NCBI GenBank assembly: GCA_016286535.1
Contig: JAEESZ010000005.1
Location: 156,585-220,584 of the forward strand
Direction: 5' to 3'
Length of the DNA stretch: 64,000 nt
From: Treponema sp.
GTDB lineage: Bacteria > Spirochaetota > Spirochaetia > Treponematales > Treponemataceae
Shown here: in pieces, positions 1 through 64,000 of the stretch
Numbering within the stretch: position 1 is the first letter of the stretch
How the letters are laid out: every line of letters begins with the position of its first letter
Translations under genes and position numbers: made by a program
Notes under the pieces: generated by a model
What the model saw: the letters and a program-made list of their open reading frames with translations, nothing else
What the model was told of the DNA's origin: nothing
Databases searched by the model: none

Positions 1-340
1 AATACCAGTCGCCGCAAACATAACTTGTATAGGGATTATAGCCGCCAAAAATAGAGTTATCTACTTTTGCGGTCCACACATCACCTTTGAATTTTTTCCA
101 GTCTTTTAAGATTTCTGAGCCGGTAATTACGGCAGCAAGAGGTTTTTCAGATTTATAAATGACAGGTTTATCTTCGCTTCCGCCGGAACGGGGAATTACC
201 TTTTCCCGATAGATTCCCGGCGCAACTATAACCTGGTCTCCGGCCTTTGCAAGACTTGCAGCCTGATTAATACTCTTGAATGGAGAGGCTTGGCTTCCAT
301 TTCCTTCAAACTTCGCATTTACATTAACGTAATAAATCAT
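1..340 (-). CDS. Right-handed parallel beta-helix (pectate-lyase fold, DUF1565-like) protein, N-terminal part; the gene runs off the window start
   Basis: Not in the ORF track because it is truncated. Reverse translation from the ATG (cat at 338-340) gives MIYYVNVNAKFEGNGSQASPFKSINQAASLAKAGDQVIVAPGIYREKVIPRSGGSEDKPVIYKSE... The opening pattern G-S-x-x-x-PF-x-SI-x-x-A...AGD-x-V-x-V-x-PG-x-Y-x-E is typical of beta-helix glycan-active proteins. Confidence 0.5.
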   Translation of the reverse strand, partial: MIYYVNVNAKFEGNGSQASPFKSINQAASLAKAGDQVIVAPGIYREKVIPRSGGSEDKPVIYKSEKPLAAVITGSEILKDWKKFKGDVWTAKVDNSIFGGYNPYTSYVCGDWY

Positions 341-374
341 CGATTTTACCTCCGGTGCAGGAAAATTTCTCTTT

Positions 375-451
375 GCGCGTAGAAATTAACTTCCCGCATT
401 TAAATTCTCCTGTCGCGTAAAATTAACTTCCAGCATTTAAATTTCCCTGTC
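375..451. repeat. Two imperfect tandem direct repeats of about 38 bp (40 and 37 nt)
   Basis: Unit 1 (375-414) is gcgcgtagaaattaacttcccgcatttaaattctcctgtc. Unit 2 (415-451) is gcgtaaaattaacttccagcatttaaatttccctgtc. A partial third start, gcgcataaa, follows at 452. Confidence 0.7.
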
Positions 452-595
452 GCGCATAAATATCTCTTTGTATCTCTCTGCGCGTTAAACGTTTCACAAT
501 AATTATACCCCCTTTCTTTTTTCTTTGTTGGATTTTTATCTACAGGAATTGTAATATTTTTGAAAGCCCTGGGGAGATGTTGATAGTCACGCAGG

Positions 596-690
596 CTGAT
601 TTTGCCCGGGCGGTAGGCCCGGGGGGAGTTGGGAGTGTGGAGTGGTGAGTAAGGCAGGATTCGGGCGGTACGCCCGGGGGGAGTGTGGAT
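596..690. repeat. Two GC-rich hairpin-plus-G-tract repeat units in an AT-rich intergenic region
   Basis: The first unit is cccgggc-ggtag-gcccggg (605-623) followed by gggagttgggagtgtgga. The second is cgggcg-gta-cgcccg (662-676) followed by gggggagtgtgga. A related ccctggggagatgt lies at 567-581. Confidence 0.6.
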
Positions 691-701
691 TAAGGAAATC
701 T

Positions 702-735
702 ATTGTAAACTAAAATATTATAAAAGGTTTACAAT
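702..735. promoter_or_regulatory. BirA (biotin repressor) operator upstream of bioY
   Basis: Perfect 9-bp inverted repeat ATTGTAAAC (702-710), a 16-nt AT-rich spacer, then GTTTACAAT (727-735). It lies 28 nt upstream of the bioY ATG. It matches the known TGTAAAC-N14-16-GTTTACA BirA site consensus. Confidence 0.8.
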
Positions 736-762
736 ATAAATAAAAATTGTTATATTCGTGGC

Positions 763-1371
763 ATGAAAAATAAAAAGATTTTACTTACTTCGTTTATTGC
801 TTTGTTTGCAGCCATCATCTGTATCGGCTGTTTTATGAGAATTCCTTTAGGTCCTGTTCCAATTGTATTGCAGAACGTACTCTGCATCTTAACAGCCTTA
901 CTTTTAGGAAGCTTCTGGGGAGCCCTCCCTACCGCCTTATTTTTGCTCGCAGGCTTAATCGGCCTTCCCGTTTATGCGGGCGCCTCTTCGGGCATTGCAG
1001 TCTGGCTTGGCCCAACCGGCGGTTTTCTTGGCGGATATTTACTCGGCGCCCTTGCTTCCGGTCTCATCTCCGGTCGTCCTTCAATTGAAGAAAAGACCTG
1101 GTCATGGAAAGTTGGAATCAGGGTTTTACTTGGCTTAATCTGCGGAATGGTAATTATGTATATTCCCGGAATCTGGCACTTTGCAAACTGGGCCCAGAAA
1201 TTGCAGAAGGTTCCACAGGATAAAAGTATTTTAAGCTATACTTTAGCAGCATGTGTTATTCCTTATATTCCTGGTGATATAATAAAAATGATTGTAGCAT
1301 ATCCTATTGCTATAAAATTAAGACCTGTACTTGCTCAGTATTTGTATGAGGAAAAGAGTGATAGAAGTTAA
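763..1371 (+). CDS. bioY: Biotin transporter S component BioY
   Basis: A 202-aa multi-TM protein with BioY-like motifs (RIPLGPVPIVLQN, GPTGGFLGGYLLGA). A BirA operator lies upstream and an ECF ATPase and T component lie downstream. Confidence 0.9.
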   Translation: MKNKKILLTSFIALFAAIICIGCFMRIPLGPVPIVLQNVLCILTALLLGSFWGALPTALFLLAGLIGLPVYAGASSGIAVWLGPTGGFLGGYLLGALASGLISGRPSIEEKTWSWKVGIRVLLGLICGMVIMYIPGIWHFANWAQKLQKVPQDKSILSYTLAACVIPYIPGDIIKMIVAYPIAIKLRPVLAQYLYEEKSDRS

Positions 1372-2071
1372 AGGAGTAAATAAAACTTTTAAACTTTTTA
1401 ATGGCAGCATAAAGGCACTTGATAATATTGACCTTAAGGTTAATGAAGGAGAGTGCCTTGTAATCGGCGGAGAAAATGGTTCGGGAAAAAGCCTTTTAAT
1501 GTCGATTATTGCCGGCCTGGAAGAAGCCGACTCCGGCCAGGTAAAAACAGAGGGCAGGGTTGGACTTGTTTTTCAGGAGGCAGAAACCCAGATTTTAGGC
1601 GAAAGCCCAAAAGAAGATATTGCCTTTGGACCAAGAAATCTTGGCCTTAAAAAAGAGCAGCTTGCACAGAGGGTAGAAGATGCCCTGAACAAAGTTTCCC
1701 TGACTTCTAAGGCAGATTTTCCTGCCCGCTTTTTGTCTGGCGGAGAAAAGCGCCGCCTTGCAATTGCCTGTATGCTCAGCATGGATACTCCCATAATTGC
1801 CCTTGATGAACCTTATGCTAATCTTGATTATGGCGGAGTAAAGCAGGTTAATGAACTGATTAAGGAATTAAAAAAAGAAAATAAGACAATCATCATCCTT
1901 ACCCACGAAATAGAAAAGTGCCTTGCTCTTGCCGACCGCTTTGTTGTTTTGTTCAGAGGAAAAAAGGTTTTTGATTCTACCCCTCAGGAAGGACTTAAAC
2001 AGAATCTTGAAGAGTGGAATATAAGAAATCCTCTTGTAACTTATACTTCTGTAAAGGATTTAATCTGGTAA
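1346..2071 (+). CDS. bioM: ECF/ABC transporter ATP-binding protein (BioM-like)
   Basis: Walker A GENGSGKS, signature LSGGEKRR and Walker B IIALDEP. I prefer the ATG at 1346 over the TTG at 1331 given by the track. The gene overlaps the bioY 3' end. Confidence 0.85.
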   Translation: MRKRVIEVKGVNKTFKLFNGSIKALDNIDLKVNEGECLVIGGENGSGKSLLMSIIAGLEEADSGQVKTEGRVGLVFQEAETQILGESPKEDIAFGPRNLGLKKEQLAQRVEDALNKVSLTSKADFPARFLSGGEKRRLAIACMLSMDTPIIALDEPYANLDYGGVKQVNELIKELKKENKTIIILTHEIEKCLALADRFVVLFRGKKVFDSTPQEGLKQNLEEWNIRNPLVTYTSVKDLIW

Positions 2072-2676
2072 TGTTTGAATATAAAAAAGGCAATTCCTTT
2101 TTACACAGGTGTCCTGCCACTTTCAAAATAATTTTTATTCCCCTTATAAATATTGTTTTTCTCTTTCTGCCATATTATTTTATAGCTGCCTTAGTTCTTC
2201 TTCAGTTTATTCTGGCTTTTGCCCTGCATTTTACGGTAAAAGAAATCTATAAAGATTTGCGGCCGGTAATTTATTACGGGTTACTGCTTTTTTTACTGCA
2301 GTTCAATCTGCAGAATGTAAGGGAGACTCTGCTTATTTTGCTTAAGCTTTTGTGCATAATGCAGAGTGCATCTTTAACTTTTAAAACTTCAAGTCCACTG
2401 CAAATAAGGGAAGGGGTTGCTTCCATAGAAAGTTTTTTCTGCAGGCTTATCAGAAAGAAGCCGGCTTATACTTTTACAAATGCCCTGTCCTTATTCATAA
2501 TTTTTATACCAATGCTTTCCCGGGTCTGGGAAGAAGCAAAAAAAGCCTGGCTCATTCGGGGTGGAAAAAAAGGCATAAAAATGTATTCTGCTTTATTGCC
2601 GGTCCTTTTTAGTGTTGGAATGAAAAAGGCCTATAACATGGCCAGGGCTGTTGCCATAAGAAGTATTACACAATAA
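2071..2676 (+). CDS. bioN: ECF transporter transmembrane T component (BioN/CbiQ family)
   Basis: Hydrophobic protein. Its start ATG overlaps the bioM stop (TAATG at 2069-2073). It holds the third position of a bioYMN operon. The track ORF from 2014 is an upstream extension. Confidence 0.75.
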   Translation: MFEYKKGNSFLHRCPATFKIIFIPLINIVFLFLPYYFIAALVLLQFILAFALHFTVKEIYKDLRPVIYYGLLLFLLQFNLQNVRETLLILLKLLCIMQSASLTFKTSSPLQIREGVASIESFFCRLIRKKPAYTFTNALSLFIIFIPMLSRVWEEAKKAWLIRGGKKGIKMYSALLPVLFSVGMKKAYNMARAVAIRSITQ

Positions 2677-2732
2677 GAAGCTTTATATAAAAATGAATAG
2701 TAAATTTTACAATCCTTTGTTAAAATATTTGT

Positions 2733-4211
2733 ATGTCAAATATCTCGAAGAATCAGAAAAAGATTTTTAACATACGTTTTATAAAAATCTTGTTTGCTAT
2801 TGTTTTGTTTGGAGCCCTTGTTGCGGCTGCCTGTCTTGTTAATTACGATTTTGTTTTAAAAATAAGCCTTATAATTTTATCTGCCGCAGCCTTTGTTTTG
2901 TGTATGTTTGAAATCTTCGCAATCATAGAACAGATTATTTATTATGATTCCCTTACAGAAATTCCAAACCGCAATTATGTAGTAAAACAGCTTCAGAAAA
3001 AGCATAGTCAGAATAAGCTTTACCAGTATTCAGTTTTTTTTATAAATCTTAAAGACTGCCGCTTTTACAATCAGATTTATGGTGCAAGTAAAACCGATGA
3101 GATTCTTATAAGTTATGCTCAGATTCTTTTTGAATATGCAGAAAGCAGTCACGGTATTTGTGCCCGAATTGGTGGAGACAACTTTGTTGTTGTAACTCCA
3201 AATTATCAGTCAAAAAAACTTCTGGATTTTATTCAGGGTATTTCCATTGAAATTGAAGTTGAAGGCCAGAAGATAAAAAGAGAACTTCCTTCCAGAGTTG
3301 GAATTACAAACCTTGCAAATTATACCTCTCCTCATAATGTTATTCTTCATTCAACTCTTGCCCTCATTGCTGCAAGACAGAAGGGGGTTGATTATGAATT
3401 CTTTTCTACAGATATGCTGGATAATTACACAAAGGAACGTAATCTTGTAGAAGAAATAAAGCAGGCCCTTAAAAATGATGAATTCATTCCATACTATCAG
3501 CCGCTGGTTAATTCTAAAACACATGTAATGTCCGGGGCAGAAGCTCTGGCCCGCTGGGTAAAGGGGGACACTTTAATTGAGCCGGAAGATTTTATTCCAA
3601 TCATGGAAAGAAACGGACTTATAGAAGAACTGGATCTTAGAATTTTTGCCCGCGTTTGTCAGGATATTTGTGACTGGCAGGATGGTGGACTTTTACCGGT
3701 ATGTGTTTCGACAAACTTTTCTAAGAGGCATTTGACTAATCCGGATTTTGTAAAAAGACTGAAGGATATAAAAAATCATTATGAAGTTCCGGACAAGTTT
3801 CTTGAAATTGAAATTACAGAAGAATCAAATGTAAAAGATCTGGCTATAGCAAGAAAACTTGCAGCCGAGCTAAAAGAAAGCGATATGAAGCTTGCCATAG
3901 ATGGTTTTGATACAGGCTTTGCTTCTCTTTCAATGCTGAATCAGTTCGAAATAGACGAAGTAAAAATAAACAAATCCTTCCTGGATCATTGTTTTGAATA
4001 TAACGATAAGGGAAAGCAGTTTCTTATTGATACAATCAATATCGTAAAAAATCAGGGTGTAAAGATTGTGTTTGAAGGAGTAGAAACTAAAGAACAGTAT
4101 GAATTCCTTGCAAAACATAACTGCGATTTTATTCAGGGCTTCTTCTTTGCACCTCCATTGACCAGCGAAGATTTTGAAACTAAACTGATGAATCCTAAAT
4201 TCAGAACCTAG
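2733..4211 (+). CDS. Membrane-anchored GGDEF(degenerate)-EAL protein, probable c-di-GMP phosphodiesterase or sensor
   Basis: Two N-terminal TM helices. The GGDEF site reads RIGGDNF. EAL-domain motifs are present: EALARW, STNFS, EIEITE, AIDGFDTGFASL, EGVET and QGFFF. Confidence 0.85.
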   Translation: MSNISKNQKKIFNIRFIKILFAIVLFGALVAAACLVNYDFVLKISLIILSAAAFVLCMFEIFAIIEQIIYYDSLTEIPNRNYVVKQLQKKHSQNKLYQYSVFFINLKDCRFYNQIYGASKTDEILISYAQILFEYAESSHGICARIGGDNFVVVTPNYQSKKLLDFIQGISIEIEVEGQKIKRELPSRVGITNLANYTSPHNVILHSTLALIAARQKGVDYEFFSTDMLDNYTKERNLVEEIKQALKNDEFIPYYQPLVNSKTHVMSGAEALARWVKGDTLIEPEDFIPIMERNGLIEELDLRIFARVCQDICDWQDGGLLPVCVSTNFSKRHLTNPDFVKRLKDIKNHYEVPDKFLEIEITEESNVKDLAIARKLAAELKESDMKLAIDGFDTGFASLSMLNQFEIDEVKINKSFLDHCFEYNDKGKQFLIDTINIVKNQGVKIVFEGVETKEQYEFLAKHNCDFIQGFFFAPPLTSEDFETKLMNPKFRT

Positions 4212-4214
4212 AAA

Positions 4215-4955
4215 ATGACAGAAGAAAAAATACAGGAAGATACTCTTTTAAACGGCCATAAAATTCTGCAGAATCCTCAAAGTTTTATGTTTGGAATTGA
4301 TGCAGTTTTGCTTGCCCATTTTGCCTCTTCCTTTATACGAAAAAAAGATTGCGTAATGGATTTATGCTGCGGAAACGGAATTATTCCTCTTTTGCTTGAT
4401 ACTGCTTCAACTGCAAAAAAAATAAGTGGACTTGAAATACAGAGTGCCTCGGTGCAGCTTGCCGCAAAATCTGTAGAATTAAACGGCCTTGGCGATAAAA
4501 TTCAAATTGTAGAAGGCGACCTTAAAAATGTAAAAAAGCTTTTTGAGCAGAAATCCTTTTCGCTTATAACCTGCAATCCCCCTTACATGCCGGCAGACTC
4601 CGGTAAAATAAATCCTGCCGACTCTAAGGCAATTGCTCGTCACGAAATTTTCTGCACGCTGGAAGATGTTATTAAGGCAGCTTCTTACCTTCTGGACGAT
4701 TGTGGTTCAATATGCATGATTCACAGGCCAAACAGACTCTCAGATTTAATTTATCTTTGCAAAAAATATAAGCTGGAACCTAAAACCCTGCGCATGATTC
4801 TTCCTTTTGAAAATAAGAGTCCCACAATGGTTTTACTCGAAGCAAGAAAGAGTGCAAAAGCTGATTTAAAAGTTTTAGAAGGTCTGACGGTTTATAAAAG
4901 TAAGGGCCAGTATTCAGATGAAGTTCAGGAAATTTACAGGTCTTTTATAAAGTAA
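4215..4955 (+). CDS. SAM-dependent methyltransferase, tRNA1(Val) m6A37 (YfiC/TrmN6)-like
   Basis: SAM-binding motif VMDLCCGNG and the NPPY motif (CNPPYM). Size and N-terminal region resemble YfiC-type enzymes. Confidence 0.7.
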   Translation: MTEEKIQEDTLLNGHKILQNPQSFMFGIDAVLLAHFASSFIRKKDCVMDLCCGNGIIPLLLDTASTAKKISGLEIQSASVQLAAKSVELNGLGDKIQIVEGDLKNVKKLFEQKSFSLITCNPPYMPADSGKINPADSKAIARHEIFCTLEDVIKAASYLLDDCGSICMIHRPNRLSDLIYLCKKYKLEPKTLRMILPFENKSPTMVLLEARKSAKADLKVLEGLTVYKSKGQYSDEVQEIYRSFIK

Positions 4956-4956
4956 C

Positions 4957-5625
4957 TTATGCCGAAATGCCTTTTAAGCACAAATCAATCAGTTTGATTG
5001 CTTTGTTCAGGGCAAGATCATCGGAAGGAAGGGCAAAGAGGGAACCTGCAGAACAGTCCGGATTTTGCCTTACAGTTTCTTTTCTTTTTGTAATGTAGCA
5101 GTCCAGCTGCTGTAAAATAACCCCTGCAATAACAGAAGAGTTTTCTTTTATATCTTTGTCTGATTTTATGGAAAGCTTACCGGCTGCAGAAAAAGACGAG
5201 ATAATCTGTTTTACTTCGTCGGTAATACGGTCTGTAAATTTTAAAAAGATATTCATAGCCTGTACGTTAAAATACTTTTCTGAACAGATAAAAGTATACA
5301 TGGCAAAAAGAGGCTCGTTTTCGTAAAGGTTAAAAAGTCTTGTAATAAGTCTTTTAAAAGTTGAATTAAGGGCAGCTTTTCCCGAGGCAATATTTTCCAG
5401 TGTTTTTTCGGTTATAAAGTTGATTTTTTTTATTTCGTCATTGCAGTAAGTCAGCGTAGATTCATACATTGCATCCCTGCTGTCGAAGTGATTGTAAAGT
5501 GAAGCTTTTTTAATTTCCAGGATATCGGCAATATCTGCCAGGGAGGTTGCACCCGCGCTTTTTTCGAAAGCGCAGGTTAAAAATGACTGTATGATTTTTT
5601 CCTGTGAAATATTCTTTTTACTCAT
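4957..5625 (-). CDS. TetR/AcrR family transcriptional regulator
   Basis: The N-terminal HTH (GATSLADIADILEIKKASLYNHFDSRDAMY) is typical of TetR. The gene is divergent from an acyl-CoA synthetase gene. Confidence 0.85.
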   Translation of the reverse strand: MSKKNISQEKIIQSFLTCAFEKSAGATSLADIADILEIKKASLYNHFDSRDAMYESTLTYCNDEIKKINFITEKTLENIASGKAALNSTFKRLITRLFNLYENEPLFAMYTFICSEKYFNVQAMNIFLKFTDRITDEVKQIISSFSAAGKLSIKSDKDIKENSSVIAGVILQQLDCYITKRKETVRQNPDCSAGSLFALPSDDLALNKAIKLIDLCLKGISA

Positions 5626-5639
5626 ACAATAATGTTCGG

Positions 5640-5659
5640 AAACTAACAGTCATTAGTTT
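5640..5659. promoter_or_regulatory. Candidate TetR operator (palindrome)
   Basis: AAACTAA-cagtca-TTAGTTT, with perfect 7-bp arms, 15 nt upstream of the TetR start in the divergent intergenic region. Assigning it to this TetR is inference. Confidence 0.3.
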
Positions 5660-5876
5660 AGAACTTTAAATTTACTTACAGCCTCTGTCAGAATTCCTAC
5701 AGAATTCAGTGCCTGGTCAGAAATTACTTTATTAATTTCCTTCCGCTCTTGCCTACTTTTAAAAATCTTTATATTATGTAATCACTTAACAAAATTTAAA
5801 AAAATGTCATTCATTTATACTTGATGAAAGCATTTTTGTATTTTTGAACTTTACAATAACAGGAATGGAGATTTCT

Positions 5877-7805
5877 ATGGTTTTTGAAAGTAATTATACA
5901 GTAGTAAAAATGATTCAGAATTCAGCAAACGAATTTGCTGAAATTACAGCCCAGCTCAGAAGATTAAAGGGCGGCGAATTTGAACCAATCAATTATAGAA
6001 CTATGTTCCAGTATGGTCTGGATTTTGGAGCAGCTTTATTAAAACTTGGAGTAAAACGTGAACAGCCAATTGGTTTAATATCTGATGACCGTGCAGAATG
6101 GCAGTGGGCAGATATTGGTATTATGGCTATTGGTGCAATTGATGTTCCTCGTGGTTGTGATGCTACACTTTCAGACCTGGAAAAAATTCTTTCCGTTACA
6201 GAAACAGAAATTGTAATTGCAGAAAACAATTCACAGGTAAATAAGATTGTAAGTTTAAAAGAAAAATTACCATGTGTTAAAAAAATCATCTACTTTGAGC
6301 CGGACTTAAAGGACGAAGTTTCTAAGGCTGCAAAAGATGCAGGTGTAGAACTTCTTTTCTTTATGGATATGCTTAAAGAAGGTCAGATCTGGCGTGTTGA
6401 GCATAAGGGCGAAGTAGAAGCTGAAGTTGAAAAAGGAAAAGGTGATGATGTTGCAACAATCATCTTTACTTCCGGAACAACAGGAACTCCAAAGGGAGTA
6501 CAGCTTACACATATGAACTTCCTTGCCCAGCTTGATGAGGTTATTGAAAGAATCTATCTGAACCCTGGCGACAGAGCACTTTGTGTATTGCCAATCTGGC
6601 ACGTATTCATGCGCGAAGTTGAATATGTAATCTTAATTCAGGGTTGTGCAATGTGTTATTCAAAACCTGTTGGTTCAATCCTCCTTGCCGATTTTAAGAA
6701 ACTTAATCCTCAGGTATTGCCAGCTGTTCCACGCGTTTTCGAAGCCGTATACGAAGGTGTTACAAAGAAGATGCGCAAGACAGGCGGTATTGTTCTTAAG
6801 ATGTTCAACTTCTTTGTTGGCGTTGCAAAAGTTCACAAAAGAATGCAGAGAAAAATGTTTGCACAAGATGCCTGCTTTACAAGTACAAAACAGCCTTTGT
6901 GGTGGATTCTCTTCTTTATTCCATGGGTATTATTATGGCCACTTTATTTCTTAGGCGACTTACTTGTATTCAGAAAAATTAAGGCTATGCTTGGAGAAAA
7001 CTTCCGTGCCGGTGTTGCAGGTGGTGGTTCTTTCCCTAAATATATTGATGAATTCTTCTGGGCAATTGGAGTTAATGTAGTAGAAGGTTATGGTATGACA
7101 GAAACAGCACCAATCGTTGCTGTTCGTCCAATTGCGGCTCCTGTATTCAGAACAATTGGTTCAGCTATTCGTGGAGTTCAGGTAAGAATTGTAGACCCTG
7201 TAGACGGTTTTGTTTTAGGAAGATGTAAACAGGGTGTTTTACAGGTAAAGGGTCCAACTGTAATGAAGGGCTATTACAAACGTCCTGACCTTACAGCAAA
7301 AGCAATCAATGAGGAAGGCTGGCTCGATACAGGTGACCTTGCAATTCTTACAATTCATGATGAATTACAGATTCGCGGAAGAATTAAGGATACAATCGTT
7401 CTTAGTGGTGGAGAAAACCTTGAACCACTTCCAATTGAAACAAAACTTTCAGAAAGCCGTTATATTAAGGCAGCCGTTGTTGTTGGACAGGACCAGCGTT
7501 TCTTAGGTGCTTTAATTCTTGTTGATGAAGAAGAAATTAAGAACTATGCAGCCGAAAACGGAATTGCATACGACACTTACGAAAATCTGCTTGCTTCTGA
7601 ACCAATTCAGAAGTTATACGATAACGAAATTGGAAACCTTATTTCTTTCAAGACAGGCTTTAAGATGTTCGAAAGAATTTCCCGCTTCTGCCTGATTACA
7701 AAACCATTTGAAGTTGGTGTAGAACTTTCTGCTAAGCAGGAAATCATGCGCTTTAGAATTAATGAAATCTACAAGAAAGAAATTGAAGCAATGTTCAAGG
7801 ACTAA
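5877..7805 (+). CDS. Long-chain fatty acid--CoA ligase (AMP-forming)
   Basis: AMP-binding motif IIFTSGTTGTPKGV, followed by GYGMTET and TGDL...GRIKD. I prefer the ATG at 5877 (GGAG 6 nt upstream); the ATG at 5865 is also possible. Confidence 0.85.
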   Translation: MVFESNYTVVKMIQNSANEFAEITAQLRRLKGGEFEPINYRTMFQYGLDFGAALLKLGVKREQPIGLISDDRAEWQWADIGIMAIGAIDVPRGCDATLSDLEKILSVTETEIVIAENNSQVNKIVSLKEKLPCVKKIIYFEPDLKDEVSKAAKDAGVELLFFMDMLKEGQIWRVEHKGEVEAEVEKGKGDDVATIIFTSGTTGTPKGVQLTHMNFLAQLDEVIERIYLNPGDRALCVLPIWHVFMREVEYVILIQGCAMCYSKPVGSILLADFKKLNPQVLPAVPRVFEAVYEGVTKKMRKTGGIVLKMFNFFVGVAKVHKRMQRKMFAQDACFTSTKQPLWWILFFIPWVLLWPLYFLGDLLVFRKIKAMLGENFRAGVAGGGSFPKYIDEFFWAIGVNVVEGYGMTETAPIVAVRPIAAPVFRTIGSAIRGVQVRIVDPVDGFVLGRCKQGVLQVKGPTVMKGYYKRPDLTAKAINEEGWLDTGDLAILTIHDELQIRGRIKDTIVLSGGENLEPLPIETKLSESRYIKAAVVVGQDQRFLGALILVDEEEIKNYAAENGIAYDTYENLLASEPIQKLYDNEIGNLISFKTGFKMFERISRFCLITKPFEVGVELSAKQEIMRFRINEIYKKEIEAMFKD

Positions 7806-7815
7806 GGACAAAGCT

Positions 7816-8709
7816 TTAGAGGACTCCTAAAAGGATTCCCAAAATTACAATAAAAGCACAAAATAATTTATAGGCGGTGTTTGATTCCTTAAAAATCAAT
7901 TTACCGCCTATAATTGTTATAAGGCAGCCGCTTTGTTTTATAAGAGTCATAATTGTAACCCTGCTGCCTTCCATTCCGTTTGCAATAAATAAAGCCTTAT
8001 CTGCAATTACAAACATAAGAGCCATAATCCAGATATATTTGTTTTTTAAAACCGAAAGATGAATCTTTTCTCTGGTTATAAGAATATATAATATATAGTA
8101 AGAAATTAAAAAAAGCATATACCAGAATTGCAGCTGTGAACTGGTAATATCTTTCATTAAGATTTTGTCTAAAAAGCCAGAAAGGGAATTGAGCATGCAG
8201 GAAGCCAGGGCTAGAATTACAAAAAAGGTTCTGGTATTATCTTTAGGCAGATTTGTTGTAAGGTAGGCTGGGGTTTCCTGAACTTTAAAAAGCCGGCATA
8301 AAAATTTGGGCTTGAACCTTAAAAGTAAAAGACCTGCACATACAAAAGCCAGTCCAAAAATCTGATTAATTCTAAGACTTTCGTGTAAAAAAACTATGCC
8401 TAAAAAGGTTGCAAATAAAACCCGCGATAAATCCAGAACCCCGTAAAGACTAACGGGTAATCTCTTTAAAGAATGAAAAGAAAAAATCCAGGCAAGAAAA
8501 ATAAAAAAAGATTTAAGGGCAATAAGGAAATAAAACTTTACTTCCATTCCGCCGGCAAATTTTGCCTGTGGGGTTACAAGTAAAAAAGAGATAAAGGTGT
8601 ATACAACAAGCACCTCCATTACGGAGCTTGTCTGCATGGCAAGTTTCTTTGTAATCTCCCTGCAGCCTTTTAAAAGGCCGTAAAGAAGAACTAAAAGCAT
8701 CCAGGCCAT
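7816..8709 (-). CDS. EamA/DMT family transporter
   Basis: A 297-aa protein with about 10 TM helices and a two-fold internal EamA-like organisation. Confidence 0.6.
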   Translation of the reverse strand: MAWMLLVLLYGLLKGCREITKKLAMQTSSVMEVLVVYTFISFLLVTPQAKFAGGMEVKFYFLIALKSFFIFLAWIFSFHSLKRLPVSLYGVLDLSRVLFATFLGIVFLHESLRINQIFGLAFVCAGLLLLRFKPKFLCRLFKVQETPAYLTTNLPKDNTRTFFVILALASCMLNSLSGFLDKILMKDITSSQLQFWYMLFLISYYILYILITREKIHLSVLKNKYIWIMALMFVIADKALFIANGMEGSRVTIMTLIKQSGCLITIIGGKLIFKESNTAYKLFCAFIVILGILLGVL

Positions 8710-9305
8710 TAGAATTCTAATTCCTTCAGGACTTGTCCCTGCAGGTTATGCAAAGAGATTTTGTGGTTTTCCAGGATTGCAAAGCCTGGTTCAGAGCCAC
8801 CTTTTGGAATTGAAGTTGAGCCCGGATTACAAACAACGTAGCCCATAGGATTTTTTTCCAGAACAGGCACGTGGGTGTGACCGTATAAAAAGACTGCCTG
8901 ATTTACAACAGGAAAGGGGATGGCATTTTTAGAGGCGCTTTCGCAGCCGGCAGGAAGTTTGTCATTTGCAAGAAGGGGAGCGTATATGTGGCCGTGGCTT
9001 CCAAAAATCTGCAGTTTGTCTTCTGTAAAATAAAAATAGTCCCGGCTGACGTCAAAATTTAAAACCATCTGGTCAACTTCGGCATCGCAATTACCCCGGC
9101 AGGCAGTTATGGCCTGGGCAAGGGGATTAAGCAGTTCTATTACTTTTTTAGGAGCATAGCCGGCTGGAAGGTCGTTCCTTGGACCATGATAAAGAACATC
9201 TCCTAATAAGAGAATCTTATCGCAATTCAGATTGTAAAAATTTTCTATAACCTTCTGGCAGGCTGAGGCCGAACCGTGAAGGTCTGAACAAATAAAGTAT
9301 TTCAT
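8709..9305 (-). CDS. Metallophosphoesterase, YfcE/MJ0936 family
   Basis: Motifs SDLHGS, LLGDVLYHGPRN, GNCD, GHGH and GHTH. The gene overlaps the sbcC stop (ATGA). Confidence 0.7.
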   Translation of the reverse strand: MKYFICSDLHGSASACQKVIENFYNLNCDKILLLGDVLYHGPRNDLPAGYAPKKVIELLNPLAQAITACRGNCDAEVDQMVLNFDVSRDYFYFTEDKLQIFGSHGHIYAPLLANDKLPAGCESASKNAIPFPVVNQAVFLYGHTHVPVLEKNPMGYVVCNPGSTSIPKGGSEPGFAILENHKISLHNLQGQVLKELEF

Positions 9306-12064
9306 TCTATTCTACTAACTCCAGAATTATCTTTATAAACTTTTATTTTTTTCTCAATACGGTTTTCTAATTCTTCTACGTGAGAAATTATGCCTATCAG
9401 TTTATTACCTTTTGAAAGTTCTTCCAATGCCCTCATAGCCTTGTTTAAGGTTTCGGAATCCAGAGTTCCAAAGCCTTCGTCTATAAACATGGAATCCAGT
9501 GTAATACCGCCCGAATGCTCCTGAACTTCGTCGGCAAGGCCAAGGGCCAGCGAAAGAGAGGCCTGAAACTGTTCGCCGCCAGAAAGACTTTGAACAGAAC
9601 GTTTTCTTCCGGTGTAGAAATCTTTTATATCAAGGTCCAGGCCCAGCTCAGAACCATCTTCCTCTATGCGCCTGCACAGCTCGTACTTACCGTCAGTCAT
9701 AGTCCGCAGCCGCAAATTAGCCCTGCGGTTAATCTGGTCCAGGCATTTCATCTGAACATAGTTTTCGAGAGAAGGCTTTCCGCTTTTTCCCCGAGAAGAG
9801 CCGGAGGCAACTTCGCTTAATGCCCATACGCTCTGGTAATATTCATCAGCTTTAGAAATTTCCGGAAGAACTTCTTTAATATTTTCTATACACTTTTTGT
9901 TAATACCAATTCGTTGAGAAAGCAGGTCGCGCTCAAAGTTCAACTTGTCTTTTTCGCGCAGAAGTTCAGACTGTTTTTCTACTTCCTTATCATAATCAAT
10001 TTCTTTGCCCTCTTTTAAGCTTTTTTCAAGAGTGTCTATTGAGCCCTTAAAAGCAGAAATATTGTTTTCGCATTCATCTTTCTGGGCTTTAGCTTTTTCT
10101 TCAGCTTCTTTTGCAAGCTTTATGCCGGAGCGGATTTTATTAATTTCTTCTTCTGCTTCTTCAGAGGTTTTAAACTCAAGCTTATTTTTTTCTTCGTTCA
10201 GGGCATTATTTTCAGCTTCAGTCTTTGCCTTCAGGGCAGAAGTTTCTGCAGAAAATCTGTTGTACTGGTCGCTGGTAGTGCTTAATAAAGCTTCATTTTC
10301 CGGAATCAGTTTTTCAAGTTCTGATCTGCGCTTTTTATTTTTCTCTTCAAGAAGGATTTCCCCGTTAATACTTTTCTGCCTTTCGGTCAGAAGAGACACT
10401 TTTTCTTCCAGGCAATTTTCTGCTTCAGAAGCATCAGGATTAAAGGCTTCAAAATGTTTTTTGCCGGCCAGGAGAATCTGTTCAGTAAGATTTTCTGTAA
10501 GACTTTTTTGACTGCTTGCTCTGGCAGTTATTTGAGTAAGATTTTTTTGCAGTTCTTCGCACAGACTTTTTGCCTTTTCCAATTCGTTCTGCGAAGGTGC
10601 ATTTTCTGATTTTTTTGCAGGAGCAGGATGATTTAAAGAGCCGCAGACAGGACAGGGACAATTATCCTTAAGGTCTTCTGCAAGAATTCCGGCCTGTTCC
10701 ATATTAAAAAGTTTGAGCTTTTGAACATAATCAGAGTTTTTACTTTCGTAATTAGACTGGGCAGATAAAAGCTCTTCCTGCACTTTTTTAAGAATTTCCT
10801 TTTCTGTTTTAAGTTTGAAAAGATTATTCTGAAGAGCCTTTAATTCTTCTTTTTGTAAATCAATTTTCTCAAGCTCACCTTTTAGGGTCAGAAGTTTTTC
10901 TCCCGCGTCCTTCAGCCCCCCTTCTTCCTTTTTAAGCTCTTCAATCGCGCCGCAAAGTTCTTCTTTTTTCTTTAAAAGTTCAAGGCATTTCTTTTCATTA
11001 GTACTTATTTCTAAAAGCGCCTTATTTATGAGGCCGGCCTTATTTTCTATTTCTTTGTAAAGAGGCAGGGAATTTTCAATAACAGCAGCCCGGCTTTCTG
11101 AAGGAGCAAGTTCCTGAACTTTGTTTTGACTCTGTAAAAGTTCTTCTTTTTTTAGAAGAAGTTTTTCTTCCTCGCATTTCAAGAGGGCTTTTGTGCTTTC
11201 AAGTTTTTCCCTGGTCTGTTTTCTTTTTTCTCCTTCGTTTATAAGAAGACCTGCCTGGGTAAGCTTTTTGTCGAGCTCTGTCAGCTGGTCAGAAATTTCT
11301 GAAGCCTTTTTAGCATCATATTGTTCAAGCTTTTCTAAGAGCAGAATTTCTTCTTCGGTAAGATACTGAGAATCTTTTATTTTTTGAATCTCTTCAAGGT
11401 TTTCGTCGCATGGAACGATTTGATTCAACAGGGTTCTGAGCTTTTCCTTTAAAAACTGAAGATTTTTTTCTGCTTCGCTTTTTCTGCTTTTAAGGGTGTT
11501 TTGAAGCATTTCATATTTTTCTGTATGAAAAAGTTCCCTGAAAATCTTTTCTTTCTGGTCTTTTTTAGAAAGAAGAAGCTCTTGAAATTTTCCCTGGGCA
11601 ATCATTGCAATGCGGCAGAACTGATCTTTTTTTAAGCCAAGAATTTTTTCTACTTCCTGACTCACTTTTATGCTGCCTTCCAGAGGCGGCGTAGAGCTTT
11701 CGCTAAGGAAGTCCAGGCGGGCATTTGCCTTTTCTGTAGTTAGACCATCCCCTTTACGCGATTTTCTTTCGTAATCAGGATTTCTTATTATGTGATATTT
11801 TTTATCTTTTACTTCAAAAAAAAGTTCAACTTCGGTAGGTGTGTTTTCGTCTGCAAAGTGAGAGCGAAGCATTTCAACATCGCGAACATCTCCGCTGGAG
11901 CTTCCGTAAAGGGCAAAGGTAATTGCATCAAAAATTGTAGTTTTTCCGCTTCCAGTATCTCCGCTAATTAAAAAAAGCCCTCGAATACCTGATTTTTCAA
12001 AATCGATTTCGGTTTTATCTTTGTAAGATTCAAAACCTGTCATTATTAATTTTAGAGGTTTCAT
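9302..12064 (-). CDS. sbcC: Exonuclease SbcC (SMC-like ATPase)
   Basis: N-terminal Walker A GDTGSGKTT, a long coiled coil, the zinc hook CPVCGS, and C-terminal LSGGE and DEGFGTLD motifs. Confidence 0.9.
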   Translation of the reverse strand: MKPLKLIMTGFESYKDKTEIDFEKSGIRGLFLISGDTGSGKTTIFDAITFALYGSSSGDVRDVEMLRSHFADENTPTEVELFFEVKDKKYHIIRNPDYERKSRKGDGLTTEKANARLDFLSESSTPPLEGSIKVSQEVEKILGLKKDQFCRIAMIAQGKFQELLLSKKDQKEKIFRELFHTEKYEMLQNTLKSRKSEAEKNLQFLKEKLRTLLNQIVPCDENLEEIQKIKDSQYLTEEEILLLEKLEQYDAKKASEISDQLTELDKKLTQAGLLINEGEKRKQTREKLESTKALLKCEEEKLLLKKEELLQSQNKVQELAPSESRAAVIENSLPLYKEIENKAGLINKALLEISTNEKKCLELLKKKEELCGAIEELKKEEGGLKDAGEKLLTLKGELEKIDLQKEELKALQNNLFKLKTEKEILKKVQEELLSAQSNYESKNSDYVQKLKLFNMEQAGILAEDLKDNCPCPVCGSLNHPAPAKKSENAPSQNELEKAKSLCEELQKNLTQITARASSQKSLTENLTEQILLAGKKHFEAFNPDASEAENCLEEKVSLLTERQKSINGEILLEEKNKKRRSELEKLIPENEALLSTTSDQYNRFSAETSALKAKTEAENNALNEEKNKLEFKTSEEAEEEINKIRSGIKLAKEAEEKAKAQKDECENNISAFKGSIDTLEKSLKEGKEIDYDKEVEKQSELLREKDKLNFERDLLSQRIGINKKCIENIKEVLPEISKADEYYQSVWALSEVASGSSRGKSGKPSLENYVQMKCLDQINRRANLRLRTMTDGKYELCRRIEEDGSELGLDLDIKDFYTGRKRSVQSLSGGEQFQASLSLALGLADEVQEHSGGITLDSMFIDEGFGTLDSETLNKAMRALEELSKGNKLIGIISHVEELENRIEKKIKVYKDNSGVSRIE

Positions 12065-13194
12065 CAGTCAGCCTCCCAGATTTCTTCAATCAAATCTTTT
12101 ATAATTTTTCTCTGTTCATCTGTCATTTTTACCCCTCTGCGTCCTTCAAAAAAATCTTCGAAGGTATTAAGAGGATTAGTCTGATTTATATTTTCAAATA
12201 CAAGATTTTCTTCGCTGGCCTTACTTGCCTTGTTATCATAAGTAATTTTAATTATATTGGGATACTCTGTGCGCAGGCTTGTAATGGCATCCAGGACTTC
12301 ATTTTCGTCTGTAAGGATGATATCAATAAAATCTTCTTTATTATTTGGGTCCTTTTTTGCCATTTTCATAATCTGGTCAAAAGTTCCTGTAATCTGGCGT
12401 AAGTCCCGCATTGGCTTAAGTGGAATAAAATCAAGTTTAAGACTGCCTTTTTCCTGTAAATCTATGACAGGCATAGATTTTATGTGATTCAATTCCGAGC
12501 TTGAATATTTAAGGGGAGTTCCGCAAAAGATGATATTGTCTTTTATTTTCTGCGGCTTATGAATGTGGCCAAGGGCAGTATAATCAAAATCCTTAAAAAC
12601 CTCTGTACCAATGGCATCAAGACCACCGATTATAACTTCTTCAGAATCGCAGTGCTCGGCATTTAAAATGTTCTGATGGGCAAGAAGGATATTTCTTTCT
12701 TTTGTGTTTACATTTAATTTTTTTACAATAAAAGAAAGGGCGTCTTCGTAGCTTTCGATTTCTTCGTTTTCGTAAAAGTGTTTGACGGTGGAAGGCTTAA
12801 TAAATGGAAGAAGATAAAAGTTTACAGGCCCGTAGTGGTCGGGAAGGGTGACTTTTTGAATATCTCCATCATATACTTTAGAAAAATAGATTCCTTTTTC
12901 TGTCATGAATTCAGCACCAAAGGTAAGTCGTTCTGCAGAATCATGATTTCCACTGATTATAAGAACTTTAATATTTTCGCAGACAAGTGCATTCAAAAAT
13001 TTTCTGAAAATTTTTATACCGGCTTCCGGAGCAATATTTTTGTCAAACACATCACCACAAATCAGCAGAACCTGAACCTCTTTTTCCTTTAAGATTTGAA
13101 CAATCTGCTTAAGAATAAAATCCTGATCATCTAAAAGACTAAAACCATGTAAAGTTTTGCCCAAGTGTAAATCTGAAATATGAGCAATCCGCAT
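12064..13194 (-). CDS. sbcD: Exonuclease SbcD (Mre11-type nuclease)
   Basis: Motifs HISDLHLG, CGDVFD, GNHD and GHIH. Its stop overlaps the sbcC start. Confidence 0.9.
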   Translation of the reverse strand: MRIAHISDLHLGKTLHGFSLLDDQDFILKQIVQILKEKEVQVLLICGDVFDKNIAPEAGIKIFRKFLNALVCENIKVLIISGNHDSAERLTFGAEFMTEKGIYFSKVYDGDIQKVTLPDHYGPVNFYLLPFIKPSTVKHFYENEEIESYEDALSFIVKKLNVNTKERNILLAHQNILNAEHCDSEEVIIGGLDAIGTEVFKDFDYTALGHIHKPQKIKDNIIFCGTPLKYSSSELNHIKSMPVIDLQEKGSLKLDFIPLKPMRDLRQITGTFDQIMKMAKKDPNNKEDFIDIILTDENEVLDAITSLRTEYPNIIKITYDNKASKASEENLVFENINQTNPLNTFEDFFEGRRGVKMTDEQRKIIKDLIEEIWEAD

Positions 13195-13312
13195 AGCTAC
13201 TCCTGGAATACAAATATTTTTATCTTATTGTATCAAGAAAGAATAGTTTTATGAAAGGGATTGATTTTTTATAAATTATAACAGAAAATTATAATTATAG
13301 GAGAAAATAATT

Positions 13313-13849
13313 ATGAAAAAAAAGTTAATCGTTTTAATTGCTATCTTTGTAAGCTCAGCCTGTCTGTTTGCCAAGTCTTCAAATATTTTATTACAACTTG
13401 ATACAGAAATAAGTTATTGTCAGCTTTTTGGTTTTGAAGAGAAAGATTTTTCTATATATCCAATGCCAGTTTTAGAAGTAGATTATAAACTTCCTACAAG
13501 TTCATCTTTTAAGTCCTATCTGGGGTTTCAAGTTTTGCCGGCAATACCATTTTCTTCTGTTGTCGCTCTGGTAAATGACAGATTTGGATATGCATTTAAA
13601 AAGCCAGAAAAGTGGAATAAATATCATATAGAACTTCTTGGAAATGTTGGAGCAGGTGCTGTGTTTTTATTCTGGTATGGTGTGACTGTTTTACCTTTAG
13701 GAGATGTAGGATTCCAGATTTTCTTCATGCCGGAAGACAAAGGCTTTTTCTGGGGAGCAGGTCCAGATGTAATCTGTGTATGTGATTATGATTTTTCCAG
13801 TACAATGATTATGTTTTCTGTTTCTGTTAATCTTGGTTATAAGTTTTGA
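13313..13849 (+). CDS. Small secreted beta-rich protein, possible 8-stranded OMP-like barrel (paralog of 20214-20759)
   Basis: Signal peptide MKKKLIVLIAIFVSSACLFA/KSS, alternating hydrophobic pattern, and C-terminal GYKF (aromatic terminal residue, as in OMP beta-barrels). By eye it is about 30% identical to the 20214-20759 product. Confidence 0.5.
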   Translation: MKKKLIVLIAIFVSSACLFAKSSNILLQLDTEISYCQLFGFEEKDFSIYPMPVLEVDYKLPTSSSFKSYLGFQVLPAIPFSSVVALVNDRFGYAFKKPEKWNKYHIELLGNVGAGAVFLFWYGVTVLPLGDVGFQIFFMPEDKGFFWGAGPDVICVCDYDFSSTMIMFSVSVNLGYKF

Positions 13850-13887
13850 CAGGATTTTTAGCGGAGTATAAATACACTTCTTGCAAA

Positions 13888-14670
13888 TTATAAATTGCCG
13901 ATTGCTGAATCAGAAGTTTCATTTTTTATTTCTTTAAACACTATTTTACAGTCGTAATAGCATGCGATGAAGCCCTGTTTATCCCAAACTTGCAGAATAT
14001 CATAAATTCTATTAAGTCTGTTTCTAATTGTGCCTTCTGTTTTCTTTAATTCACTGGCAATAAGTTTGTACTGTTTATTGTCTAAAACTCCTTGCAGCAA
14101 AGGAATATCTTCTTCTTTTAGTCCTGAAAATTCGGCAAGATTCAAGACTTTATGAGAAGAACTTTCATTATTAGCATATCCAAATTGTACAAAAAAAATA
14201 ATGAGGGTTAAAAGGAATATGTAAGCACATGTGTCCAATATAAAAGAACAGAATTGGGTTTTATTAAAAGTGGTATTTATAAATATTAATACAAAAAGTA
14301 AAATAAATATAAATATTAACTTTAATGACTTTTTTTTGATAAAAAAGCCACGTGCATATAAGACGCTGATTCCTAGAAAATACATTATAATTCCCATAGG
14401 ATTATTTTTTTCGGAAACAATAATATCTATAGAATAGTAGAAACTGATAAATGAAAAAAATTCAATTTTTTGGGGATAAATAATTAAAATCGTAAATAAA
14501 ACGATGGACAATATGTTTTCACAATCAGATACTGTACTTCTTGGAGAGAATGTTACTCTATTAGGAGATAAAAATATATTATAAAGTTCAACAAAAACAA
14601 GTAAAACAATAGCAAGGATGGATAATATTCTTATATTAGTAAGATATTTTTTTTCAAGCTTTTTTTTCAT
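13888..14670 (-). CDS. Membrane protein with C-terminal LuxR/GerE-type HTH
   Basis: About 5-6 TM helices in the first ~165 aa. The C-terminal EEDIPLLQGVLDNKQYKLIASELKKTEGTIRNRLNRIYDILQV fits the LuxR/GerE (sigma-70 region 4-like) HTH pattern. Confidence 0.55.
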   Translation of the reverse strand: MKKKLEKKYLTNIRILSILAIVLLVFVELYNIFLSPNRVTFSPRSTVSDCENILSIVLFTILIIYPQKIEFFSFISFYYSIDIIVSEKNNPMGIIMYFLGISVLYARGFFIKKKSLKLIFIFILLFVLIFINTTFNKTQFCSFILDTCAYIFLLTLIIFFVQFGYANNESSSHKVLNLAEFSGLKEEDIPLLQGVLDNKQYKLIASELKKTEGTIRNRLNRIYDILQVWDKQGFIACYYDCKIVFKEIKNETSDSAIGNL

Positions 14671-14671
14671 T

Positions 14672-15226
14672 CTATTCTTTCCAACCGTTTATAGGTGCAT
14701 CGAAAATAGAATCTAACAGACTGTTAGAATAGCAGGAAATCTTTTGTTCAAGTTCTTTTTTTAACCCTTCATAATTCCATTTTTTAGAATTGAGAGGATT
14801 ATAGATATTATTTTCTTTATCAGATTTCTGAGAATTGTGGTAGCCTTCTATCATTATTAATGCCAGCATATTCATTCCATAAGAAAGGACGTTTTGGTCA
14901 CCGCCTTCAAATGTTGCAATACAATCTAAACGATTATACACGTTGAGATCATCAGATGGTAAATGGGCAAAGTATTTTTGGAAACCGCGTATTTCTGCAA
15001 TATAAATACATAAATGCGATATGGCTGTTCGTTCAGGTTCTACGCAGTTTGCGGCATAAGGAATGGCAGCAATTAATTTTGCAGTCCTACAGTTTGTGAA
15101 CCAAAGTTCTTCTTCTTTTGAAAAACGGAATACGACAGCAATTTCTTTTACTAAATAGTCCCAGGAGGCAATAAAAGACCCTTCTTCGTTCAATGTATAA
15201 GCAAGATTAGAATTGTACATATTCAC
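14672..15226 (-). CDS. Hypothetical cytoplasmic protein (184 aa)
   Basis: ORF only, with no signal peptide or motif I can assign. Its stop is 1 nt from the start of the LuxR-type gene, so the two probably form an operon. It is divergent from the lipoprotein operon. Confidence 0.45.
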   Translation of the reverse strand: MNMYNSNLAYTLNEEGSFIASWDYLVKEIAVVFRFSKEEELWFTNCRTAKLIAAIPYAANCVEPERTAISHLCIYIAEIRGFQKYFAHLPSDDLNVYNRLDCIATFEGGDQNVLSYGMNMLALIMIEGYHNSQKSDKENNIYNPLNSKKWNYEGLKKELEQKISCYSNSLLDSIFDAPINGWKE

Positions 15227-15378
15227 CTCGTTTTTTAAATTTATATTATTATACTCTTACCTGCGAAAAAATTCACCAAAATAAGGCGAGATGTATGTAA
15301 TATTTGAAAGTTTTGTGCTTGATAAATTCTTACTTCTTATAAACAATTTAAGAAAACAAGTTAATAAGGAGATGGTTT

Positions 15379-16530
15379 ATGAAGAAAACAAAAGTAAAAT
15401 GTGTTTTTATTGTTATGGCTATTTCTATGGCTTTAAGCTGTAAGAATAATGTTAATGTTCAGGTAAAGAATGGAGATAACAGTGCGCAGGCAATTGCAGA
15501 AGACTATTTTAATATAGTTTGCATGCAAAGCAATATGGTAAATGCAAGAGCACTAACCGAAGAGAGTTATCCGGATATTCTTTACGAAACAATAATAACA
15601 GATGAAAATGATGAAATAATCAGTTTTGCAGATTTAGATGCAAAAAGTCAGAAAGAATTTTATGAAATCTGGAAGGAAGATTTTATTGGAGATTTAACAG
15701 GAAAATTACTAACAGATTCTAACCTAAAAGAAATTGTAGAAATAGAAAATGAAGCCTTTATTGAGACTGCAAGTTCATCCAGCAGAGCAGTTTTTACAGA
15801 AAGAGATATAGAAAGTTTTTTTAAGCAATATGAAAAAAATTTTAATAAACTTGTTAAAAACTCTGTGGCTGCAAGAGGAGCTTCTTCCGGAAACTCTTTG
15901 ATAAGAATTGAAGATGGAGAAATAATTCCTGAATCTTTGAAAATCTTTTCAGAAAATTATAAGAAAGGAAGATTTCTTGTAAATACAAATTCTTCAGATT
16001 CTGATATTAGTGGGTACTTAGGACACACTTCTCTGATGTGTTATGATAATGTAGAACCAAATTGGGCAAAAGATATATCTTTAAAAGCAACAATCACATC
16101 ATATCCTCTTAATACTACTAAAGGAACAACCTGGGTAGGTCAGACTGATGGAGTTCAGTATGAACCAGTAGGATACTGGTGTGGAACAAAAGGTGCACCC
16201 ACAGTTTTAATTTTAGATGTATATCGGACTGTATGGAAGTGGTTTACAAAAACTGCATATATGGCAACAGACGAGGAACATAATACAGCTGTAGATAAAG
16301 CAGATGATCATTTAGGAAAGCCTTATAATTGGGATTTTGTCAAATTGAAGAAAGATAAAGGAATGTGGGATACAGATAAGTTTTATTGTTCATCTTTAGT
16401 ATTCAGAGCCTGGTATGATACAAATAAAAAGTATTCACTAAATACAAATATTCTTTATGTAAGACCTGCCAGTCTGGTTGCTTCTAACAACAGTATAATT
16501 ATTGCAAGATATGAGAATGAGGAGGAATAA
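15379..16530 (+). CDS. Lipoprotein with C-terminal YiiX/YaeF-like permuted papain-fold hydrolase domain (module copy A1)
   Basis: Lipobox MALSC. Motif order is YLGHTS ... DGVQYEPVGYW ... HLGKPYNWDF ... KFYCSSLVFRAWY, i.e. His before Cys, with GKPY-x-x-F and YCS-hydrophobic motifs as in the YiiX (C92) family. Confidence 0.7.
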   Translation: MKKTKVKCVFIVMAISMALSCKNNVNVQVKNGDNSAQAIAEDYFNIVCMQSNMVNARALTEESYPDILYETIITDENDEIISFADLDAKSQKEFYEIWKEDFIGDLTGKLLTDSNLKEIVEIENEAFIETASSSSRAVFTERDIESFFKQYEKNFNKLVKNSVAARGASSGNSLIRIEDGEIIPESLKIFSENYKKGRFLVNTNSSDSDISGYLGHTSLMCYDNVEPNWAKDISLKATITSYPLNTTKGTTWVGQTDGVQYEPVGYWCGTKGAPTVLILDVYRTVWKWFTKTAYMATDEEHNTAVDKADDHLGKPYNWDFVKLKKDKGMWDTDKFYCSSLVFRAWYDTNKKYSLNTNILYVRPASLVASNNSIIIARYENEEE

Positions 16531-17116
16531 ATGAAATTAGTACCTCTCTTTCTATCTCTTTTTGTATTTATTTCCTGTCAGAGCTGGTATAAGACCAGTG
16601 TAGATATGAGTAAAATAACAAACAAAACTACATACCAGCCTTTTACAGAATTAAATGACCCAATAGTTGTAAATATGCCAGTTTATGAGACACTTTACTT
16701 ATGGGGTAATGAAAACAATAAATTTAAGCAGAACAGAATAGGTGATATGTTTGTAATTTATGACTGGGAAAGTGATGAAATTTACGACTGGGTCTTTTAC
16801 GGGAATGAAAGTTTTTATTGTCTACCTAACATAATTCAAGTGGGAAGTAACCCCAAGTACTATATAAATTCTCTGGATTCTTCTGGAACAATAGCAAAGC
16901 TTGAAGCAGATAAGACAAGTGTAACTTTATATAAAACAGACAAGAGAGGTACTTTTTTTAATTATTCAACACCCGGAAAATACTGTCTTCGAGATTATGC
17001 AAGGCATTCAGATGAATTGAATAAGGTATTGTTTTGTCTGAATATATTTGACTGTGAAAAAGGCCAGTATACTGATGCAGATATACAGGTTCCTACAGAT
17101 GCCTATGGGTATATAA
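16264..17116 (+). repeat. Conserved block of the tandem duplication (copy 1); matches 18729-19581
   Basis: Alignment by eye at a constant offset of 2465 nt shows roughly 93-95% identity. The block spans the A1 C-terminus, the gene junction and B1 residues 1-195. The flanking segments are much more diverged. Confidence 0.75.
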
Positions 17117-17730
17117 GCCAACCTGTAGCAGATAATGAAGGAAACTTTTATTTTGCAAATGTATTAAATGGTTATAGTCATATTTATAGAGTAGATTGTA
17201 GTACAGAGACTGTGGAAATAAAAGATATAAATATAAATTGTTTTAAAAGTAATACAGAAGTATATGAATATACTTTTGATGTGCGTTATGTAATTGATGA
17301 GGAAAATCTTTTTGTATATAAGGGGCATTTAGGTTTGCCTCCATATTATGGGAATAAATTGTTTTTAATGTCTTTTACAGATAATGTTAGAAAAGAATTC
17401 ACTTTAGATTTGGATGGTTATAAATGGTTGTTTAGAATTGTCTGTTCAAATAGTAATTATTATGCAATTGTCGAAGACCGCTCTGACGAACAACATTTGG
17501 TTTATGTGTACAAACTTGATATAAATAATATGACAGGTGAGATAATAAACGAAAATAATCCAATAACAATAAATTTTAATCAAGAATTGTTTGTTCGAGG
17601 AACAAGAATATATTTTTTAAACTATTTAAATCGTCATAAGATTCAATATTCATACTTTGATGTAGAAACAAAAGAAGTTAGCGAGATAAAAGTCTTGAAC
17701 CAGAAAGAAGTAGTTGGCTTTGATTTTTAG
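16531..17730 (+). CDS. Beta-rich lipoprotein, partner of the hydrolase lipoprotein (module copy B1)
   Basis: Lipobox FISC. The ATG directly abuts the A1 stop (TAAATG), and a GAGGAGG Shine-Dalgarno lies inside the A1 3' end. Aromatic-rich strand-like repeats are present. No known motif. Confidence 0.6.
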   Translation: MKLVPLFLSLFVFISCQSWYKTSVDMSKITNKTTYQPFTELNDPIVVNMPVYETLYLWGNENNKFKQNRIGDMFVIYDWESDEIYDWVFYGNESFYCLPNIIQVGSNPKYYINSLDSSGTIAKLEADKTSVTLYKTDKRGTFFNYSTPGKYCLRDYARHSDELNKVLFCLNIFDCEKGQYTDADIQVPTDAYGYISQPVADNEGNFYFANVLNGYSHIYRVDCSTETVEIKDININCFKSNTEVYEYTFDVRYVIDEENLFVYKGHLGLPPYYGNKLFLMSFTDNVRKEFTLDLDGYKWLFRIVCSNSNYYAIVEDRSDEQHLVYVYKLDINNMTGEIINENNPITINFNQELFVRGTRIYFLNYLNRHKIQYSYFDVETKEVSEIKVLNQKEVVGFDF

Positions 17731-17840
17731 AGTACAAAATGATCATATTAGGGGTTTTCTCTGTTGATTATTTTGAATTGTATAAATAGACTTCAAAAAA
17801 AGATAATAAAATAAAAATTTAAAAATAAAAGGAGTTGTTT

Positions 17841-18995
17841 ATGAAAAAAACAAAATTAAAATGTATTTTTATTGTTACGGCTATTTTTATGGCTTTAAGC
17901 TGTAAGAATAATGTTACTGTTCAGCTAAAGGCAGGAGATAACAGTGCACAGACAGTTGCAGAAGACTATTTTAATATAGTTTGCATGCAGAGCAATATGG
18001 TAAATGCAAGAGCACTAACCGAAGAGTGTTATCCGGATATTCTTTATGAAACAATAATAACAGATGAAAATGATGAAATAATCAGTTTTGCAGATTTAGA
18101 TGCAGAAAGTCAGAAAAAGCTTTATGAAGTCTGGAAGGAAGATTTTATTAGAGAACTTACAGAAAAGATAGAATCAGATTCAGATTTAAAGGAGATGGTT
18201 GAATTAGAAAATGAAGCTTTTATGGAAACTGCAAGTAATTTGAATAGAACTGCCTTTGCAGAAAAAGACTTGGAAAGCTTTTTTAAGCAGTATGAAAAGA
18301 ACTTAAGTAAACTAATAGATAAAGCGGATACAGTGAGAAGAGCCTCATCTAAAAAGTCTTTAATAAGAATAGAAGATGGAAAACTAATTCAGAAATCTGT
18401 AACAATATTTTCAGATAATTATAAGAAGGGAAGAATTTTAGTTAATAAAAAAGGCAGTAGTTCAAATTCCGGCAGCTATCTCGGGCATGCATCCATGATG
18501 TGTTATGATGAAAAGAAAGATAAATGGACGGAAGATATTTCTGCAAAAGCAACAATAACTTCATATCCCCATAACACAGAAAGAGGGACTACCTGGGAAG
18601 GACAGACAGACGGAGTTCAATATGAACCAATAGGATACTGGTGTGGAACAAAAGGCGCTCCTTCAGTAATAATATTAGATGTAGGTTGTGAGGTATGGAA
18701 TAAAGATTTAGTAAAGACCTGGTATACTGCAACAGACGAGGAACATAATACAGCTGTAGATAAAGCAGATGATCATTTAGGAAAGCCTTATAATTGGGAT
18801 TTTGTCAAACTGAAGAAAGATAAAGGAATGTGGGATACAGCTAAGTTTTATTGTTCATCTTTAGTATTCAGAGCCTGGTATGATACAAACAAAAACTATT
18901 CATTACATACAAATTTTCTTTATGTAAGACCAGCCAGTCTGGTTGCTTCTAACAACAGTATAATTATTGCAAGATATGAGAATGAGGAGAAATAA
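17841..18995 (+). CDS. Lipoprotein with YiiX/YaeF-like permuted papain-fold hydrolase domain (module copy A2)
   Basis: About 75-80% identical to A1 by eye, with identical stretches at the N-terminus and across the last ~88 aa. Motifs YLGHAS and KFYCSSLVFRAWY. The ATG at 17841 is preferred over the TTG at 17835. Confidence 0.7.
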   Translation: MKKTKLKCIFIVTAIFMALSCKNNVTVQLKAGDNSAQTVAEDYFNIVCMQSNMVNARALTEECYPDILYETIITDENDEIISFADLDAESQKKLYEVWKEDFIRELTEKIESDSDLKEMVELENEAFMETASNLNRTAFAEKDLESFFKQYEKNLSKLIDKADTVRRASSKKSLIRIEDGKLIQKSVTIFSDNYKKGRILVNKKGSSSNSGSYLGHASMMCYDEKKDKWTEDISAKATITSYPHNTERGTTWEGQTDGVQYEPIGYWCGTKGAPSVIILDVGCEVWNKDLVKTWYTATDEEHNTAVDKADDHLGKPYNWDFVKLKKDKGMWDTAKFYCSSLVFRAWYDTNKNYSLHTNFLYVRPASLVASNNSIIIARYENEEK

Positions 18996-19581
18996 ATGAA
19001 ATTTCTACCTTTCTTACTCCCATTAACTTTATTTGTATCCTGTCAGAGCTGGTATAAGACCAGTGTAGATATGAGTAAAATAACAAACAAAACTACATAC
19101 CAGCCTTTTACAGAATTAAATGACCCAATAGTTGTAAATATGCCGGTTTATGAGACACTATATTTATGGGGTAATGAAAACAATAAATTTAAACAGAACA
19201 GAATAGGCGACATGTTTGTAATATATGACTGGGAAAGTGATGAAATTTACGACTGGGTCTTTTACGGGAAGGAAAGTTTTTATTGTCTACCCCACATAAT
19301 TCAGGTAGGAAGTAATCCTAAGTATTATATAAATTCTCTGGATTCTTCTGGAACAATAGCAAAGCTTGAAGCAGATAAAACAAGTGTGACCTTATATCAG
19401 ACGGACAGGAGAGGAACTTTCTTTAATTATTCAACGCCTGGTAAATATTGTCTTCGGGATTATGCAAGGCATTCAGATGAACTGAATAAGGTCTTATTTT
19501 GTCTGAATATATTTGACTGTGAAAAAGGAGAATATACGGCTGCTGATATTCAGATTCCTACAGATGCTTATGGGTATATTT
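18729..19581 (+). repeat. Conserved block of the tandem duplication (copy 2); matches 16264-17116
   Basis: See 16264-17116. Most differences are third-codon-position changes, for example ccc aag tac versus cct aag tat. Confidence 0.75.
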
Positions 19582-20195
19582 TGACTATAAATTCAAGTAA
19601 AAGTGGTGATTTTTATTTTGGGAATATCCTGGATGGTAAAGGACAAGTTTGTAAAGTGAATTGTGAAGCTGGAAGTGTAGAAATAAAAGAACCAGGGATA
19701 AACTGTTATAAAGAGAATTCAACAAGTTATAAATATAATATCGATGTAATATATATAAAAGATGATGATTTCTTATTCTTAAATAAAAGCCCCTTAGGTT
19801 CTGCTCCATATATAGGAAACAAACTATATCTGTATTCTTTCGCAGAAAATACAAAAAAAGAGTTCTCTTTAAGTACGAGTGGATATGAATTATTTAGTAG
19901 AATTGTACAAGTAAATGACAATTATTATTTAATTACCACAGATCATTCTTCAGAGGAGTGTTCAATTAGTATATATAAACTAAATCTTGAAAACATGTCA
20001 GGGGAAAAGATTAGCCAGGATAATTCTATTTTTATTTCACTAACACAGGAACCTCTAGTTCGAGGTAATAGAATTTATATTTTCAATTACTGGAACTCTC
20101 ATAAAATCCAATACCTATATTTTGATGTAGAAACAAAGGAAGTAAGCCCTATTAAAGTTCTGAACCAGAAAGAAGTAGTAGGCTTTGATTTTTAA
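18996..20195 (+). CDS. Beta-rich lipoprotein partner (module copy B2)
   Basis: Lipobox FVSC, with a TAAATG junction to A2. Residues 16-195 are about 97% identical to B1, residues ~196-370 only about 35-40% identical, and the last ~30 aa nearly identical again. Confidence 0.6.
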   Translation: MKFLPFLLPLTLFVSCQSWYKTSVDMSKITNKTTYQPFTELNDPIVVNMPVYETLYLWGNENNKFKQNRIGDMFVIYDWESDEIYDWVFYGKESFYCLPHIIQVGSNPKYYINSLDSSGTIAKLEADKTSVTLYQTDRRGTFFNYSTPGKYCLRDYARHSDELNKVLFCLNIFDCEKGEYTAADIQIPTDAYGYILTINSSKSGDFYFGNILDGKGQVCKVNCEAGSVEIKEPGINCYKENSTSYKYNIDVIYIKDDDFLFLNKSPLGSAPYIGNKLYLYSFAENTKKEFSLSTSGYELFSRIVQVNDNYYLITTDHSSEECSISIYKLNLENMSGEKISQDNSIFISLTQEPLVRGNRIYIFNYWNSHKIQYLYFDVETKEVSPIKVLNQKEVVGFDF

Positions 20196-20213
20196 TAATA
20201 AAAGGAGTTGTTT

Positions 20214-20759
20214 ATGAAAAAAAAGTTAATTGTGTTATTTATGTCATTTGTTTTGGGTGGAAGTGCTTTGTTTGCAGATTCGTTCCACTTCTTACTACAG
20301 GCAGATTGTGAGATTCCAAATCTAATTATTAATTATGATAAATCTTTATCTTTCTCTTTTTACCCATATCCAATGCCATTTTTAGAGACAAATTTTCAAA
20401 TGCCTTCAAAAGCTAATGAAAGAATTTACCTTGGATTAAAATTACTTCCTACTGGAATGGGTGGAATAGTTGAGATTTCTTCACGTTTTGGAGGAATTAT
20501 TAAAGAATCTAAAATCTGGGATAATCATAATGTAGAAATTCTTGGTGGCTTTGCAGCAGGTGTTGAAATAGGTTTGCTCGATGCAGTCTACATAGTCCCA
20601 ACTTTTGATATGAATTTTCAAGCATTTTTAATGCCAGATAATAAAGGATTCTATGTTGGCTTAGGACCAAATATCAAAATGATGCTGGATATTTATAGCA
20701 GTAATTTTTCTTTTGAAGCTTTTATTTCTGCCATGCTGTGTGCGGGGTATAAATTCTAG
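20214..20759 (+). CDS. Small secreted beta-rich protein, OMP-like (paralog of 13313-13849)
   Basis: Signal peptide MKKKLIVLFMSFVLGGSALFA/DS and C-terminal GYKF. It is co-oriented with B2 and starts 18 nt after it. The ATG at 20214 is preferred. Confidence 0.5.
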   Translation: MKKKLIVLFMSFVLGGSALFADSFHFLLQADCEIPNLIINYDKSLSFSFYPYPMPFLETNFQMPSKANERIYLGLKLLPTGMGGIVEISSRFGGIIKESKIWDNHNVEILGGFAAGVEIGLLDAVYIVPTFDMNFQAFLMPDNKGFYVGLGPNIKMMLDIYSSNFSFEAFISAMLCAGYKF

Positions 20760-20787
20760 CATCGAAAATGCTATTACATAATTGGAG

Positions 20788-22860
20788 CTATTTCTTTAAA
20801 TCAAGAATAGCTTCAATTACCTTGTCTGTACCTTCCTTTAATGATTCCGTTGCTTTAGTTACAATCTGGCCGGCTTCTTTCAGATTATTCAAAGATTCCA
20901 GAACAAGCTTACTGCCTTCGTTTTCTTCTGCAACTGCATTCTTTACTTCCAGATCCTGATTTCTTACCATAGTTGTAAGTTCAACAATATTTTCAAATTC
21001 ATTAGTAGTAGAAATTGTTTTTGAATATGCCGAATCAATTAAAGCTTTTATCTGATTAAGAACTTCAGAAATCTTTTTGGTTTCACGGTTAGAACTTTCT
21101 GCAAGGTTACGAATTTCGTCTGCAACAACAGCAAAGCCTGCTCCGAATTCTCCTGCATGAGCCGCTTCTATGGCTGCATTCATTGCAAGTAAGTTTGTCT
21201 GGCTTGCAATCTGCTGAATCATATTACTCATTTCTGAAAGGCCTTTAGAATTCTGTTCAATCTGAGCAACAATCTCTTTTACATCGTTAATATTTTCTTT
21301 ACCGGAAAGTGTTGCATTTTCCAGATTCTGTACAGTTTGTGCATTAGATTCCAGAGCAGTATTAATAGACTTAATATTTGCAATCATTTCTTCAATGGCG
21401 GTGGAAGATTCATTTACAGCATTTGTCATCTGGTCTGTTACGGTAGAAAGGCTTCCAACATGATTTTTTGTCTGGTTAAGCTGGGCAACGCTTTCGTCTG
21501 TAACTTCCTGAATTGTTTCGTTAATTTTTTCTGTAAGCTTTTCTTCATGGATTCTTACATTTTCATTAATCAGGAAGTGGTGGCAGTTTTCGTATTTGTT
21601 TATACCGTTATAAATAGCAGTTGCCATTTGTTCGCAGGAACTATAACCGCAGGCTCCACAATTTAAAAAGTCTGATTTTTTTCTTTTACCCATAACGGCA
21701 TAAATTTCATTTAATTCTTCCTGGGTAGGAATTTTTATGAATTTTTTAACTGCGTCACTGCGGTCAACATAAGTTCTGGTGTAAAGGTCTTCCTTCCAGT
21801 ATTTGTTAATTACTTTTTCAAGCTTTTTAAGTCCCAGTAAAGAAGATGTCTTTAATTCCTTCTTACGTTTTTCCATTCGGTCTTCAATAAAGGTTTCCAG
21901 TTCGTCTAAAGGCATTTGCTGATTTACTGTTCCAGCTCCACAGTTACAGCCTCGCTCACAGTTTAAGCAGTCAATTAATTTATATTTAATCTTCTTGCCC
22001 TCTTTTAGGGTCTGGCTTAATTCATTGAAGTAATTTGTCATTACAGGCTGGCCTTCAATTTTTCTGGTATTTTCTGCAATACCTGGAACAAAACGAAGGG
22101 CTGTGCGCATAAGTCCGCCGGGAGTTGAGTATAAAACGGCTCTTTCGGCAGGAGGATTTTCGTATGCGGTCTTTGGAAAATCAGACAGTTTTAATTTGTT
22201 GTTTTCAAAATACTCACTTATAGAACGCATGGAAACGTTGTAATCGCCAAGTCCGTTTTCGTCAAATTCACGTCGTTTTGCATAACAGGGAGAAATTGCT
22301 GCCATTTTGTATCCTTTATATTCAGGATAAAAATGTTTGATTAATGCAAAAGTATGAGCCATGGGGCTGTCGGCAGGACTAAGATATTTAATAAGGTCTG
22401 GTTTGTAAAGCTCTATATAACTTACCAGGGCAGGACAAGGCTGCGAAATAACCAGTTCCGGATTATGCTTTTTAATATATTCAACATAAGATTTTGTAGT
22501 AAGTTCTGCACCAAAAGAAACGTCAAAAACGGCTTTTACACCAATTGATTTTAACCAGCCGTTAAGTTCTAAATCCTGTCCTTTAAAATTGGCAGCAGCA
22601 GCAGGCGCTACAATTGCAACAATTTTTTCTCCCTTTTTAAGGTCATCCATAAAGGCCTGAAAATCATCAATTCCTCGTCTTGCATCATGCGCACAGGCGG
22701 CAATACAGGCACCGCAACCAATACAAAGTTCATGATTAATTGTTACATAATCTTTTGAGCCATCGTTACAGAATTTTGAAGGGCATACAGCAATACAGCG
22801 ATGGCAGTTCACACATTTTTCTGAATCCAAAGAAATTACTTGTTTTAATGGTGCTGACAT
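20788..22860 (-). CDS. [FeFe]-hydrogenase-like sensory domain fused to a methyl-accepting chemotaxis signalling domain (soluble chemoreceptor)
   Basis: Two N-terminal 4Fe-4S motifs ([23 protein letters not shown]). H-cluster-like motifs are [15 protein letters not shown] and [10 protein letters not shown]. An extra CGACGYSSC-x16-C motif follows. The C-terminus carries the MCP hairpin [33 protein letters not shown] prefer the start at 22860, which has a GGAGAG Shine-Dalgarno. Confidence 0.8.
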
Positions 22861-22954
22861 TGTTCTCTCCATTCTTATAGTAAATTTCATTATAGAACAC
22901 AAAAGAAGAATTTAGCAATTCAAATTCACAACCTTAAAGGAAATTTTCCTTATG

Positions 22955-22983
22955 CTGACAAAATTACTTCTCTTCTTTATAAT
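22955..22983 (+). promoter_or_regulatory. Candidate sigma70-type promoter for the carboxylesterase gene
   Basis: CTGACA (22955-22960), a 17-nt spacer, then TATAAT (22978-22983), 34 nt upstream of the ATG at 23017. Confidence 0.35.
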
Positions 22984-23016
22984 TCATTTCAAATCATAAA
23001 TTTTGAGGGGCAGCTT

Positions 23017-24741
23017 ATGAAACGTATTTTTTATTTTTCTGTTTTTTCATTATTATTGTTCGCTTCCTGTAGAACAACAAAGGTAGATGTTACACAGGCT
23101 TTTTCAGAGCAGTCTGAAAATACAAAAGCAGTAGAAACACTTTATGGTCCTGTTGCAGGAATTATTAATCAGAATGAAGGCTTTGAACTTTTTGCCGGAA
23201 TTCCTTTTGCAAAAGCTCCTGTTAATGAATTAAGATGGAAGGAACCTCAGGACATGGAAGCCTGGGATGGCATTTTTTATGCAGATCATTTTGCACCCCT
23301 TGCAATGCAGCCAAGAAACTCTAAAATTTTCAGAAAGCTTTTTAATGCCTATACACATTCTGATGGAGACCGTACAGATTTTGCTCCAATGAGTGAAGAC
23401 TGCCTTTATTTGAATATATGGCGTCCTTTGGATTCTGACGAACAGTCTTCTAGAGGAAGCAGCCGGGGAGACAAGCTTCCTGTTCTGGTATATGTTCATG
23501 GCGGAAGTTTGATGAGCGGTTCTTCCTGGTATGAAGCCTACGATGGAGCAAATCTTTGTAAGCAGGGCATTATTGTTGTTACCATTGCTTATAGAACTGG
23601 AATATTCGGATATTTTGCACATGAAGAACTGGCTGCAGAAAGTCCAAACGGAACAACCGGAAACTACGGACTTTTAGACCAGATAAAGGCTCTTGAATGG
23701 GTTCATAACAATATAGAATTTTTTGGCGGCGATGCCTCGAATATTACAATTGCCGGGGAGTCTGCCGGCTCTTCTTCTGTAAATGCTCTTTGTGCAAGCC
23801 CCCTTACCAAAGGTTTGTTCCGCCGGGCAATTGCAGAAAGCTCATCTTTAGTAGTTCAGGTTCCATCGCATACCTTCAGATCTACAGAAGATGCCTTAAA
23901 AATGGGCCATAAAATTATGAAGGAATTTAAATGCGAAAACATAAGTGAGCTTCGGGCCCTTCCTGCCGAGAAACTAATTAAAACAAAGCACAGCAACAAT
24001 GCCATGACGGTTGACCCTTATGCCATGCCGGAATATCCTTGGGAGATTTATCAGAAAAATCAAAATCATGAAGAAGCCCTGCTAAATGGCTTTAATGCAA
24101 GGGAAGGTTTTGCCTTTACTTTCTTTAGTAAAATAAATAAAAAGAATTACAGACAGCTTTTATCTGAATCACCTTATCTGGTAAATATTGATGAGCTTGT
24201 AAACTATACAAATCCTCACACAAATAAAGAGGCCAAGAAAATCTATACAGATATTTTTTCTGTAATCTGTTTTACTTATCCTCACTACAGCTGGTCAAAG
24301 GTTCTTACAGCCCAGGGAAAACCTGTTTACGAATATTATTTTTCTAAAGAAAACGGGGGAATTGGTACTAACCATTCGGGCGAAATGATATATGCTTATA
24401 AAAATGTGCCAAGAAATTCTGCTTACGATGAAAAAGATTATAAGCTTGAAGAAATTATGAGCACTTACTGGGTAAACTTTGTAAAATACGGAGACCCAAA
24501 CGGGGCTTCTACTGGCTTGAACGGCGGAAGTCTAAAGCGCGGGGCCGCAAAGGGACTTCCTTCCGCCGCGCCACTGAGCCTGCCTCAATGGCAGACGGTC
24601 GGACAAAGCGGGGGGCTGCTGCTGGAGCTTGGTGAGGAAGTTTACATGCGGGAAGATCCTTTTATGGGCTTTTATAAGTTTGTAAATTTTGATATTGATA
24701 AGCAGAAGAGACCGCCAACTTACGGTAAGAAGGAAGAATAA
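23017..24741 (+). CDS. Type B carboxylesterase/lipase family lipoprotein
   Basis: Lipobox LLFASC, oxyanion-hole motif VYVHGGS, nucleophile elbow GESAGS, and family-typical NYGLLDQ. Confidence 0.85.
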   Translation: MKRIFYFSVFSLLLFASCRTTKVDVTQAFSEQSENTKAVETLYGPVAGIINQNEGFELFAGIPFAKAPVNELRWKEPQDMEAWDGIFYADHFAPLAMQPRNSKIFRKLFNAYTHSDGDRTDFAPMSEDCLYLNIWRPLDSDEQSSRGSSRGDKLPVLVYVHGGSLMSGSSWYEAYDGANLCKQGIIVVTIAYRTGIFGYFAHEELAAESPNGTTGNYGLLDQIKALEWVHNNIEFFGGDASNITIAGESAGSSSVNALCASPLTKGLFRRAIAESSSLVVQVPSHTFRSTEDALKMGHKIMKEFKCENISELRALPAEKLIKTKHSNNAMTVDPYAMPEYPWEIYQKNQNHEEALLNGFNAREGFAFTFFSKINKKNYRQLLSESPYLVNIDELVNYTNPHTNKEAKKIYTDIFSVICFTYPHYSWSKVLTAQGKPVYEYYFSKENGGIGTNHSGEMIYAYKNVPRNSAYDEKDYKLEEIMSTYWVNFVKYGDPNGASTGLNGGSLKRGAAKGLPSAAPLSLPQWQTVGQSGGLLLELGEEVYMREDPFMGFYKFVNFDIDKQKRPPTYGKKEE

Positions 24742-24742
24742 T

Positions 24743-25630
24743 ATGTATTCAGATTCACTTTTTGATTTTTCTAAAATTACAGATGAACTGGGCCTGGAGG
24801 AAGGTAAAGAAATCCTCCTTGAACTTTCAGAAAATTCTTCGAATTATGCTCTGGATGGCGGAATGTCTGCAGAAGATATCTGGCAGCGCAGTCAGAGGGT
24901 TCAGGATTGTATTGATTTAATAGAAGATAATAACCTGAAAAATAAGATTTCTAATATGATTTATTTTGCCTGCGGAGTTATGCCAGATTCTGATTCTGTA
25001 GAAAACCGCTTTGAGGTTGTAGAAAACCTTGAAAATGTCATAAATGATTTTAAATCATCAGATGATCCTTTTGCTTCCCATCTTATTGCCCTGGGTCCCG
25101 GCGGAATAGACCACGACTGGGATTCTGTTGAATACAGCGGTCGTGACCACGAATATTTTGACTATTCTACAATAGGAGATGAAAAAGATTTATTTGCCCT
25201 TGAGCTTACCCTTGCAAAAAAACTTAATATGCCATTTATTTTGCATTCCAGAAAAGGATTCAAAGAAACTTCAGATGTATTAAAGGCTGTAAAGTGGAAT
25301 AAAGGACTTGTTCACGGCTTTTCTTATTCAAAATCTGAACTGGAGTTTTTTCTTGATCTAGGCTGGTATATCAGTTTTAGCGGTACCGTTACCTATGGTG
25401 GAAAAAAGAATTTTTCAGATATTTCGGATTTAATAGAATATGTTCCAAAAGACAGAATTCTTATAGAAACAGATTCTCCATTTTATCCGCCAGTTCCTGT
25501 AAAGAGTGATATAAATGTGCCGGGAAACATTAAGTATATTTACGAATATATTAGCAGCAGACGAAATATTACCTGCAGAAAACTTAACGAAATTGTAAGT
25601 TCAAACTTTCAGAATCTCTTTAACCTGTAA
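24743..25630 (+). CDS. TatD family metal-dependent hydrolase with N-terminal extension
   Basis: Motifs GPGGIDHDW, ILHSR, HGFS and ETDSPF. I use the ATG at 24743; the track ORF from 24689 overlaps the upstream gene. Confidence 0.75.
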   Translation: MYSDSLFDFSKITDELGLEEGKEILLELSENSSNYALDGGMSAEDIWQRSQRVQDCIDLIEDNNLKNKISNMIYFACGVMPDSDSVENRFEVVENLENVINDFKSSDDPFASHLIALGPGGIDHDWDSVEYSGRDHEYFDYSTIGDEKDLFALELTLAKKLNMPFILHSRKGFKETSDVLKAVKWNKGLVHGFSYSKSELEFFLDLGWYISFSGTVTYGGKKNFSDISDLIEYVPKDRILIETDSPFYPPVPVKSDINVPGNIKYIYEYISSRRNITCRKLNEIVSSNFQNLFNL

Positions 25631-25675
25631 AAATAAATTTGCCAAAATTATTACTGAGGTTATAATGTAAAGGAT

Positions 25676-27868
25676 ATGTCACCCTTTAAAAGAATGCTTT
25701 GCCGGGTAATAGGATTAGTATGTATCTTATTCATTGTCCTTGAATTCTTATTCCTGATTAATCTGAATGCAAAAAATATTACAGTAATTATAGCAACAAA
25801 GCTTGTTGTATCTGTATTCTCTGTTTTATGTGGTTTTTTCTGTTCTCTTGTATATACAGAGTCCTATAAAAACAGACCGGTACAGTTCTTGCTCTATACT
25901 TTTGGACTTGCATTTTTTAATCTTTTTACAAAATTCTCGATGTCAGGTTTATCTCCTGTAAAAATTTCAATTACTATCGTCCTTTTTGACATTTTTGCTA
26001 CCTGCGCAATCATTTGTATCTTTCTGCTTATTTCCAGAATCTTCCTTCCAAAAGGTTATTCTCTTGCCAAAAATATATTTTTCTTCTTTTTTATAGTTGT
26101 ACCAGCAGCTATGGTCTTAATTAAATATACTTTAACAGTCTTCATTCCTGACTGGACAATAATAAGCAGCCCTCTTAGAAAAACTGTAAATATTGAAGTA
26201 TTAATCATTTACTTTATATGTTTGGGAATTGTTGCCTATATGTTTATTTCTTCTTCAAGAACTGCAACAATGGTTTTAAGGTATTTTTCGCTTGGCTTGT
26301 TTTTTTCCTTCCTGCCATTTTTACTTGTAACCCTTAAATACTATATCCTTGAAAAAGAGCTTGTTTATTATTCAACCTTCGATATTGTTACCATTCTTTC
26401 AGGATATTTATTTGTTTCCCTCTTTTTAACGGCATCGATTTTTCAATACAGAAGTGAAAAAATCAATAAAATCCTCAGGTATTTTTTAGTTTTTGTTTCC
26501 TTTTCTACTACAGAGGTTCTTTTTATACAGACCTTCTACGAAGTTTTTGATCCTCCGGTATTTAAGAGAATTGTAACAGTATCAATGCTGCTGGCTCCTG
26601 TTATTTGCAGTGGATTTGTTGTTTTTTTTGGAAAGGTTCTGGCTCTGGACTCAAGAAAGATGGAAATTGCCCTGAATGTTTTTAAGGACACTCTGGACGA
26701 AATAGATACTAACCAGGACATTTATTTTCTTACGGCAAATACTCTCAAAGAACAGTTGCAGTGCAAATATGTCTTTTTCTATGCCTTGAACAATCTTGAT
26801 AACAAAACAAATAACTGGATTATTCCTTACACAGATACAGAAAAAGAAATAATGGATTCTGAAATAGGAAAGAGCGAAGCCATCAAGGGAAATCATAACC
26901 TGCAGATATTTGAACATAAGACAGCCGCTGTTGTTTTCTACAGGGAAAAGAAGGCCTTCCTGAAAATGTTCATTGGTCCAAAGATTTCTGATGATGAGTA
27001 TCTGCCTGGAGAACTTTCTCTGGTTACCCGCTACGGAAACTTAATGTGTCAGGCTTTAATTTCAAACTATACAAAAGATGTTTCTCATAAGCTGAATGTA
27101 GTTTCAAGTCATTCAAAAATTCTGGACAGGGAACTTAAACTGGCATCTTTTGTTCAGCAGAGCTTTTATCAGCAGAGAGCAGATGTTTTTAACGGCTGGA
27201 AGGTAGAATTCTACTGGAAGCCAATGGAAAGTGTCAGCGGCGACCTGTACGACTTTTTTATGCGCAATGGCGTATTGGATGGACTTGCAATTTTTGATGT
27301 TAGTGGTCATGGAATTTCTTCGGGACTGGTTGCTATGCTTGCCCGTAATATAGTGCATCAGGAATTTTATGCTAATACAAGAAGACCCCTTGAAGAGGTT
27401 ATGAAAGTAATTGATAACCGCTTTAGAACAGAAAAAAATAATATTGAAAATTTTATGACAGGAATTCTTGTCAGGGTTATGAATGGAAACATTGAGCTTG
27501 TAAATGCTGCCCATGTTGATCCATTAGTATATAGAAGAAAAGAAGATAAACTGATGTTTCTGAACGAAATGATTAAATTTCCTCGTTGTACTGTAATTGG
27601 TTTTGAAGGAATTGAACCTAATTTTTCAACCCTGGATTTTGTTCTTGACCCCGGCGATGAAATTATTTTCTACACAGACGGAATTACTGAATGCGCAAAC
27701 GAGGATCATGTTCAGTTTGGTAAGAGAAATTTCTTTGAACTGGTAGAAAAGAATGTTCATAAGTCTATAGCAGAGCAGAAAGAGTCAATTCTGGAAGGGC
27801 TTAAAGCCTTTGCAGGTAATGCTCCTGCCAACGATGACATTACCTTTATAATTCTTCAAAAGAACTAA
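25676..27868 (+). CDS. Multi-TM sensor with C-terminal PP2C/SpoIIE-type phosphatase domain
   Basis: About 10 TM helices in the N-terminal 330 aa. The C-terminus carries SGDLYDF, DVSGHGISSGL, TDGITE and NDDITF motifs. Confidence 0.75.
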   Translation: MSPFKRMLCRVIGLVCILFIVLEFLFLINLNAKNITVIIATKLVVSVFSVLCGFFCSLVYTESYKNRPVQFLLYTFGLAFFNLFTKFSMSGLSPVKISITIVLFDIFATCAIICIFLLISRIFLPKGYSLAKNIFFFFFIVVPAAMVLIKYTLTVFIPDWTIISSPLRKTVNIEVLIIYFICLGIVAYMFISSSRTATMVLRYFSLGLFFSFLPFLLVTLKYYILEKELVYYSTFDIVTILSGYLFVSLFLTASIFQYRSEKINKILRYFLVFVSFSTTEVLFIQTFYEVFDPPVFKRIVTVSMLLAPVICSGFVVFFGKVLALDSRKMEIALNVFKDTLDEIDTNQDIYFLTANTLKEQLQCKYVFFYALNNLDNKTNNWIIPYTDTEKEIMDSEIGKSEAIKGNHNLQIFEHKTAAVVFYREKKAFLKMFIGPKISDDEYLPGELSLVTRYGNLMCQALISNYTKDVSHKLNVVSSHSKILDRELKLASFVQQSFYQQRADVFNGWKVEFYWKPMESVSGDLYDFFMRNGVLDGLAIFDVSGHGISSGLVAMLARNIVHQEFYANTRRPLEEVMKVIDNRFRTEKNNIENFMTGILVRVMNGNIELVNAAHVDPLVYRRKEDKLMFLNEMIKFPRCTVIGFEGIEPNFSTLDFVLDPGDEIIFYTDGITECANEDHVQFGKRNFFELVEKNVHKSIAEQKESILEGLKAFAGNAPANDDITFIILQKN

Positions 27869-28767
27869 AAGTAATTGAAGAACTCTGTTAAATCATCATC
27901 AAAAACAGCCCTTATAAGAGGACGGGCAAGTATAACCTTATCTGCACCAAGGTAGAGGGCTGTCTGTACATCTTTTTTACACCTTATTCCGCCGTCTACC
28001 CAGATTTCATTGCAGTATTTTTTTAGTTCCCAGGCATTGTCATGTAAAAAATCTGCAGTGCTGCCAATTCTTGTTTCAACTCTACCGCCGTGGTTAGAAA
28101 TATAAACAACATCAGGCTTTACTTCTTTTACAAGGTTTATATCTTCAAGGGTAAAAACCCCTTTTATTACAAAGGGAACATCAAAGTTCTTTCTAAAATT
28201 AATAAGCTGGTCCTTTGTTTTTCTTTCAAGGTTCACCAGATTCCTCATTGTTACAATATTATAGGAGTCTATATCAATTCCAATGTATTCTGCATAATCT
28301 TTTACCCAGCCGACTCTTTTGAGTAATACCTGGTCGGGATAGGGTTTTAAAAAGAAGGCGGCCTTTACTTCTTTTGTTTCATTGATTTTTTTAATGGCTT
28401 CTATGCCTAAGTGCAGCTTCTGGTCCGGGTAACCGTCGCCAACGCAAAGTCCAAAGCCTGCCTTAAAAGAAGCGTTCAGATATGAAAAATAAAAATCTTC
28501 TTCCCGGTCATAACCAATGTTTTCTACAGCCCCTGTTACGGGACCACACCTTAAATGGGAAGGCTTTACCTTTATGGAATTTATAAGGGCTTCTTTACCT
28601 TCGTCGCAAAAAAGTCTGTAGTATTTTTTCCATGAGTCAAAATTCAACTGAAAATTCTGGTTTTCGTATACACCGCCAAGTCCCGGCATATTTCCGGGGC
28701 AGCCGTATCCGTCGCAAACTATACAACGGTGGCACTTTAACTGGCCTTTTGAAAGATTAGTCACCAA
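27865..28767 (-). CDS. FMN-dependent alpha-hydroxy-acid oxidase/dehydrogenase-like TIM-barrel protein with N-terminal Cys motif
   Basis: Motifs ISNHGGR and DGGIRCKKDVQTALYLGADKVILARP. The N-terminal Cys motif is CHRCIVCDGYGC. Confidence 0.6.
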   Translation of the reverse strand: MVTNLSKGQLKCHRCIVCDGYGCPGNMPGLGGVYENQNFQLNFDSWKKYYRLFCDEGKEALINSIKVKPSHLRCGPVTGAVENIGYDREEDFYFSYLNASFKAGFGLCVGDGYPDQKLHLGIEAIKKINETKEVKAAFFLKPYPDQVLLKRVGWVKDYAEYIGIDIDSYNIVTMRNLVNLERKTKDQLINFRKNFDVPFVIKGVFTLEDINLVKEVKPDVVYISNHGGRVETRIGSTADFLHDNAWELKKYCNEIWVDGGIRCKKDVQTALYLGADKVILARPLIRAVFDDDLTEFFNYF

Positions 28768-29842
28768 AGCAAATTCCTAAATTACGAGCAGTTAATAACA
28801 TTGGATCATCAGCAGTAATAGATTTTACAGCTCCGGCAACCTTGCTTAATGGCGTTGCAACAATTTCTCCGCCTTTTACTGCAACCAGATTTCCAAATTT
28901 CTTTTCGGCAAGGAAATCTGCGGCTGCGCTTCCAATTTTTGTGGCAAGAATAATGTCGTAAGGAGAAGGATCTCCACCTCTCTGTAAATAACCCAGTACA
29001 GAAGTTCGGGTTTCAAGTCCGGTTTCTGCTTCCAGTTCTTTTGCAACCCTGTAGGCAACAGACTGTGTCATTGCTTCGCGGGCCTTTTTGAATTCTTTTT
29101 TAGAAAGCTTTGCTTCGTTTAAATCAAGGGCACCTTCAGAGCAGGCAATAATTGAATAATTATGACCGGCTTCTTTTCTTGCCTTAATGAATTTTCCAAG
29201 CTTTTTAATGTCATATGGAATTTCCGGAAGGAGGATGGCATCTGCATTTCCTGCAATGCCGGAATATAAGCCCAGCCAGCCCACCTTATGACCCATAATT
29301 TCTACTACCATTACACGACTGTGGCTTCTGGCTGTAGTGCGGATTGCATTTAAGCCGCTGGTTGCAACATCTATGGCTGTTCTAAAACCAAAGGTTTCGT
29401 CAGTTCCAACAATATCATTATCAATAGTTTTTGGAAGTCCTATAACATTAAAACCTTCATCATAAAGCAGGGAGGCGGTTGTGTTTGTTCCGTTTCCGCC
29501 AAGACAAACCAGGGCATCCAGCTTGAATTTTTTGAAAGTCTGTTTAATTCCTTCAACAGGCAAAAGTCCTGTTTTTTCATCTGGTACAGGATTTTTAAAA
29601 GGCTTTACTCTGGAAGTACCAAGAATTGTACCACCGGAACTAATCATGGAATCAAAATCCAGGTCATCCATTTTGAAGCAGTCACCATCAATTAAACCCC
29701 GGTAACCGTTTCTAACGCCAATAAACTTCATATTGTATTTATTTTTTCCTGTAAGGCAGAGGGAACGGATTGCTGCATTAAGGCCCGGGGCATCGCCGCC
29801 AGAAGTTAAAATGCCAATAGTTTTAATGTTATTTGCTTTCAT
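28757..29842 (-). CDS. pfkA: 6-phosphofructokinase (PfkA family)
   Basis: Motifs TSGGDAPGLNAAIR, GGTILGTSR, GGNGT, GLPKTIDNDIVGTDETFGF and VVEIMG. The start MKANNIK at 29842 is preferred; the track ORF to 30022 is an unsupported N-terminal extension. Confidence 0.9.
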   Translation of the reverse strand: MKANNIKTIGILTSGGDAPGLNAAIRSLCLTGKNKYNMKFIGVRNGYRGLIDGDCFKMDDLDFDSMISSGGTILGTSRVKPFKNPVPDEKTGLLPVEGIKQTFKKFKLDALVCLGGNGTNTTASLLYDEGFNVIGLPKTIDNDIVGTDETFGFRTAIDVATSGLNAIRTTARSHSRVMVVEIMGHKVGWLGLYSGIAGNADAILLPEIPYDIKKLGKFIKARKEAGHNYSIIACSEGALDLNEAKLSKKEFKKAREAMTQSVAYRVAKELEAETGLETRTSVLGYLQRGGDPSPYDIILATKIGSAAADFLAEKKFGNLVAVKGGEIVATPLSKVAGAVKSITADDPMLLTARNLGICFGD

Positions 29843-29926
29843 ATTTTTATTATAACTGAAAAACATAAATATGAAATACCTATTTCTAGTATTAATTAAC
29901 ATTATTAAATTTGTTATATTAAAAGA

Positions 29927-30841
29927 ATGAATATTCACAAAATGCAGGTTCTTAAAGAACTTTCGGTAAAAAATGGTCCTTTGTGTGTAGGATTGGATAC
30001 AGACCCTTCTTACATTCCTCAAAATATCCTTGAAAAATATAGTTCGCCAGCCCAGGCTGTTCTTGCCTATAACAAGGCAATTATAGATAGAGTAAGTCAG
30101 AAAAATCTGGCCTGCTGCTGTAAGGTTCAGATTGCTTATTATGAGGCAATGGGACTTGAAGGAATGCAGGTTTATTCGCAGACCTTAAAAATGGTAAGAG
30201 ATTCCGGCTTAATTGCAATTTCAGATATTAAGCGTGGTGATATTGGAGCAACTTCAGATGCTTATGCAAAAGCTCATTTTACCGGAGATTTTGAAACAGA
30301 TATTATTACAATAAATCCTTATATGGGTTTTGATACCCTTCAGCCATTTACAAAATATTCTACAGCAGACAAGGGCGGAAAGGGTGCTTTTGTCCTTTTG
30401 TGTACTTCTAATCCTGGCATGGTTGATATTGAACATCAGGAATTAAAGAGCGGCGGCCTTCTTCTTGAACATGTTGGCGATGAAATTGAGCGCATTGGCA
30501 AAGAATGGCAGTCAGAGTATCCTGAACAGACCTGCGGTATTTTTGGAGCCGTTGTTGGTGCAACCCAGGAAGCAGATGCAAATTATCTTCGTAACAAATA
30601 CAGTAATACGTTTTTTTTAATACCAGGATATGGTGCTCAGGGCGGAGCTGCAAGAATAGCAGCAACTCTGCTTAAAGAGGCAGGCGGAACAGTAAATTCA
30701 AGCCGCGGCATTTTATGTGCATGGAAAAAATCAGAAAAATGTCAGAATAAAGTGCTTACTCTGGATGACCTTGCTCAGGCAGCAGAAGATGCCAGCCTTG
30801 CAGCAAAGCAGGATTTACTTGCTGCCTTCGCTTCTCTCTAA
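29927..30841 (+). CDS. pyrF: Orotidine 5'-phosphate decarboxylase, type 2
   Basis: Motifs LCVGLDTDPSYIP and ISDIKRGDIGATS, about 300 aa long. The ATG at 29942 is an alternative start. Confidence 0.85.
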   Translation: MNIHKMQVLKELSVKNGPLCVGLDTDPSYIPQNILEKYSSPAQAVLAYNKAIIDRVSQKNLACCCKVQIAYYEAMGLEGMQVYSQTLKMVRDSGLIAISDIKRGDIGATSDAYAKAHFTGDFETDIITINPYMGFDTLQPFTKYSTADKGGKGAFVLLCTSNPGMVDIEHQELKSGGLLLEHVGDEIERIGKEWQSEYPEQTCGIFGAVVGATQEADANYLRNKYSNTFFLIPGYGAQGGAARIAATLLKEAGGTVNSSRGILCAWKKSEKCQNKVLTLDDLAQAAEDASLAAKQDLLAAFASL

Positions 30842-30869
30842 CGTGGCACTCTAAAAACGAGGTGATTCA

Positions 30870-31511
30870 ATGAAAAAATTAAAGATTTTGCTTACAGGAT
30901 TAATGATGCTTGTGGGAACTTCCGGCATTTTTGCTCTGGAACTTGAAACGGTTTGCGACCAGCTTTCAAAAAATCCTGTAACCCGCGGTGATTTTGTTCA
31001 GAAAAAATCAATTACTACCGTAAAGGGAACCAGAGAATTAAAATCTAACGGAAATTATGTTTTCTGCGCAGACGGAATTATGTGGAAAACAGAAAAACCT
31101 TTTCCTTCTTCTATGGTTGTAACAAAAACAAGAATTGTTCAGACAGCAGCAGACGGAAAAGAAACTGTTATAGATGGAAGAGATAACCAGACCTTTGCAA
31201 GTATTGCTTCTGCAATTTCTGCAATTTTTTCTAATGACCTGAAGCTTCTGCAGGAAACTTTTAATATAAGTTTTCTTCAATTCAAAAGCGATGCTTCTGC
31301 ATGGGAAATGCTTCTTGAAGCAAAAGACTCAACAATTTCTTCTGTAATGACAAAAATGAGTGTAAAGGGAACATCTATAAACAACCATTCAGATATTAAC
31401 TCTATTACTCTTTATGAAGCATCTGCAAATACAATTACTTATGAATTTTCAAATCAAAAGTATTCTAAGGAGTTAAGCTCTGATGAAAAAAATATCTTCT
31501 TTGCTCAATAA
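30870..31511 (+). CDS. LolA-like outer-membrane lipoprotein carrier family protein
   Basis: Signal peptide followed by the LolA-like pattern F.Q.K....... and about 210 aa in length. It is followed by an MMPL exporter. Confidence 0.55.
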   Translation: MKKLKILLTGLMMLVGTSGIFALELETVCDQLSKNPVTRGDFVQKKSITTVKGTRELKSNGNYVFCADGIMWKTEKPFPSSMVVTKTRIVQTAADGKETVIDGRDNQTFASIASAISAIFSNDLKLLQETFNISFLQFKSDASAWEMLLEAKDSTISSVMTKMSVKGTSINNHSDINSITLYEASANTITYEFSNQKYSKELSSDEKNIFFAQ

Positions 31512-33861
31512 GCTTACAAACAAACATTACTTATCTGCCTGGGCAGTTTTTCACGGCGGTCTTTTTTTATTTTTCTTAATAACACTTTTAGTTCATAAGG
31601 GCGACTTATTTATAGATTCAGATTTATTTAATATGCTGCCCCGTCCACTCGAAAATGAATCAATCAGAATTGCAGACGAAAAACTTTCCGAAGCAACCGG
31701 ACAGAATGTTTTTATTCTTGTAAAAAATGATGATTTTAATCTGGCAAAAGATAGTGCCAGACAGGTTTATGAACAGCTGCAGGGCAGTTCAAATTTTAAA
31801 AGCCTGACTTTTTATACCGATATGAATGCCCTTTCCTCGGTAACAGACTACATTTACCAGAACCGCTGGAACCTGCTCGACGAAGCTTCCATTAATCTTA
31901 TAAACAATGGCGGCCGGGAAGAGTTTGCTTACAATGCCCTTATGCAGGCCTACAGTCCTTTTACCATTCTTCCTTTAGACAACCTGGAAGAAGACCCTTT
32001 TATGCTTACCGAAAAAGAAGTGTCTAATTATCTGCAGGCTTTTTCTTCTTCGGGAACTTCTTTTTCTGTAAAAGACGGAGTTATGGCCAACCAGGTAGAT
32101 GGAAAATGGTATGTAATGATAAGAGGTATTTTAAGTAAAAAGGGAGCTGCCCTTGCCTCTAAAGATAACGGTATTGCAGAAATCTACAGGGTTTGTCAAA
32201 AACCATATACAGAAGGAAGTGAATTTGTTTTTTCCGGAACTCCCTTCCACAGTCACAAATCTTCTACTTCGGCAACAAGAGAAATCACCATTATTTCGCT
32301 GGTTTCTCTTTCCCTGGTAGTTATCATCCTTCTTATTGTATTCCGTTCTTCAATTCCGATTTTTGCCAGCGTTTTTTCAATTCTTGTTTCTATTGGTGTT
32401 GCAGTAACAACAACTCTGGCAGTCTTTCATAAGATGCACATCCTTACTCTTGTATTTGGAACCTCTTTAATTGGTTCCTGCATAGATTACAGTCTGCATT
32501 ATTTTGCCCACTGGGCCGGAAACAGCAGCTTAAAATCCGGCTCGCAAATAAGAAGACACCTGCTTTCGGGACTTGTTCTGGCAATTATTTCTACCTGTCT
32601 TTGTTATGCAATCCTTTTACTTGCTCCTTTTGATTTACTTAAACAGATGTCCCTCTTCTCTTTTGTAGGTTTAATCTCTTCTTTCCTTACAACAATTGCA
32701 ATCTTTCCATTTATTCCTCTTCCAAAAGGGGAGCGCAAAATTAAATATGCAAAGATTTTGCAGCCAACAGAGAATAAAGCCCGCAAAAAATTTATTGGCC
32801 GCTTTGGAATTACCCTTCTATTTGTAATTACCATTGGTTCAATTTTAATTTTTAATAAGCGGGTTAGAATAGAAAATGATATGTATAAGCTTTATTCCAT
32901 GAAGGGTACTCTGCTCGAAATGGAAAACGAAGCCCGCAGCGTAACAAAATATTTCCCTTCAGGCTGGTTCATTATAAGTGGTGATACAGAAGAAGAGGCC
33001 TTGAAACTGGAAAAAGAAGTTGCCGCAAAAATTACGGAAGCAACAAAGGGAGCTCATGGATATTTAAGCACTTCTTTATTTGTTCCAACTATCGAACAGC
33101 AGAAAAAATCACGCGAAGCCTGCCGTAAACTTCTTGATATGTGCCAAGAGCAGCTTGAAACTTTGGGTTTTGATTCTTCTTATGCAGATAAGATTCGCGA
33201 AGATTTTAATGCTTCGGAAGGAAAATATATTTCGATGGAAGACGGAAGCCTTCCTCAGTATTTAAAAGATGCTTTATCTACAGCATGGCTTGGAAAACTT
33301 GGCAGTAAGTATTACACAGTCGTAATGCCAAATAAAATAGATGACCCAAAACTTTTTAAAGAGCTTTTTAAGGATTATGATAATGTTTATTTTGTAAGTA
33401 AAATGGCCGATTTAGGAGAATCTTTGGATAAACTTACTTCCATGGTTTTAAAATTCTTCTTAATTGCCTATATCCTTATGTTCATTCTTTTGAAGTTCTT
33501 CTACAAACTTAAGCAGACCCTTAAGATTGTTTCAATTCCATTACTTATTGTTCTGGTAACTTCTGCAGTTTTTGCAATCTTTAATATCAGACTGGAGTTT
33601 TTCTCTGTAACCGGTTTAATTCTTGTTTTTGGACTTGGTCTGGATTACATCATCTATATGATGGAGAATGAAAAACCAAAAAGTGATGAAAATAAAACTC
33701 TGGAACCATTTGCAATTATGCTTTCTTTTATAACAACAATAATTTCTTTTGGTGCCTTAAGTTTAAGTTCTTTTGTACCGGTTCATCTTATGGGGCTTTC
33801 AATTTTCTTAGGACTGGCAACGGCTTATATAAGTTCTATGCTTTATGACCGTTCCTTCTAA
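31483..33861 (+). CDS. MMPL/RND-superfamily exporter
   Basis: A 792-aa protein with two blocks of about 6 TM helices, each preceded by a large soluble loop. It overlaps the LolA-like gene 3' end. Confidence 0.7.
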   Translation: MKKISSLLNKLTNKHYLSAWAVFHGGLFLFFLITLLVHKGDLFIDSDLFNMLPRPLENESIRIADEKLSEATGQNVFILVKNDDFNLAKDSARQVYEQLQGSSNFKSLTFYTDMNALSSVTDYIYQNRWNLLDEASINLINNGGREEFAYNALMQAYSPFTILPLDNLEEDPFMLTEKEVSNYLQAFSSSGTSFSVKDGVMANQVDGKWYVMIRGILSKKGAALASKDNGIAEIYRVCQKPYTEGSEFVFSGTPFHSHKSSTSATREITIISLVSLSLVVIILLIVFRSSIPIFASVFSILVSIGVAVTTTLAVFHKMHILTLVFGTSLIGSCIDYSLHYFAHWAGNSSLKSGSQIRRHLLSGLVLAIISTCLCYAILLLAPFDLLKQMSLFSFVGLISSFLTTIAIFPFIPLPKGERKIKYAKILQPTENKARKKFIGRFGITLLFVITIGSILIFNKRVRIENDMYKLYSMKGTLLEMENEARSVTKYFPSGWFIISGDTEEEALKLEKEVAAKITEATKGAHGYLSTSLFVPTIEQQKKSREACRKLLDMCQEQLETLGFDSSYADKIREDFNASEGKYISMEDGSLPQYLKDALSTAWLGKLGSKYYTVVMPNKIDDPKLFKELFKDYDNVYFVSKMADLGESLDKLTSMVLKFFLIAYILMFILLKFFYKLKQTLKIVSIPLLIVLVTSAVFAIFNIRLEFFSVTGLILVFGLGLDYIIYMMENEKPKSDENKTLEPFAIMLSFITTIISFGALSLSSFVPVHLMGLSIFLGLATAYISSMLYDRSF

Positions 33862-33929
33862 AAAACTTGTTTTTAGCTGAAGCTCTGGACTGTTTAGAAG
33901 CCGGAGCACCAGGCTTGATAGAGGTAATT

Positions 33930-34547
33930 ATGAAAAAATCTGCTTTATTTTGTAAAAATCTTTTTTGCGCAGGCCTTTGCCTTTCTGCTTTACTTTTGAC
34001 TTCCTGCGTGAGCGTAAAAAAACTCAATAATCTTTCTAAGGTTTATGTTACAAATACAAAGCAGATAAATCTTCTTCCTCCGGAAGATATTGCTGATGAG
34101 CTGGATGATTTAATGCTTTTTAAGGGGGATTTTAACGGCCTTGCAATCAATCTTCCGGCCCTGGTTCAGGCAGATTCACAGGGCATATACATCACACTCT
34201 TAAATGATTTTGGAACCGATATGGGAAGCATTTCTTATGACGGATTTTCTGCTCAGGTCGATATGGCAATCCTTCCTTCAAAATTAAAAATTGAATATAT
34301 CATAAACGATTTTCAAAATGCCTTTTATAAAGAAGAAAAACTGAGACAGAATCTGAAGGCTTCAAAGCTTGATTTTAAGGTGCTTAAGGCCGATGAGGGA
34401 GAAGATGCTGCCGAATCTGATAGTGGAGAAATCAGACAGGTTTATAGCGGCAATAAACTGATTGAAGAAATTACAATAAACAGTCAGGGTGCAGCTATAA
34501 AGAATCTTTTACGCGGCTATTCTTTTTCTCTTTATTTTCTCCAGTAA
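33930..34547 (+). CDS. Lipoprotein, DUF3261-like
   Basis: Lipobox LLLTSC. The LLPP...ISYDG pattern resembles DUF3261 as I recall it. The start at 33930 (MKKSALF) is preferred. Confidence 0.45.
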   Translation: MKKSALFCKNLFCAGLCLSALLLTSCVSVKKLNNLSKVYVTNTKQINLLPPEDIADELDDLMLFKGDFNGLAINLPALVQADSQGIYITLLNDFGTDMGSISYDGFSAQVDMAILPSKLKIEYIINDFQNAFYKEEKLRQNLKASKLDFKVLKADEGEDAAESDSGEIRQVYSGNKLIEEITINSQGAAIKNLLRGYSFSLYFLQ

Positions 34548-35977
34548 GAAGGCATAAAGAAGATAATCATAGTATACAGTTCAAGACGGCCGGCCAGCAT
34601 TGCAAAGCAGTACCACCATTTTACAAAATCTGGTAAGAAGCCGTAGTTTGAACTTGGTCCAAGAAGATTAAAGGCAGGTCCAACGTTTCCTACCATACTT
34701 AAAGCTCCCGTAAAAGCAGAAAAAACATCAAGTTTTCCAATGCAGCCAACCAGGGTTGTAAGGGCAACTAAAAGTGCGTAAAGGGTCATAAAGGCTGTAA
34801 CTGTAAAGACAATATCTTTGCGGCCAACCCGATTATTTAATCTTACTGTAAAAATTCCGTGAGGATGCAGCATCTTTTTAGTTTCGTTATTAACCTGCTT
34901 GCACAAAATTACCCATCTGATTACTTTAATTCCTCCGGAAGTTGAACCTGAACAGCCTCCAATAAAGAAAAGAAGGAAAATCCAGAACTGGGCAGTAGAA
35001 GGCCAGTTCAAATAATCAGCTGTGGCAAAGCCTGTTGTGGTCATAATTGTGGCAACCTGGAAAGAAGAATAGCGGAGGGCAGTCCCGGCCGAATGGTAAA
35101 ATGGCATTACACTGATTGTGATTGCAGTTACAAAGAAGAGAATTAAAACCAGATAAACCTTAAATTCTGAGTTATCTATAATATCTCTGAATTTTCCTGT
35201 AAAGAGGGAATAAAAAAGACTGAAGTTTATGCCGCTAAAGAACATAAACACAGTACAGATAATTTCTATTGCTAAAGAATTATAGGAACCGATTGAAGAA
35301 TTCTGGCTTGAAAAACCTCCGGTACCCAGAGTAGAAAGGGCATGACTCAGGGCATCTACAAAATCCATGCCGGCCAGCTTTAAAAGAAGAGCTTCTAAAA
35401 GGGTAAGGCCAATATAAATCAGCCACAAGATTTTTGCTGTAGTTGTAATGCGGGCAGTTACCTTTCCTTTTTCCGGGCCGGTAGTTTCGGCTTTAATTAA
35501 CTGAAATCCGCCTACTCCTAAAAGAGGAAGCAGGGCAACTGTTAAAGTTACAATTCCCATACCGCCCAGCCAGTGGGTAAGACAGCGCAGAACATTTACA
35601 GAGCGGGGAAGACTTTCTACATCACTCAGGATTGTGGCTCCGGTGGTAGAAAAGCCCGAAACACTTTCGAAGAGGGCGTTTGTATAGGAAGAAAAACAAC
35701 CGCTGAAGTAGAGGGGAATTGAGCCCATCACACTGGCAGCAACCCAGAAAATAGCAACAAGTAAAAAAGTGTTATGAGTTGAAAGATGAAAGTCCAGCTT
35801 CCGGGTTGGAAGGTTTATTGCAAGAAGAAGGACAAAACTTACCAGCATAGGAATGAGGAAGGGCAGAATCATGGAAGTTTCGCCATAAAAAAGTGCTACT
35901 GTAAGGGGAAGGGTAAAGGTTGCCCCGACAATAGCCAGAAGTATTGATGTGATTTTTAAAACAAGAACAAAAAACAT
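34532..35977 (-). CDS. trkH: Trk-type potassium uptake protein TrkH
   Basis: A 481-aa polytopic protein with repeated pore-loop-like GFSTTG, TLGTGGF, TTTGFAT and MVGNVGP motifs. It lies downstream of trkA. Confidence 0.85.
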   Translation of the reverse strand: MFFVLVLKITSILLAIVGATFTLPLTVALFYGETSMILPFLIPMLVSFVLLLAINLPTRKLDFHLSTHNTFLLVAIFWVAASVMGSIPLYFSGCFSSYTNALFESVSGFSTTGATILSDVESLPRSVNVLRCLTHWLGGMGIVTLTVALLPLLGVGGFQLIKAETTGPEKGKVTARITTTAKILWLIYIGLTLLEALLLKLAGMDFVDALSHALSTLGTGGFSSQNSSIGSYNSLAIEIICTVFMFFSGINFSLFYSLFTGKFRDIIDNSEFKVYLVLILFFVTAITISVMPFYHSAGTALRYSSFQVATIMTTTGFATADYLNWPSTAQFWIFLLFFIGGCSGSTSGGIKVIRWVILCKQVNNETKKMLHPHGIFTVRLNNRVGRKDIVFTVTAFMTLYALLVALTTLVGCIGKLDVFSAFTGALSMVGNVGPAFNLLGPSSNYGFLPDFVKWWYCFAMLAGRLELYTMIIFFMPSYWRK

Positions 35978-36000
35978 ATAATTTTCCTTCTTTTTGCGAA

Positions 36001-37428
36001 TTAATTTCCTGTAAAACTGGCTAAAACTTTTTTAGTGTTATTAGCATTGGAAATTAAAACAACTCTATCAGAAGCTAAAATCTTAGTATTTCCATCTACA
36101 ATAGTGTATTCTGAAAGGCCGGGTTTTCTAATCATAAGGACAAGGAAGGTTCCGGGATTTGCAATCTCCTTAAGGGCCTTGCCTTCGAACTTGGCATTTG
36201 TTGTTACTTCACATTCAACAACCTCAAGCTGGCCGTTGGTAACAGTATGAATCTCTTTTACTGCTTTTCCCCGCAGATGACTCATAATGGAATCTACAAC
36301 AGTGTCTCTTAAAGGAATGGCAACATCAACACCAAGTTTGTCTGCAATGGTTACAAACTGGGCAGAACTTACAAGGCTTATAGACTGTCCGACACCAATA
36401 GATTCAAGGTAGGCTGCAAGAACCATGTTTAATTCATGATTATGGGTTGTACAGATTGCCAGGTCAAAATTGTTGATTCCTTCCTCGCGCAGAAAATTTT
36501 CATCCGAAGCATCGGCGCACATAACGCGGGCGTTAGGAAACTTTACGGCACTTGCCTTTGCAAGCGAATCATTATTATCAATAATTACAAAGTCCTGGGA
36601 AGCTCGTCCTGTAAAAAGTCGGGTGAAGGAATAGTTTTTTTCAGGTAAAAGTTTTTCTGCAACTATGGTTCCGATTCTTCCGGCTCCAATAAGGGCAACC
36701 TTTTTTAATGGTTTTTGCTGGCTTCCGCAAAGGGCCAGAATTGAAGGAATATCGTTTTTTTCTGCTAGAATGCCAAGAGTGTCGCCTGCATTTATGGCAG
36801 TGTCGCCGGAAGGAAGGGAAGTTTCTCCCTGTTTTTCTACATAGGCAACCAGGAATTTAAGTTCTGTTTTAGTCCTGATATCTTTTAAGCTGATGCCGTC
36901 CAGGGCAGATTCTGCATTGACTGTAACCCGGGCAATTTCCAGCTGGGAATTATCAAAGGTAAGAACGTTTCCAATGGCACCGTTTTCTACGGCTTTTACA
37001 ATTGCGTCTGCCGCTTCTACATCGGGGTGAATCATATAGTCAATTCCGTAGAGAGGGCGGTGCTTGGAGCCGAATTCATTTGAGTGCTTTTTCTGCGCGT
37101 TGGCGGTGTTTACGTAGTAGGCGTAGTTGCGGACGCGGGCTATTTTAAGGATGTTTGGGTAAACGTTATCTACAAGGGAACAGGTAATCATATTTACTTC
37201 GTCGCTGGAAGTTACACAGATAAGGGCATCTGCTTTTGCAACTCCTACCGATTCCAGTGTTTCTAGATTGTTACCATCGGCACACAAAACCGTACAGTCT
37301 AACTGATTGGAAGCGTGTCTGATGGTATCTTCGTTATTGTCTATGATTGCAACCTGATTTTTTTCGTTAATTAAAAGTTTGGCAAGCTGTACACCGGTAA
37401 AGCCTGCCCCTACAATTACTATTTTCAT
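36001..37428 (-). CDS. trkA: Trk system NAD-binding protein TrkA
   Basis: Two Rossmann motifs (IVIVGAGFTG and ALIGAGRIG) plus two TrkA-C-like segments, 475 aa in total. Confidence 0.85.
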   Translation of the reverse strand: MKIVIVGAGFTGVQLAKLLINEKNQVAIIDNNEDTIRHASNQLDCTVLCADGNNLETLESVGVAKADALICVTSSDEVNMITCSLVDNVYPNILKIARVRNYAYYVNTANAQKKHSNEFGSKHRPLYGIDYMIHPDVEAADAIVKAVENGAIGNVLTFDNSQLEIARVTVNAESALDGISLKDIRTKTELKFLVAYVEKQGETSLPSGDTAINAGDTLGILAEKNDIPSILALCGSQQKPLKKVALIGAGRIGTIVAEKLLPEKNYSFTRLFTGRASQDFVIIDNNDSLAKASAVKFPNARVMCADASDENFLREEGINNFDLAICTTHNHELNMVLAAYLESIGVGQSISLVSSAQFVTIADKLGVDVAIPLRDTVVDSIMSHLRGKAVKEIHTVTNGQLEVVECEVTTNAKFEGKALKEIANPGTFLVLMIRKPGLSEYTIVDGNTKILASDRVVLISNANNTKKVLASFTGN

Positions 37429-37498
37429 ACTATTATTATACTATAAATACGAAAATAGTAAAATCTGAAAGGCGGGGATGAGCATTGCGCACTGAGGG

Positions 37499-37700
37499 GC
37501 AAAGGAATATTTTTTAGTAAAAATGCTTTCAGCAAGAACCGTATTTATGCTCCGCCGAGAAGCCTCGTCGTTCGCAAAGCTCACTTTGTGTCTTAATTAC
37601 AGAAAGAATCTACACTATCGGCTTCAACGCTCCGCAAAATCCGAACCTTGCTTTCGCATTTTTATGTATATTTTTTGGCCCGCGCTCCGCTCCCTTGTGC
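37499..37700 (+). repeat. Left arm of a ~200-bp inverted repeat flanking panT-coaX
   Basis: About 90% identical by eye to the reverse complement of 39347-39549. For example, atgctccgccgagaagcctcgtcgttcgcaaagctcactttgtg and cggcttcaacgctccgcaaaatccgaaccttgctttcgcatttttatgtata are shared. Confidence 0.8.
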
Positions 37701-37731
37701 CATTGAAACGGGAACAAATCTGTTTTTACAA
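37699..37731 (+). repeat. 33-nt module gccattgaaacgggaacAaatctgtttttacaa (copy 1)
   Basis: Repeated in direct orientation at 39629-39661 with one mismatch. Confidence 0.75.
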
Positions 37732-37758
37732 GAATGATTTGCCCCGTGCAGATGAAGT

Positions 37759-38403
37759 TTACTGATTTTCTTCTTCTACTTTGCTTAATTTTGATTTTCT
37801 GTTATTTGCAATAAATAAACCTGCATAAACGGCTGCACAAACGATTGTAGAAGCAAGGGCTTCGCTCAATTCGCTTGGAAGGCCAAGGCCTACAACTCCA
37901 AGATAACCCATTCCGTCTAAGTTCAAGGTTCTAAGGGCATCACCCATTCTGGCACCATCAAAAATAAAGATACATCCGTAAACCATAAGTGTATGGGCAA
38001 AAGTTGCTGTAAAACCTGTAATGGCAGCAGCAACAGTTCCAGGCATTTTAGGAATGAAGTTTAATAAACGCCAGATTCCCCATGCAACAAGGCCTAAAAG
38101 CATACGTGGTAAAACTGAGTTAAGAGGATTTACAAAGAGTGGGTCTAAAACTGTTCCAGGATGCATGGCAGCCTTAATCAAAGACATAAGTCCCATAATA
38201 AAACCAACAAAGATTCCTTCTGGAAGTCCGGCTAAAGTTGCAGCAAGAATTACCGGAATCTGAAGGATTGTGATTGAAACTACCGGACTAAAGGTAATAA
38301 AACCAAGATTTGTAAAAGTTAAAACAATAACTAAAGCGCTGAAGGCAGCACAAAGGACAAGTCTTCTGACTACTGAAAGTTTTTTATTTTTATTTGTATT
38401 CAT
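37759..38403 (-). CDS. panT: ECF transporter S component, pantothenate-type (PanT-like)
   Basis: A six-TM S-component-like protein immediately downstream of coaX. I prefer the start at 38403 (AGGAG Shine-Dalgarno); the track ORF to 38445 overlaps coaX. Substrate assignment rests on genomic context. Confidence 0.6.
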   Translation of the reverse strand: MNTNKNKKLSVVRRLVLCAAFSALVIVLTFTNLGFITFSPVVSITILQIPVILAATLAGLPEGIFVGFIMGLMSLIKAAMHPGTVLDPLFVNPLNSVLPRMLLGLVAWGIWRLLNFIPKMPGTVAAAITGFTATFAHTLMVYGCIFIFDGARMGDALRTLNLDGMGYLGVVGLGLPSELSEALASTIVCAAVYAGLFIANNRKSKLSKVEEENQ

Positions 38404-38423
38404 TATATATCTCCTGAAAGTAA

Positions 38424-39191
38424 TTAGTTTAAGTTGATGGCGCATTTTACGCCGTATAAAACAAGTTCCGGTACAATCTGATCAAAAAGATTGTAATCAG
38501 AAAAGAGTTTAGAAAAGCCGCCTGTTCCCAGAATAAAAGGTTTTTCACCGTTAAAAATATTATTCTGATACTTGTAGCAGATTTCTTTTATAGAACCGGC
38601 TGTTCCGTAATAAAGTCCAACCTGAATGGCTTCGGTGGTAGTTGAACCAAAAAGGCCTTCTGGTTTTGCAATTTCTACGGAAGGAAGCTTTGCAGTTCCC
38701 GATGCAAGGGCATCGATGGAAATTTTTAGGCCCGGCAGAATAGAACCTCCCAGAAATTCCTTCTGTGCAGAAACCAGTTCCAGAGTGGTAGCGGTTCCCA
38801 TATCAACAATAATCATATTCCTGTCCGGGAATAGATTGATTGCGCCAACTGCGGCAGAAATTAAGTCTGCACCAATTTCTTTTGGATTTGAGTACTTAAT
38901 TTTAAGTCCGGTTTTTATTCCGGCCTGGATAAAGAGGGGGTCTTTTTTCAGATATTTTGCGCATGCACTGGAAAGTGAATAATTTACTGTAGGTACAACG
39001 CTGCATATTCCTATGCGGTCAATGGCCTGCCAGTCAAATCCATTTTCTTTTAGCACACTTCTGATAAAAACGCCGATTTCATCTGAACTTGAGTGGATGT
39101 TAGTTTCCCTTCTGAATTGAAAAACTATTTTGTCACCCTCAAAAAGTCCAAAAGTTGTAGATGTGTTACCTACATCAATTGTTAATACCAT
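38424..39191 (-). CDS. coaX: Type III pantothenate kinase
   Basis: Motifs MVLTIDVGNTSTTFGLF, DMGTATT and GTGG, 255 aa in length. Confidence 0.9.
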   Translation of the reverse strand: MVLTIDVGNTSTTFGLFEGDKIVFQFRRETNIHSSSDEIGVFIRSVLKENGFDWQAIDRIGICSVVPTVNYSLSSACAKYLKKDPLFIQAGIKTGLKIKYSNPKEIGADLISAAVGAINLFPDRNMIIVDMGTATTLELVSAQKEFLGGSILPGLKISIDALASGTAKLPSVEIAKPEGLFGSTTTEAIQVGLYYGTAGSIKEICYKYQNNIFNGEKPFILGTGGFSKLFSDYNLFDQIVPELVLYGVKCAINLN

Positions 39192-39346
39192 AACGAGTAC
39201 CTGTCCTCCTAAGGATCAAGTCTTTTGAAGAGCTTTTAGATTTGGAATCAGTCCCCGAGCGGGTGATTGTTCCGCATATAAAATACATTTAAAAAGCATT
39301 TTGTGCAATGTACCTTGTTTGCTGGGCAGGTGAATAATTACAACTG

Positions 39347-39549
39347 GCGCGAGGGAGCGAAGCGTGGGCAAAAAAAATATACATAAAAATGCGAAAGCAA
39401 GGTTCGGATTTTGCGGAGCGTTGAAGCCGATGGTGTAGATTCTTTCTGTTGTTATGACACAAAGTGAGCTTTGCGAACGACGAGGCTTCTCGGCGGAGCA
39501 TAAATTCGGTTCTTGCGAAAGCATTTTTATTAAAAAGATATTCCTTTGC
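39347..39549 (-). repeat. Right arm of the ~200-bp inverted repeat flanking panT-coaX
   Basis: Reverse complement of 37499-37700 (see that entry). The track ORFs across this region are artefacts of the repeat. Confidence 0.8.
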
Positions 39550-39628
39550 TCCGCGCATAAGCGACCGGGAGCCAGTTTGCAGATGTAACCTGGCGTACAA
39601 AATACGCTCAGCTAGCTGGCCCTTCAGC

Positions 39629-39661
39629 GCCATTGAAACGGGAACGAATCTGTTTTTACAA
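39629..39661 (+). repeat. 33-nt module gccattgaaacgggaacGaatctgtttttacaa (copy 2)
   Basis: Direct repeat of 37699-37731. In addition, accttgtttgc[t/g]gggca occurs at 39312-39328 and 39670-39686. Confidence 0.75.
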
Positions 39662-39707
39662 CTACAAATACCTTGTTTGCGGGGCAAAAAGTTTTTACAA
39701 TATATCT

Positions 39708-40346
39708 ATGAATTGTGAATCATCTTGCTGCGTAATTATCAGTGCTGCAGAAATCAAAAACTATAAAAAGATAAAGACCTTTATTTCCGGTAAAGCTTTT
39801 ATTATTGCCTGTGACGGGGGCTTAAAGCATTTAAAAAAGCTTGGCCTAAAGGCAGACCTTATAATCGGTGATTTTGATTCTTTTAAAGGCTGGCTTCCCC
39901 GCGGCGTAGAAACCATCAGTCTTCCCTGCGAAAAGGATGATACGGACACTTTTTTTGCCGTAAAGGAAGGCTTAAAAAGAGGCTTTAGAAATTTTATTCT
40001 GACCGGAGTTATTGGCCAGCGTTTTGACCACTCTTTGTGTAATCTTTCTGCCCTGCTTTTTTTGTTTCAGAAAGGGGCTAAAGCAAAAATCATAGATGAT
40101 TATTCTTCTATGGAAGTTGCAGCTTCGCAGCCTGTAGAAATTTCTTATGATGAATGTTCTTATTTTTCTTTAATGTGTCTGAGTGGTCCTGCAGAAGATA
40201 TTACAATTACAAATGCAAAGTATCCTCTGGAAAAGGGAAAAATCAGTCCGGATTATCAATATGGAATAAGCAATGAGGTTTTAAAAAATAAAAAGGCATC
40301 GGTTACGGTTGGTAAGGGATGCCTTTGTTTAATAAAAATCTGGTGA
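39708..40346 (+). CDS. Thiamine pyrophosphokinase
   Basis: Motifs IIACDGGLKHL and DLIIGDFDS, followed by DDTD and GQRFDH. The start at 39708 is preferred; the upstream part of the track ORF lies in repeat DNA. Confidence 0.8.
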   Translation: MNCESSCCVIISAAEIKNYKKIKTFISGKAFIIACDGGLKHLKKLGLKADLIIGDFDSFKGWLPRGVETISLPCEKDDTDTFFAVKEGLKRGFRNFILTGVIGQRFDHSLCNLSALLFLFQKGAKAKIIDDYSSMEVAASQPVEISYDECSYFSLMCLSGPAEDITITNAKYPLEKGKISPDYQYGISNEVLKNKKASVTVGKGCLCLIKIW

Positions 40347-40362
40347 TTTTTATCTGGTATTT

Positions 40363-41607
40363 TTAGTTGAAGCGTTTGTCTTCAATACGTTTTGTTTTCT
40401 TTTCTGAACGAGGAAGTTCACCAATTCCAACAACTTCTACATCTGGAGTAAGGTTGTACTTCTGTTTGAAGTTGTACTTAATTCCTAAGGCAACTTCTGC
40501 ACGGTCTACACCAGGTTCTACTTCTACGAAGACTGTCATCTTGTCTTTTCCGTCCTGGTGTTCAATTGTAACTCTGTATTCACTTGAAGTTCCAGGAACT
40601 GCTTTAATTACATCTTCAACTGTACTTGGGAAAAGAATGTTTCCTTTTACCTTGAACATATCATCTGAGCGGCCAAGAATCTGGCTGATACGTGGATAAG
40701 AACGGCCACAAGGACATTTTTCTGTAACAAAAGAAGCCAGATCATGAGTTCGGAAGCGGAATAATGGAGCACCTTCCTTAACTAAAGTTGTAAGGCAGAT
40801 TTCTCCAATCTGTCCTTCTGGAACCGGCTTTCCTGTTTCAGGATCAAGAATTTCAAGGTAAACATAATCATCAAAAATATGAATACCTGCATCAGATTTA
40901 TCGCAGTTAATACCAATTCCCGGTCCGTAACATTCTGTAAGGCCATAAATATCATAAAGTTCAATGCCAAGAATATTTTTAATTCTGTTACGCATTTTAT
41001 CGCCCCAGCGTTCAGAACCGATAATACCTTTTTTAAGGTGAATATTATTCATTAAACCACGCTGTTCAACCTGTTCAGCGAGCAGAAGGGCATAAGAAGA
41101 GGTTGCACAAATTACAGTTGATTTTAAATCCTGCATCATCTGTAACTGTTTTTCTGTATTACCAGGACCCATTGGAATAGCCATAGCACCAAGTCGTTCA
41201 CAGCCAGCCTGGAAACCAATACCTGCAGTCCAAAGGCCATAGCCTGGTGTAATCTGGATTCTATCTTTTTTAGTTATGCCGGCTAATTCGTAGCAGCGGG
41301 CAAACATAATAGACCAGTCTTCAACGTCTTTTGCAGTATAAGGAACTACAACAGGAGCGCCAGTTGTTCCCGAAGAAGAGTGAATTCTTACAATTTCCTC
41401 TTCTGGTACGGCTGCCAGTCCAAGTGGATAAGCTTCTCTTAAATCCTGCTTTGAGCAGAAAGGAACCAGTTCTTCGAAAGATTTCTGATCTTTAATATCG
41501 TCAGGATTTACATTCTTAAAGCGCTCTGTATAAAAAGGATTTCCACAGGCTTTTACACGTCTAACCTGTGCTCTAATTTGTTCTAATTGTTTTTCTGTTA
41601 ATTGCAT
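40363..41607 (-). CDS. paaK: Phenylacetate--CoA ligase family (PaaK-like aryl-acetate CoA ligase)
   Basis: Motifs NPFY, KQDLREAYP, HSSSGTTGAPVVV and YGLTE, 414 aa in length. Confidence 0.85.
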   Translation of the reverse strand: MQLTEKQLEQIRAQVRRVKACGNPFYTERFKNVNPDDIKDQKSFEELVPFCSKQDLREAYPLGLAAVPEEEIVRIHSSSGTTGAPVVVPYTAKDVEDWSIMFARCYELAGITKKDRIQITPGYGLWTAGIGFQAGCERLGAMAIPMGPGNTEKQLQMMQDLKSTVICATSSYALLLAEQVEQRGLMNNIHLKKGIIGSERWGDKMRNRIKNILGIELYDIYGLTECYGPGIGINCDKSDAGIHIFDDYVYLEILDPETGKPVPEGQIGEICLTTLVKEGAPLFRFRTHDLASFVTEKCPCGRSYPRISQILGRSDDMFKVKGNILFPSTVEDVIKAVPGTSSEYRVTIEHQDGKDKMTVFVEVEPGVDRAEVALGIKYNFKQKYNLTPDVEVVGIGELPRSEKKTKRIEDKRFN

Positions 41608-41621
41608 GTCACAACTCCTAA

Positions 41622-41660
41622 GTTACTATTTATAGTAACACCAAAAATGAGTGATGTCAA
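41622..41660 (-). promoter_or_regulatory. paaK promoter with overlapping 18-bp palindromic operator
   Basis: On the minus strand: TTGACA (41660-41655), a 17-nt spacer, TACTAT (41637-41632). The operator GTTACT-ATAAAT-AGTAAC (41639-41622) overlaps the -10 element. An AGGAG Shine-Dalgarno and the ATG at 41607 follow. Confidence 0.55.
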
Positions 41661-41672
41661 ATATAAATTCAA

Positions 41673-42842
41673 TTATTTGGGATTAATTGTCATGGTAGAG
41701 TAGTCCATAACATAAGTGTAGGGCGCTTTTTCCCAGGTATCTAAGTCAAAATAGGTATAAGAGTCATTTCCGTACATAAAATAAATACGACTGCCACGTA
41801 ACCATTCATTTTCTGTTGCCCAGATATCAATACGGTCACTAACACGTTCTACTTCGAGAGTATCAGTATTTATCTGATATACATAAACACAATAGTAATT
41901 TGTTATGTTCGATTTACCAAAACACTCAATATATAATTTATCTTTGTATAAAAAACCGCTTGGCAAATAACCATCATCTATATCTTCGGGAAAACTGTAA
42001 CTCTTTTCTGAAATCAGATTTCCTGTTTCGGAACTATATTTTCTTATAATGCTTTCATAATCATTTACAACTGAAGACTGAAATAAGATTCCGTTCTTTA
42101 CAGCAATGACTTTATCAGTACCATGGCTTTTAAAATTAATTACATCGTCTATCGTGTAATTATTGCAGTCGATTTTTGCCAGATATCGTAAATTTTCGAA
42201 TTGTCTGTCTTTTTTCTCGTAAGAAATCCAAAGATAACCATTATCATCTTCAATTGGAAATGTTATATCTGATTCTGTTTCAAATCTAATTTTATCTTTC
42301 AGAAGAATTTCTTTTTCTGCATCAAAGAAGCTGCAGGTTGTTTGTGGATAATTTTCATAGTAATCAAACATAATACCTTTTTCTCCTTTAAAAAAGGATG
42401 GTTCTATGTAACTATGTACATCACTTGTGTCGTAAATTGTAACTTTGTTTGAATCAGGACTTATACAGCCTACAACTCCACCATAAGATGATGAATAATA
42501 TTTCTTTGGAGAGGTGCCTAATTCTATAGCTCTTTTCATTACAGAGCCAGGATTGCTTGGGTAATAAACCCAGTCAAAAATAGTATCGGTCTCCCAGTCT
42601 ATAACCACAAAAACGTTACCCCTGTTATAAGATACTCCGTCCAGGCAGGGAAGTCCTAAAAAGGTCTTTTCCCACATAACATCTGCAATTATAACAAGAG
42701 GGTCATTTAAATGTTCAAAGTTCTTTATAGTTGTTTTTCCGGTAACCTTTCCGTCATCCCAGTAAGGTATGCAGGAAGAAAATAAAAAGAATATGGAAAT
42801 AAGGAAAAGTCTGCAGATAAATTTATAAAAATTATTTTTCAT
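41673..42842 (-). CDS. Beta-rich lipoprotein partner (module copy B3, diverged)
   Basis: Lipobox FSSC. It is homologous to B1/B2: LNDPLVII...VFVVIDWETDTIFDWVYY...SPKKYY versus LNDPIVVN...MFVIYDWESDEIYDWVFY...NPKYY, and RGSRIYFMY...YFDLDTWE versus RGTRIYFLN...YFDVETKE. The ATG at 42842 is preferred. Confidence 0.6.
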   Translation of the reverse strand: MKNNFYKFICRLFLISIFFLFSSCIPYWDDGKVTGKTTIKNFEHLNDPLVIIADVMWEKTFLGLPCLDGVSYNRGNVFVVIDWETDTIFDWVYYPSNPGSVMKRAIELGTSPKKYYSSSYGGVVGCISPDSNKVTIYDTSDVHSYIEPSFFKGEKGIMFDYYENYPQTTCSFFDAEKEILLKDKIRFETESDITFPIEDDNGYLWISYEKKDRQFENLRYLAKIDCNNYTIDDVINFKSHGTDKVIAVKNGILFQSSVVNDYESIIRKYSSETGNLISEKSYSFPEDIDDGYLPSGFLYKDKLYIECFGKSNITNYYCVYVYQINTDTLEVERVSDRIDIWATENEWLRGSRIYFMYGNDSYTYFDLDTWEKAPYTYVMDYSTMTINPK

Positions 42843-42852
42843 ATACACTTCC

Positions 42853-44055
42853 TTATTTATTTACGTATGTATTTATAACTTTAATCTTTGAAGACTTTGC
42901 AAGTTCTTTTGGAGTGACCCACCAGCCTTCGTTTTCAAGGATATAATCTTTAGAAACTCCTTTCCAGGCTAAATAAACTAATTGAGAACAGTATATTCCT
43001 TTTTCTGTGCTATCGTGACCATGGAATAAAGAATAGTTTTTTCCATAATACTTTTTTGCACATTCTACAGCCTTCAGACATTCTTCAAGACTTGCCCTGT
43101 CATCTACACTGTTTTGCTCATTTAATTCTCCATCATCATAGACAAGATTCTGTTTTTTTACATAGTAGACAGAGACAGTTTTTGCAGAACTTCCGGCATT
43201 TCCTGCCCAGTAACCTACGGGCTCATCCTGTACGCCATCTATTTTTCCTTCCCACTGTCCACCTTTTCCTAATGGGCTAGATGTAATTGAAAGTTTTAAT
43301 AAAGCATTCTTTTGAAAATCGTCATTCCATTTCCCAGTTTTTATCAGAGCAGCATGACCTTTACCTCCCCTTCCATTAGAACTATTATCAGGAGTAATCA
43401 GTATAAGTCCGCTGCCCTGTGGATCTTCTTCCTCCTCATATTTTTGAAAACAATTCCTTAAGGCATTCATTGATTCTAGTACTCCAGAATCTTTTTTAAT
43501 CGGATCTTTTTTGTTTGCTTTTCTTGATGTACTTTCTGGCTCATTAAGACTAGAATATTTATCAATATTTTCAAAATATTTAGACATAAAGTTCTCATAA
43601 TTTTTCAGTGCAGAACGTGAAGCTGTACTGTAAGTTTCTTCAAAAGCTGCAAGATCTACAAGAAGAAGTTCCCTAAATACAGGGTCTTCTTCAAGTTTGT
43701 TTTCAATCTCTTTGCTTCTGAACTTTTTCCAGGCCTCTGTGAATCTGGCTTTTTCATTGTTGTCTAAATCGAGAAAGGATTTTTCTGTATTATTTTCATC
43801 AAAGAAAGTTATTTCATTTAAAAATTCTGGATAAGTGTAAGCTGCTCTTGCAGAATTTTCTATTGCATCTAATCGCCACATATTTTCGATTTCTTTTTCT
43901 GCAAGTTCATGGCTGGAAAGATTTTCCATAACCTGAAGATATGTAAAATCGGTTCTTTGCGGGGTCTTTACTGTAACTGAGTTTTTGCATGATAATAACA
44001 GTAAAACGTTTAATAAAGATGTTAAAATAAAAAGATTTTTAATTTGGTGTTTCAT
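42853..44055 (-). CDS. Lipoprotein with YiiX/YaeF-like permuted papain-fold hydrolase domain (module copy A3, diverged)
   Basis: Lipobox LLLSC. Motifs GKGHAALI ... IDGVQDEPVGYW ... YYGKNYSLF ... GIYCSQLVYLAW. The N-domain aligns with A1/A2 (NSARAAYTYPEFLNEITFFDENN versus VNARALTEESYPDILYETIITDEND). Confidence 0.65.
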   Translation of the reverse strand: MKHQIKNLFILTSLLNVLLLLSCKNSVTVKTPQRTDFTYLQVMENLSSHELAEKEIENMWRLDAIENSARAAYTYPEFLNEITFFDENNTEKSFLDLDNNEKARFTEAWKKFRSKEIENKLEEDPVFRELLLVDLAAFEETYSTASRSALKNYENFMSKYFENIDKYSSLNEPESTSRKANKKDPIKKDSGVLESMNALRNCFQKYEEEEDPQGSGLILITPDNSSNGRGGKGHAALIKTGKWNDDFQKNALLKLSITSSPLGKGGQWEGKIDGVQDEPVGYWAGNAGSSAKTVSVYYVKKQNLVYDDGELNEQNSVDDRASLEECLKAVECAKKYYGKNYSLFHGHDSTEKGIYCSQLVYLAWKGVSKDYILENEGWWVTPKELAKSSKIKVINTYVNK

Positions 44056-44099
44056 AAATTTTCTCCTATATTTTTAATTATAATATTTTGTTATAAATA

Positions 44100-44128
44100 A
44101 TCTTATTATTTTTTTTCTTTCCTGTCAA
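44100..44128 (-). promoter_or_regulatory. Candidate promoter of the A3-B3 operon
   Basis: On the minus strand: TTGACA (44128-44123), a 17-nt spacer, TAAGAT (44105-44100), about 45 nt upstream of the A3 ATG. Confidence 0.4.
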
Positions 44129-44146
44129 ATTTCTTAAAAATTCCCA

Positions 44147-44203
44147 TTGACAAAGTTTTTATCCTCTGTTACTGTAAATAGTAACGTTACTACAAATAGA
44201 AAC
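44147..44203 (+). promoter_or_regulatory. trpP-ecf promoter with two tandem 18-bp palindromic operators
   Basis: TTGACA (44147-44152), a 17-nt spacer, TACTGT (44170-44175). Operator 1 is GTTACT-GTAAAT-AGTAAC (44168-44185) and operator 2 is GTTACT-ACAAAT-AGAAAC (44186-44203). The architecture matches the paaK promoter. Confidence 0.55.
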
Positions 44204-44250
44204 AGACGCAAAAAGGTGAAAGTTAAAAATCAATTGCGCAGGAGAAAAAA

Positions 44251-44847
44251 ATGGAAAAAAGAGAATTAAAGGTTGAAGAAAAGAAAGGAATCCCATTACA
44301 GGATTTATTATTAACTGCAGTTTTATTGGCTGCCGGTGCAGTATTAAAATTTTTTGTAGGCCAGTTTGTAAACTTCTTTGGTATGAAGCCAAACTTTATT
44401 ATTGCAATGTATTGTATGATTATTGTTCTTTTAAGACCAAAAATCTGGTACAGCATTATCGTTGGTCTTCTTGCCGGTGCTATCTGTCAGTTTTTCCCTG
44501 GAACAGTAGGTTTGAACTTTGCTTCTGAACTTGCAGGTGCTCTTTGTATGGGCTTATTAATTATGATTCCAGCAAAAAACAGACCTGTAGAAATTGTTCT
44601 TGCCGCTGTAAGCACTTTCCTTAGTACTATTGTTTCCGGCGGTTTATTTACAGTCCTCCTTTTTGTATTTATCAAATCAGATCCAAGTGCTATGGCAGCC
44701 TATGTTCCAATCGTTTTAGGAACAGCAACTTTAAATGCAATAATCGTTGCTCTTTTATATGTTCCTCTTATGAAGGCAACAAAAAGACCTTTTGTTTGCG
44801 ATAAATATGCCACAGCAGAAGCTGCAGAAGAAGTTGTAGAAGAATAG
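44251..44847 (+). CDS. trpP: ECF transporter S component, TrpP-like (putative tryptophan transporter)
   Basis: A 198-aa six-TM protein. FFGMKPNFIIAMYCMIIVLLRP resembles the B. subtilis TrpP/YhaG segment FLGGMKPDMMLIMMFMGILLFP as I recall it. It heads an ecfA-ecfA'-ecfT operon. Confidence 0.55.
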   Translation: MEKRELKVEEKKGIPLQDLLLTAVLLAAGAVLKFFVGQFVNFFGMKPNFIIAMYCMIIVLLRPKIWYSIIVGLLAGAICQFFPGTVGLNFASELAGALCMGLLIMIPAKNRPVEIVLAAVSTFLSTIVSGGLFTVLLFVFIKSDPSAMAAYVPIVLGTATLNAIIVALLYVPLMKATKRPFVCDKYATAEAAEEVVEE

Positions 44848-44863
44848 GAAGTAAGGAATAAAA

Positions 44864-45727
44864 ATGATAGAGATACAGGAGCTTACCTTTAAGTACAAGG
44901 ATTCAAAAAAGAATGCACTTGAAAACATATCTTTAGATATTCAAAAGGGTGATTTTGTAGGAATAATCGGTGAATCGGGAGCAGGAAAAACCACTTTTTG
45001 TAACTGCTTAAACGGACTTATTCCACATCATTATAACGGAGATTTTTACGGCTCTGTAAAAATTGAAGGTGAAGATACTTTTGAAATTAAGCCGGATAAG
45101 CTTGCCTTAAAGGTAGGATCTGTATTTCAGGATATTGAAAGTCAGATTGTCAGTTATTTTGTAGAAGATGAAATTCTTTTTGGGCTGGAAAATTTTGGAG
45201 TTCCAAAGGAAGAAATTGAGGGCCGGATTACTTCAGCTTTACAGGCCCTTGGTATAGAAGATTTACGCCACAGAGAAATCTCTACTTTAAGCGGCGGTCA
45301 GAAACAGAAGGTTGTAATAGCAGCCATTGTTGCCCTTGAGCCTGATTATTTAATCTTAGATGAACCAACCGGAGAACTGGACCCGGCTTCATCTTTGCAG
45401 ATTTTTGAATTATTAAAAAAGTTAAACGAAGAAAAGGGAATTACTGTAATTATTGCTGAGCAGAAAATCATGCTTCTTTGTGAGTTTGTAAAAAAACTCC
45501 TTGTTCTGGAAAAAGGTACTGTCGTTCATTATGGAGAAATCCGCAGCACCCTTACTCATCAGAAAGAAATGGAAGAAGCCGGAATAAACTGCCCCAGAGT
45601 TTTAACCCTTACCGGCAGAATGGTAGAAGAAAAGCTGACTCCAGCCGATTTAAAAAATGAAGACAGAATTTGTTTGAATGCAGAGGAAGCTGCAGCCTTT
45701 GTAAAAAAATATGCCGGAGGAAGATAA
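44864..45727 (+). CDS. ecfA: ECF transporter ATPase EcfA
   Basis: Walker A GESGAGKTT, signature LSGGQKQK and Walker B LILDEPT. Confidence 0.85.
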   Translation: MIEIQELTFKYKDSKKNALENISLDIQKGDFVGIIGESGAGKTTFCNCLNGLIPHHYNGDFYGSVKIEGEDTFEIKPDKLALKVGSVFQDIESQIVSYFVEDEILFGLENFGVPKEEIEGRITSALQALGIEDLRHREISTLSGGQKQKVVIAAIVALEPDYLILDEPTGELDPASSLQIFELLKKLNEEKGITVIIAEQKIMLLCEFVKKLLVLEKGTVVHYGEIRSTLTHQKEMEEAGINCPRVLTLTGRMVEEKLTPADLKNEDRICLNAEEAAAFVKKYAGGR

Positions 45728-46536
45728 TGAGCGACGTAATGCTTGAGTTCAGAGATGTAGCCTTTTCCTACAATACAACTGCAAATGTGCAGAATCTTAA
45801 CGTAGAAATTAAAAAGGGTGATTTTGTTGCCATTATTGGTTCTAACGGAGCCGGAAAATCAACCTTTTCTAAATTGTCTAACGGCCTTTTAACACCAAGC
45901 CAGGGAGATGTTCTTGTGCTTGGAGAAAATACCCGCCAGAAAAAAGTAAGCGACCTTGCAAAGCATATCGGCTTCTTGTTTCAGAATCCTGACCGTCAGA
46001 TTTGCTGCGATACAGTAGAAGAAGAAATTGCCTTCAGCTTAAAGAATAATGGCCTTGATAAAGAAGAAATAAAAAAACGTGTAGAAAAAACTATAGAAGA
46101 ATTCGGTTTTGATCCAAAGATTGAACCTTACAATATGAGCCGGGGCCAGAGACAGCGCCTTTGTCTTGCCTGTTTAATTGCCCTGAATCCAGAAATCTTA
46201 ATTTTAGATGAACCAACTACCGGTCTTGACTACCGCGAATGCATGGAAATTATGAACAAAATAAAGGCCTTGAACGCGCAGGGAACCACCGTAATTATGG
46301 TCTGCCACGACATGGAAGTTGTCCTTGATTTTGCAAAAAGCATAATCGTGATGACTGCCGGACATATTATTGGTCAGGGGCCGACGAGAGAAATCTTACA
46401 GGACAAAGAGCTCTTAGACAGGGCAAGACTGTTACAGCCACAGATTGCGGCTACCTGTTCTTTGCTGGGACCTGAATATAAAGGCATTTTTACAGTTGAA
46501 GAAATGATTGCAAAACTTAAAGAGGTAAGGGGATAA
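45727..46536 (+). CDS. ecfA: ECF transporter ATPase EcfA'
   Basis: Walker A GSNGAGKST, a variant signature MSRGQRQR and Walker B LILDEPT. The ATG overlaps the upstream stop (TAATG). Confidence 0.85.
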   Translation: MSDVMLEFRDVAFSYNTTANVQNLNVEIKKGDFVAIIGSNGAGKSTFSKLSNGLLTPSQGDVLVLGENTRQKKVSDLAKHIGFLFQNPDRQICCDTVEEEIAFSLKNNGLDKEEIKKRVEKTIEEFGFDPKIEPYNMSRGQRQRLCLACLIALNPEILILDEPTTGLDYRECMEIMNKIKALNAQGTTVIMVCHDMEVVLDFAKSIIVMTAGHIIGQGPTREILQDKELLDRARLLQPQIAATCSLLGPEYKGIFTVEEMIAKLKEVRG

Positions 46537-46538
46537 AT

Positions 46539-47363
46539 ATGAAAGGCTTTTTAGATTATCTTGCAGGAAACACAATTTTACACAGAATGCATCCTCTCAG
46601 TAAAATCTTTACAGCAGTTTTACTTTGTGCTGCAGCCTTTGTTTCTTCAAGTTTTGTTTATCTTGCTGGAATTATTATTTTTAATATTTTGCTGGGACTT
46701 GTCGGCGACCGCGATAAAATTACAGATTCGGAAGGAAATGTAAAAAAAGTAAGAACAGGACTTTTAAAACGCACTCTGGGCATTTTTAAGGGACTTTTTA
46801 GAATGTCAATCTTCCTTTTTATTCTGCAGCTTTTAGTTATTCGTAAGGGAGAAATTGTAATTCCTCTTGGTTCCTCTTTTGGAATTACAGACCTTGCCAT
46901 AAGAAACGGTCTTCTTCTGGTTATGCGCCTTACAGCGGCAACCATGCCTTTGTCGGTTTTAATTTCGGTTATAAACTTAAATGACCTTTCCAACACTCTG
47001 GTAAAGCAGCTGCACCTTCCATACAAGTATGCCTTTACCTTTACTTCTGCAATCCGCTTTATTCCGGTTTTTTCTTCGGAACTTTCGGGAATTATGGAAA
47101 GCCAGAAGGCCCGCGGTGTAGATTTTGATGTAAAAAATCCTTTTAAGAAAATCGGTATGATTTTACCTTTGTGTTTTCCACTTTTGATGAGCGCTGTAAG
47201 AAAGATTGAATTCACTGCTACAGCTGCTGAACTTAGAGGTTTTTATTTTAGAACCCGTCAGAGCTGCAGCAAGGAATATAAATATCATTTTGCTGATTAC
47301 GTTTTTATGCTGATAGGACTTGCTGTATTAGCGGGCGCCATAATCTACAGCCTGGCAGTTTAA
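46539..47363 (+). CDS. ecfT: ECF transporter T component EcfT
   Basis: Polytopic membrane protein following two EcfA genes, with CbiQ-like organisation. Confidence 0.75.
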   Translation: MKGFLDYLAGNTILHRMHPLSKIFTAVLLCAAAFVSSSFVYLAGIIIFNILLGLVGDRDKITDSEGNVKKVRTGLLKRTLGIFKGLFRMSIFLFILQLLVIRKGEIVIPLGSSFGITDLAIRNGLLLVMRLTAATMPLSVLISVINLNDLSNTLVKQLHLPYKYAFTFTSAIRFIPVFSSELSGIMESQKARGVDFDVKNPFKKIGMILPLCFPLLMSAVRKIEFTATAAELRGFYFRTRQSCSKEYKYHFADYVFMLIGLAVLAGAIIYSLAV

Positions 47364-47897
47364 TTCAAAAAAGTCAGGTTTTACTAAAAGCTTAATAGCG
47401 GCTTTAAGTTCATCAATATTTATAAGGCCTGTTTTAGAGCTTGCTCCTAAAAGAACCATGTTTGCAACTTTTGGGCTGCCAATCTCTTTGCAGGCCTCTT
47501 CTGTATCTACAGTAATAACTGTGCTGCATACTTTTTTAAGATACTCAATCATAGTATCTTCAGAAAAAGTTTTACCTGTAAGACTTGCTGTAGTTGGCTG
47601 AAAAATCTTTTTATTTACAATAATCATTCCGTCTTTTTTAAGAAAGTCAGCATTGCGCACAGCTTCTGCTGCTTCAAAAGCAATAATTATGTCTGCCTGT
47701 CCCTTTGGAATTAAAGGTGAAAATACATCTTTGCCAATGCGTACATGGCTGGTAACCGATCCGCCTCTTTGAGCCATACCGATTGTTTCTGCAGAAAGAA
47801 CGTGTTCTCCCCCGGAAATTGCTGCCTGTGAAAGTACTTTAGATGCTAAAACTGTACCCTGTCCGCCAACGCCACAAATTAATATATTTTTTGCCAT
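47328..47897 (-). CDS. iorB: Indolepyruvate:ferredoxin oxidoreductase subunit beta
   Basis: N-terminal ILICGVGGQGTVLASKVL and about 190 aa long. It lies directly downstream of iorA. Confidence 0.85.
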   Translation of the reverse strand: MAKNILICGVGGQGTVLASKVLSQAAISGGEHVLSAETIGMAQRGGSVTSHVRIGKDVFSPLIPKGQADIIIAFEAAEAVRNADFLKKDGMIIVNKKIFQPTTASLTGKTFSEDTMIEYLKKVCSTVITVDTEEACKEIGSPKVANMVLLGASSKTGLINIDELKAAIKLLVKPDFFELNCQAVDYGAR

Positions 47898-47899
47898 AT

Positions 47900-49726
47900 T
47901 TACCTCTCAATTGCCTTTACAGGACACACTCCGCTGCACAAACCACAGCCGGTACAAAGGGATTTATCAATTTCAACCAGCTTTTTGCCTTTTGCATTTT
48001 CTTTTAAGCTCAGGCTTAAGGCCGGACAGCCTAACTCATTAATACATTTTCTGCAGCCAATACATTTTTCTGCATCAACCTTAAGGGCTCCCGGCATTTT
48101 GTAGCCGACTTTTGATGCAATACTGATACAAGGAGATTTGAAAATGATTGCACTTACGCCAGGGGCTTCTACTGCACTTTTTACGGCTGCTACAGCCTTT
48201 TCCTGGTCAAAAGGATCTACTTCAATAACAGGATTAACACCAATGGCTTCAAGAATCTTTGGTATGCTGATTTTTTCTACAATTTCGCCCATCATTGTAA
48301 GGCCGGTTCCAGGATGTGGCTGGTGGCCGGTCATGGCGGTGGTAGAGTTATCAAGAATACAGATGGTCTGATGAGCCTGATTATAAACTGCATTTACCAC
48401 GCCGGTAATTCCGCTTGCAAAGAAGGTTGAGTCTCCAATAAAGCTGAAGCAGTAGCGGTCAGGTTCGTTGTGATAAAAGCCCTGGGCCATTGTGATGTCG
48501 GCTCCCATACATAAACAGGTATCTGTCATATCAAGCGGCTGGGCATTTCCAAGAGTATAACAGCCGATATCGCCGCAGTAGGCAGTTTTTTTACCCTGCA
48601 TAGCCTTTTTTACTGCATAAAAAGAACCCCGGTGTGGGCAGCCTGCGCACAAAACTGGAGGGCGTACAGGAAGATCAGGCTGGGCTTCTTTTGCAGAGGC
48701 CTCTGCTTCCGGACAGAGAATCTTTTTTATGATTTCTACGCTAAGTTCTCCTGCAGCAGGAACTTTACCGTCTAGTTTACCGCTTATTTTACATGCAAGG
48801 CCTTTTTTACCTGCAAGTTTTATAAGATTTTCTTCCAGAACAGGGTCCAGCTCTTCAAAAACTAAAATTTCTTTATGAGTTTTAATAAAGCTTTCGGCAA
48901 GGTCCTCTGGGAAAGGGTAAGGAGTTCCAATTTTAAGAACAGAAGCATCTTTAATTCCTAAGTTAGAAAGAGCTTCCATTAAATAAGTGTAGGAAATTCC
49001 GCCTGTTACAAAGGCTGGGGAAGAGTTCTTTTCTCCTTCCTTTATGCAATTCCATCTGCTCTTAGAAAATTCTTCGGGAAGAATCTTTTCGTTGCGTTCA
49101 AAAATTCTAAGGTGATTGTTATAGGATGCGCGTGGAAAAATTACCCAGCGCTTACTGTCTTTTTCGAAAGTGCCCGGAGTACGGCAGGGACCTAAGTCAG
49201 GTAATTCCATACTTTCGTAGGCGTGATCAACTCTGGTAGTTGGGCGTAAAAGAACCGGAGTATTATATTTTTCTGAAAGTTCAAAGGCCTCCTGAACCAT
49301 TTCGAAGGCTTCCTGTGGAGTAGAAGGGTCTAAAACCGGAATTTTTGAATAGGCACCAAAGGTTCTTGTATCCTGTTCTGTCTGGCTGGAGATTGGGCCC
49401 GGATCATCGGCAGAAACAATTACCATTCCACCCTTAATTCCTACGTAAGAAAGGCACATTACAGGGTCGCTGGCAACATTTAAACCAACCTGCTTCATGG
49501 TAACTAAGGTGCGGCTTCCTGCATAACTTGCGCCGGCTGCAACTTCTACTGCTGCTTTTTCGTTTACTGACCATTCAACATAAGTTCCGGTCTGTTTTTT
49601 ATATTTAGAAATGAATTCGATTATTTCGCTGGAAGGGGTTCCCGGGTAACCTGCTGCAAGATTTACACCGGCTTTTAAGGCGCCAAGTGCAATTGCCTGG
49701 TTTCCCATAATCATCTGTTTTGCCAT
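47900..49726 (-). CDS. iorA: Indolepyruvate:ferredoxin oxidoreductase subunit alpha
   Basis: N-terminal MGNQAIALGALKAGVNLAAGYPGTPSSEI, a TPP-binding GDSTFF motif and a C-terminal double 4Fe-4S motif (CIGCRKCINELGCPA, CTGCGLCSGVCP). Confidence 0.9.
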   Translation of the reverse strand: MAKQMIMGNQAIALGALKAGVNLAAGYPGTPSSEIIEFISKYKKQTGTYVEWSVNEKAAVEVAAGASYAGSRTLVTMKQVGLNVASDPVMCLSYVGIKGGMVIVSADDPGPISSQTEQDTRTFGAYSKIPVLDPSTPQEAFEMVQEAFELSEKYNTPVLLRPTTRVDHAYESMELPDLGPCRTPGTFEKDSKRWVIFPRASYNNHLRIFERNEKILPEEFSKSRWNCIKEGEKNSSPAFVTGGISYTYLMEALSNLGIKDASVLKIGTPYPFPEDLAESFIKTHKEILVFEELDPVLEENLIKLAGKKGLACKISGKLDGKVPAAGELSVEIIKKILCPEAEASAKEAQPDLPVRPPVLCAGCPHRGSFYAVKKAMQGKKTAYCGDIGCYTLGNAQPLDMTDTCLCMGADITMAQGFYHNEPDRYCFSFIGDSTFFASGITGVVNAVYNQAHQTICILDNSTTAMTGHQPHPGTGLTMMGEIVEKISIPKILEAIGVNPVIEVDPFDQEKAVAAVKSAVEAPGVSAIIFKSPCISIASKVGYKMPGALKVDAEKCIGCRKCINELGCPALSLSLKENAKGKKLVEIDKSLCTGCGLCSGVCPVKAIER

Positions 49727-49840
49727 TTTTTAATGCTCCCATTTAGAATATTTAATTATTTTACCGTAATAAGTTGAAGAATTCATCAATAAAATGTTAA
49801 TATTCAAAGGAAAATTCTAAAAATGAGGAGAATTTTGTAA

Positions 49841-51040
49841 ATGAAAATTAATAATAATTTCTTAGACCTTGAGCAAAATTATCTTTTTTCTACAGTAGGA
49901 AAAAAGCAGAGAGAGTATCAGGCTGCTCATCCTGAAGCAGATGTAATTAAACTTTCTATTGGCGATGTTACCAGACCTCTCGCTCCAGTAGTAATTGAAG
50001 CAATGCATAAAGCTGTAGAAGAAATGGCCGATGAGAAAACCTTCAGAGGCTATCCTCCAGAGACAGGTTATGAATTTATAATTGAAAAAATCTTAAAACA
50101 CGATTTTACAGACCGCGGTATTAAGATGGATAAAAGCGAGATTTTCCTTTCTGACGGTGCAAAATCTGATTGTGGAAACATTGGTGATATTTTTGCAGTT
50201 GATAATAAAATCGCTATCTGCGACCCTGTTTATCCTGTTTACCTTGATACAAACATTATGAACGGCCGCAAAAATAATATAATCATTATGCCTTGTAAAG
50301 AAGAAAACGGCTTTATGCCTCAGCTTCCTGCAGCAGGTGACCAGGTTCCGGATATCATTTATCTGTGTTTCCCAAATAACCCAACCGGAACTGTTGCCAG
50401 CCGCGAAGAACTTAAAAAATGGGTTGATTATGCAAATGCTCATCACTCCCTTATTCTTTTTGATGCTGCATACGAAGCCTTTATTACAGATAATTCTGTA
50501 CCAAAATCAATTTACGAAATTGAAGGAGCAAGAAGCTGCGCTATAGAATTCCGTTCTTTCTCTAAGACTGCAGGTTTTACCGGCGTTCGCTGCGGTTATA
50601 CTGTAGTTCCACACGATTTAGTATTCGACGGAACAGAATTAAATGCTTTATGGTTCCGCCGCCAGAGTACAAAGTTCAACGGTGTTTCTTATGTTACTCA
50701 GAGAGCTGCAGAAGCAATTTATTCAGAAGAAGGTCAGAAACAGATTCAGCAGAATCTTGATTACTACCGTGCAAATGCAAAAATCATTTTTGATGGTCTT
50801 ACCCAGGCCGGCTTCAAATGCTATGGCGGAATCTACTCTCCATACATCTGGTTCAAGGTGCCGGAAGGCTATACTTCATGGTCATTCTTTGATGAACTTC
50901 TTGATAAGTGTAATGTTGTTGGTACACCAGGAAGCGGCTTTGGAAAATGCGGAGAAGGCTTCTTACGTCTTACTGCTTTTGGAAATAAAGAACGCACAAT
51001 TGAAGCTGTAGAAAGAATTAAAAAGGTTTACGGTAAATAA
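49841..51040 (+). CDS. dapL: LL-diaminopimelate aminotransferase
   Basis: N-terminal [13 protein letters not shown]..., [12 protein letters not shown], and the PLP-lysine context [15 protein letters not shown]. Confidence 0.85.
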
Positions 51041-51141
51041 GAGGGGGATTTTTATGGAAGAAGTTTTATACTTCAAGAATGCAGAAGCTACTATTTCAAG
51101 TTTTGCTTCTGCTCCACGTGTAATCCGCTTTTAGTTCCTGT

Positions 51142-53958
51142 CTACCACCACTTTCTGTTATCGTTAAGATACTTTAAGTGGATATTCTTTATTTTTAATC
51201 CATCTGCCCCTACATAAAGGCGGCAGATGGAGAAACGTTCAGGAAGGGTAAGCTGTTGAGTAATCGAAACATCCTGCCCTTTACTTCCATTAAATACCAT
51301 ACTTACCATAGGAATTCCCTGATAGAAGATTGTTACAGGCAGCTGTGCTACCTGGCCGGCATCTGAACTTGCGGTAAGACTTACTTCGTAAGTTCCAGGG
51401 CATTCAACATCGAAAGGTAAAGAGAAGTTTGTTTTAGCCTTGCTTTCTTTGTAAGTTAAGTCGTAGGTTAGCTCTTTTCCAAGAGGAATAAATTTAACTT
51501 CATCAATTGTAATTTCTGACTCATCTGCTTTTTTATTGATGATTTCCACCTTCTGCTGGCTATTCAAAAGTCTTTGCATTGCCTGAGACTTCATTACAAA
51601 ATTACAGATGTTGATGGCGTTACGCTGCAGTTCTCCTCGGGAAATTTTTCCGTTCTCAAGTGATTCAAGGGTGTTGTCTCCCATGGTGTTTTTGCTTCCG
51701 TCCGGGCAAACCATGTAAAGGTCGTTCTGGGCTCCAATCATCTGGGCAAAGTTTTTATTGTCTGCCTTGCCGCCAGGAGTGTTGATGTCTGCCCACCAGT
51801 CGGTCATTACAATTCCTTTAAAGCCCCATTCCTTGCGCAGTACAGTTGTACACAGATCATAGTTTCCTGCTGTGTAAAGGCCGTTTACCATTCCGTATGT
51901 GGTCATAACAGAGTCTGCACCATTTTTTACGGCAATTTCGAAGCCCTTGAGGTAGATTTCCCTTAAGGCTCTTTCTGAAACAATGGAGTTGTGGGCTCTG
52001 CGGTTTGTTTCCTGGTTATTTGCACAAAAGTGTTTGATTGTTCCTGTTACGCCGGCTGTCTGTAAGCCCTGAACCATGGCGCTTCCTATCTGACCGGTAA
52101 GATAAGGATCTTCAGAAAAATATTCAAAGTTACGGCCGTTTAAAGGATGACGGTGTATGTTCATTCCGGGGCCTAAAAGGTTTTCTACCTTGTTGCTCAC
52201 TAATTCAAGACCGGTAAAGCTGTAAAGTTCCTTTACAAGTTCCTTATTAAAGGTTGAGGCAATTGAAGTTCCGTTTGGTAAAGAGAAGGCTTTAATTCCG
52301 CAGTCCAGGCGCATGCCGGAAGGTCCGTCATCGCAGCAGCAGACTGGTATTCCAAATTCTTCCCTCAAGCGGGGAGAAACTCCTCCAAAGGCAGAGGCGG
52401 TTCCGGCAGTAACCAGGGAACTTCCCATTCCTTCTCCACGGATAAGGCAGCTTAAATCTTCATCGCTAAGAAGAGATACAAAATCTTCCATGCTGATTTT
52501 TTTATTATATACATCTTCAAGTCTGTATTTTCCTGTAAGCTTATTTGTAAGGTCTGCAGGGCGGTTTTGAAGTCTTACTTTAAGGCTGTCATTTGTTGAA
52601 CTTGGGCTGTCTTCCATAATGAGATTAATGTTTTCATTTGTTTCGGAAACAGCATTTACTGCGGCAATAGCATTTTTACTGCCCGCAGCTTCTGCATGAA
52701 AACGCTTAAAACTTTCTACAGGAGCCATAACTTCTTCGCACTGTGTAAGAATCAGATTTTCTTCTATATTAAAAGTAAAAATCTCTTTTGCACTTCTTAC
52801 GTCTGAGCCTGCAAAAAGCTGATATTTTCCTGCTTCAAGAAGCCAGCAGGATTTGTTCTTTGTAATACCGGAATCATCATAAGAAGCAAAATTATAATAT
52901 GGAATTACGAAGTCTATGCTTTCTGACTGACCAGCCTTTAATAAAGCAGTTTTTTCAAAATCTACAAGAACTTTATCTGCCTTTCCAAGTTTTCCCTGTG
53001 GAGCCTTTATATAGATTTGTGCAACTTCTTTTCCTGCTGTCTTTCCACAGTTGCTTACTTTTAATTTTACAGAAAGTTCTTTTGCTTCAAAATTATTTTT
53101 TACTTGCAGGCTTTCTATATTAAAGTTTGTATAACTCAAACCAAAGCCAAAGGGAAAGAGAACCTTGTCTTTTGCAAAAGTTTCAAAATAGCGGTAGCCC
53201 ACAAAAATATCTTCGCTGTAAATGTTTGCTGCAGGATTTCCAAAATTCTTTGAAGAAGGATAATCATCAAGGCTTTTTGCAATTGTATCGGTAAGTTTAC
53301 CACATGGATTTACTTCGCCAGTAAGCGCCTGTGCTGTTCCAAGTCCTCCAAGCATTCCTCCCTGCCATACATACATAATGGAATCTGGTTTACAGCTTTC
53401 TGCAAAGCCCATATCAATGATGTTTCCAACATTCAGAAGAACTGCCATTTTTTTAAAGGCTTTTCTTACTACCTGCATCATCATTAATTCTTCATCACTA
53501 AGATAGTAAGAACCTTTTTCTGCCTTGTTATCTTTTTCTTCGCCTGCAGTACGTCCAATAATTACAATTGCAATATCAGACTTTGCGGCTGCGGCTTGTG
53601 CAACTTCGCTGCTAAGAGGCATTTCTTTCTGGGACCATTTTGTACCTTCCCAGCCGATTCCGGCATCATAGGGATTTTCTTTTTCCCAGTCTTCGTAAAT
53701 TTTCTTGAGTTCCTGATTAATCTGAACTCCTTTTAACTCAAGACCTTCTACTATATTATAAACTTTATCGACGTTTACCATTCCGCCGGAACCGGTTCCG
53801 CTTTTATAGTAGTTTGTTTGAATTCTTCCAAAAACAGAAACTTTATCTGTTTTATTCAATGGAAGAACATTGTTATTATTTGTTAATAAAACACAACCTT
53901 CTGCAATTGTCTGAATTGCACACTCTTCGTATTTTTTCCAGTCTAAAATCTTATTCAT
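51142..53958 (-). CDS. GH3 beta-glucosidase with permuted domain order
   Basis: GH3 C-terminal-domain motifs (IVIIGRTAGEEKD, GEVNPCGKL, FGFGLSYT) lie in the N-terminal half. Catalytic TIM-domain motifs (DDGPSGMR, KHFCANNQETNR, VMTDWW) lie in the C-terminal half. Confidence 0.85.
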   Translation of the reverse strand: MNKILDWKKYEECAIQTIAEGCVLLTNNNNVLPLNKTDKVSVFGRIQTNYYKSGTGSGGMVNVDKVYNIVEGLELKGVQINQELKKIYEDWEKENPYDAGIGWEGTKWSQKEMPLSSEVAQAAAAKSDIAIVIIGRTAGEEKDNKAEKGSYYLSDEELMMMQVVRKAFKKMAVLLNVGNIIDMGFAESCKPDSIMYVWQGGMLGGLGTAQALTGEVNPCGKLTDTIAKSLDDYPSSKNFGNPAANIYSEDIFVGYRYFETFAKDKVLFPFGFGLSYTNFNIESLQVKNNFEAKELSVKLKVSNCGKTAGKEVAQIYIKAPQGKLGKADKVLVDFEKTALLKAGQSESIDFVIPYYNFASYDDSGITKNKSCWLLEAGKYQLFAGSDVRSAKEIFTFNIEENLILTQCEEVMAPVESFKRFHAEAAGSKNAIAAVNAVSETNENINLIMEDSPSSTNDSLKVRLQNRPADLTNKLTGKYRLEDVYNKKISMEDFVSLLSDEDLSCLIRGEGMGSSLVTAGTASAFGGVSPRLREEFGIPVCCCDDGPSGMRLDCGIKAFSLPNGTSIASTFNKELVKELYSFTGLELVSNKVENLLGPGMNIHRHPLNGRNFEYFSEDPYLTGQIGSAMVQGLQTAGVTGTIKHFCANNQETNRRAHNSIVSERALREIYLKGFEIAVKNGADSVMTTYGMVNGLYTAGNYDLCTTVLRKEWGFKGIVMTDWWADINTPGGKADNKNFAQMIGAQNDLYMVCPDGSKNTMGDNTLESLENGKISRGELQRNAINICNFVMKSQAMQRLLNSQQKVEIINKKADESEITIDEVKFIPLGKELTYDLTYKESKAKTNFSLPFDVECPGTYEVSLTASSDAGQVAQLPVTIFYQGIPMVSMVFNGSKGQDVSITQQLTLPERFSICRLYVGADGLKIKNIHLKYLNDNRKWW

Positions 53959-54133
53959 AGGCGTTATAGTAGAGAAAATTTTTCTTTATGGGAAGAGGCG
54001 AAAAAGCCCATGAGAAATTTTAAAACAAAATTTAATGATAATAAAGCGAATAATTTTATATTTACTATATGATTTCGGATTTATTATTTTAATGGAAAAT
54101 AAAGTCTGAAAAAGACAAGATAGAGGAGTAATT

Positions 54134-55552
54134 ATGAAAAAAATGTTCAAGAGGACAATTTCTACTGCAGTATTTGCAGCATTGGTTCTTTCTAGTGTAA
54201 CAGCTTTGCCTTTCGGAAAGAAAGCAAAAAAAACATCAAAAATTGAATACACTCAGTTTGATGATGTAGAAAAGAAAACAGACAAGTCAGGAAAAGTTTA
54301 TGATCTTGGCGGAATGAGTATTGCAATTGTTGACTGGTGGTCAGGAAAAAATGCAGAAGATATTCCTGCAAACTCTCCTGCAGAAGAAGAAACTCGTGCT
54401 TTCCACAAATGGCTTCAGCAGACTTACAACTTCACAATGATTCAGAAACAGCTTGGTGTAAGCTGGGATAAACATCCTGAAGATGTTGCTAACTTCTGTA
54501 TGTCTAAATCAAAAGAAAATTACGTTATCGTAATTGACCCACGTTCTGCAATTACCGGTGTAAAAGCAGGTCTTTATTATGATTTATCTAAATTAGATAA
54601 CATTGACTGGTCAGATCCAAAATGGGCTTCTGGAACAGAAAAAGTTCTTACAAAAGGAAAATCATTCTATGCAATGCGTCCTTTAGCTCCAGAGCCACGC
54701 GGTGGTGTATTCTTCAATAAACGTCTTTTACAGGAAGCAGGTATTGATCCAGATCTTCCTTACGATTTACAGAAACAGGGAAAATGGACATGGAAAACCT
54801 TTGAAGACCTCGTAAAAAAATGTACTTTCGATGCTGATAACGACGGTGTAATCGATCACTACGGTATGGCTAACTCTTCAACAGAATTTGTTCCATTAGC
54901 AGTTATGTCTAACGGTGTTCACATGATTGGCCGCGACAAAAACGGAAAATTAGTAAACAATGTTGGAACAGATCAGTCACTTGAAGCTTTATCATGGTGT
55001 GCTCACATGGCTACTTCTTACGAAATGCCACAGCCAGAAGGATCTAACTGGGACTGGATGTATGCTGCATTCCTTAACGGACAGGTTGCTTTCTTAGTTG
55101 ACCAGCAGTATCACACAAACAGAAACGGAGACTTCTTCAACATGGTTGATGACTACGGATTTGTTTGCTTCCCATTAGGACCAAAAGGTGACGGAAAATA
55201 TAAGACACTTCATAACGATAACATGTATGTTCTTCCTGCTTTCTATGATGATGCTCGCGCTGCAAAAATTGCAAAAGCCTTTGACTTGTGGACAGACTCA
55301 ACACCAGGTTATGATGGACCAGATGCATGGAAAGACGGTTTCTATCCTTGCTTCCGCGATGCCCGTGCTGTAGATGAAACTCTTGAATTAATGCGTGCTG
55401 AACCAAATCCACGTTTTGATACAATGATATCTGGCATAAATTACATGGGTGATGTAATATGGGTAGTATACCCTGGTTATGTAACACCACAGCAGGCTTA
55501 TGAAGATACTAAAAATAACTGGGCAGCTTTAATTAAAGAGGCAACATACTAA
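54134..55552 (+). CDS. Extracellular solute-binding protein (family 1, sugar-type)
   Basis: Signal peptide, 472 aa, SBP-like pattern. No permease or ATPase genes lie adjacent to it. Confidence 0.6.
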   Translation: MKKMFKRTISTAVFAALVLSSVTALPFGKKAKKTSKIEYTQFDDVEKKTDKSGKVYDLGGMSIAIVDWWSGKNAEDIPANSPAEEETRAFHKWLQQTYNFTMIQKQLGVSWDKHPEDVANFCMSKSKENYVIVIDPRSAITGVKAGLYYDLSKLDNIDWSDPKWASGTEKVLTKGKSFYAMRPLAPEPRGGVFFNKRLLQEAGIDPDLPYDLQKQGKWTWKTFEDLVKKCTFDADNDGVIDHYGMANSSTEFVPLAVMSNGVHMIGRDKNGKLVNNVGTDQSLEALSWCAHMATSYEMPQPEGSNWDWMYAAFLNGQVAFLVDQQYHTNRNGDFFNMVDDYGFVCFPLGPKGDGKYKTLHNDNMYVLPAFYDDARAAKIAKAFDLWTDSTPGYDGPDAWKDGFYPCFRDARAVDETLELMRAEPNPRFDTMISGINYMGDVIWVVYPGYVTPQQAYEDTKNNWAALIKEATY

Positions 55553-55553
55553 T

Positions 55554-56708
55554 ATGAAGAAAATTATCTGTTTATGTTTGATTATGGCAACTTTTACAGT
55601 TGGGGTTTTTTCGAAAGAAATGAAAGACATTAGTGCTACAGAAGTAACTAAGCTTATGGGAACCGGATGGAACCTTGGTAACACACTTGATGCTATTGCC
55701 GGTAGGGGTCTTGGTTCAGAAACCAGTTGGGGTCAGCCAAAGACAACTAAACAGATGATTGATAATCTTTCAGCTTCAGGAATGAAAACAATCCGCATTC
55801 CTGTAAGCTGGTCAAATCATATTATTGACAAAGCAGGAACCATAGATCCAGCCTGGATGGCCCGAGTTAAAGAAATTGTTGACTGGGCTATTGCAGACGA
55901 TATGTATGTAATCCTGAATTGTCATCACGACAATGCCGAAACTCCAAACGGTTTAACTGCTAACAAAGGTTATTATCCAAGCAGTAAAGGCCTTAAGGAG
56001 TCTGTAAAATTTGTAAAAAGAACCTGGACACAAATAGCTAAGACTTTCAACAACGATTACGATGAACATTTAATTTTTGAAACCTTAAATGAACCACGTT
56101 TAAGAAATACCGGAGTTGAATGGACCTATTCTTCTAACGATTCAGATTGCAAGGATTCTATGAATGTACTTAATAAATTGAATCAGACTGCTGTTGATGC
56201 AATTCGTGCCAGCGGTGGAAATAATGCAAAAAGATTCATTATGTGTCCTTCTTATGCTGCTGCTCCAGAAGCTGCTCTTAATTCCGACTTCAAAATGCCT
56301 GCAGACAAGGCAAAAGAAAAATTAATTCTTTCAGTTCATATGTACACACCTTATTCTTTTGCAGGTCAGGCACCAGGAGCCAGAACTTATACTCCTGCAA
56401 TTCAAAACTCTTTTGCAGCTATGTTCAAAAAACTGAATACTAACTTTGTTCAGAATGGAATTGGTGTAGTTATTGGTGAATATGGAGCTGTAAATAAGAA
56501 TAATCTTGAAGACCGTGTAAAATGGTTTACAAATTATATTAAGTATTCACAGCAGAACAATCTTCCTGCAGTTTTGTGGGATAACGGAGCCTGGCGTGTT
56601 CCAAACGGAACAACAGAATACAGCGAAAAATTCGGCTACTATAATAGACTTAAGGGTGACTGGTACTTCCCTGAAATTCTTGAAGCTATTATGAGTGAAG
56701 TAAAATAG
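55554..56708 (+). CDS. GH5 endoglucanase (cellulase family A)
   Basis: Signal peptide, then GWNLGNTLD, FETLNEPR (acid/base Glu) and IGEYGA (nucleophile Glu). Confidence 0.85.
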   Translation: MKKIICLCLIMATFTVGVFSKEMKDISATEVTKLMGTGWNLGNTLDAIAGRGLGSETSWGQPKTTKQMIDNLSASGMKTIRIPVSWSNHIIDKAGTIDPAWMARVKEIVDWAIADDMYVILNCHHDNAETPNGLTANKGYYPSSKGLKESVKFVKRTWTQIAKTFNNDYDEHLIFETLNEPRLRNTGVEWTYSSNDSDCKDSMNVLNKLNQTAVDAIRASGGNNAKRFIMCPSYAAAPEAALNSDFKMPADKAKEKLILSVHMYTPYSFAGQAPGARTYTPAIQNSFAAMFKKLNTNFVQNGIGVVIGEYGAVNKNNLEDRVKWFTNYIKYSQQNNLPAVLWDNGAWRVPNGTTEYSEKFGYYNRLKGDWYFPEILEAIMSEVK

Positions 56709-56742
56709 TTATAAAGTCCGGCTTTAAGTGGCTTAGTCCCAT

Positions 56743-57519
56743 TTATTGCTGAGGCAAAATATCTTTATTTTTGAAATACTGCTGGTAATGCAATTTACGA
56801 TATTCGTAAGGTGTGTTACCAGTATGTTTTTTAAAGACATTAATAAAATGACTGTGGGAAGAGAAGGCAAAATAATTGCTGATATCCACAGAAGAATAAT
56901 CTGTATAAACAAGCATCTTTTCTGCGGCTTCAATTTTTAACTTTGTAGCGTATTGAAAAATTGTAATGCCGGTTTCTTTTTTAAACAATTCACACAAATA
57001 AGATTTATTGATTTTTAAGTGGCTGCTTATTTCGTCCAGGGAGATTTTTGTATTCAAGTGATTGTAAATGTATTCAGAAGTTTTTAATACATTTTTTGAC
57101 AGACCTACATTCTTATGAATTTTATGCATGCGTTCTGTAAAATCAAAAACAACTTCCTGATGAAGAATAATTATTTCGTCTGTAGTTTTACAGTTATCAA
57201 GCTGCTGAATATAAATATCACTAAGAGTGTAGGCAGATTCTGCAGGCATACCACCTTCAATACAAAAGCGGGTAATCATGGCAATTGTAATAATAAGGTG
57301 GTAGCGCAGGTTTCTTAATGGGTTGGAAGATAATTTTCCTAATTTATTCGATGTGATTGGAACCAGATGCTTTTTTACTTCTTCAAAATCTCCGCTGCGA
57401 ACCGCATTGTAAAAGTGCATTTCGTCGCTGTAGGGAAGATGAAAATTTGCATACTCCTGCTGAAGGAATAATTTGTAAGAAAGTATAGGTTCTTTATCCA
57501 TATTATAAATTCTCTCCAT
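56743..57519 (-). CDS. AraC family transcriptional regulator
   Basis: C-terminal double HTH (LDEISSHLKINKSYLCELFKKETG and FSSHSHFINVFKKHTGNTPYEYR). The ATG at 57501 is an alternative start. Confidence 0.8.
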   Translation of the reverse strand: MERIYNMDKEPILSYKLFLQQEYANFHLPYSDEMHFYNAVRSGDFEEVKKHLVPITSNKLGKLSSNPLRNLRYHLIITIAMITRFCIEGGMPAESAYTLSDIYIQQLDNCKTTDEIIILHQEVVFDFTERMHKIHKNVGLSKNVLKTSEYIYNHLNTKISLDEISSHLKINKSYLCELFKKETGITIFQYATKLKIEAAEKMLVYTDYSSVDISNYFAFSSHSHFINVFKKHTGNTPYEYRKLHYQQYFKNKDILPQQ

Positions 57520-58831
57520 TGCTTTGAATTACTTCTTTATACCAGAAGGCAGAATCTTTCATGGTTCTTTCCATTGTCTGGTAATTGATGTATATAAGTC
57601 CGAAACGTGGGTTATAGCCCTTTGCCCATTCAAAATTGTCCATAAGTGACCAGTGGAAGTAGCCGTCTACCTGACAGCCCATTTCTGTGCTTTCCTTAAG
57701 ACCTTTTAAGTAACGGTGTAAGAAGTCTATGCGGTTAGAATCATGAACTTTTCCGTCCAGGTGAACCCAGTCGTGGGTAGAAATACCGTTTTCTGTAATG
57801 ATGATTGGAAGATTGTAGCGTTTCCAATTGTGAAGAACGCCCCACTTAAGGGCCTTGTCGTAGGTGCCCCAGCCGAGTTCGGTGTGTGGATAACCCTGTT
57901 TAAGGTTGCAGTCCCCCTTACCACAATACTGGGCTTCGTAAATATTCAGACCAATAAAATCAATCTTTTCGTTTATAAGCTCCATATCTCCTGCAGAGAA
58001 GGCAGGGAAGAGGTCTCCAGCTTCTTTTAAGAGCTGTTCAGGATAATGGCCAAAAACAATAGGATCCAGCCAGTAAGACTGAGCCCAGGCAAATCCGCCT
58101 AAACCAGAATAGAAGTAAGCATCATAAGCCATTTCTTCATCATCTTTAGTTAATGGAATTTTAGGCTGGGTTGCAACAGTAATTCCTACCTTGCAGTCTT
58201 TTACATATTCCCTTAAAACTCTTACAGCTTTTCCGTGGGCCATATGAATATTATGACCAACCTGCAGAATTTCTTTTGTATTCATGGTAAGACCAGGAGC
58301 ATGAGTACCATCTCCGTAACCGAGCATCATAAAAACTGAAGGTTCATTAAAGGTGATAAAATTCTTTACCCTGTCACCAAAATTCTTTGCAACAACTGTG
58401 GTATATTCTTCAAACCATTTTGTAGATTCCGGATTAAGCCAGCCGCCCTTCTGATGTAAAACATAAGGCAGATCCCAGTGGTAAAGGGTTACAAAAGGGG
58501 TAATGTTATATTTTAAAAGTTCATCAATAAGATTGTTATAAAATTCAATTCCCTTTGGATTGATTCGACCGCTTCCTTCCGGAAGAATTCTTGCCCAGGA
58601 AATTGAGAATCTGTAAGCCTTGAGGCCCATTTCGGCCATAAGTTTTACATCTTCCTTGTATCTGTGGTAGTGATCACAGGCTGCATTGCCGTTTTCAAAA
58701 CGTTCTATTTTTCCTTTTGCAGTGCAAAACTCATCCCAGATGTTAAGACCCTTGCCATCTTCGTTATAAGCTCCTTCAATCTGATAAGCTGCAGTTGCTG
58801 CACCCCAAAAAAAATCTTTCTTAAAAGACAT
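57503..58831 (-). CDS. GH1 beta-glucosidase
   Basis: Motifs FLWGAATAAYQIEGA-like (FFWGAATAAYQIEGA), TFNEP and ITENG. Confidence 0.9.
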   Translation of the reverse strand: MSFKKDFFWGAATAAYQIEGAYNEDGKGLNIWDEFCTAKGKIERFENGNAACDHYHRYKEDVKLMAEMGLKAYRFSISWARILPEGSGRINPKGIEFYNNLIDELLKYNITPFVTLYHWDLPYVLHQKGGWLNPESTKWFEEYTTVVAKNFGDRVKNFITFNEPSVFMMLGYGDGTHAPGLTMNTKEILQVGHNIHMAHGKAVRVLREYVKDCKVGITVATQPKIPLTKDDEEMAYDAYFYSGLGGFAWAQSYWLDPIVFGHYPEQLLKEAGDLFPAFSAGDMELINEKIDFIGLNIYEAQYCGKGDCNLKQGYPHTELGWGTYDKALKWGVLHNWKRYNLPIIITENGISTHDWVHLDGKVHDSNRIDFLHRYLKGLKESTEMGCQVDGYFHWSLMDNFEWAKGYNPRFGLIYINYQTMERTMKDSAFWYKEVIQSNGENL

Positions 58832-58978
58832 AAAAACCTCATTCCTATTATCATTAAGATTTCATAAAAAATCTAATGTTACTTTAAGTTGCACTATATT
58901 TTAAAAATACCACATAATTATAAAAACTTGTATAAAATTCGGAATAATAATTTATGATTTTTACAAATCTGATTATAT

Positions 58979-59019
58979 AAAAAAATAACCACCCGAATCC
59001 ATAAGATTAAGGTGGTTAT
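58979..59019 (-). terminator. Rho-independent terminator of the feo operon
   Basis: Stem ataaccacc (58985-58993) pairs with ggtggttat (59011-59019), with an inner aatc/gatt extension. On the minus strand the stem is followed by a T-run (plus-strand A-run at 58979-58984). Confidence 0.6.
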
Positions 59020-59046
59020 AAAAAGTTTATAATACTTGTTTAATTA

Positions 59047-59196
59047 TTAATGATGATTTTTGCAGGCAGCACAGCTTCCGCAGGATCCACATGAGTGACC
59101 ACAGGTGGATTTTCCTTTTTTATGGTCTTTGACCATTTTAACTATAATTGCAGAAACTATTGCTGCTAAAATTATTGTTACAAGAAGTGTACCCAT
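59047..59196 (-). CDS. FeoB-associated Cys-rich small membrane protein (49 aa)
   Basis: Absent from the ORF track because it is under 60 aa. Hand translation gives MGTLLVTIILAAIVSAIIVKMVKDHKKGKSTCGHSCGSCGSCAACKNHH: one TM helix plus a Cys-rich tail, starting 9 nt after the feoB stop. Confidence 0.65.
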   Translation of the reverse strand: MGTLLVTIILAAIVSAIIVKMVKDHKKGKSTCGHSCGSCGSCAACKNHH

Positions 59197-59205
59197 AGCA
59201 TAATC

Positions 59206-61581
59206 CTATTTTGTATTTAATGTTTTTGCTTCAGTATATTTTTTGAAGAATAACATATAAATCATACAGGCAAGAAGAGCAATTGCCAAGATAAGTCCAA
59301 CAATGTTTACATTGCCTGTAAATAATTTACCAAACTGATTTATAAAGAAGGCGATTACATAAGCGAAGCCGCACTGGTAACCGATTGCAAACCAGGTCCA
59401 TTTTGCGTTGTTCATTTCGCGTTTGATAGCACCGATTGCGGCGAAACAAGGTGCACACAAAAGGTTGAATACTAAGAATGAGAAACCTGTAACACCTGTG
59501 AAGGCCTGACCAAGAGCCTGGAAGGCTGTCATTTCTTCGCTGCCATAGATAATTCCCATTGTACCTACAATGTTTTCCTTTGCAACAAGACCTGTAATTG
59601 ATGCAACTGCTGCCTGCCAGTTTCCCCATCCAAGAGGAGCGAAAATCCAGGCAATAGCACCACCAATTTTAGCAAGAATAGAAGCATCAAGTTCATCTTC
59701 TGCAAGCATGCGGAAGCCGTCATCTGCCCAGCCAAAGAAGCTTGTGAACCATACGATGATTGTTGAAAGAAGAATGATTGTTCCGGCTTTTTTGATGAAA
59801 GACCAGCCGCGTTCCCACATTGAGCGGAGAACGTTTCCTAAAGTTGGAAGGTGGTAAGCAGGAAGTTCCATAACGAATGGAGCTGGCTGACCGGCAAACA
59901 TTTTTGTCTTCTTAAGCATAATACCAGAGATGATGATTGCTGCCATTCCAATAAAGTAAGCAGAAGTTGCAACCCAGGCAGAACCGCCGAAAATTGCACC
60001 TGCAATCATGGCAATGAATGGAACCTTTGCACCACAAGGGATAAAGGTTGTTGTAATGATTGTCATACGGCGGTCGCGTTCATTTTCGATTGTACGGCTT
60101 GCCATAATTCCAGGAACACCACAACCTGTTCCAACAAGCATTGGAATAAATGATTTTCCAGATAATCCGAATTTGCGGAATACCCTGTCCAGAACGAAGG
60201 CAATACGAGCCATGTAACCGCAGGCTTCAAGGAAGGCAAGAAGAAGGAAAAGAACCAGCATCTGTGGAACAAAGCCTAATACTGCGCCAACGCCGGCTAC
60301 AATACCGTCAAGAATAAGGCCCTTAAGCCATTCTGCTGTTTCTAACTTATCAAGACCAGCTCCGATGAGGGCAGGAATACCTGGAACCCAAACACCATAT
60401 TCAGCAGGATCTGGACCTTCGCCATATTTTTCCTGCATTTCTTTAGCTTCTGCAATCATATCTTCTGTAATTTCGATTGGGTCAGAAAGCTCAAGAGTTT
60501 CTTCATCTTCAATGACGTAAGTGTTTTCACCATTTTCTACTGCTTCAAGAATCAGAGCAGTATCGCCATATTCTTCTGCAGCTTCTTCGTAAGCAGAGCT
60601 TCCAATTCCAAAGAGGTGATATCCGTCTCCGAACAAACCGTCGTTTGCCCAGTCTGTTGCAGCAGAACCAATACCAACCATAGAAATCCAGTATACGCAG
60701 AACATGATTGCAGCAAAGATTGGAAGACCTAACCAGCGGTTAGTTACAATACGGTCAATCTTATCTGAGGTTGAAAGTTTGCCTGCATTCTGTTTTTTGT
60801 AACTTGATTTAAGAATGTTTGCAATGTAAATATAGCGTTCATTTGTAATGATACTTTCTGAATCATCATCAAGTTCTTTTTCTGCAGCAACAATGTCATT
60901 CTCAATGTGTGCTAAAGTATCCTTGTCAATCTTGAGGCTTGAAAGCAGCTTTTCGTCTCTTTCAAAAATCTTGATTGCATACCAGCGCTGCTGTTCTTCA
61001 GGAAGGTTATGAACTACAGCTTCTTCAATATGAGCAATTGCATGTTCAACAGCTCCAGAGAAAGTGTGCTGAGGAATTGTTTTAACTCCCTGTGATGCAG
61101 CAATAGCTTCTTCTGCGGCCTGCATAATTCCAGTTCCTTTAAGAGCTGAAATTTCTATAACCTTGCATCCTAACTGAGAAGAAAGTTCTTTAACATCAAT
61201 TTTATCTCCAGACTTTTTAACAAGGTCCATCATGTTTAAGGCAATTACAACTGGAATTCCAAGTTCTGTAAGCTGGGTTGTAAGATATAAGTTTCTTTCA
61301 AGGTTAGTTGCATCTACAATATTTAAGATAACATCTGGACGCTGACCAATAAGATAATTTCTTGCTACTACTTCTTCCATTGTGTATGGAGAAAGAGAAT
61401 AAATACCAGGTAAGTCAGTAATGATGACTCCTTCGTGTTTTTTAAGTTTTCCTTCTTTCTTTTCTACTGTAACTCCAGGCCAGTTTCCTACAAACTGATT
61501 TGAACCTGTAAGGGCATTAAAGAGGGTTGTTTTACCACAGTTTGGGTTTCCTGCCAGGGCAATTCTGATTTCTTTTTTCAT
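59206..61581 (-). CDS. feoB: Ferrous iron transporter FeoB
   Basis: N-terminal G-domain motifs GNPNCGKTT and DLPG, followed by a large polytopic permease domain, 791 aa in total. Confidence 0.9.
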   Translation of the reverse strand: MKKEIRIALAGNPNCGKTTLFNALTGSNQFVGNWPGVTVEKKEGKLKKHEGVIITDLPGIYSLSPYTMEEVVARNYLIGQRPDVILNIVDATNLERNLYLTTQLTELGIPVVIALNMMDLVKKSGDKIDVKELSSQLGCKVIEISALKGTGIMQAAEEAIAASQGVKTIPQHTFSGAVEHAIAHIEEAVVHNLPEEQQRWYAIKIFERDEKLLSSLKIDKDTLAHIENDIVAAEKELDDDSESIITNERYIYIANILKSSYKKQNAGKLSTSDKIDRIVTNRWLGLPIFAAIMFCVYWISMVGIGSAATDWANDGLFGDGYHLFGIGSSAYEEAAEEYGDTALILEAVENGENTYVIEDEETLELSDPIEITEDMIAEAKEMQEKYGEGPDPAEYGVWVPGIPALIGAGLDKLETAEWLKGLILDGIVAGVGAVLGFVPQMLVLFLLLAFLEACGYMARIAFVLDRVFRKFGLSGKSFIPMLVGTGCGVPGIMASRTIENERDRRMTIITTTFIPCGAKVPFIAMIAGAIFGGSAWVATSAYFIGMAAIIISGIMLKKTKMFAGQPAPFVMELPAYHLPTLGNVLRSMWERGWSFIKKAGTIILLSTIIVWFTSFFGWADDGFRMLAEDELDASILAKIGGAIAWIFAPLGWGNWQAAVASITGLVAKENIVGTMGIIYGSEEMTAFQALGQAFTGVTGFSFLVFNLLCAPCFAAIGAIKREMNNAKWTWFAIGYQCGFAYVIAFFINQFGKLFTGNVNIVGLILAIALLACMIYMLFFKKYTEAKTLNTK

Positions 61582-61582
61582 C

Positions 61583-61822
61583 TTATTCCACCTCGATTAT
61601 TTCTGCGTCTGCTTTTCGCAGTGAGAGTTCATAGCCTCTAACGGTAACTTCAATAGGGTCACCAAGAGGAGCAACTTTACGAACGAATATTTCTATTCCC
61701 TTTGTAACTCCCATGTCCATGATGCGTCTTTTTACAGGACCTTCACCATACAACTTAACCACTTTTACGGTTTCGCCAATTTTTGCGTCGCGTAACGTCT
61801 TCATATAGCCTCCATTTATCAA
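61583..61822 (-). CDS. feoA: FeoA family protein
   Basis: A 79-aa SH3-like FeoA pattern (RRIMDMGVTKGIEI...LGDPIEVTVRGYELSLRK). Confidence 0.8.
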   Translation of the reverse strand: MINGGYMKTLRDAKIGETVKVVKLYGEGPVKRRIMDMGVTKGIEIFVRKVAPLGDPIEVTVRGYELSLRKADAEIIEVE

Positions 61823-62031
61823 ACCATTATCTTTCTTGCCATGTCTTCATTTATGGCAACGCGAGATTCTTTTACCTTTACAATTACATTTCCACATAAG
61901 GAATTTACGATAGTAATTGTACCGCCAACTACAAAGCCAAGATTTGCAAGATGTCTTTTGACTTCTTCGTTTCCACCAATTTTTTTGATAATTTGTTCTT
62001 TGTCTTTGTCTGCAACTATTAAAGGGATCAT
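61819..62031 (-). CDS. feoA: FeoA family protein (second copy)
   Basis: A 70-aa protein with LANLGFVVGGTITIV...VIVKVKESRVAI. It overlaps the next feoA by 4 nt. Confidence 0.7.
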   Translation of the reverse strand: MIPLIVADKDKEQIIKKIGGNEEVKRHLANLGFVVGGTITIVNSLCGNVIVKVKESRVAINEDMARKIMV

Positions 62032-62138
62032 AATAAACTCTGATTGTTTTAGTAAAAACTAACAATTACGTTAGTATTAACAAACAGAATGTTAGCGCAA
62101 TATAACAATTTAATCAATAGATAGAAGAGAATTTGAGA

Positions 62139-62564
62139 TTAGATATAGTACATGGTCCCATAATCCATTTTGTTTCGTTCAACAAGCTGTTCGAGAGTGA
62201 TGCTGTCTACAAAAGAATTAATGGTTTCTTCAAAATCGTTCCAGAACTGGTCTATACCAATGTTCGAAACAACATTATTTTCGGATTCTGTTACTGGAGA
62301 AAGTTCCCCTTCCAGTGCGCGAAGAATTTCTCCGGCAGTATAATCTTCAGTTTTTTTTATGAGCCTGTAACCGCCGTTTGAACCTCTGATTCCGGTTATT
62401 AGTCCTGCCTTACTTAACTGAATAAAAATCTGCTCCAGATACTTTATGGAAATATTGTGTCTGTGCGATAAGAGTTTAAGAGGAGTAAATTTCCCTTCGG
62501 GTTGTTCAGCAAGTTCTGTCATAATTAAAAGAGCATACTGGCCTCTGGTTGAAATTTTAAACAT
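62139..62564 (-). CDS. Rrf2 family transcriptional regulator (no cysteines)
   Basis: N-terminal ISTRGQYALLIMTELA and SNGGYRL motifs. The start at 62564 has an AGGAG Shine-Dalgarno. The protein contains no Cys residue. Confidence 0.8.
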   Translation of the reverse strand: MFKISTRGQYALLIMTELAEQPEGKFTPLKLLSHRHNISIKYLEQIFIQLSKAGLITGIRGSNGGYRLIKKTEDYTAGEILRALEGELSPVTESENNVVSNIGIDQFWNDFEETINSFVDSITLEQLVERNKMDYGTMYYI

Positions 62565-62806
62565 AATTTTCTCCTGAAAAAACAAATGATTTAATGATTC
62601 AGATACAATAAACCTATTAAAATAATAGGTAAAAGTTATAGTAAATTTAATGCAGAAAACCTACTATGTCAATAGGTAAAAGCTTTGTGGATGTGGATGT
62701 TTTTTTTGGGGGGGTGGGTGATGTGGAGGGGAGCAGGATAGATTGTGTAAAATTAAATAGTGTAATAGGTATGTACATTTTTTTATTATTTAGTTATATT
62801 TGCTGC

Positions 62807-63961
62807 ATGGTAAGAAACAAATCACTCTTAGTAATTTTACTTGCAGGACTTTCTTTATTTTCCTGCAAATCATCTTCTTCAGGTATTTCTTCTAAAACAG
62901 AAGACTGGAAAAGTAATTACACCTTTGTTTTTGTTCATGGACTTTCCGGCTGGGGCCATTATGATTTTAGGAACAAATTTTTTCCTTATTGGGGATTAAA
63001 AAATGGTTCCTTAATGAAGCAGCTTCGTAAGGAAGGTTTTTCTGCATATGATGCATCAGTTGCGCCTCAGGGGAGTGCCTGGGACCGGGCCTGTGAACTC
63101 TATGCTCAGCTTACAGGAAGCCGTACGGATTACGGAAAGGAACATTCCCAGCGCTGTGGGCACGAACGTTATGGCCGTGATTTTTCTAAAAAGCCTCTCA
63201 TAAAAAAATGGGATGCTGGGAACAAAATAAATTTGATTGGACATTCCTTTGGTGGAGTTACCGTAAGGCTTCTGGCTCATCTTATGGCAGAAGGGGCTGC
63301 GGCAGAAATAGCGGTAACCGAGGCTGACGATTTAAGTCCTTTGTTTGCCGGCGGGAAGGGGGACTGGATTTACTCTGTAACTGCCATTGCGGCTCCCCAT
63401 AACGGCACCTCTGCCTATCATGTTCCGGACGAAAATCCTGAACCAAAAAGCTGGGGCCAGAAAATGATGGATAAAATCAATGCTCCGGATAAAGATTCCC
63501 GTGCAGATTACGACTATGCAGATTTTGACATGCATGTTCAGAATGCAGATGAAATTAATAAATGGCTTACAACCCTGGATTCTGCCTTTTATTTTTCTTA
63601 TCCCTGTGCTGCTACAAAAGAGGCAGAGGATGGAAGTCAGGAACCTGTAACAGAAATTATGGAAAAGCTTTTTCAGCGAAGTTCAAAAAGAATGGGAGCC
63701 TTCGAAGGTACCTGTCCGGACGGAGCTGTTTTTACAAAAGAGTGGCAGAAAAATGACGGACTTGTAAATACCATATCAGCAAGAGCACCTTCTCATTCAA
63801 AATCCTGTGATTTTTATGATGGTGTTGAAATAAAAAAAGGAATATGGTATGTAATGCCAGAGTACACAGGAGATCACATGTCGCTGCAGGGTGGTCTTAC
63901 TATAAAAAACAATATCACAGATTTTTATATAAAACATCTGAATATGATAAACTCTTTATAA
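62807..63961 (+). CDS. Secreted lipase-like alpha/beta hydrolase lipoprotein
   Basis: Lipobox LSLFSC and nucleophile elbow GHSFGG. The N-terminal FVHGLSGWG and later AAPHNGT resemble Gram-positive-type triacylglycerol lipases. The start at 62807 is preferred. Confidence 0.7.
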   Translation: MVRNKSLLVILLAGLSLFSCKSSSSGISSKTEDWKSNYTFVFVHGLSGWGHYDFRNKFFPYWGLKNGSLMKQLRKEGFSAYDASVAPQGSAWDRACELYAQLTGSRTDYGKEHSQRCGHERYGRDFSKKPLIKKWDAGNKINLIGHSFGGVTVRLLAHLMAEGAAAEIAVTEADDLSPLFAGGKGDWIYSVTAIAAPHNGTSAYHVPDENPEPKSWGQKMMDKINAPDKDSRADYDYADFDMHVQNADEINKWLTTLDSAFYFSYPCAATKEAEDGSQEPVTEIMEKLFQRSSKRMGAFEGTCPDGAVFTKEWQKNDGLVNTISARAPSHSKSCDFYDGVEIKKGIWYVMPEYTGDHMSLQGGLTIKNNITDFYIKHLNMINSL

Positions 63962-64000
63962 TTTCGAGGTATATGATGAATACAAAGCAGAAAACAGCTT

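Follow-up and report, generated by a model that had tools for sequence, protein, structure and literature searches.

The window analysed here, the entire 64 kb stretch of DNA, derives from a gut-type Treponema and contains three copies of a two-gene cassette, in which gene A codes for a lipoprotein and putative lipid-type cysteine hydrolase, divergent within the YaeF/YiiX permuted NlpC/P60 family, and gene B, directly downstream, for a member of a previously unnamed family of predicted β-propeller lipoproteins; these cassettes are swapped wholesale between strains of one species. The function of the cassettes we can only infer, and a reading with about an even chance of being right is that they specify an envelope complex, under diversifying selection, with B docking or controlling an A that is directed at fatty-acyl groups. 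The elements considered below are as follows (window positions):

13313–13849, plus strand: C1, 178 aa; signal peptide, β-rich, C-terminal end GYKF
13888–14670, minus strand: polytopic membrane protein, 260 aa, with a C-terminal LuxR/sigma70-region-4-type helix-turn-helix (HTH); divergent from the A-B genes and part of the conserved flank
14672–15226, minus strand: strain-specific ORF, 184 aa; signal peptide absent, no family match
15379–16530, plus strand: A1, 383 aa; lipoprotein whose N-terminal domain (~residues 35–165) is acidic and helical, with a YiiX-type permuted NlpC/P60 domain (His216, Tyr316, Cys337)
16531–17730, plus strand: B1, 399 aa; lipoprotein (lipobox FISC), predicted all-β with ~seven blades of 3–4 strands
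17771–17920, plus strand: conserved 'handle', comprising the A2 leader and first 27 A2 codons (signal peptide, lipobox); recombination breakpoint for cassette exchange
17841–18995, plus strand: A2, 384 aa; A1 paralogue (76% aa identity) with catalytic residues identical to those of A1
18996–20195, plus strand: B2, 399 aa; B1 paralogue (73% aa identity)
20214–20759, plus strand: C2, 181 aa; C-type, beginning 18 nt past B2
41673–42848, minus strand: B3, 389–391 aa; lipobox FSSC, B-profile hmmsearch 1.4e-70, GC 0.326
42853–44055, minus strand: A3, 400 aa; lipobox LLLLSC, A-profile hmmsearch 4.4e-75, GC 0.339

Re-checking the sequence bore out the gene set and coordinates that the first-pass annotation had given for the A-B island, including its gaps (110 nt between B1 and A2, 18 nt between B2 and C2) and the direct junction of the A1 stop codon (TAA, 16528–16530) with the B1 start (ATG, 16531–16533), preceded by GAGGAGG at 16519–25. 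The corresponding junction in copy 2 reads GAGGAGA-AA-TAAATG. The ATG of A2 lies 6 nt downstream of GGAG, and an alternative TTG, at 17835, overlaps with the site of ribosome binding. The impression of an AT-rich island likewise holds (GC 0.309 versus 0.381 for the remaining window), windowed GC marking it as the lowest-GC 7.6-kb stretch of the 64 kb, ~2.7 sd below the mean; in the neighbour previously labelled a hydrogenase, on the other hand, an Fe-hydrogenase-like domain is joined to an MCP signalling domain. Searches with the A and B profiles (hmmsearch) recovered the third A-B pair on the minus strand at 41673–44055, where B3 starts 4–10 nt beyond the A3 stop codon. The earlier account lacked this pair, and likewise the recurrence of C genes and the exchange of cassettes among strains.

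The lipoboxes read from the sequence at first (MALSC in A; FISC and FVSC in B) are present and agree, on motif inspection, with the relaxed spirochaete pattern, as are the four motifs picked out in A (including YLGH[TA]S, DGVQYEP[VI]GYW and HLGKPYNWDF); A3 has the motifs GKGHAALI, IDGVQDEPVGYW, YGKNY, and IYCSQLV. The lipobox cysteine of A (Cys21) is found in 15/16 sequences. The proposed kinship of A with permuted papain/NlpC-P60 proteins of the YaeF/YiiX type is supported by matches from Pfam, profile-structure, profile-profile and structural comparisons. Both A1 and A2 score under the 27-bit cut-off of Pfam PF05708 (24.0 and 21.8 bits, respectively); eight of nine A-family members match this model at E<=0.1 (best E 7.3e-9), and two A relatives carry a precomputed PF05708 annotation. 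The A profile matched the YiiX structure 2if6 (E 6.7e-5), and hhalign aligned A1 254–343 with E. coli YiiX 64–136 at 93.6% probability. In a Foldseek comparison of the A model with viral models the top three were the poxvirus-G6R-like OPG091 (5.5e-5) and two 'YaeF/YiiX C92' proteins (1.9e-3 and 1e-2), and the whole two-domain A model recovered nothing significant from the PDB; the models of A and B were built on 9-sequence alignments (pLDDT 76 and 66).

A shares with E. coli YiiX/YaeF and B. cereus BcPPNE (PF05708, MEROPS C92; 2IF6, 3KW0) the permuted NlpC/P60 core and its catalytic order, namely His, then the oxyanion Tyr (GKPY), then Cys (YCS). The His and Cys proposed earlier, together with the GKPY tyrosine, are indeed conserved: His216, Tyr316, and Cys337 are invariant in 16/16 sequences, down to 25–28% identity, and correspond to YiiX His49, Tyr115, and Cys128 (PMC3142127 for YiiX). 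The third catalytic residue of YiiX, Glu64, has no clear counterpart, with hhalign setting the non-conserved A Gly254 opposite it; candidate equivalents in the 16-sequence comparison are the invariant Ser241 and the near-invariant Asp257. Like YiiX, which has a signal peptide, the lipid-anchored A is exported. Beyond the lack of a clear Glu64 equivalent and the sub-threshold Pfam scores of the window copies, A differs from YiiX in an insertion, ~14–25 residues long, that follows the His strand and precedes the DGVQYEP motif, and in an extra N-terminal domain of ~170 aa, which is acidic (pI 4.3–4.4) and helical in the predicted model, as the first reading of the sequence had it.

B is predicted to be a β-propeller lipoprotein of about seven blades, its model being confident at residues 150–390 and poor over the first 150 residues. 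The protein is aromatic-rich, as had been remarked (15–17% aromatic residues), and its lipobox Cys16 is invariant in 60 diverse B sequences. In Foldseek searches the model matched TolB (best, 7mx5 at 3e-8), Kelch, and YncE, with values of 3e-8 to 1e-5 and TM-scores of only ~0.35; the profile matches are weak and, as sequence matches, not significant (9gar, a DUF4374 protein, at E 0.0015; BtuG-like 'surface layer proteins'). Among known systems, those nearest to B are the envelope propellers TolB and the surface lipoproteins of the BtuG and DUF4374/XusB types, with which B (~400 aa) shares the predicted fold; however, no tol-pal or TonB-transporter neighbourhood surrounds B, and, unlike those propellers, its family (148 representative clusters) is confined to Treponema, with no Pfam model found for it. 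An identification of B as TolB itself was rejected, the likeness being at the fold level only and B being a multi-copy lipoprotein away from tol/pal genes.

The anticipated co-localisation of A and B in other genomes stood in one direction only: B lies directly downstream of A in 11/11 distinct cases with readable downstream DNA (a count that includes the third pair of the window and comes from biased searches), and at least five distinct contexts have B but no A. By comparison, yiiX has no comparable downstream gene. The gap between A and B is <=10 nt, or replaced by a 4-nt overlap, in most pairs with readable coordinates (the three of the window, L004, L006, L012, L017, and L020), and measures 152 nt in locus L001; the abutting or overlapping stop and start codons suggest coupled expression. 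Spirochaetes have many paralogous, strain-variable lipoprotein families, and A, B, and C might be no more than adjacent members of such lipoprotein/membrane-protein families, co-inherited without a functional link and varying under immune or phage pressure. The divergence of A and B is correlated (Pearson r 0.91 over 36 pair comparisons), which linkage by itself predicts, and this together with the adjacency would also follow from simple co-inheritance. Nevertheless, across unrelated genomic contexts and at identities as low as 25–28%, B still follows A with next to no gap, which, along with the stop-start arrangement, makes an absence of any functional link improbable. As for B on its own, orphan genes were found in six loci (L003, L017, L011, L014, L015, and L021), B-C pairs were found without A, and a pig-gut Treponema has a solitary B (90% cluster, 295 members) in a context, DUF4954-B-leuA, common to six contigs. 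Because B can lack A, and then often has a small C-type protein behind it, it appears to be the hub, with A an add-on dependent on it.

The tandem modules are mosaics: between A1-B1 and A2-B2, dS is ~0.05–0.2 in A codons 1–100 and over the stretch running from codon 300 of A to codon 60 of B, and is saturated in the middle of A and in B codons 180–360. The N-terminal half of B1 is conserved and its C-terminal half variable, residues 20–180 being nearly identical in B1 and B2 and residues 180–360 ~45% identical. Strains of one species with 97% identical flanks hold different cassettes in the island (A 37–40% and B 27–28% identical). The handle is 97–100% identical in nucleotides to L017 5915–6082, beyond which identity drops to ~50%; cassettes are swapped wholesale between strains, with a breakpoint right after the A lipobox. 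In L003 and L017, a precise deletion of A has left an orphan B under A's promoter, which is kept at 98% identity in the two strains, one of them also holding a different full A-B pair.

Lipoprotein hydrolases paired with lipoprotein adaptors are known, as in MepS-NlpI. With A a member of the NlpC/P60 superfamily and both A and B being envelope lipoproteins, A might accordingly serve cell-wall remodelling as a peptidoglycan endopeptidase or amidase like canonical NlpC/P60 lipoproteins, and B as its lipoprotein regulator, comparable to NlpI for MepS. We regard this as very improbable: in the permuted type to which A belongs, the S1 pocket is hydrophobic and ill-suited to peptides (PMC3142127), and strains do not exchange housekeeping wall enzymes for versions 37% identical, nor lose them entirely. 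The statement that the substrate of the family is still unknown has been overtaken by reports in which fatty-acyl compounds are the substrates that permuted NlpC/P60 enzymes bind or cleave (PMC3142127, PMC12994826, PMC7387801). In YiiX a fatty acid sits in the hydrophobic S1 pocket, and the enzyme was proposed to cut the amide bond joining a fatty acid to a peptide, such as lipoproteins contain (PMC3142127); Tox-Act1 and TseH, for their part, are phospholipases (PMC12994826); and LnsA participates in lipoprotein N-acylation (PMC7387801). These relatives, <20% identical to A, point to a lipid as its putative substrate.

In the complex that we favour, two lipoproteins, often with the small third protein C, would act in the Treponema cell envelope. 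A would be a membrane-anchored thiol enzyme working, by analogy with its family, through an acyl-thioester, so that a fatty-acyl group is taken by hydrolysis or transfer from a phospholipid or lipidated protein; peptidoglycan is probably not among its targets. B would be translated from A's message, and the abutting or overlapping stop and start codons would keep the two in a fixed ratio. It can also occur alone or with C, and A would rely on it, presumably through physical contact, for docking, substrate presentation, or regulation. Diversifying pressure would bear on the cassettes, probably at the cell surface, and recombination at conserved ends, the A signal-peptide region on one side and the B C-terminus with intergenic DNA on the other, replaces them. 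A likeness is offered by Staphylococcus aureus LnsA/LnsB (PMC7387801), where a YiiX-like permuted enzyme requires a second protein for its action on a lipid-linked envelope substrate; but LnsB, unlike B, belongs to the polytopic CPBP-family membrane proteins and has its gene elsewhere in the genome, and LnsA/LnsB are single-copy and not hypervariable, unlike the A-B cassettes.

Alternatively, A could remove or transfer an acyl chain on lipoproteins, B being the first candidate substrate, with its anchoring, release, or host recognition altered thereby. This would accord with the amide cleavage proposed for YiiX (PMC3142127), with the activity of LnsA and DUF4105-type enzymes in lipoprotein N-acylation (PMC7387801, PMC12994826), and with A and B both being lipoproteins that are produced together; yet B exists and is conserved without A, and three divergent A copies in one genome are hard to fit with a general modification enzyme, so that we judge it improbable.

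The main rival to the docking-or-control complex is an effector-immunity system, in which A would be a lipid-attacking phospholipase toxin, carried on the surface or vesicles and delivered to neighbouring treponemes, and B the cognate lipoprotein blocking A in the producer's envelope, with orphan B protecting from the A of other strains. The orphan B genes and the strict dependence of A on B suit the preferred complex no better than an immunity role: A was never seen without B (11 cases, biased searches), B was seen without A, and the orphan B of L003 and L017 stands behind A's promoter. Polymorphic-toxin-like traits are also present in the adjacent downstream gene (11/11), the orphan copies, and the cassette replacement, with the cassette types of one species, at an AT-rich site that is fixed, differing by 60–73% in their protein sequences; gene order is enzyme-then-partner with coupled translation, and the catalytic residues of A are intact in every case. 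A precedent exists in the T6SS pairs Tox-Act1/Imm-Act1 and TseH/TsiH (PMC12994826), likewise lipid-targeting permuted NlpC/P60 enzymes acting in the envelope, with the cognate immunity gene directly downstream, the His and Cys essential or conserved, and the loci strain-variable. However, those toxins are delivered by the T6SS, whereas the export signal of A is a lipoprotein (Sec/SPII) signal peptide only, with no delivery domain; no delivery route was found, secretion-system genes (including T5SS, T6SS, and T7SS) being absent from the annotated parts of the window and from syntenic loci. Imm-Act1 and TsiH are small membrane-associated proteins, whereas B is a 400-aa predicted propeller, a fold absent among immunity proteins in a 2012 survey (PMC3482391), and also a stable, highly conserved stand-alone gene in the housekeeping context of the pig-gut species. 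The frequent B-C pairing is unaccounted for, the conserved part of A is its catalytic C-terminus, unlike in classical polymorphic toxins, and PADLOC and PHROGs gave no matches. On balance we consider an effector-immunity role unlikely. Relatives were not found on viral contigs, nor B relatives on plasmids.

The C genes of the window are paralogues (C1 and C2, 37% identity), and C-type genes adjoin B also in L003, L017, and L015/16. C1, which had no match among Pfam, NCBIfam, and PDB sequences, may be a small outer-membrane-barrel-like protein. Loci L003 and L017, of the same species, lack the stretch at 14672–15226. The HTH-bearing membrane protein at 13888–14670, with a weak match to Sigma70_r4_2 (E 0.011), is 98% identical in L003, and similar neighbours occur in L002 and L014 (GerE, 24.2 bits).

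The AT-rich island at 13313-20759 was reexamined gene by gene, and the ORF list gives the island genes below, to which we add the adjoining gene at 20788-22902:

13313-13849, plus strand: C1, encoding a small C-type protein
13888-14670, minus strand: a 260-aa polytopic membrane protein with a C-terminal LuxR/GerE-type helix-turn-helix (HTH)
14672-15226, minus strand: X184, a 184-aa ORF with no family match
15379-16530, plus strand: A1, a YaeF/YiiX-type lipoprotein of 383 aa
16531-17730, plus strand: B1, a propeller lipoprotein of 399 aa
17841-18995, plus strand: A2, 384 aa
18996-20195, plus strand: B2, 399 aa
20214-20759, plus strand: C2, a second small C-type protein
20788-22902, minus strand: 4Fe-4S and Fe-hydrogenase large-subunit-like domains fused to a methyl-accepting chemotaxis signalling domain

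The ORF list and the sequence at both A/B junctions bore out the layout proposed in the first-pass annotation: the A1 stop (TAA, 16528-16530) abuts the B1 start (ATG, 16531-16533) with GAGGAGG at 16519-16525, the A2/B2 junction is arranged in the same way, and the sole long spacer among the tandem genes is the 110 nt ahead of A2. The lipoboxes and all four A motifs that it listed were likewise found, as were the acidic N-terminal domain of A (pI 4.3-4.4) and the aromatic-rich character of B (15-17% aromatic residues), and windowed GC placed the island at 0.309 against 0.381 for the remaining window, the lowest 7.6-kb stretch in the 64 kb. The neighbor that had been called a hydrogenase does contain Fe-hydrogenase-like domains, but their fusion to a chemotaxis signalling domain suggests a redox- or H2-sensing chemoreceptor.

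Several lines of sequence and structure comparison place A in the YaeF/YiiX (PF05708) family, as had been proposed: PF05708 matches 8 of 9 A relatives (best E 7.3e-9), with A1 (24.0 bits) and A2 (21.8 bits) falling just under the curated threshold of 27; an A-family profile matches the YiiX crystal structure 2if6 (E 6.7e-5); and hhalign aligns A with Escherichia coli YiiX at 93.6% probability across DGVQYEP...GKPY...YCS. Foldseek with the whole AlphaFold2 model of A (pLDDT 76, pTM 0.78; built, like that of B, from a shallow alignment) returned nothing significant from the PDB; YiiX/G6R-type folds were recovered only from the viral library, where the best three matches were OPG091 (poxvirus-G6R-type, E 5.5e-5) and two "YaeF/YiiX, C92 family" proteins. 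The proposed catalytic residues His216 and Cys337, together with Tyr316, are invariant in 16 A-family sequences with identities down to 25-28%, and their YiiX counterparts are His49, Cys128 and Tyr115, respectively (PMC3142127); YiiX Glu64 has no evident equivalent in A. A is accordingly a new subfamily within a known enzyme family, predicted from sequence to be a divergent YaeF/YiiX member with intact catalytic residues and an extra helical N-terminal domain. Some A proteins (the A of locus L020, about 1084-2304, and the A-family protein P0004) carry long Ser/Gly/Asn-rich low-complexity inserts with SSGSGSSSN repeats in the linker just ahead of the catalytic His motif.

The earlier statement that the substrate of the YiiX/YaeF family is still unknown is outdated: in the YiiX crystal a fatty acid occupies the hydrophobic S1 pocket (PMC3142127), the permuted enzymes Tox-Act1 and TseH are phospholipases (PMC12994826), and LnsA participates in lipoprotein N-acylation (PMC7387801). 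The literature thus shows fatty-acyl substrates to be the target of the permuted NlpC/P60 branch, and by analogy with these relatives peptidoglycan is a less likely target of A; we accordingly regard a role of the cassettes (an A gene with the B gene directly downstream, sometimes followed by C) in cell-wall remodelling as very unlikely. Remodelling of lipoprotein acyl groups, the kind of chemistry in which LnsA takes part, we consider quite unlikely. The cellular role of bacterial YaeF/YiiX-type enzymes is still poorly understood, and an obligate co-translated partner with natural "swap" variants offers a way to find the substrate and the control of A.

Searches of Pfam, NCBIfam, PADLOC and PHROGs with that partner, B, gave no match. 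Just 8 relatives came out of a word-indexed search, and an exhaustive profile search run for the B family against 1.84 billion representatives (clusters at 50% identity) recovered 148 at E<=1e-3, with a length of about 400 aa in nearly every case. All named relatives are "Treponema sp."; as a genome scan with a narrow B alignment gave one locus, the taxonomic range rests on metagenome records and these names. The lipobox Cys is invariant in 60 diverse members. The B model, confident for residues 150-390 only, is composed of beta-strands throughout, in about seven groups of 3-4, and Foldseek retrieved propellers with it (TolB, 3e-8; Kelch; YncE; others), though the TM-scores were low, about 0.35. 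The B sequence profile gave weak matches among solved structures to a DUF4374 protein (0.0015), Kelch and BtuG-like proteins. Genomic context, copy number and the low TM-scores led us to reject an identity of B with TolB or BamB. B is hence a new, unnamed, Treponema-restricted beta-propeller lipoprotein family outside every named family.

A profile search of the window and the fetched loci uncovered a third pair in the window:

41673-44055, minus strand: A3-B3 cassette (A3, 42853-44055, 400 aa; B3, 41673-42848, about 390 aa), GC 0.33-0.34

This cassette shares 25-36% identity with the tandem pairs, is AT-rich like them, and is flanked by a phenylacetate-CoA-ligase-like gene and ECF transporter genes. 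Bearing out in part the expectation that A and B co-occur elsewhere, B lies directly downstream of A in 11 distinct cases (three in the window, the others at the related loci L001 and L009, L004, L005, L006-8, L012/13, L017 and L020), usually with a gap of <=10 nt or a 4-nt overlap and in otherwise unrelated genomic contexts; these counts come from a small locus set, biased searches and short contigs. The three A genes with no visible B (L002, L018, L019) are all at contig ends. The linkage is one-directional: A occurs with B, but B also occurs without A (L003, the first B of L017, L011, L014, L015/16 and L021-26). In a pig-gut Treponema (L021-26) B forms a stable single-gene unit with a DUF4954 gene on one side and leuA on the other, and its 90% cluster has 295 members. 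Pairs that are more alike in A are also more alike in B (Pearson r of the pairwise identities 0.91; 0.74 leaving out the close tandem pair). Linkage alone would produce such tracking; that the genes share no functional link is a reading we find quite improbable. The searchable literature yielded no description of the A-B pairing: that a lipoprotein hydrolase should have another lipoprotein as its partner is a known theme, and what is new is the obligate A-to-B arrangement with cassette-style exchange.

Downstream of B, small C-type genes are present in the window, L003, L017 and L015/16; L014 probably has one as well. A C-family profile had no match among PDB sequences; C may be an outer-membrane-barrel protein. 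Loci that are otherwise unrelated (window, 13888-14670, minus strand; L002, 3443-4159; L014, 633-1373) share, beside their A or B genes, a gene for a membrane-bound LuxR/GerE-type HTH protein that may regulate the cassettes from the membrane. In L015 (4577-8681) a B-C pair lies between proA-like (Aldedh) and proB-like (AA_kinase) genes, as would result from insertion of a cassette into an operon for proline biosynthesis.

Two loci, L003 and L017, match the window at 97% identity across 3-5 kb of flanking sequence and thus come from the same species as the window strain. The island layouts are:

Window: C, HTH, X184, A1B1, A2B2, C
L003: C remnant, HTH, B, C, C
L017: C, HTH, B, C, C, A, B, C

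X184 is missing from both other strains. Their orphan B (L003, 8001-9245; L017, 3415-4659), an allele kept at 98% identity, has the first 17 A codons fused in frame to its signal peptide, so it is the scar of a precise A deletion that left B under the A promoter. The full L017 pair shares only 37-40% (A) and 27-28% (B) identity with the pairs of the window; its A leader and first 27 codons are 97-100% identical to the window, after which identity falls to about 50%, marking a recombination breakpoint immediately past the lipobox. The two tandem window copies, A1/A2 and B1/B2, are each a mosaic in which recently homogenized segments alternate with anciently diverged ones, whose variable blocks have omega 0.2-0.6 with saturated dS, uninformative on positive selection. 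The site flanked by sbcD and the gene for the hydrogenase-like chemoreceptor thus shows gut treponemes swapping whole envelope-protein cassettes within a species, a finding relevant to competition between strains, to escape from phages or antibodies, and to the typing of strains. A mobile-element origin was rejected, as neither viral contigs (searched for A and B) nor plasmids (searched for B) held relatives and PADLOC and PHROGs gave no matches. Phase variation by an invertible promoter was likewise set aside, there being no convincing inverted repeats. In a check for regulatory RNA, no Rfam family was matched anywhere in the window, and promoter and terminator counts were not above those of shuffled sequence.

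We propose an envelope complex in which B would be the hub, A a B-dependent thiol enzyme acting on fatty-acyl groups and C an optional membrane partner, the whole cassette being subject to diversifying pressure; we regard this as evenly poised between right and wrong, and in it we infer the A-B contact, the substrate of A and the localization. This reading is favored by the existence and conservation of B and B-C without A, by A bearing only a lipoprotein signal peptide, by the large propeller of B, and by the fact that spirochaetes as a rule carry variable families of paralogous lipoproteins. The main rival, an effector-immunity system, would account for A never being alone, for the kept orphan B genes and for the sharp differences in cassette type within one species; it lacks a delivery route, leaves C and the stable solitary B unexplained, and strikes us as unlikely. 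No secretion system was seen in the annotated parts of the window. In its boldest form, to which we give similarly little credence, the cassettes would be the first antagonism system of spirochaetes to be borne by lipoproteins and to work independently of secretion systems, with A a surface- or vesicle-displayed YiiX-family phospholipase-type toxin, B a propeller lipoprotein immunity factor, strains trading cassette types and orphan B conferring acquired protection; if true, this would be a new delivery mode for a lipid-targeting toxin.

Otherwise, the annotated parts of the window are taken up by genes of ordinary metabolism and by glycoside hydrolase genes. GH3, GH5 (cellulase) and GH1 genes cluster together with a Lip_C lipase-like gene (51142-58831 and 62666-63961), which fits a saccharolytic gut or rumen-type Treponema.

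Follow-up and report, generated by a model that had tools for sequence, protein, structure and literature searches.

Lipoprotein targeting is common in the permuted YiiX-type family (PMC3142127). LnsA of Staphylococcus aureus, an exported YiiX-like permuted NlpC/P60 enzyme, has lipid-modified substrates and needs an unrelated envelope protein, LnsB (PMC7387801). Described NlpC/P60 toxins include Tse1, whose immunity protein, Tsi1, is a partial β-propeller (PMC3391265), and Tox-Act1, a permuted enzyme that is a proven phospholipase toxin (PMC12994826). In Borrelia vlsE and Treponema pallidum tprK, which encode envelope proteins of spirochaetes, segmental, non-reciprocal gene conversion between paralogous sequences produces mosaic genes (PMC2632889, PMC10063172).

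The locus considered here lies in a 64,000-nucleotide window, the whole stretch of Treponema sp. DNA that was analyzed, and consists of two tandem copies of a cassette in which genes A and B are accompanied by an intergenic joint. A shares with the YiiX-type family the motif order His (GH[AT]S), Tyr (LGKPY), Cys (FYCSS), the Cys being close to the C terminus; its family profile aligns with YiiX over the Tyr and Cys motifs and it is likewise a predicted lipoprotein, but it differs in having an additional helical N-terminal domain of ∼130 residues and in always being paired with a B gene. As in the Tse1/Tsi1 and Tox-Act1 loci, a hydrolase gene is followed by a partner gene in a bicistronic arrangement; arrays of divergent pairs, partner-only (“orphan”) genes, and recombination at conserved segments are also shared with NlpC/P60 toxin/immunity loci, B is β-propeller-like, as is Tsi1, and the domain type of A is that of the lipid-targeting Tox-Act1. 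However, the A-B locus has no T6SS or other delivery genes, A has no delivery domain and is itself a putative lipoprotein, and B, at about 400 residues, is much larger than typical immunity proteins, with toxicity of A and neutralization by B both being putative. The locus resembles vlsE and tprK in forming mosaics by segmental gene conversion between paralogous envelope-protein sequences, but it lacks silent donor cassettes and a single expression site, every copy is a complete gene, and the variation consists of a few stable alleles common to strains as opposed to rapid within-lineage switching. The association of an exported YiiX-like permuted enzyme with a second, unrelated envelope protein recalls the LnsA/LnsB lipoprotein N-acylation system, although LnsB spans the membrane several times and its gene lies elsewhere, whereas B is a propeller-like lipoprotein encoded next to its partner, and LnsA/LnsB has not been described as polymorphic in copy number or alleles.

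Gene Order and Predicted Products

The four genes of the duplication, all intact and on the forward strand, are A1 (15379–16530; 383 residues, lipobox LSC), B1 (16531–17730; 399 residues, lipobox ISC), A2 (17841–18995; 384 residues from the ATG at 17841), and B2 (18996–20195; 399 residues), each encoding a predicted lipoprotein. The mechanically called open reading frame of A2 starts instead with the TTG at 17835. The same arrangement, with 99.94% identity across 21.2 kb and no differences within A or B, is seen in an independent JGI metagenome contig, so that an assembly artefact is unlikely. The start codon of B1 abuts the stop codon of A1 and its Shine-Dalgarno sequence lies within the last codons of A1 (GAGGAGGAATAAATG), an arrangement by which B is predicted to be translationally coupled to A. 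The joint (17731–17840, forward strand) includes ∼105 nt that are conserved among strains and lead into a shared start context, AAAGGAGTTGTTTATGAAAAAAA; it is found after B, C, or B3 and before A or C; a weak hairpin is predicted just 3′ of the B stop codon (z −2.25), and there is no clear σ70 match in the joint. Between B2 and C2 (20196–20213, forward strand) a remnant of the joint is left, made up of the final ∼25 nt with the ribosome-binding site.

The sequence of A indicates a lipoprotein that carries a permuted papain-like Cys/His domain of the YiiX type, which in A1 is C-terminal to the helical domain. The match of A1 to Pfam PF05708 (E = 4.5e-5) is under the gathering cut-off, A1 and A2 scoring 24 and 21.8 bits as compared with 27, and in this respect, as in the lack of a significant PDB neighbor for the A model (AlphaFold2 model of A1, pLDDT 76), A also departs from the YiiX-type family; its relative A3 clears the cut-off. 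The A family profile matches Escherichia coli YiiX (2if6, E = 6.7e-5) over LGKPY...FYCSSLV, His216 is invariant in the family, and in every member reaching that region Tyr316 is invariant and Cys340 conserved. Judging by the known members of its family, the most likely activity of A is cleavage or transfer of fatty-acyl groups and not the cutting of peptidoglycan, its targets probably being acyl or lipid bonds. B, which is uncharacterized, is an all-β, β-propeller-like lipoprotein whose variable C-terminal half is a confidently modeled β-sheet region; a lipobox is present in 87 of 105 full-length relatives, and there is a weak resemblance of the B profile to propeller lipoproteins of the cell surface, such as DUF4374 and the YncE/BtuG-like “surface layer proteins.”

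The array is flanked on the left by C1 (13313–13849, forward strand), a 178-residue signal-peptide protein, and on the right by its paralogue C2 (20214–20759, forward strand; 35% amino acid identity). C1 matches the profile of the narrow, unannotated C family at 7.5e-86, and the C-terminal GYKF with which it ends is invariant among 10 aligned copies; judged only by size, signal peptide, and this terminal aromatic motif, C1 is possibly a small outer-membrane β-barrel. X (13888–14670, reverse strand, divergent from A1) encodes a 260-residue multi-pass membrane protein with a C-terminal helix-turn-helix; X and its homologues give weak matches to helix-turn-helices of the σ70 region-4 type, and an X homologue adjoins A in the distant loci L007 and L009. 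Y (14672–15226, reverse strand; 184 residues, with no signal peptide or family match) is deleted in strains L003 and L004. Profile searches of all open reading frames of the window located a distant third pair, A′-B′ (41673–44055, reverse strand), with no X or C gene nearby: A′ (42853–44055, 400 residues) is 28–30% identical to A1 and A2 (profile match 7.7e-76), and B′ (41673–42848) is 27% identical to B1 (7.1e-76). As in this pair, A adjoins B in L009 and L012, which are distant relatives, and in A3-B3.

Segments of the Mosaic and Their Synonymous Divergence

The first-pass annotation had described a patchwork of conserved and variable stretches between the copies, and this is borne out, with segment identities of 25.8–93.2%. 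Recursive maximum-χ2 segmentation (every split p < 0.01 by permutation) placed breakpoints at 15687/15688, 16263/16264, 17114/17115, and 17633/17634. On the forward strand these delimit an A 5′ block (15379–15687; signal peptide and ∼100 first codons) that is 93.2% identical to copy 2, the variable middle of A (15688–16263; 70.1% nucleotide and 63% amino acid identity), a conserved block across the A/B junction (16264–17114; 92.5%), the variable C-terminal half of B (17115–17633; 59% nucleotide and 46% amino acid identity overall, with 25.8% at 17115–17145 and 60.9% at 17146–17633), and a conserved B tail (17634–17730; 83.5%). The block edges proposed earlier, 16264–17116, were right to within 2 nt. 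Compared with 18729–19581, this block is 92.3% identical, slightly below the 93–95% estimated by eye, versus 27–32% at all 19 neighboring offsets; the supposedly fixed offset of 2465 nt applies downstream of a one-codon indel near 16240, but upstream it is 2462. Residues 196–370 of B are 46% identical (80 of 175; 30–53% in sliding 30-residue windows) and not 35–40%, while the near identity of the last ∼30 residues (28 of 30), the peptides quoted, and the example ccc aag tac/cct aag tat are all found in the sequence. Changes in the block had been described as mostly synonymous. This is true by count (39 synonymous versus 20 non-synonymous codons), but the replacements are concentrated outside B 17–195 (33 versus 7), mostly in A 296–383 and the B signal peptide (residues 1–16; 71% nucleotide and 50% amino acid identity).

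The block is a composite of four differing parts, and similar identities have different origins. In A 1–90 and A 296–383, which flank the variable middle of A, dS between the copies is 0.08–0.10 (0.08 in A 296–383), and in B 17–45, which is 100% identical, it is 0. Only 2 of 56 fourfold sites differ in these low-dS blocks as compared with 23 of 44 in the A middle (Fisher 1e-8), and 1 of 27 in A 296–383 as compared with 19 of 48 in B 46–195 (p = 8e-4). The near absence of synonymous change shows that these three segments were homogenized recently by gene conversion between the tandem copies. In the single-pair strain L002, A residues ∼301–330 are different and 5 residues shorter, and A1 at ∼296–330 matches A2 and L011, unlike L002, which is also of type 1; A1 was thus recently converted by A2-type sequence. 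B 46–195 (dS 0.41–0.73, dN 0.011–0.029, dN/dS 0.03–0.04) and B 371–399 (dS 1.2, dN/dS 0.05) are shown to be old sequence kept by strong purifying selection, since in the tail, too, synonymous sites have diverged, which is not expected from conversion. The proposal that purifying selection maintains the hydrolase core and the N-terminal half of B therefore stands for B 46–195 but not for the C-terminal, catalytic Cys block of A, which, from its dS and fourfold sites, is not conserved mainly in this way.

In the variable parts (protein identity 46–63%), dS is 1.1–1.9 and dN/dS about 0.2 (A middle: dS 1.1, dN/dS 0.22; B C-terminal half: mean dN/dS about 0.24), these ratios being rough upper bounds because dS is saturated. 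There is no sign at this resolution of ongoing diversification or positive selection, and individual sites may be positively selected. Nor is there direct evidence that variation is limited to exposed loops, predicted strands and loops of the variable half of B being 49% and 42% identical (p = 0.36).

Allele Types and Recombination among Strains

To call the C-terminal half of B hypervariable overstated the case, as it occurs in three discrete types, represented by B1 and L002 (type 1), B2 (type 2), and L003, L004, and L006 (type 3). Identity within a type is 98–100% in most windows, with a dip to 83–93% near nucleotides 901–1020 of the gene, versus 50–65% between types, and these modules are, over most of their length, 98–100% alike across strains whose flanks are only 95–97% identical. 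The A middle has two discrete types, one in A1 and L002 and the other in A2 and L011, and A and B types are linked in all four pairs seen. It should be noted that the sample is about seven B and four A alleles, mostly from short metagenome contigs. The suggestion of segmental exchange was upheld by the PHI test on seven B alleles (p = 0.001, 297 informative sites) and by L010, a clear recombinant that is type-3-like at nucleotides 541–900 and 97–100% identical to type 1 at 901–1140. The variable half comprises at least two exchangeable sub-modules; the PHI test on four A alleles was not significant (p = 0.18).

Cassette content also differs between strains of this one species (flanks 95–98% identical), the arrangements being A-B-A-B-C, A-B-C-C, ΔA B-C-C, and ΔA B-C-C-A3-B3-C. 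Three strains have lost A by the same in-frame deletion (window 15430–16530), which leaves B translated in frame from the start codon of A. A3 of L006 is otherwise only 37% identical, yet it is headed by the same 5′ sequence as the A1 5′ block.

Origin and Possible Role of the Variation

The mosaic quite probably arose by gene conversion between copies, by reassortment of old allele modules from strain to strain, and by strong selection acting on a single domain. The A middle and B C-terminal half occur in the population as a few deeply diverged types, with saturated synonymous sites and nearly unchanged sharing between strains; homologous recombination reassorts these modules at conserved stretches and the ∼105-nt joint, the positions of the breakpoints suggesting that these stretches serve as crossover sites. 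The recent conversion demonstrated above has wiped out synonymous and non-synonymous differences alike in A 1–90, A 296–383, and B 17–45, and purifying selection holds B 46–195 and the tail, whose synonymous sites have diverged. A single old duplication followed by unequal constraint only, with neither recombination nor conversion, is very improbable. B is most conserved family-wide at residues 21–100 and 341–380, so that constraint alone would give part of the pattern, and B 46–195 and the tail do combine high dS with low dN, but synonymous divergence differs more than 10-fold between adjacent segments, which contradicts this scheme; B 101–195 is 93–97% identical between copies though family-wide no more conserved than B 196–340, and both recombination between alleles and conversion of an A1 segment are seen directly. 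Programmed hypervariation, by a diversity-generating retroelement or by vls/tprK-type conversion from silent cassettes, is suggested by the segmental conversion and by a spirochaete lineage known for such systems, yet hardly merits credence: no reverse transcriptase is present among gene calls within ∼10 kb, no inverted repeats were found flanking the locus, every copy is a complete open reading frame with its own start and ribosome-binding site, and variable modules are 98–100% identical over most of their length between strains, with none of the differences between the 99.94%-identical contigs falling in A or B. The mosaic does not result from ongoing hypermutation.

With respect to function, A could be a periplasm-acting toxin directed against lipid or the envelope and B its cognate periplasmic lipoprotein immunity protein, a reading that we regard as possible but somewhat doubtful. 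A co-evolving interface would then be made up of the A middle and the variable part of B, tandem pairs would be an arsenal, and A-less B genes would be orphan immunities. The overlap of the B1 translation signals with A1, the arraying of divergent A-B pairs at one strain-variable locus, the in-frame retention of B after deletion of A, and the Tox-Act1 and Tsi1 precedents are consistent with this. Linkage of A and B types is too, but is expected from physical adjacency alone. No secretion-system, Rhs, PAAR, LXG, or CDI genes lie within ∼10 kb on either side, and the lipoprotein signal peptide of A leaves it no evident route to a target cell; A and B are both predicted to be Sec-exported lipoproteins, and many YiiX-type enzymes are ordinary lipoproteins of the envelope (PMC3142127). 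In addition, B is as large as A, its best conserved part family-wide is the N-terminal domain and not the variable interface, and the catalytic Cys region of A is homogenized as opposed to co-diversifying. An alternative that appears a little less likely still is a lipoprotein complex of the envelope or surface that is subject to balancing selection, with A as acyl hydrolase or transferase, B as ligand-binding propeller, and perhaps C as a further component. Discrete allele types of long standing are the expected outcome of such selection. The complex would serve to process lipids or lipoproteins or to capture nutrients, and its variable modules would be exposed surfaces whose polymorphism is maintained by pressure from phages or the host. 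Lipoboxes on A, B, and most B relatives, the likeness of B to surface propellers, the binding of fatty acid by YiiX and the lipid-directed, membrane-associated character of the permuted family (PMC3142127, PMC7387801), and distant single-copy A-B pairs in ordinary chromosomal contexts accord with it; loss of A with B kept in three strains is awkward for an obligate enzyme-partner pair, surface exposure in spirochaetes is not readable from sequence, predicted loops are not where variation is concentrated, and the barrel nature of C depends on just the three features given above. Returning to the preferred account of conversion, shuffling, and selection, we tentatively suggest that the variable surfaces may be determinants of specificity or exposure in a conflict, in which either B neutralizes its cognate A or a surface-exposed pair is under frequency-dependent pressure.

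Mosaic divergence between the two copies

The two tandem lipoprotein gene pairs, A1-B1 (15379-16530 and 16531-17730 in the ORF listing) and A2-B2 (17835/17841-18995 and 18996-20195), lie between the paralogous genes C1 (13313-13849, plus strand) and C2 (20208/20214-20759), with X (13888-14670) and Y (14672-15226) on the minus strand to the left of A1. The array is bordered by SbcCD on the left and by an Fe-S chemoreceptor on the right, and the G+C content at the locus is 28-33% as compared with 35-43% over most of the window. Positions 16264-17116 are 92.3% identical to 18729-19581 when the offset is set to exactly 2465 nt, as against 27-32% for neighboring offsets; in a global alignment, a one-codon indel in A shortens the offset to 2462 on its upstream side. 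Recursive segmentation by maximum chi-square, each split being significant by permutation at p<0.01, resolved copy-copy identities of 93.2% at 15379-15687, 70.1% at 15688-16263, 92.5% at 16264-17114, 25.8% at 17115-17145, 60.9% at 17146-17633, and 83.5% at 17634-17730. These breakpoints show that the block boundaries proposed in the first-pass annotation were accurate. The conservation that it saw across the A/B junction is likewise present, at the 92.3% given here rather than 93-95%, as is the low identity of B residues 196-370, for which the computed value is 46% of amino acids and not 35-40%. A near-identical contig shows the same A/B sequence, and an assembly artifact was rejected as unlikely.

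Nei-Gojobori estimates for individual segments, comparing copy 1 with copy 2, indicate that these conserved regions do not share one history. Synonymous divergence is low in A 1-90 (dS ~0.10), A 296-383 (dS 0.08), and B 17-45 (dS 0, 100% nt identity), the B signal peptide (residues 1-16) being 71% identical in nt. It is much higher in A 91-295 (dS 1.13, dN/dS 0.22), B 46-120 (dS 0.41, dN/dS 0.027), B 121-195 (dS 0.73, dN/dS 0.04), B 196-370 (dS 1.87, which is saturated, dN/dS 0.24), and B 371-399 (dS 1.18, dN/dS 0.05). Fourfold-degenerate sites behave in the same way, 2/56 differing in the low-dS blocks versus 23/44 in the A middle (Fisher 1e-8), and 1/27 in A 296-383 versus 19/48 in B 46-195 (p=8e-4). 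This heterogeneity along the genes contradicts constraint as the sole cause, and the conserved block at the A/B junction is therefore a composite, in which recent homogenization has affected the A portion and the ~30 codons at the start of mature B, whereas the remainder of the B N-terminal half, like the B tail, is old sequence under purifying selection. The variable parts represent ancient divergence under ordinary, somewhat relaxed purifying selection, and carry no signature of positive selection at the resolution of the segment estimates. Purifying selection, originally proposed for both the A hydrolase core and the B N-terminal half, thus holds for the latter (dN/dS 0.027-0.04) but is not the main cause of conservation in the A C-terminal block, where dS of 0.08 reflects recent homogenization. 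Conservation between these paralogues has two separable causes, recent conversion (low dS) and purifying selection (high dS with low dN), and it is misleading to treat all of the similarity between the A/B copies as constraint.

Allele types and cassette content across strains

Close relatives of the A and B proteins are few, only a handful being present among 5.8 billion proteins; contigs whose flanks are 95-98% identical to those of the window were taken to come from further strains of this Treponema species. Across the loci compared, the B C-terminal half occurs as three discrete types that are 50-65% identical in nt from type to type. Strains that share a type are 98-100% identical in most 60-nt windows, falling to 83-93% around nt 901-1020; this within-type identity exceeds that of the flanks and of the N-terminal half in the same gene pair. 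The allele at locus L010 resembles type 3 over nt 541-900 and then, over nt 901-1140, matches type 1 at 97-100% identity, and the variable half of B therefore contains at least two exchangeable submodules. For the middle of A there are two types, one shared by A1 and the L002 strain and the other by A2 and locus L011. At A residues ~296-330, A1 matches the type-2 alleles, whereas the type-1 allele of L002 differs and is 5 amino acids shorter, a comparison that directly shows A2-to-A1 conversion in the window genome. Together with this conversion, the L010 recombinant and a PHI test on seven B alleles (p=0.001) bear out the segmental exchange that had been proposed for the locus; the same test on four A alleles was not significant because of the small number of sequences. 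The B C-terminal half, formerly described as hypervariable, is better termed multi-allelic, since it comprises three discrete types with no positive-selection signature; a strand-versus-loop test for exposed variation in this half gave no significant difference. We consider the evolutionary mechanism of the mosaic largely resolved: it combines old allele modules that are reassorted between strains, recent conversion within the genome, and purifying selection acting on the N-terminal domain and the tail of B.

Programmed hypervariation of the vls/tprK or diversity-generating retroelement (DGR) kind was considered and rejected. Every copy is a full ORF that has a ribosome-binding site, there are no silent donor cassettes, the neighborhood gene calls include no reverse transcriptase, and near-identical contigs carry zero differences in A or B. 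One of these, L001, differs from the window by 13 SNPs in 21 kb, 0 of them in A or B, but is uninformative on population variation because it is essentially the same strain (99.94% identity). Six of the differences fall within 600 nt inside sbcC (11276-11876) and six within 222 nt near 25.3 kb (25201-25423); from their clustering they look like small recombination patches, not scattered mutation. In assembly GCA_016648615.1, the B1 equivalent (gene 6954-8078) is called as 374 amino acids from Met26 as opposed to 399, which may reflect a discrepancy in gene calling or else a lesion affecting the signal peptide.

The strains differ in cassette content. The window and L001 have the order C-X-Y-A-B-A-B-C, and L002 has C-X-Y-A-B-C-C. 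In three further strains a B gene has lost its A (delta-A): L003 reads c-X-(delta-A)B-C-C, with a truncated C1, L004 reads C-(delta-A)B-C, with the contig end inside the last C, and L006 reads X-(delta-A)B-C-C-A3-B3-C. A3, from the divergent pair of L006, has 37% identity to A1, yet an identical signal-peptide sequence. The delta-A alleles (L003 10001-11245, L004 5799-7043, and L006 4696-5940) share a single junction corresponding to the loss, in frame, of window positions 15430-16530 (1101 nt). This removes the Shine-Dalgarno sequence of B itself, which is located within the final codons of A (GAGGAGGAATAAATG), but joins the first 16 codons of A in frame to B in a 414-residue ORF with a doubled signal-peptide N-region, and B therefore remains translatable.

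A conserved intergenic joint of ~105 nt (window 17731-17840) recurs 3' of B, of C, and of the divergent B3, with copies at L003 11246-11361, L006 5941-6050, 7165-7281, and 9696-9807, L010 1246-1343, and L011 130-239; in the B2-C2 gap it is reduced to its last ~25 nt. The gene 3' of the joint is A or C, whichever gene is upstream, and the joint leads into a ribosome-binding site and start context (AAAGGAGTTGTTTATGAAAAAAA) common to A and C genes. We infer that it is a substrate for gain and loss of cassettes through homologous recombination. A weak hairpin is predicted just 3' of the B stop (z -2.25). Scans for promoters and terminators gave matches no commoner than in shuffled controls, with no convincing candidate in the joint, and an Rfam search over the entire window gave zero matches.

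The A and B lipoproteins and their neighbors

A has similarities to the YaeF/YiiX-like permuted papain-like enzymes (PF05708, curated cut-off 27 bits). A1, A2, and the A' protein of a distant pair in the window score below the cut-off (24.0, 21.8, and 17.2 bits), A3 of L006 scores above it (32.8 bits), and sequences P0011 and P0015 have precomputed PF05708 matches. An A-family profile matches Escherichia coli YiiX (2if6) with E=6.7e-5 across LGKPY...FYCSSLV, aligning the Tyr and Cys motifs of A with GKPY and YCS of YiiX. His216 and Tyr316 are invariant in the family and Cys340 is kept wherever the alignment extends to it; the His-Tyr-Cys order, with Cys near the C terminus, is that of permuted NlpC/P60 proteins. 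Residue roles were assigned from those in the permuted family (PMC3142127), the catalytic His from its invariance and not from alignment to YiiX. The AF2 model (pLDDT 76) has an alpha/beta domain at residues 180-383, but when the full-length model was compared with the PDB by Foldseek, no match reached E<=0.001 and only weak NlpC/P60 matches appeared (such as BT_1314, E about 2), and the assignment of A therefore rests on motifs and profiles. Since permuted members are lipid- or acyl-directed and not peptidoglycan hydrolases (PMC3142127, PMC7387801, PMC12994826), it is probable, by analogy, that the A hydrolase acts as an acyl hydrolase or transferase.

Searching 1.84 billion cluster representatives with a profile gave 148 B-family clusters (50% identity), nearly all of about 400 residues; the family has no annotation, and its few named members all come from Treponema or Spirochaetaceae MAGs. 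B1 and B2 have zero matches in Pfam and NCBIfam, and 73 family members searched singly against Pfam gave only scattered, isolated ones. The AF2 model is all-beta, confident at residues 150-390 (pLDDT 80-95) and poor at 1-148, the part that is best conserved across the family. Foldseek places propellers on top (TolB 3e-8, Kelch) with low TM-scores of 0.35-0.49, and a 73-sequence profile gives weak propeller matches in the PDB (E 0.002-0.1). The model thus suggests that residues 150-390 resemble a beta-propeller.

Both families have lipoboxes, LSC in A and ISC in B. The A stop and B start codons abut, with the B ribosome-binding site within A, and the adjacency is repeated in A3-B3 of L006, in loci L009 and L012, and in the A'-B' pair of the window (41673-44055, minus strand). 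A' (400 residues) is 28-30% identical to A1/A2 and B' (about 390 residues) 27% to B1; the gap between the A' stop and the B' start is only a few bases long, and X and C genes are absent nearby. Immediately downstream of the pair, on the same strand, is an AMP-forming ligase-like gene (40363-41607). The MAG that is the source of L003 (GCA_024695805.1) has an extra B paralogue, K6D95_03175 (L013 190-1344, JAILHM010000035.1), 60% identical to B' and adjoining a CBM_4_9 protein and rhamnose-biosynthesis genes, its upstream gene being a fragment at the contig edge. Its genomic context differs from that of B', and it is therefore not a positional orthologue through which strains could be compared at the B' locus.

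X is a multi-pass membrane protein whose C-terminal region contains a sigma-70-region-4/LuxR-like helix-turn-helix, and homologues adjoin A in two distant relatives (L007 3289-4188 and L009 147-944); it may regulate the A-B operon from the membrane. The C proteins, with a signal peptide and GYKF at the C-terminal end, have ~180 residues, occur in 1-3 copies per locus, and are 35-53% identical to one another (window 13313-13849 and 20214-20759; L002, L003, and L006). They have no Pfam or PDB match, a homologue search finding 11 unnamed clusters in 5.8 billion proteins, and may be small outer-membrane barrels.

Functional interpretation of the A-B pair

The effector/immunity function put forward in the first-pass annotation is plausible. 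If A is a toxin and B its cognate immunity protein, their tight coupling through abutting codons, the conserved adjacency of the partners in relatives, the strain-variable arrays, and the retention of B in frame without A in L003, L004, and L006 would all be accounted for, although orphan B genes and variable arrays also fit other explanations. NlpC/P60 toxins with propeller-like immunity proteins provide precedents (PMC3391265, PMC12994826). However, gene calls and Pfam matches in ~10 kb on either side in three strains comprise genes such as those for SbcCD, a chemoreceptor, TatD, SpoIIE, and an esterase, but none for a secretion system; A has no trafficking domain, its lipoprotein signal peptide being the only targeting signal found, and is itself a lipoprotein. 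We give this interpretation less than even odds.

The lipoprotein nature of both proteins, the propeller-like fold of B, and the unremarkable surroundings of the distant pairs are also what would be expected of an enzyme-partner complex of the envelope or surface under balancing selection, which accounts less well for the loss of A. This explanation, assessed independently of the first and not as a share of one total, is possible but rather doubtful. A more specific proposal, which we think unlikely, is that A-B is an unrecognized toxin/immunity family, independent of any secretion system, in which a permuted NlpC/P60 phospholipase or acylase is paired with a cognate propeller lipoprotein. Lipid-anchored A would reach neighboring Treponema through outer-membrane vesicles or membrane exchange, B would neutralize it in the periplasm, specificity between A and B would be determined by the allele modules, and the ~105-nt joint would be dedicated to the exchange of A-B and C cassettes at a chromosomal hotspot.

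The locus draws attention to an uncharacterized pair of lipoprotein families whose discrete alleles, copy-number change, and in-frame partner-only genes resemble those of a locus involved in conflict or exposure in gut spirochetes. Should A prove to be a lipid-directed toxin and B its immunity protein, the pair would represent lipoprotein-based antagonism without a known secretion apparatus; if the pair is instead surface-exposed, the allele modules would be candidates for phage-receptor or antigen determinants.

Follow-up and report, generated by a model that had tools for sequence, protein, structure and literature searches.

How a pair of lipoprotein genes came to lie between two promoters that carry the same operator, and what such a pair might do for its host, are the questions raised by positions 41673 to 44128 of the window, a 64,000-nucleotide stretch of Treponema sp. 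DNA from contig JAEESZ010000005.1. A sequence-only reading had described the two genes, A3 (42853 to 44055, minus strand) and B3 (41673 to 42842, minus strand), as full-length but far more diverged homologues of the A1/A2 and B1/B2 genes of the same window, about 21 kb away on the opposite strand. This description is borne out. A3 aligns with A1 over its full length at 28% identity (E value of 3e-34) and B3 with B1 at 27% identity (E value of 5e-21), whereas A1 and A2 are 77% identical and B1 and B2 72%. The paralogous tandem modules A1-B1-A2-B2 (15379 to 20195, plus strand) belong to a low-GC, strain-variable island (about 13.3 to 20.8 kb), and the closest paralogue to the A3-B3 cassette, B2, ends at 20195, 21.5 kb away and on the other strand. 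The same A-then-B order and the lipoboxes are kept, as are the four motifs named as catalytic, all of which were located in A3 (GKGHAALI at residue 231, DGVQDEPVGYW at 273, GKNYSLF at 338, and IYCSQLVYLAW at 354).

The pair is flanked by two promoters that are presumably regulated by tryptophan. On one side, the paaK promoter (41622 to 41660, minus strand) consists of a TTGACA box at 41660 to 41655, a 17-nucleotide spacer, and TACTAT, with the operator GTTACTATTTATAGTAAC at 41622 to 41639; its –35 box begins 12 nucleotides past the B3 stop codon. On the other side, the trpP promoter (44147 to 44203, plus strand) has TTGACA at 44147 to 44152, TACTGT at 44170 to 44175, and two operators in tandem at 44168 to 44185 and 44186 to 44203. 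The trpP –35 box and that of the cassette stand back to back, 18 nucleotides apart. Sites of the form GTTACT-N6-AGTAAC are found at the paaK –10 box, the trpP –10 box, and the trpP leader and nowhere else in the 64 kb; the count of three compares with 0.12 expected, and none of 100 shuffled sequences reached it, in agreement with the earlier claim that both flanking promoters carry one operator. Tryptophan uptake (trpP-ecf) and aryl-acetate formation (paaK) are linked across the clade by this operator.

The proposal that paaK and trpP-ecf were once directly divergent, with the cassette inserted between them, was followed up in 80 related Treponema species by comparing the gene order around their paaK orthologues. 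In 11 of the 80, the arrangement is iorA-iorB in one direction, ecfT-ecfA-ecfA-trpP in the opposite one, and then paaK, with trpP and paaK adjacent and directly divergent at a distance of 200 to 440 bp and the same operators on both sides of the gap. A or B homologues were detected at none of the 80 paaK loci, even at E < 0.1. The pair occupies the site between trpP and paaK only in four conspecific contigs (L087, L088, L090, and L091), all of which carry it, with protein identities of 100% for paaK and 98% for trpP. Other species have unrelated cargo in this gap, namely, pheA plus aroG, other lipoproteins, an IS30-like transposase, and a diguanylate-cyclase-type signaling protein (a GGDEF-like label given by eye from the sequence). 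The trpP-paaK gap is thus a recurrent landing site, and the cassette is an insertion into it.

The limits of the inserted unit were defined by comparing copies in unrelated contexts: the window, L089 and L092 (beside a pseudouridine synthase gene), and L081 (beside a GH2 gene). Shared homology begins at the –35 TTGACA and stops no more than 12 nucleotides past the B stop codon, with identical limits in the three contexts, so that the whole cassette (41661 to 44128, minus strand) comprises promoter, leader, A3, and B3, with no terminator. The promoter of its own that had been assigned to the pair, TTGACA-17-TAAGAT (44100 to 44128, minus strand), was found at that site by a consensus scan (10 of 12 matches). 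Bare matches to the promoter consensus are no more frequent than chance in this AT-rich window (13 found versus 16.4 expected), but the assignment gains weight from the recurrence of TTGACA-17-TAnnAT at an equal distance upstream of the cassette copies in all three contexts. This promoter is 95 to 97% identical in the conspecific contig L087, and the operator GTTACT-N6-AGTAAC is absent from it. The 5' leader with the ribosome-binding site (ATATAACAAAAnATTATAnTTAAAAA...GGAG; 44056 to 44099, minus strand) is likewise kept across the three genomic contexts. We also considered the A3 promoter as a duplicated or original paaK promoter, given that its –35 box stands back to back with that of trpP, as the paaK box does in the empty-site species. 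This was rejected because, in a comparison by hand, only 3 of the 17 spacer bases agree between the two promoters, no intact operator follows, and TTGACA-17-TAnnAT is also found with the cassette copies in unrelated contexts.

Deviating composition, which had been put forward as a check on the insertion, was found for GC content; like the checks by synteny and by A-B congruence, this one came out in favor of the insertion reading. The GC content of the cassette is 0.326, compared with 0.373 for the window, and none of 187 stretches of 2.47 kb is as GC poor once the cassette and the A1-B2 island are set aside; synonymous codon usage, on the other hand, is ordinary (A3 and B3 rank 27 and 42 of 50), and the deviation is confined to GC and GC3. 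The earlier reading had seen no integrase, transposase, or flanking direct repeats, and the only repeat that we found is the operator itself. There are no transposase or integrase open reading frames between 40.3 and 47.4 kb, a repeat search returned neither a target-site duplication nor terminal inverted repeats flanking the cassette, and no tRNA, Rfam family, or terminator was found in or beside it. Two candidate insertion repeats, a 24-nucleotide direct repeat (D4) and an inverted repeat (I2), correspond to the operator palindrome and are present at empty sites too, and the TTGACA at both cassette ends, which could be taken for a 6-bp target duplication, is accounted for by the –35 boxes of the two promoters. 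The cassette therefore lacks the hallmarks of an autonomous mobile element, be it an insertion sequence, transposon, integron cassette, or integrative island.

A and B travel together. B lies directly 3' of A in all of the at least 11 loci with downstream DNA available, and the two coding regions abut, overlap by 4 nucleotides, or are 10 nucleotides apart. At three independent loci, B stands alone as an orphan after in-frame deletion of A that spared the A promoter and signal peptide, and one locus is arranged A-B-B; an orphan A was not seen. This is the layout of effector-immunity genes, in which the gene for an enzyme directly precedes that for its partner and solitary or duplicate partner genes occur. 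The earlier question of whether A and B codiverge is answered in the affirmative for whole genes: the identity matrices for A and for B from eight pairs are correlated (r = 0.95; Mantel test, P of about 0.001), and the neighbor-joining trees share the same two main clades. This does not extend to every segment, B3 being a mosaic. The metagenome-assembled genome that contains the window also has an orphan B4 and another A-B pair, and a locus search with a nine-sequence B alignment returned three metagenome loci. In searches with B, the family comprises about 150 clusters at 50% identity, all from Treponema and all unannotated. No type VI secretion system (T6SS), CDI, T5SS, Rhs, or T7SS genes were found in the window or near any copy fetched, and the only export signal in A is its lipoprotein signal peptide, with no trafficking domain. 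A-B is an undescribed, fast-recombining gene-pair family restricted to Treponema.

Both islands are variable between strains, and the variation is concentrated in B. Relative to the conspecific allele L087, the middle of B3 (about residues 141 to 315; 41898 to 42420, minus strand) has a nucleotide identity of 47 to 73%, with indels, whereas the flanks are 95 to 100% identical; dN in this middle part is 0.47 and dN/dS is 0.5, versus 0.03 in the N-terminal part. Values of dN/dS are below 1 everywhere. Between conspecific strains, dS rises from 0.09 in paaK and 0.18 in trpP to 0.31 in A and 0.61 in B, and A, at 89% identity, has changed far less than B, half of which is hypervariable. A second segment, residues 45 to 135 of B3 (42438 to 42710, minus strand), matches the orphan B of a different locus (L092) at 98 to 100% nucleotide identity; over these 270 nucleotides, dS is 0.035 to L092 versus 0.54 to the positional allele in L087. 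In a sliding window, the closest relative switches along B3, being L087 at the ends and L092 over residues 16 to 135 and 166 to 311. In the putative donors, L092 and L081, the promoter of the cassette, its ribosome-binding site, and the signal peptide are all still present. Judged by these alignments, B3 is a recombinant mosaic, and the near-identity of its segment to the L092 orphan B points to gene conversion between loci. That L092 belongs to the same genome as the window is not provable, and a metagenome-assembly chimera behind the 270-nucleotide identity is unlikely.

A3 (400 amino acids) has a helical N-terminal domain (about residues 34 to 170) followed by what appears to be a divergent permuted NlpC/P60 (YiiX-like) C-terminal domain. 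The lipobox (LLLSC), assigned by pattern only as was that of B3, ends the signal at MKHQIKNLFILTSLLNVLLLLSC|K, with Cys23 encoded at 43987 to 43989; this cysteine is at least 90% conserved in the A family. His234 (43354 to 43356) and Cys356 (42988 to 42990) are invariant among 15 family members, and they follow the permuted order, H234 (in the strand 234 to 238) preceding C356 (the first residue of the helix 356 to 365). A3, A1, and A2 score 17.1, 24.0, and 21.8 bits against PF05708, all below the gathering threshold of 27 bits, and the family members P0006, P0008, and P0009 exceed it with 30 to 31 bits, the alignment being confined to positions 70 to 130 of the 166 in the profile, the cysteine-helix part. 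The A-family profile also matches Escherichia coli YiiX (PDB 2IF6) at the catalytic-cysteine helix (E value of 4.6e-4). A profile search with the A alignment retrieved 24 proteins, all of the A family and none that would connect it to an annotated family, and NCBIfam gave nothing useful. A Foldseek search with the full-length A3 model (pLDDT of 83) against PDB and the viral BFVD found nothing below an E value of 0.25 and no NlpC/P60 structure, which leaves the tie to NlpC/P60 unconfirmed at the level of fold. Permuted NlpC/P60 enzymes are described, in a passage quoted from the literature, as lipid or acyl directed, and one A-B pair lies directly 3' of a block of KAS, KR, FabA-like, PlsC-type acyltransferase, and patatin genes. 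A is thus best described as a divergent YiiX-like permuted NlpC/P60 enzyme and a putative lipid-cleaving cysteine enzyme.

The open reading frame of B3 extends from 41673 to either 42848 or 42842 (391 or 389 amino acids), and the ATG at 42842, with GGAAG 5 nucleotides upstream, is the likelier start. Its lipobox (LFSSC) ends the signal at MKNNFYKFICRLFLISIFFLFSSC|I, and Cys24 (42771 to 42773) is at least 90% conserved in the B family. Neither B nor the small outer-membrane-like neighbors match a Pfam family. The B3 model (pLDDT of 76) is all β, with 26 strands, and Foldseek returned 568 PDB matches at E ≤ 1e-3, the top ones being 7- to 8-bladed propellers (probability of 1.0, TM scores of 0.4 to 0.54); the B profile has a weak match to the YVTN propeller 1L0Q. 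B3 is accordingly modeled as a β-propeller lipoprotein.

We propose that the locus is an inserted, self-contained accessory cassette for an exported lipid-targeting enzyme (A) with a protective, immunity-like propeller partner (B), a reading to which we give about an even chance. The cassette landed in the spacer of about 30 to 50 bp between the back-to-back –35 boxes of the operator-controlled trpP-ecf and paaK promoters, probably within the lineage of this species after its split from the nearest sampled relatives. A-then-B modules fill several chromosomal slots per genome, and their copies are probably reshuffled by homologous recombination and gene conversion, without a dedicated transposase. 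A, as an exported lipoprotein, may use its Cys-His C-terminal domain to attack fatty-acyl linkages in lipids or lipoproteins, and B, made in step with A, may bind or neutralize A or the A-like enzymes of neighboring cells; a protective role of this kind would account for the retention, duplication, and diversification of B even at loci that have lost A. With no terminator in the cassette and 12 nucleotides between its end and the paaK –35 box, transcription from its unregulated promoter could enter paaK unless the repressor at the paaK operator blocks it. The effector-immunity aspect is weakened by the lack of a delivery system near the copies and by the lipobox of A, an uncommon feature in a delivered toxin, and the idea that the variable face of B is its A-binding face is weakened by the hypervariability of B while A changes far less. 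A bolder version, which we hold only tentatively, is that A-B constitutes a secretion-system-free system of interbacterial conflict and self-protection in gut spirochetes, with A as an anchored acyl-hydrolase or phospholipase and B as a propeller immunity factor. A would then perhaps be passed by contact or vesicles, the specificity of B would be renewed by gene conversion among several expressed copies, and orphan B genes would serve as an immunity reservoir.

A rather doubtful but still credible alternative is a surface-display module, in which both A and B are lipoproteins of the outer surface, B captures ligands with its propeller, A acts on the lipid or other substrate so captured, and hypervariability with gene conversion reflects host antibody or phage pressure, that is, antigenic or receptor variation. 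The propellers that the B3 model resembles do include BtuG1 and BtuG2, which are surface-exposed lipoproteins, although the propeller matches are generic and the likeness to BtuG is one of fold only. The within-species hypervariability of half of B, between N- and C-terminal parts under strong purifying selection, the segmental gene conversion from a paralogue, and the strain differences of both islands also suit it, as do the orphan B genes, whose retained promoter and signal peptide imply that B works without A. It leaves unaccounted for the invariable placing of B after A, the coupled translation of the two, and the occurrence of B alone but never of A alone, and the donor copies are expressed genes rather than silent cassettes. 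Quite improbable, in our view, is lipoprotein remodeling, with A as an LnsA-like acyltransferase or deacylase that alters how lipoproteins, perhaps B among them, are acylated, and B as its substrate or specificity factor. The LnsA precedent, N-acylation in Staphylococcus aureus together with a second protein (PMC7387801), and the coexpression of two lipoproteins speak for it; yet a housekeeping system would not be multicopy, strain variable, low in GC, and hypervariable, the partner of LnsA is a membrane CAAX-type protein and not a propeller, and there are orphan B genes without a cognate A.

The least probable reading, which we regard as very improbable indeed, dispenses with insertion altogether: the A-B pair would be ancestral between trpP and paaK and repeatedly lost in relatives. 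Its presence in all four conspecific contigs and its native-like synonymous codon usage are compatible with this. Such a history would need at least 11 independent clean deletions, each restoring a compact operator-bearing intergenic region, and it is at odds with the cassette copies of the same limits in unrelated contexts, the different cargo of other species at the spot, and a GC content that is the lowest outside the other island. The inserted enzyme-partner cassette remains our preferred reading, and it offers a base-level example of a small promoter-bearing gene pair landing between divergent regulated promoters without a recognizable mobility gene, an event that may uncouple the neighboring catabolic gene paaK from its repressor. 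The Treponema-specific A-B family behaves like conflict or surface-variation systems. Treponemes of the gut and rumen are abundant and poorly studied, and if lipid targeting is correct, A-B would open a new way of studying their envelope and the competition between strains. As a by-product, the conserved 18-bp operator GTTACT-N6-AGTAAC was delimited across the clade.

Among known systems, the closest to A are YaeF and YiiX, and E. coli YaeF is a lipoprotein too. As in these enzymes (PF05708 Peptidase_C92, MEROPS C92; 2IF6, 3KW0), the histidine of A precedes the cysteine and both are invariant, and the (Y/F)CS(Q/E)LV catalytic-cysteine helix and the preceding "A..A..YLGK.Y" helix align with those of YiiX. 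Unlike them, A has an additional helical N-terminal domain (about 140 residues) and the invariant motif DGVQ.EP.GYW.G and is always found with the propeller partner B, and only about one-third of the C92 profile aligns, with A3 below threshold.

For A and B as a pair, the nearest parallels are effectors with immunity proteins. T6SS lipase effectors are paired with periplasmic lipoprotein immunity proteins (Tle/Tli). Tox-Act1 and TseH, of the permuted NlpC/P60 class, are antibacterial effectors that act as phospholipases and have cognate immunity proteins (PMC12994826). A-B shares with all of these an enzyme followed by a membrane-anchored partner, orphan or duplicate partners, and strain-level diversity; it differs in lacking a delivery system, in the lipobox of A, and in B, a propeller of about 390 amino acids. 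LnsA, which is of the permuted NlpC/P60 class and has distant similarity to YiiX, acts in lipoprotein N-acylation in S. aureus with LnsB (PMC7387801) and is likewise a distant member of the fold that works in the cell envelope with a second protein. In contrast to A and B, lnsA and lnsB are not adjacent, LnsB is a polytopic membrane protein, and the system is single copy and conserved, with no variable cassette.

For B, Bacteroides BtuG (8PTD, 8PTF) and BamB offer 7- to 8-bladed propeller lipoproteins, although B has no sequence similarity to them, the TM scores are 0.38 to 0.43, and neither a TonB-dependent transporter gene nor BAM genes lie next to it. Segmental gene conversion is a known route of antigen variation in spirochetes, as in Borrelia vlsE and Treponema pallidum tprK. 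Whereas those systems use a single expression site and a silent-cassette array, the donors of B are complete, promoter-bearing genes; with vlsE and tprK, B shares a variable center between conserved ends, into which segments appear to be copied from paralogues elsewhere in the genome.

The genes A3 and B3 form a promoter-A-B cassette that was inserted between two divergent regulated promoters, those of trpP and paaK. Both lie on the minus strand, A3 at 42853-44055 (400 aa) and B3 at 41673-42842 (389 aa from the ATG at 42842, with GGAAG 5 nt upstream; an alternative GTG start at 42848 gives 391 aa), and the B3 ATG follows the A3 stop after only 10 nt. The sequence-only reading had taken them for homologues of the tandem paralogues A1-B1-A2-B2 (15379-20195, plus strand), which is borne out by the full-length alignment of A3 with A1 (28% identity, E 3e-34) and by the match of B3 to B1 (27%, E 5e-21); A1/A2 are 77% and B1/B2 72% identical. 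The four motifs it quoted are all found in A3, and the lipoboxes it described are present, each protein having an N-terminal signal peptide and a lipobox cysteine.

Window genes were mapped onto the paaK loci of 80 species-level relatives. In 11 of these the gene order is that of the window, iorA-iorB> <ecfT-ecfA-ecfA-trpP | paaK>, and trpP and paaK are adjacent, the empty gap of 200 to 440 bp carrying operators at both sides and back-to-back -35 boxes 38 to 50 nt apart. No A or B homologue was found at any of the 80 paaK loci (tblastn E < 0.1; family HMMs), and the pair occupies the trpP|paaK site only in same-species contigs (L087, L088, L090, and L091, from at least three other samples; protein identity, 100% for paaK and 98% for trpP). 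Parsimony therefore favors a single insertion in the lineage of the window species, and the earlier supposition that paaK and trpP were once directly divergent, with A-B inserted between them, is supported. Unrelated cargo fills the same gap in other species (L002 8283-9944, L056 4159-5992, L060 7562-9596, L061 8857-9804, and L062 7878-9912), namely, a 553-aa diguanylate-cyclase-type signaling protein (GGDEF/EAL-like, identified by eye), pheA plus aroG (prephenate dehydratase and DAHP synthase), two other lipoproteins, or an IS30-like transposase; cargo has thus landed here repeatedly, and the gap is an insertion hot spot.

The cassette limits were set by aligning the DNA upstream and downstream of copies in different contexts; close relatives lie between a pseudouridine synthase gene and dCMP deaminase/fhs (L089, L082, and L092) or between a GH2 glycosidase gene and that of a 900-aa protein (L081, equal to L093). 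Shared sequence starts at the -35 TTGACA; after a spacer of 17 nt come a TAnnAT -10, a conserved leader (ATATAACAAAAnATTATAnTTAAAAA), the ribosome-binding site, and the ATG. The shared stretch ends at most 12 nt past the B stop codon, giving a 2.47-kb cassette at about 41661-44128 in the window. The promoter ascribed to the pair (TTGACA-17-TAAGAT) does belong to it, the pattern TTGACA-17-TAnnAT traveling with cassette copies in other contexts. The cassette -35 (44128-44123) is 18 nt from the trpP -35 (44147-44152), and the B3 stop is 12 nt from the paaK -35 (41660-41655); given these limits and spacings, the cassette therefore landed precisely in the short spacer of two divergent promoters, with both operators intact. 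In agreement with the sequence-only reading, which saw no integrase, transposase, or flanking direct repeats, no transposase, integrase, tRNA, or repeats besides the operators themselves were found at the cassette. The findings point to insertion by recombination among family copies and short shared ends (the promoter and signal-peptide region, and the 3' end of B), not by a transposase. A deviating composition, proposed as a check, was seen in part: GC is 32.6% in the cassette versus 37.3% in the window, with 0 of 187 other 2.47-kb stretches equally low (cassette and A1-B2 island left out), and the trinucleotide distance is in the top 10%, whereas A3 and B3 do not stand out in synonymous codon usage (ranks 27 and 42 among 50 genes); the most codon-deviant genes in the window are A1-B2 and their neighbors. 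This composition fits exchange among treponemes rather than a distant donor.

On one flank, paaK encodes a ligase of the aryl-acetate/phenylacetate-CoA type (AMP-binding plus AMP-binding_C_2), whose orthologues of 72 to 89% identity occur almost exclusively in gut and rumen Treponema MAGs and T. bryantii. Jointly with trpP and three ECF transporter genes on the other flank, iorB-iorA (indolepyruvate:ferredoxin oxidoreductase), and an aminotransferase gene, it constitutes an aromatic amino-acid and tryptophan utilization block. The 18-bp palindrome GTTACT-N6-AGTAAC occurs in three copies in 64 kb (0.12 expected by chance), one at 41622-41639 overlapping the paaK -10 and two in tandem at 44168-44203 at the trpP -10 and leader, so that both promoters do carry the same operator, as claimed, and it is a conserved clade feature. 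Perfect copies in relatives lie almost exclusively just upstream of paaK or beside trpP (one or two and two copies, respectively, across L001 to L091), and the paaK copy is kept also in species with paaK directly after iorAB. The palindrome looks like a candidate repressor operator that would tie tryptophan uptake to aryl-acetate formation, and the candidate repressor is probably tryptophan-responsive. The position of trpP-ecf relative to iorAB-paaK differs across the clade (L001 to L080): iorA-iorB-paaK is contiguous in many species, the ECF operon separates iorB from paaK in others, as in the window, and iorAB is inverted or distant in still others. The clade has seen repeated rearrangement of this aromatic-acid gene block. 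Read-through into paaK is possible, since no terminator was found after B3 and the cassette promoter lacks an operator.

The family to which A3-B3 belongs, as an accessory gene cassette, is undescribed and specific to Treponema. Searched with single sequences, 5.8 billion proteins yielded 13 A-like and 7 B-like clusters; among 1.84 billion representatives, a profile search gave 147 clusters of the B family, 105 of them at E < 1e-10, with lengths almost always of 380 to 430 aa; the few named members are "hypothetical protein" entries of Treponema or Spirochaetaceae, and no Pfam family covers B. When every fetched locus was scanned with the family HMMs, each A was directly followed by B (the three window pairs, L083, L084-86, L087/88, L089, L094, L095, and L096), and no A without B was found. 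An A-B-B array (L098 8001-11890), immediately upstream of the rpsL-rpsG-tuf ribosomal operon, has two B copies with identical N termini and diverged remainders. Over eight pairs, A and B identities are correlated (r = 0.95, Mantel p about 0.001), and the main clades are common to both trees; therefore, A and B co-diverge, as the proposed phylogenies were to establish, and the pair evolves and moves as a unit. B is retained without A at three loci, L081/L093 (L081 4022-5182), L092 (7052-8215), and L094 (3159-4403). In the L081 and L092 orphans an A-type signal peptide (MNHKIK.FFILTLSLNVLL...) is joined in frame at the lipobox to mature B, and the L094 orphan is a fusion in which 17 initial codons from an A1-type gene precede a complete B1-type gene. 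The orphans are in-frame deletions of A that left B under the cassette promoter, from at least two independent events, one in the B3-type and one in the B1-type lineage.

B is also hypervariable and exchanged between loci. Compared with the positional allele on the conspecific contig L087, the flanking DNA is 95 to 100% identical, A3 patches fall to 78 to 87%, and the B3 middle (42420-41898, residues about 141 to 315) shows 47 to 73% identity with indels. dS is 0.09 for paaK, 0.18 for trpP, 0.31 for A, and 0.61 for whole B, and dN/dS is 0.5 in the B middle and 0.03 in its N-terminal part. The alleles of the cassette thus predate the DNA around them, which indicates that they were imported by recombination and that selection on the middle blades of B is relaxed or diversifying. 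In a sliding comparison, B3 residues 45 to 135 (42438-42710) are 98 to 100% identical to the orphan B of L092, at another locus, and merely 88 to 93% to L087; the variable middle is also nearest to L092 (70 to 82% versus 47 to 60%), whereas L087 is the nearest match at the signal-peptide end and over roughly the last 75 residues. This mosaic is the signature of gene conversion between loci. L092 is from the same sample's assembly as the window (a shared sample, possibly a shared genome), and a chimeric assembly is an unlikely origin of the 270-nt identical tract. The MAG with the window locus, GCA_016648615.1, also holds the L081 orphan and a further A-B pair (P0011); thus, one genome carries at least four A-B pairs and at least one orphan B. 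B1/B2 and A1/A2 likewise have conserved ends and a diverged middle.

L094 is another strain's version of window 12-24 kb, with near-identical flanks (sbcD, a hydrogenase-like chemoreceptor [MCP], and a carboxylesterase; ORF translations compared by eye). Its island (1603-8813) encodes a 180-aa outer-membrane-like protein four times over and, besides the A::B fusion, has an A-B pair sharing only 40% and 27% identity with its window counterparts. The window island (13313-20759) has a lower GC content and a more deviant codon usage than any other part of the window, and its content is strain-variable. Since the content differs despite matching flanks, both A-B loci of the window are variable between strains. 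Signal-peptide proteins of roughly 180 aa ending in ...GYKF, small and outer-membrane beta-barrel-like with no Pfam match, bracket the island modules (window 13313-13849 and 20208-20759) and are amplified in L094 (1603-2139, 4508-5053, 5068-5619, and 8262-8813). The 20208 gene and A2 have the same ribosome-binding site and start region (AAAAGGAGTTGTTTATG). Roughly 100 bp upstream of A2 plus its signal-peptide coding sequence (17731-17834) are nearly identical to the L094 A region (about 5640-5744), yet the mature proteins are just 40% identical, which suggests that the modules recombine with breakpoints in their conserved 5' end.

The A3 model (pLDDT 83) consists of a helical N-domain (residues 34 to 170) and an alpha/beta C-domain. 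His234 lies upstream of Cys356, both invariant, in the order of permuted NlpC/P60 enzymes; the A-family profile aligns with E. coli YiiX (2IF6) along the helix that opens with the catalytic Cys (E 4.6e-4), and for the permuted papain-like YaeF/YiiX family, PF05708, three A-family members are above the Pfam threshold. A3 itself scores 17 bits, under that threshold, and Foldseek with the A3 model recovered no NlpC/P60 structure; A is therefore called a divergent relative of the YaeF/YiiX family, not a proven member. The model of B3 is all-beta (pLDDT 76), and Foldseek matches it to propellers of 7-8 blades (probability 1.0, but only generic TM-scores). At L095 (9-5876), an A-B pair lies directly downstream of a lipid-related block encoding a double ketoacyl synthase (KAS), a ketoreductase (KR), a FabA/ApeI-like dehydratase, a flavodoxin-like protein, a PlsC-type acyltransferase, and a patatin, a neighborhood that weakly hints at lipids for A-B.

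We propose that A would act as an exported Cys-His acyl-hydrolase or transferase on lipids or lipoproteins and that B, made in step with A, would bind or counteract A or the A-like enzymes of neighboring cells. Such enzyme/protector logic best explains why A strictly precedes B, why the two are tightly coupled, why an A-B-B array exists, and why B was kept expressed in the three losses of A; however, no delivery system was found in the window or the fetched contexts, A too is a lipoprotein, and variation is far greater in B than in A, all of which count against it. Chief among the rivals is a capture-and-hydrolysis module exposed at the surface, its variability then being driven by antibody or phage pressure, and an LnsA-like role in lipoprotein remodeling is a weaker one. 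The pair would be of a kind already known, a permuted NlpC/P60 enzyme with a cognate partner. In the literature, enzymes of the permuted NlpC/P60 class act on fatty-acyl substrates; LRAT and HRASLS, of this class, are acyltransferases and phospholipases. Among permuted NlpC/P60 proteins, YiiX was crystallized with fatty acid (PMC3142127; PMC7387801), LnsA serves lipoprotein N-acylation (PMC7387801), and Tox-Act1 and TseH are antibacterial phospholipase effectors, Tox-Act1 being accompanied by a membrane-associated immunity protein (PMC12994826).
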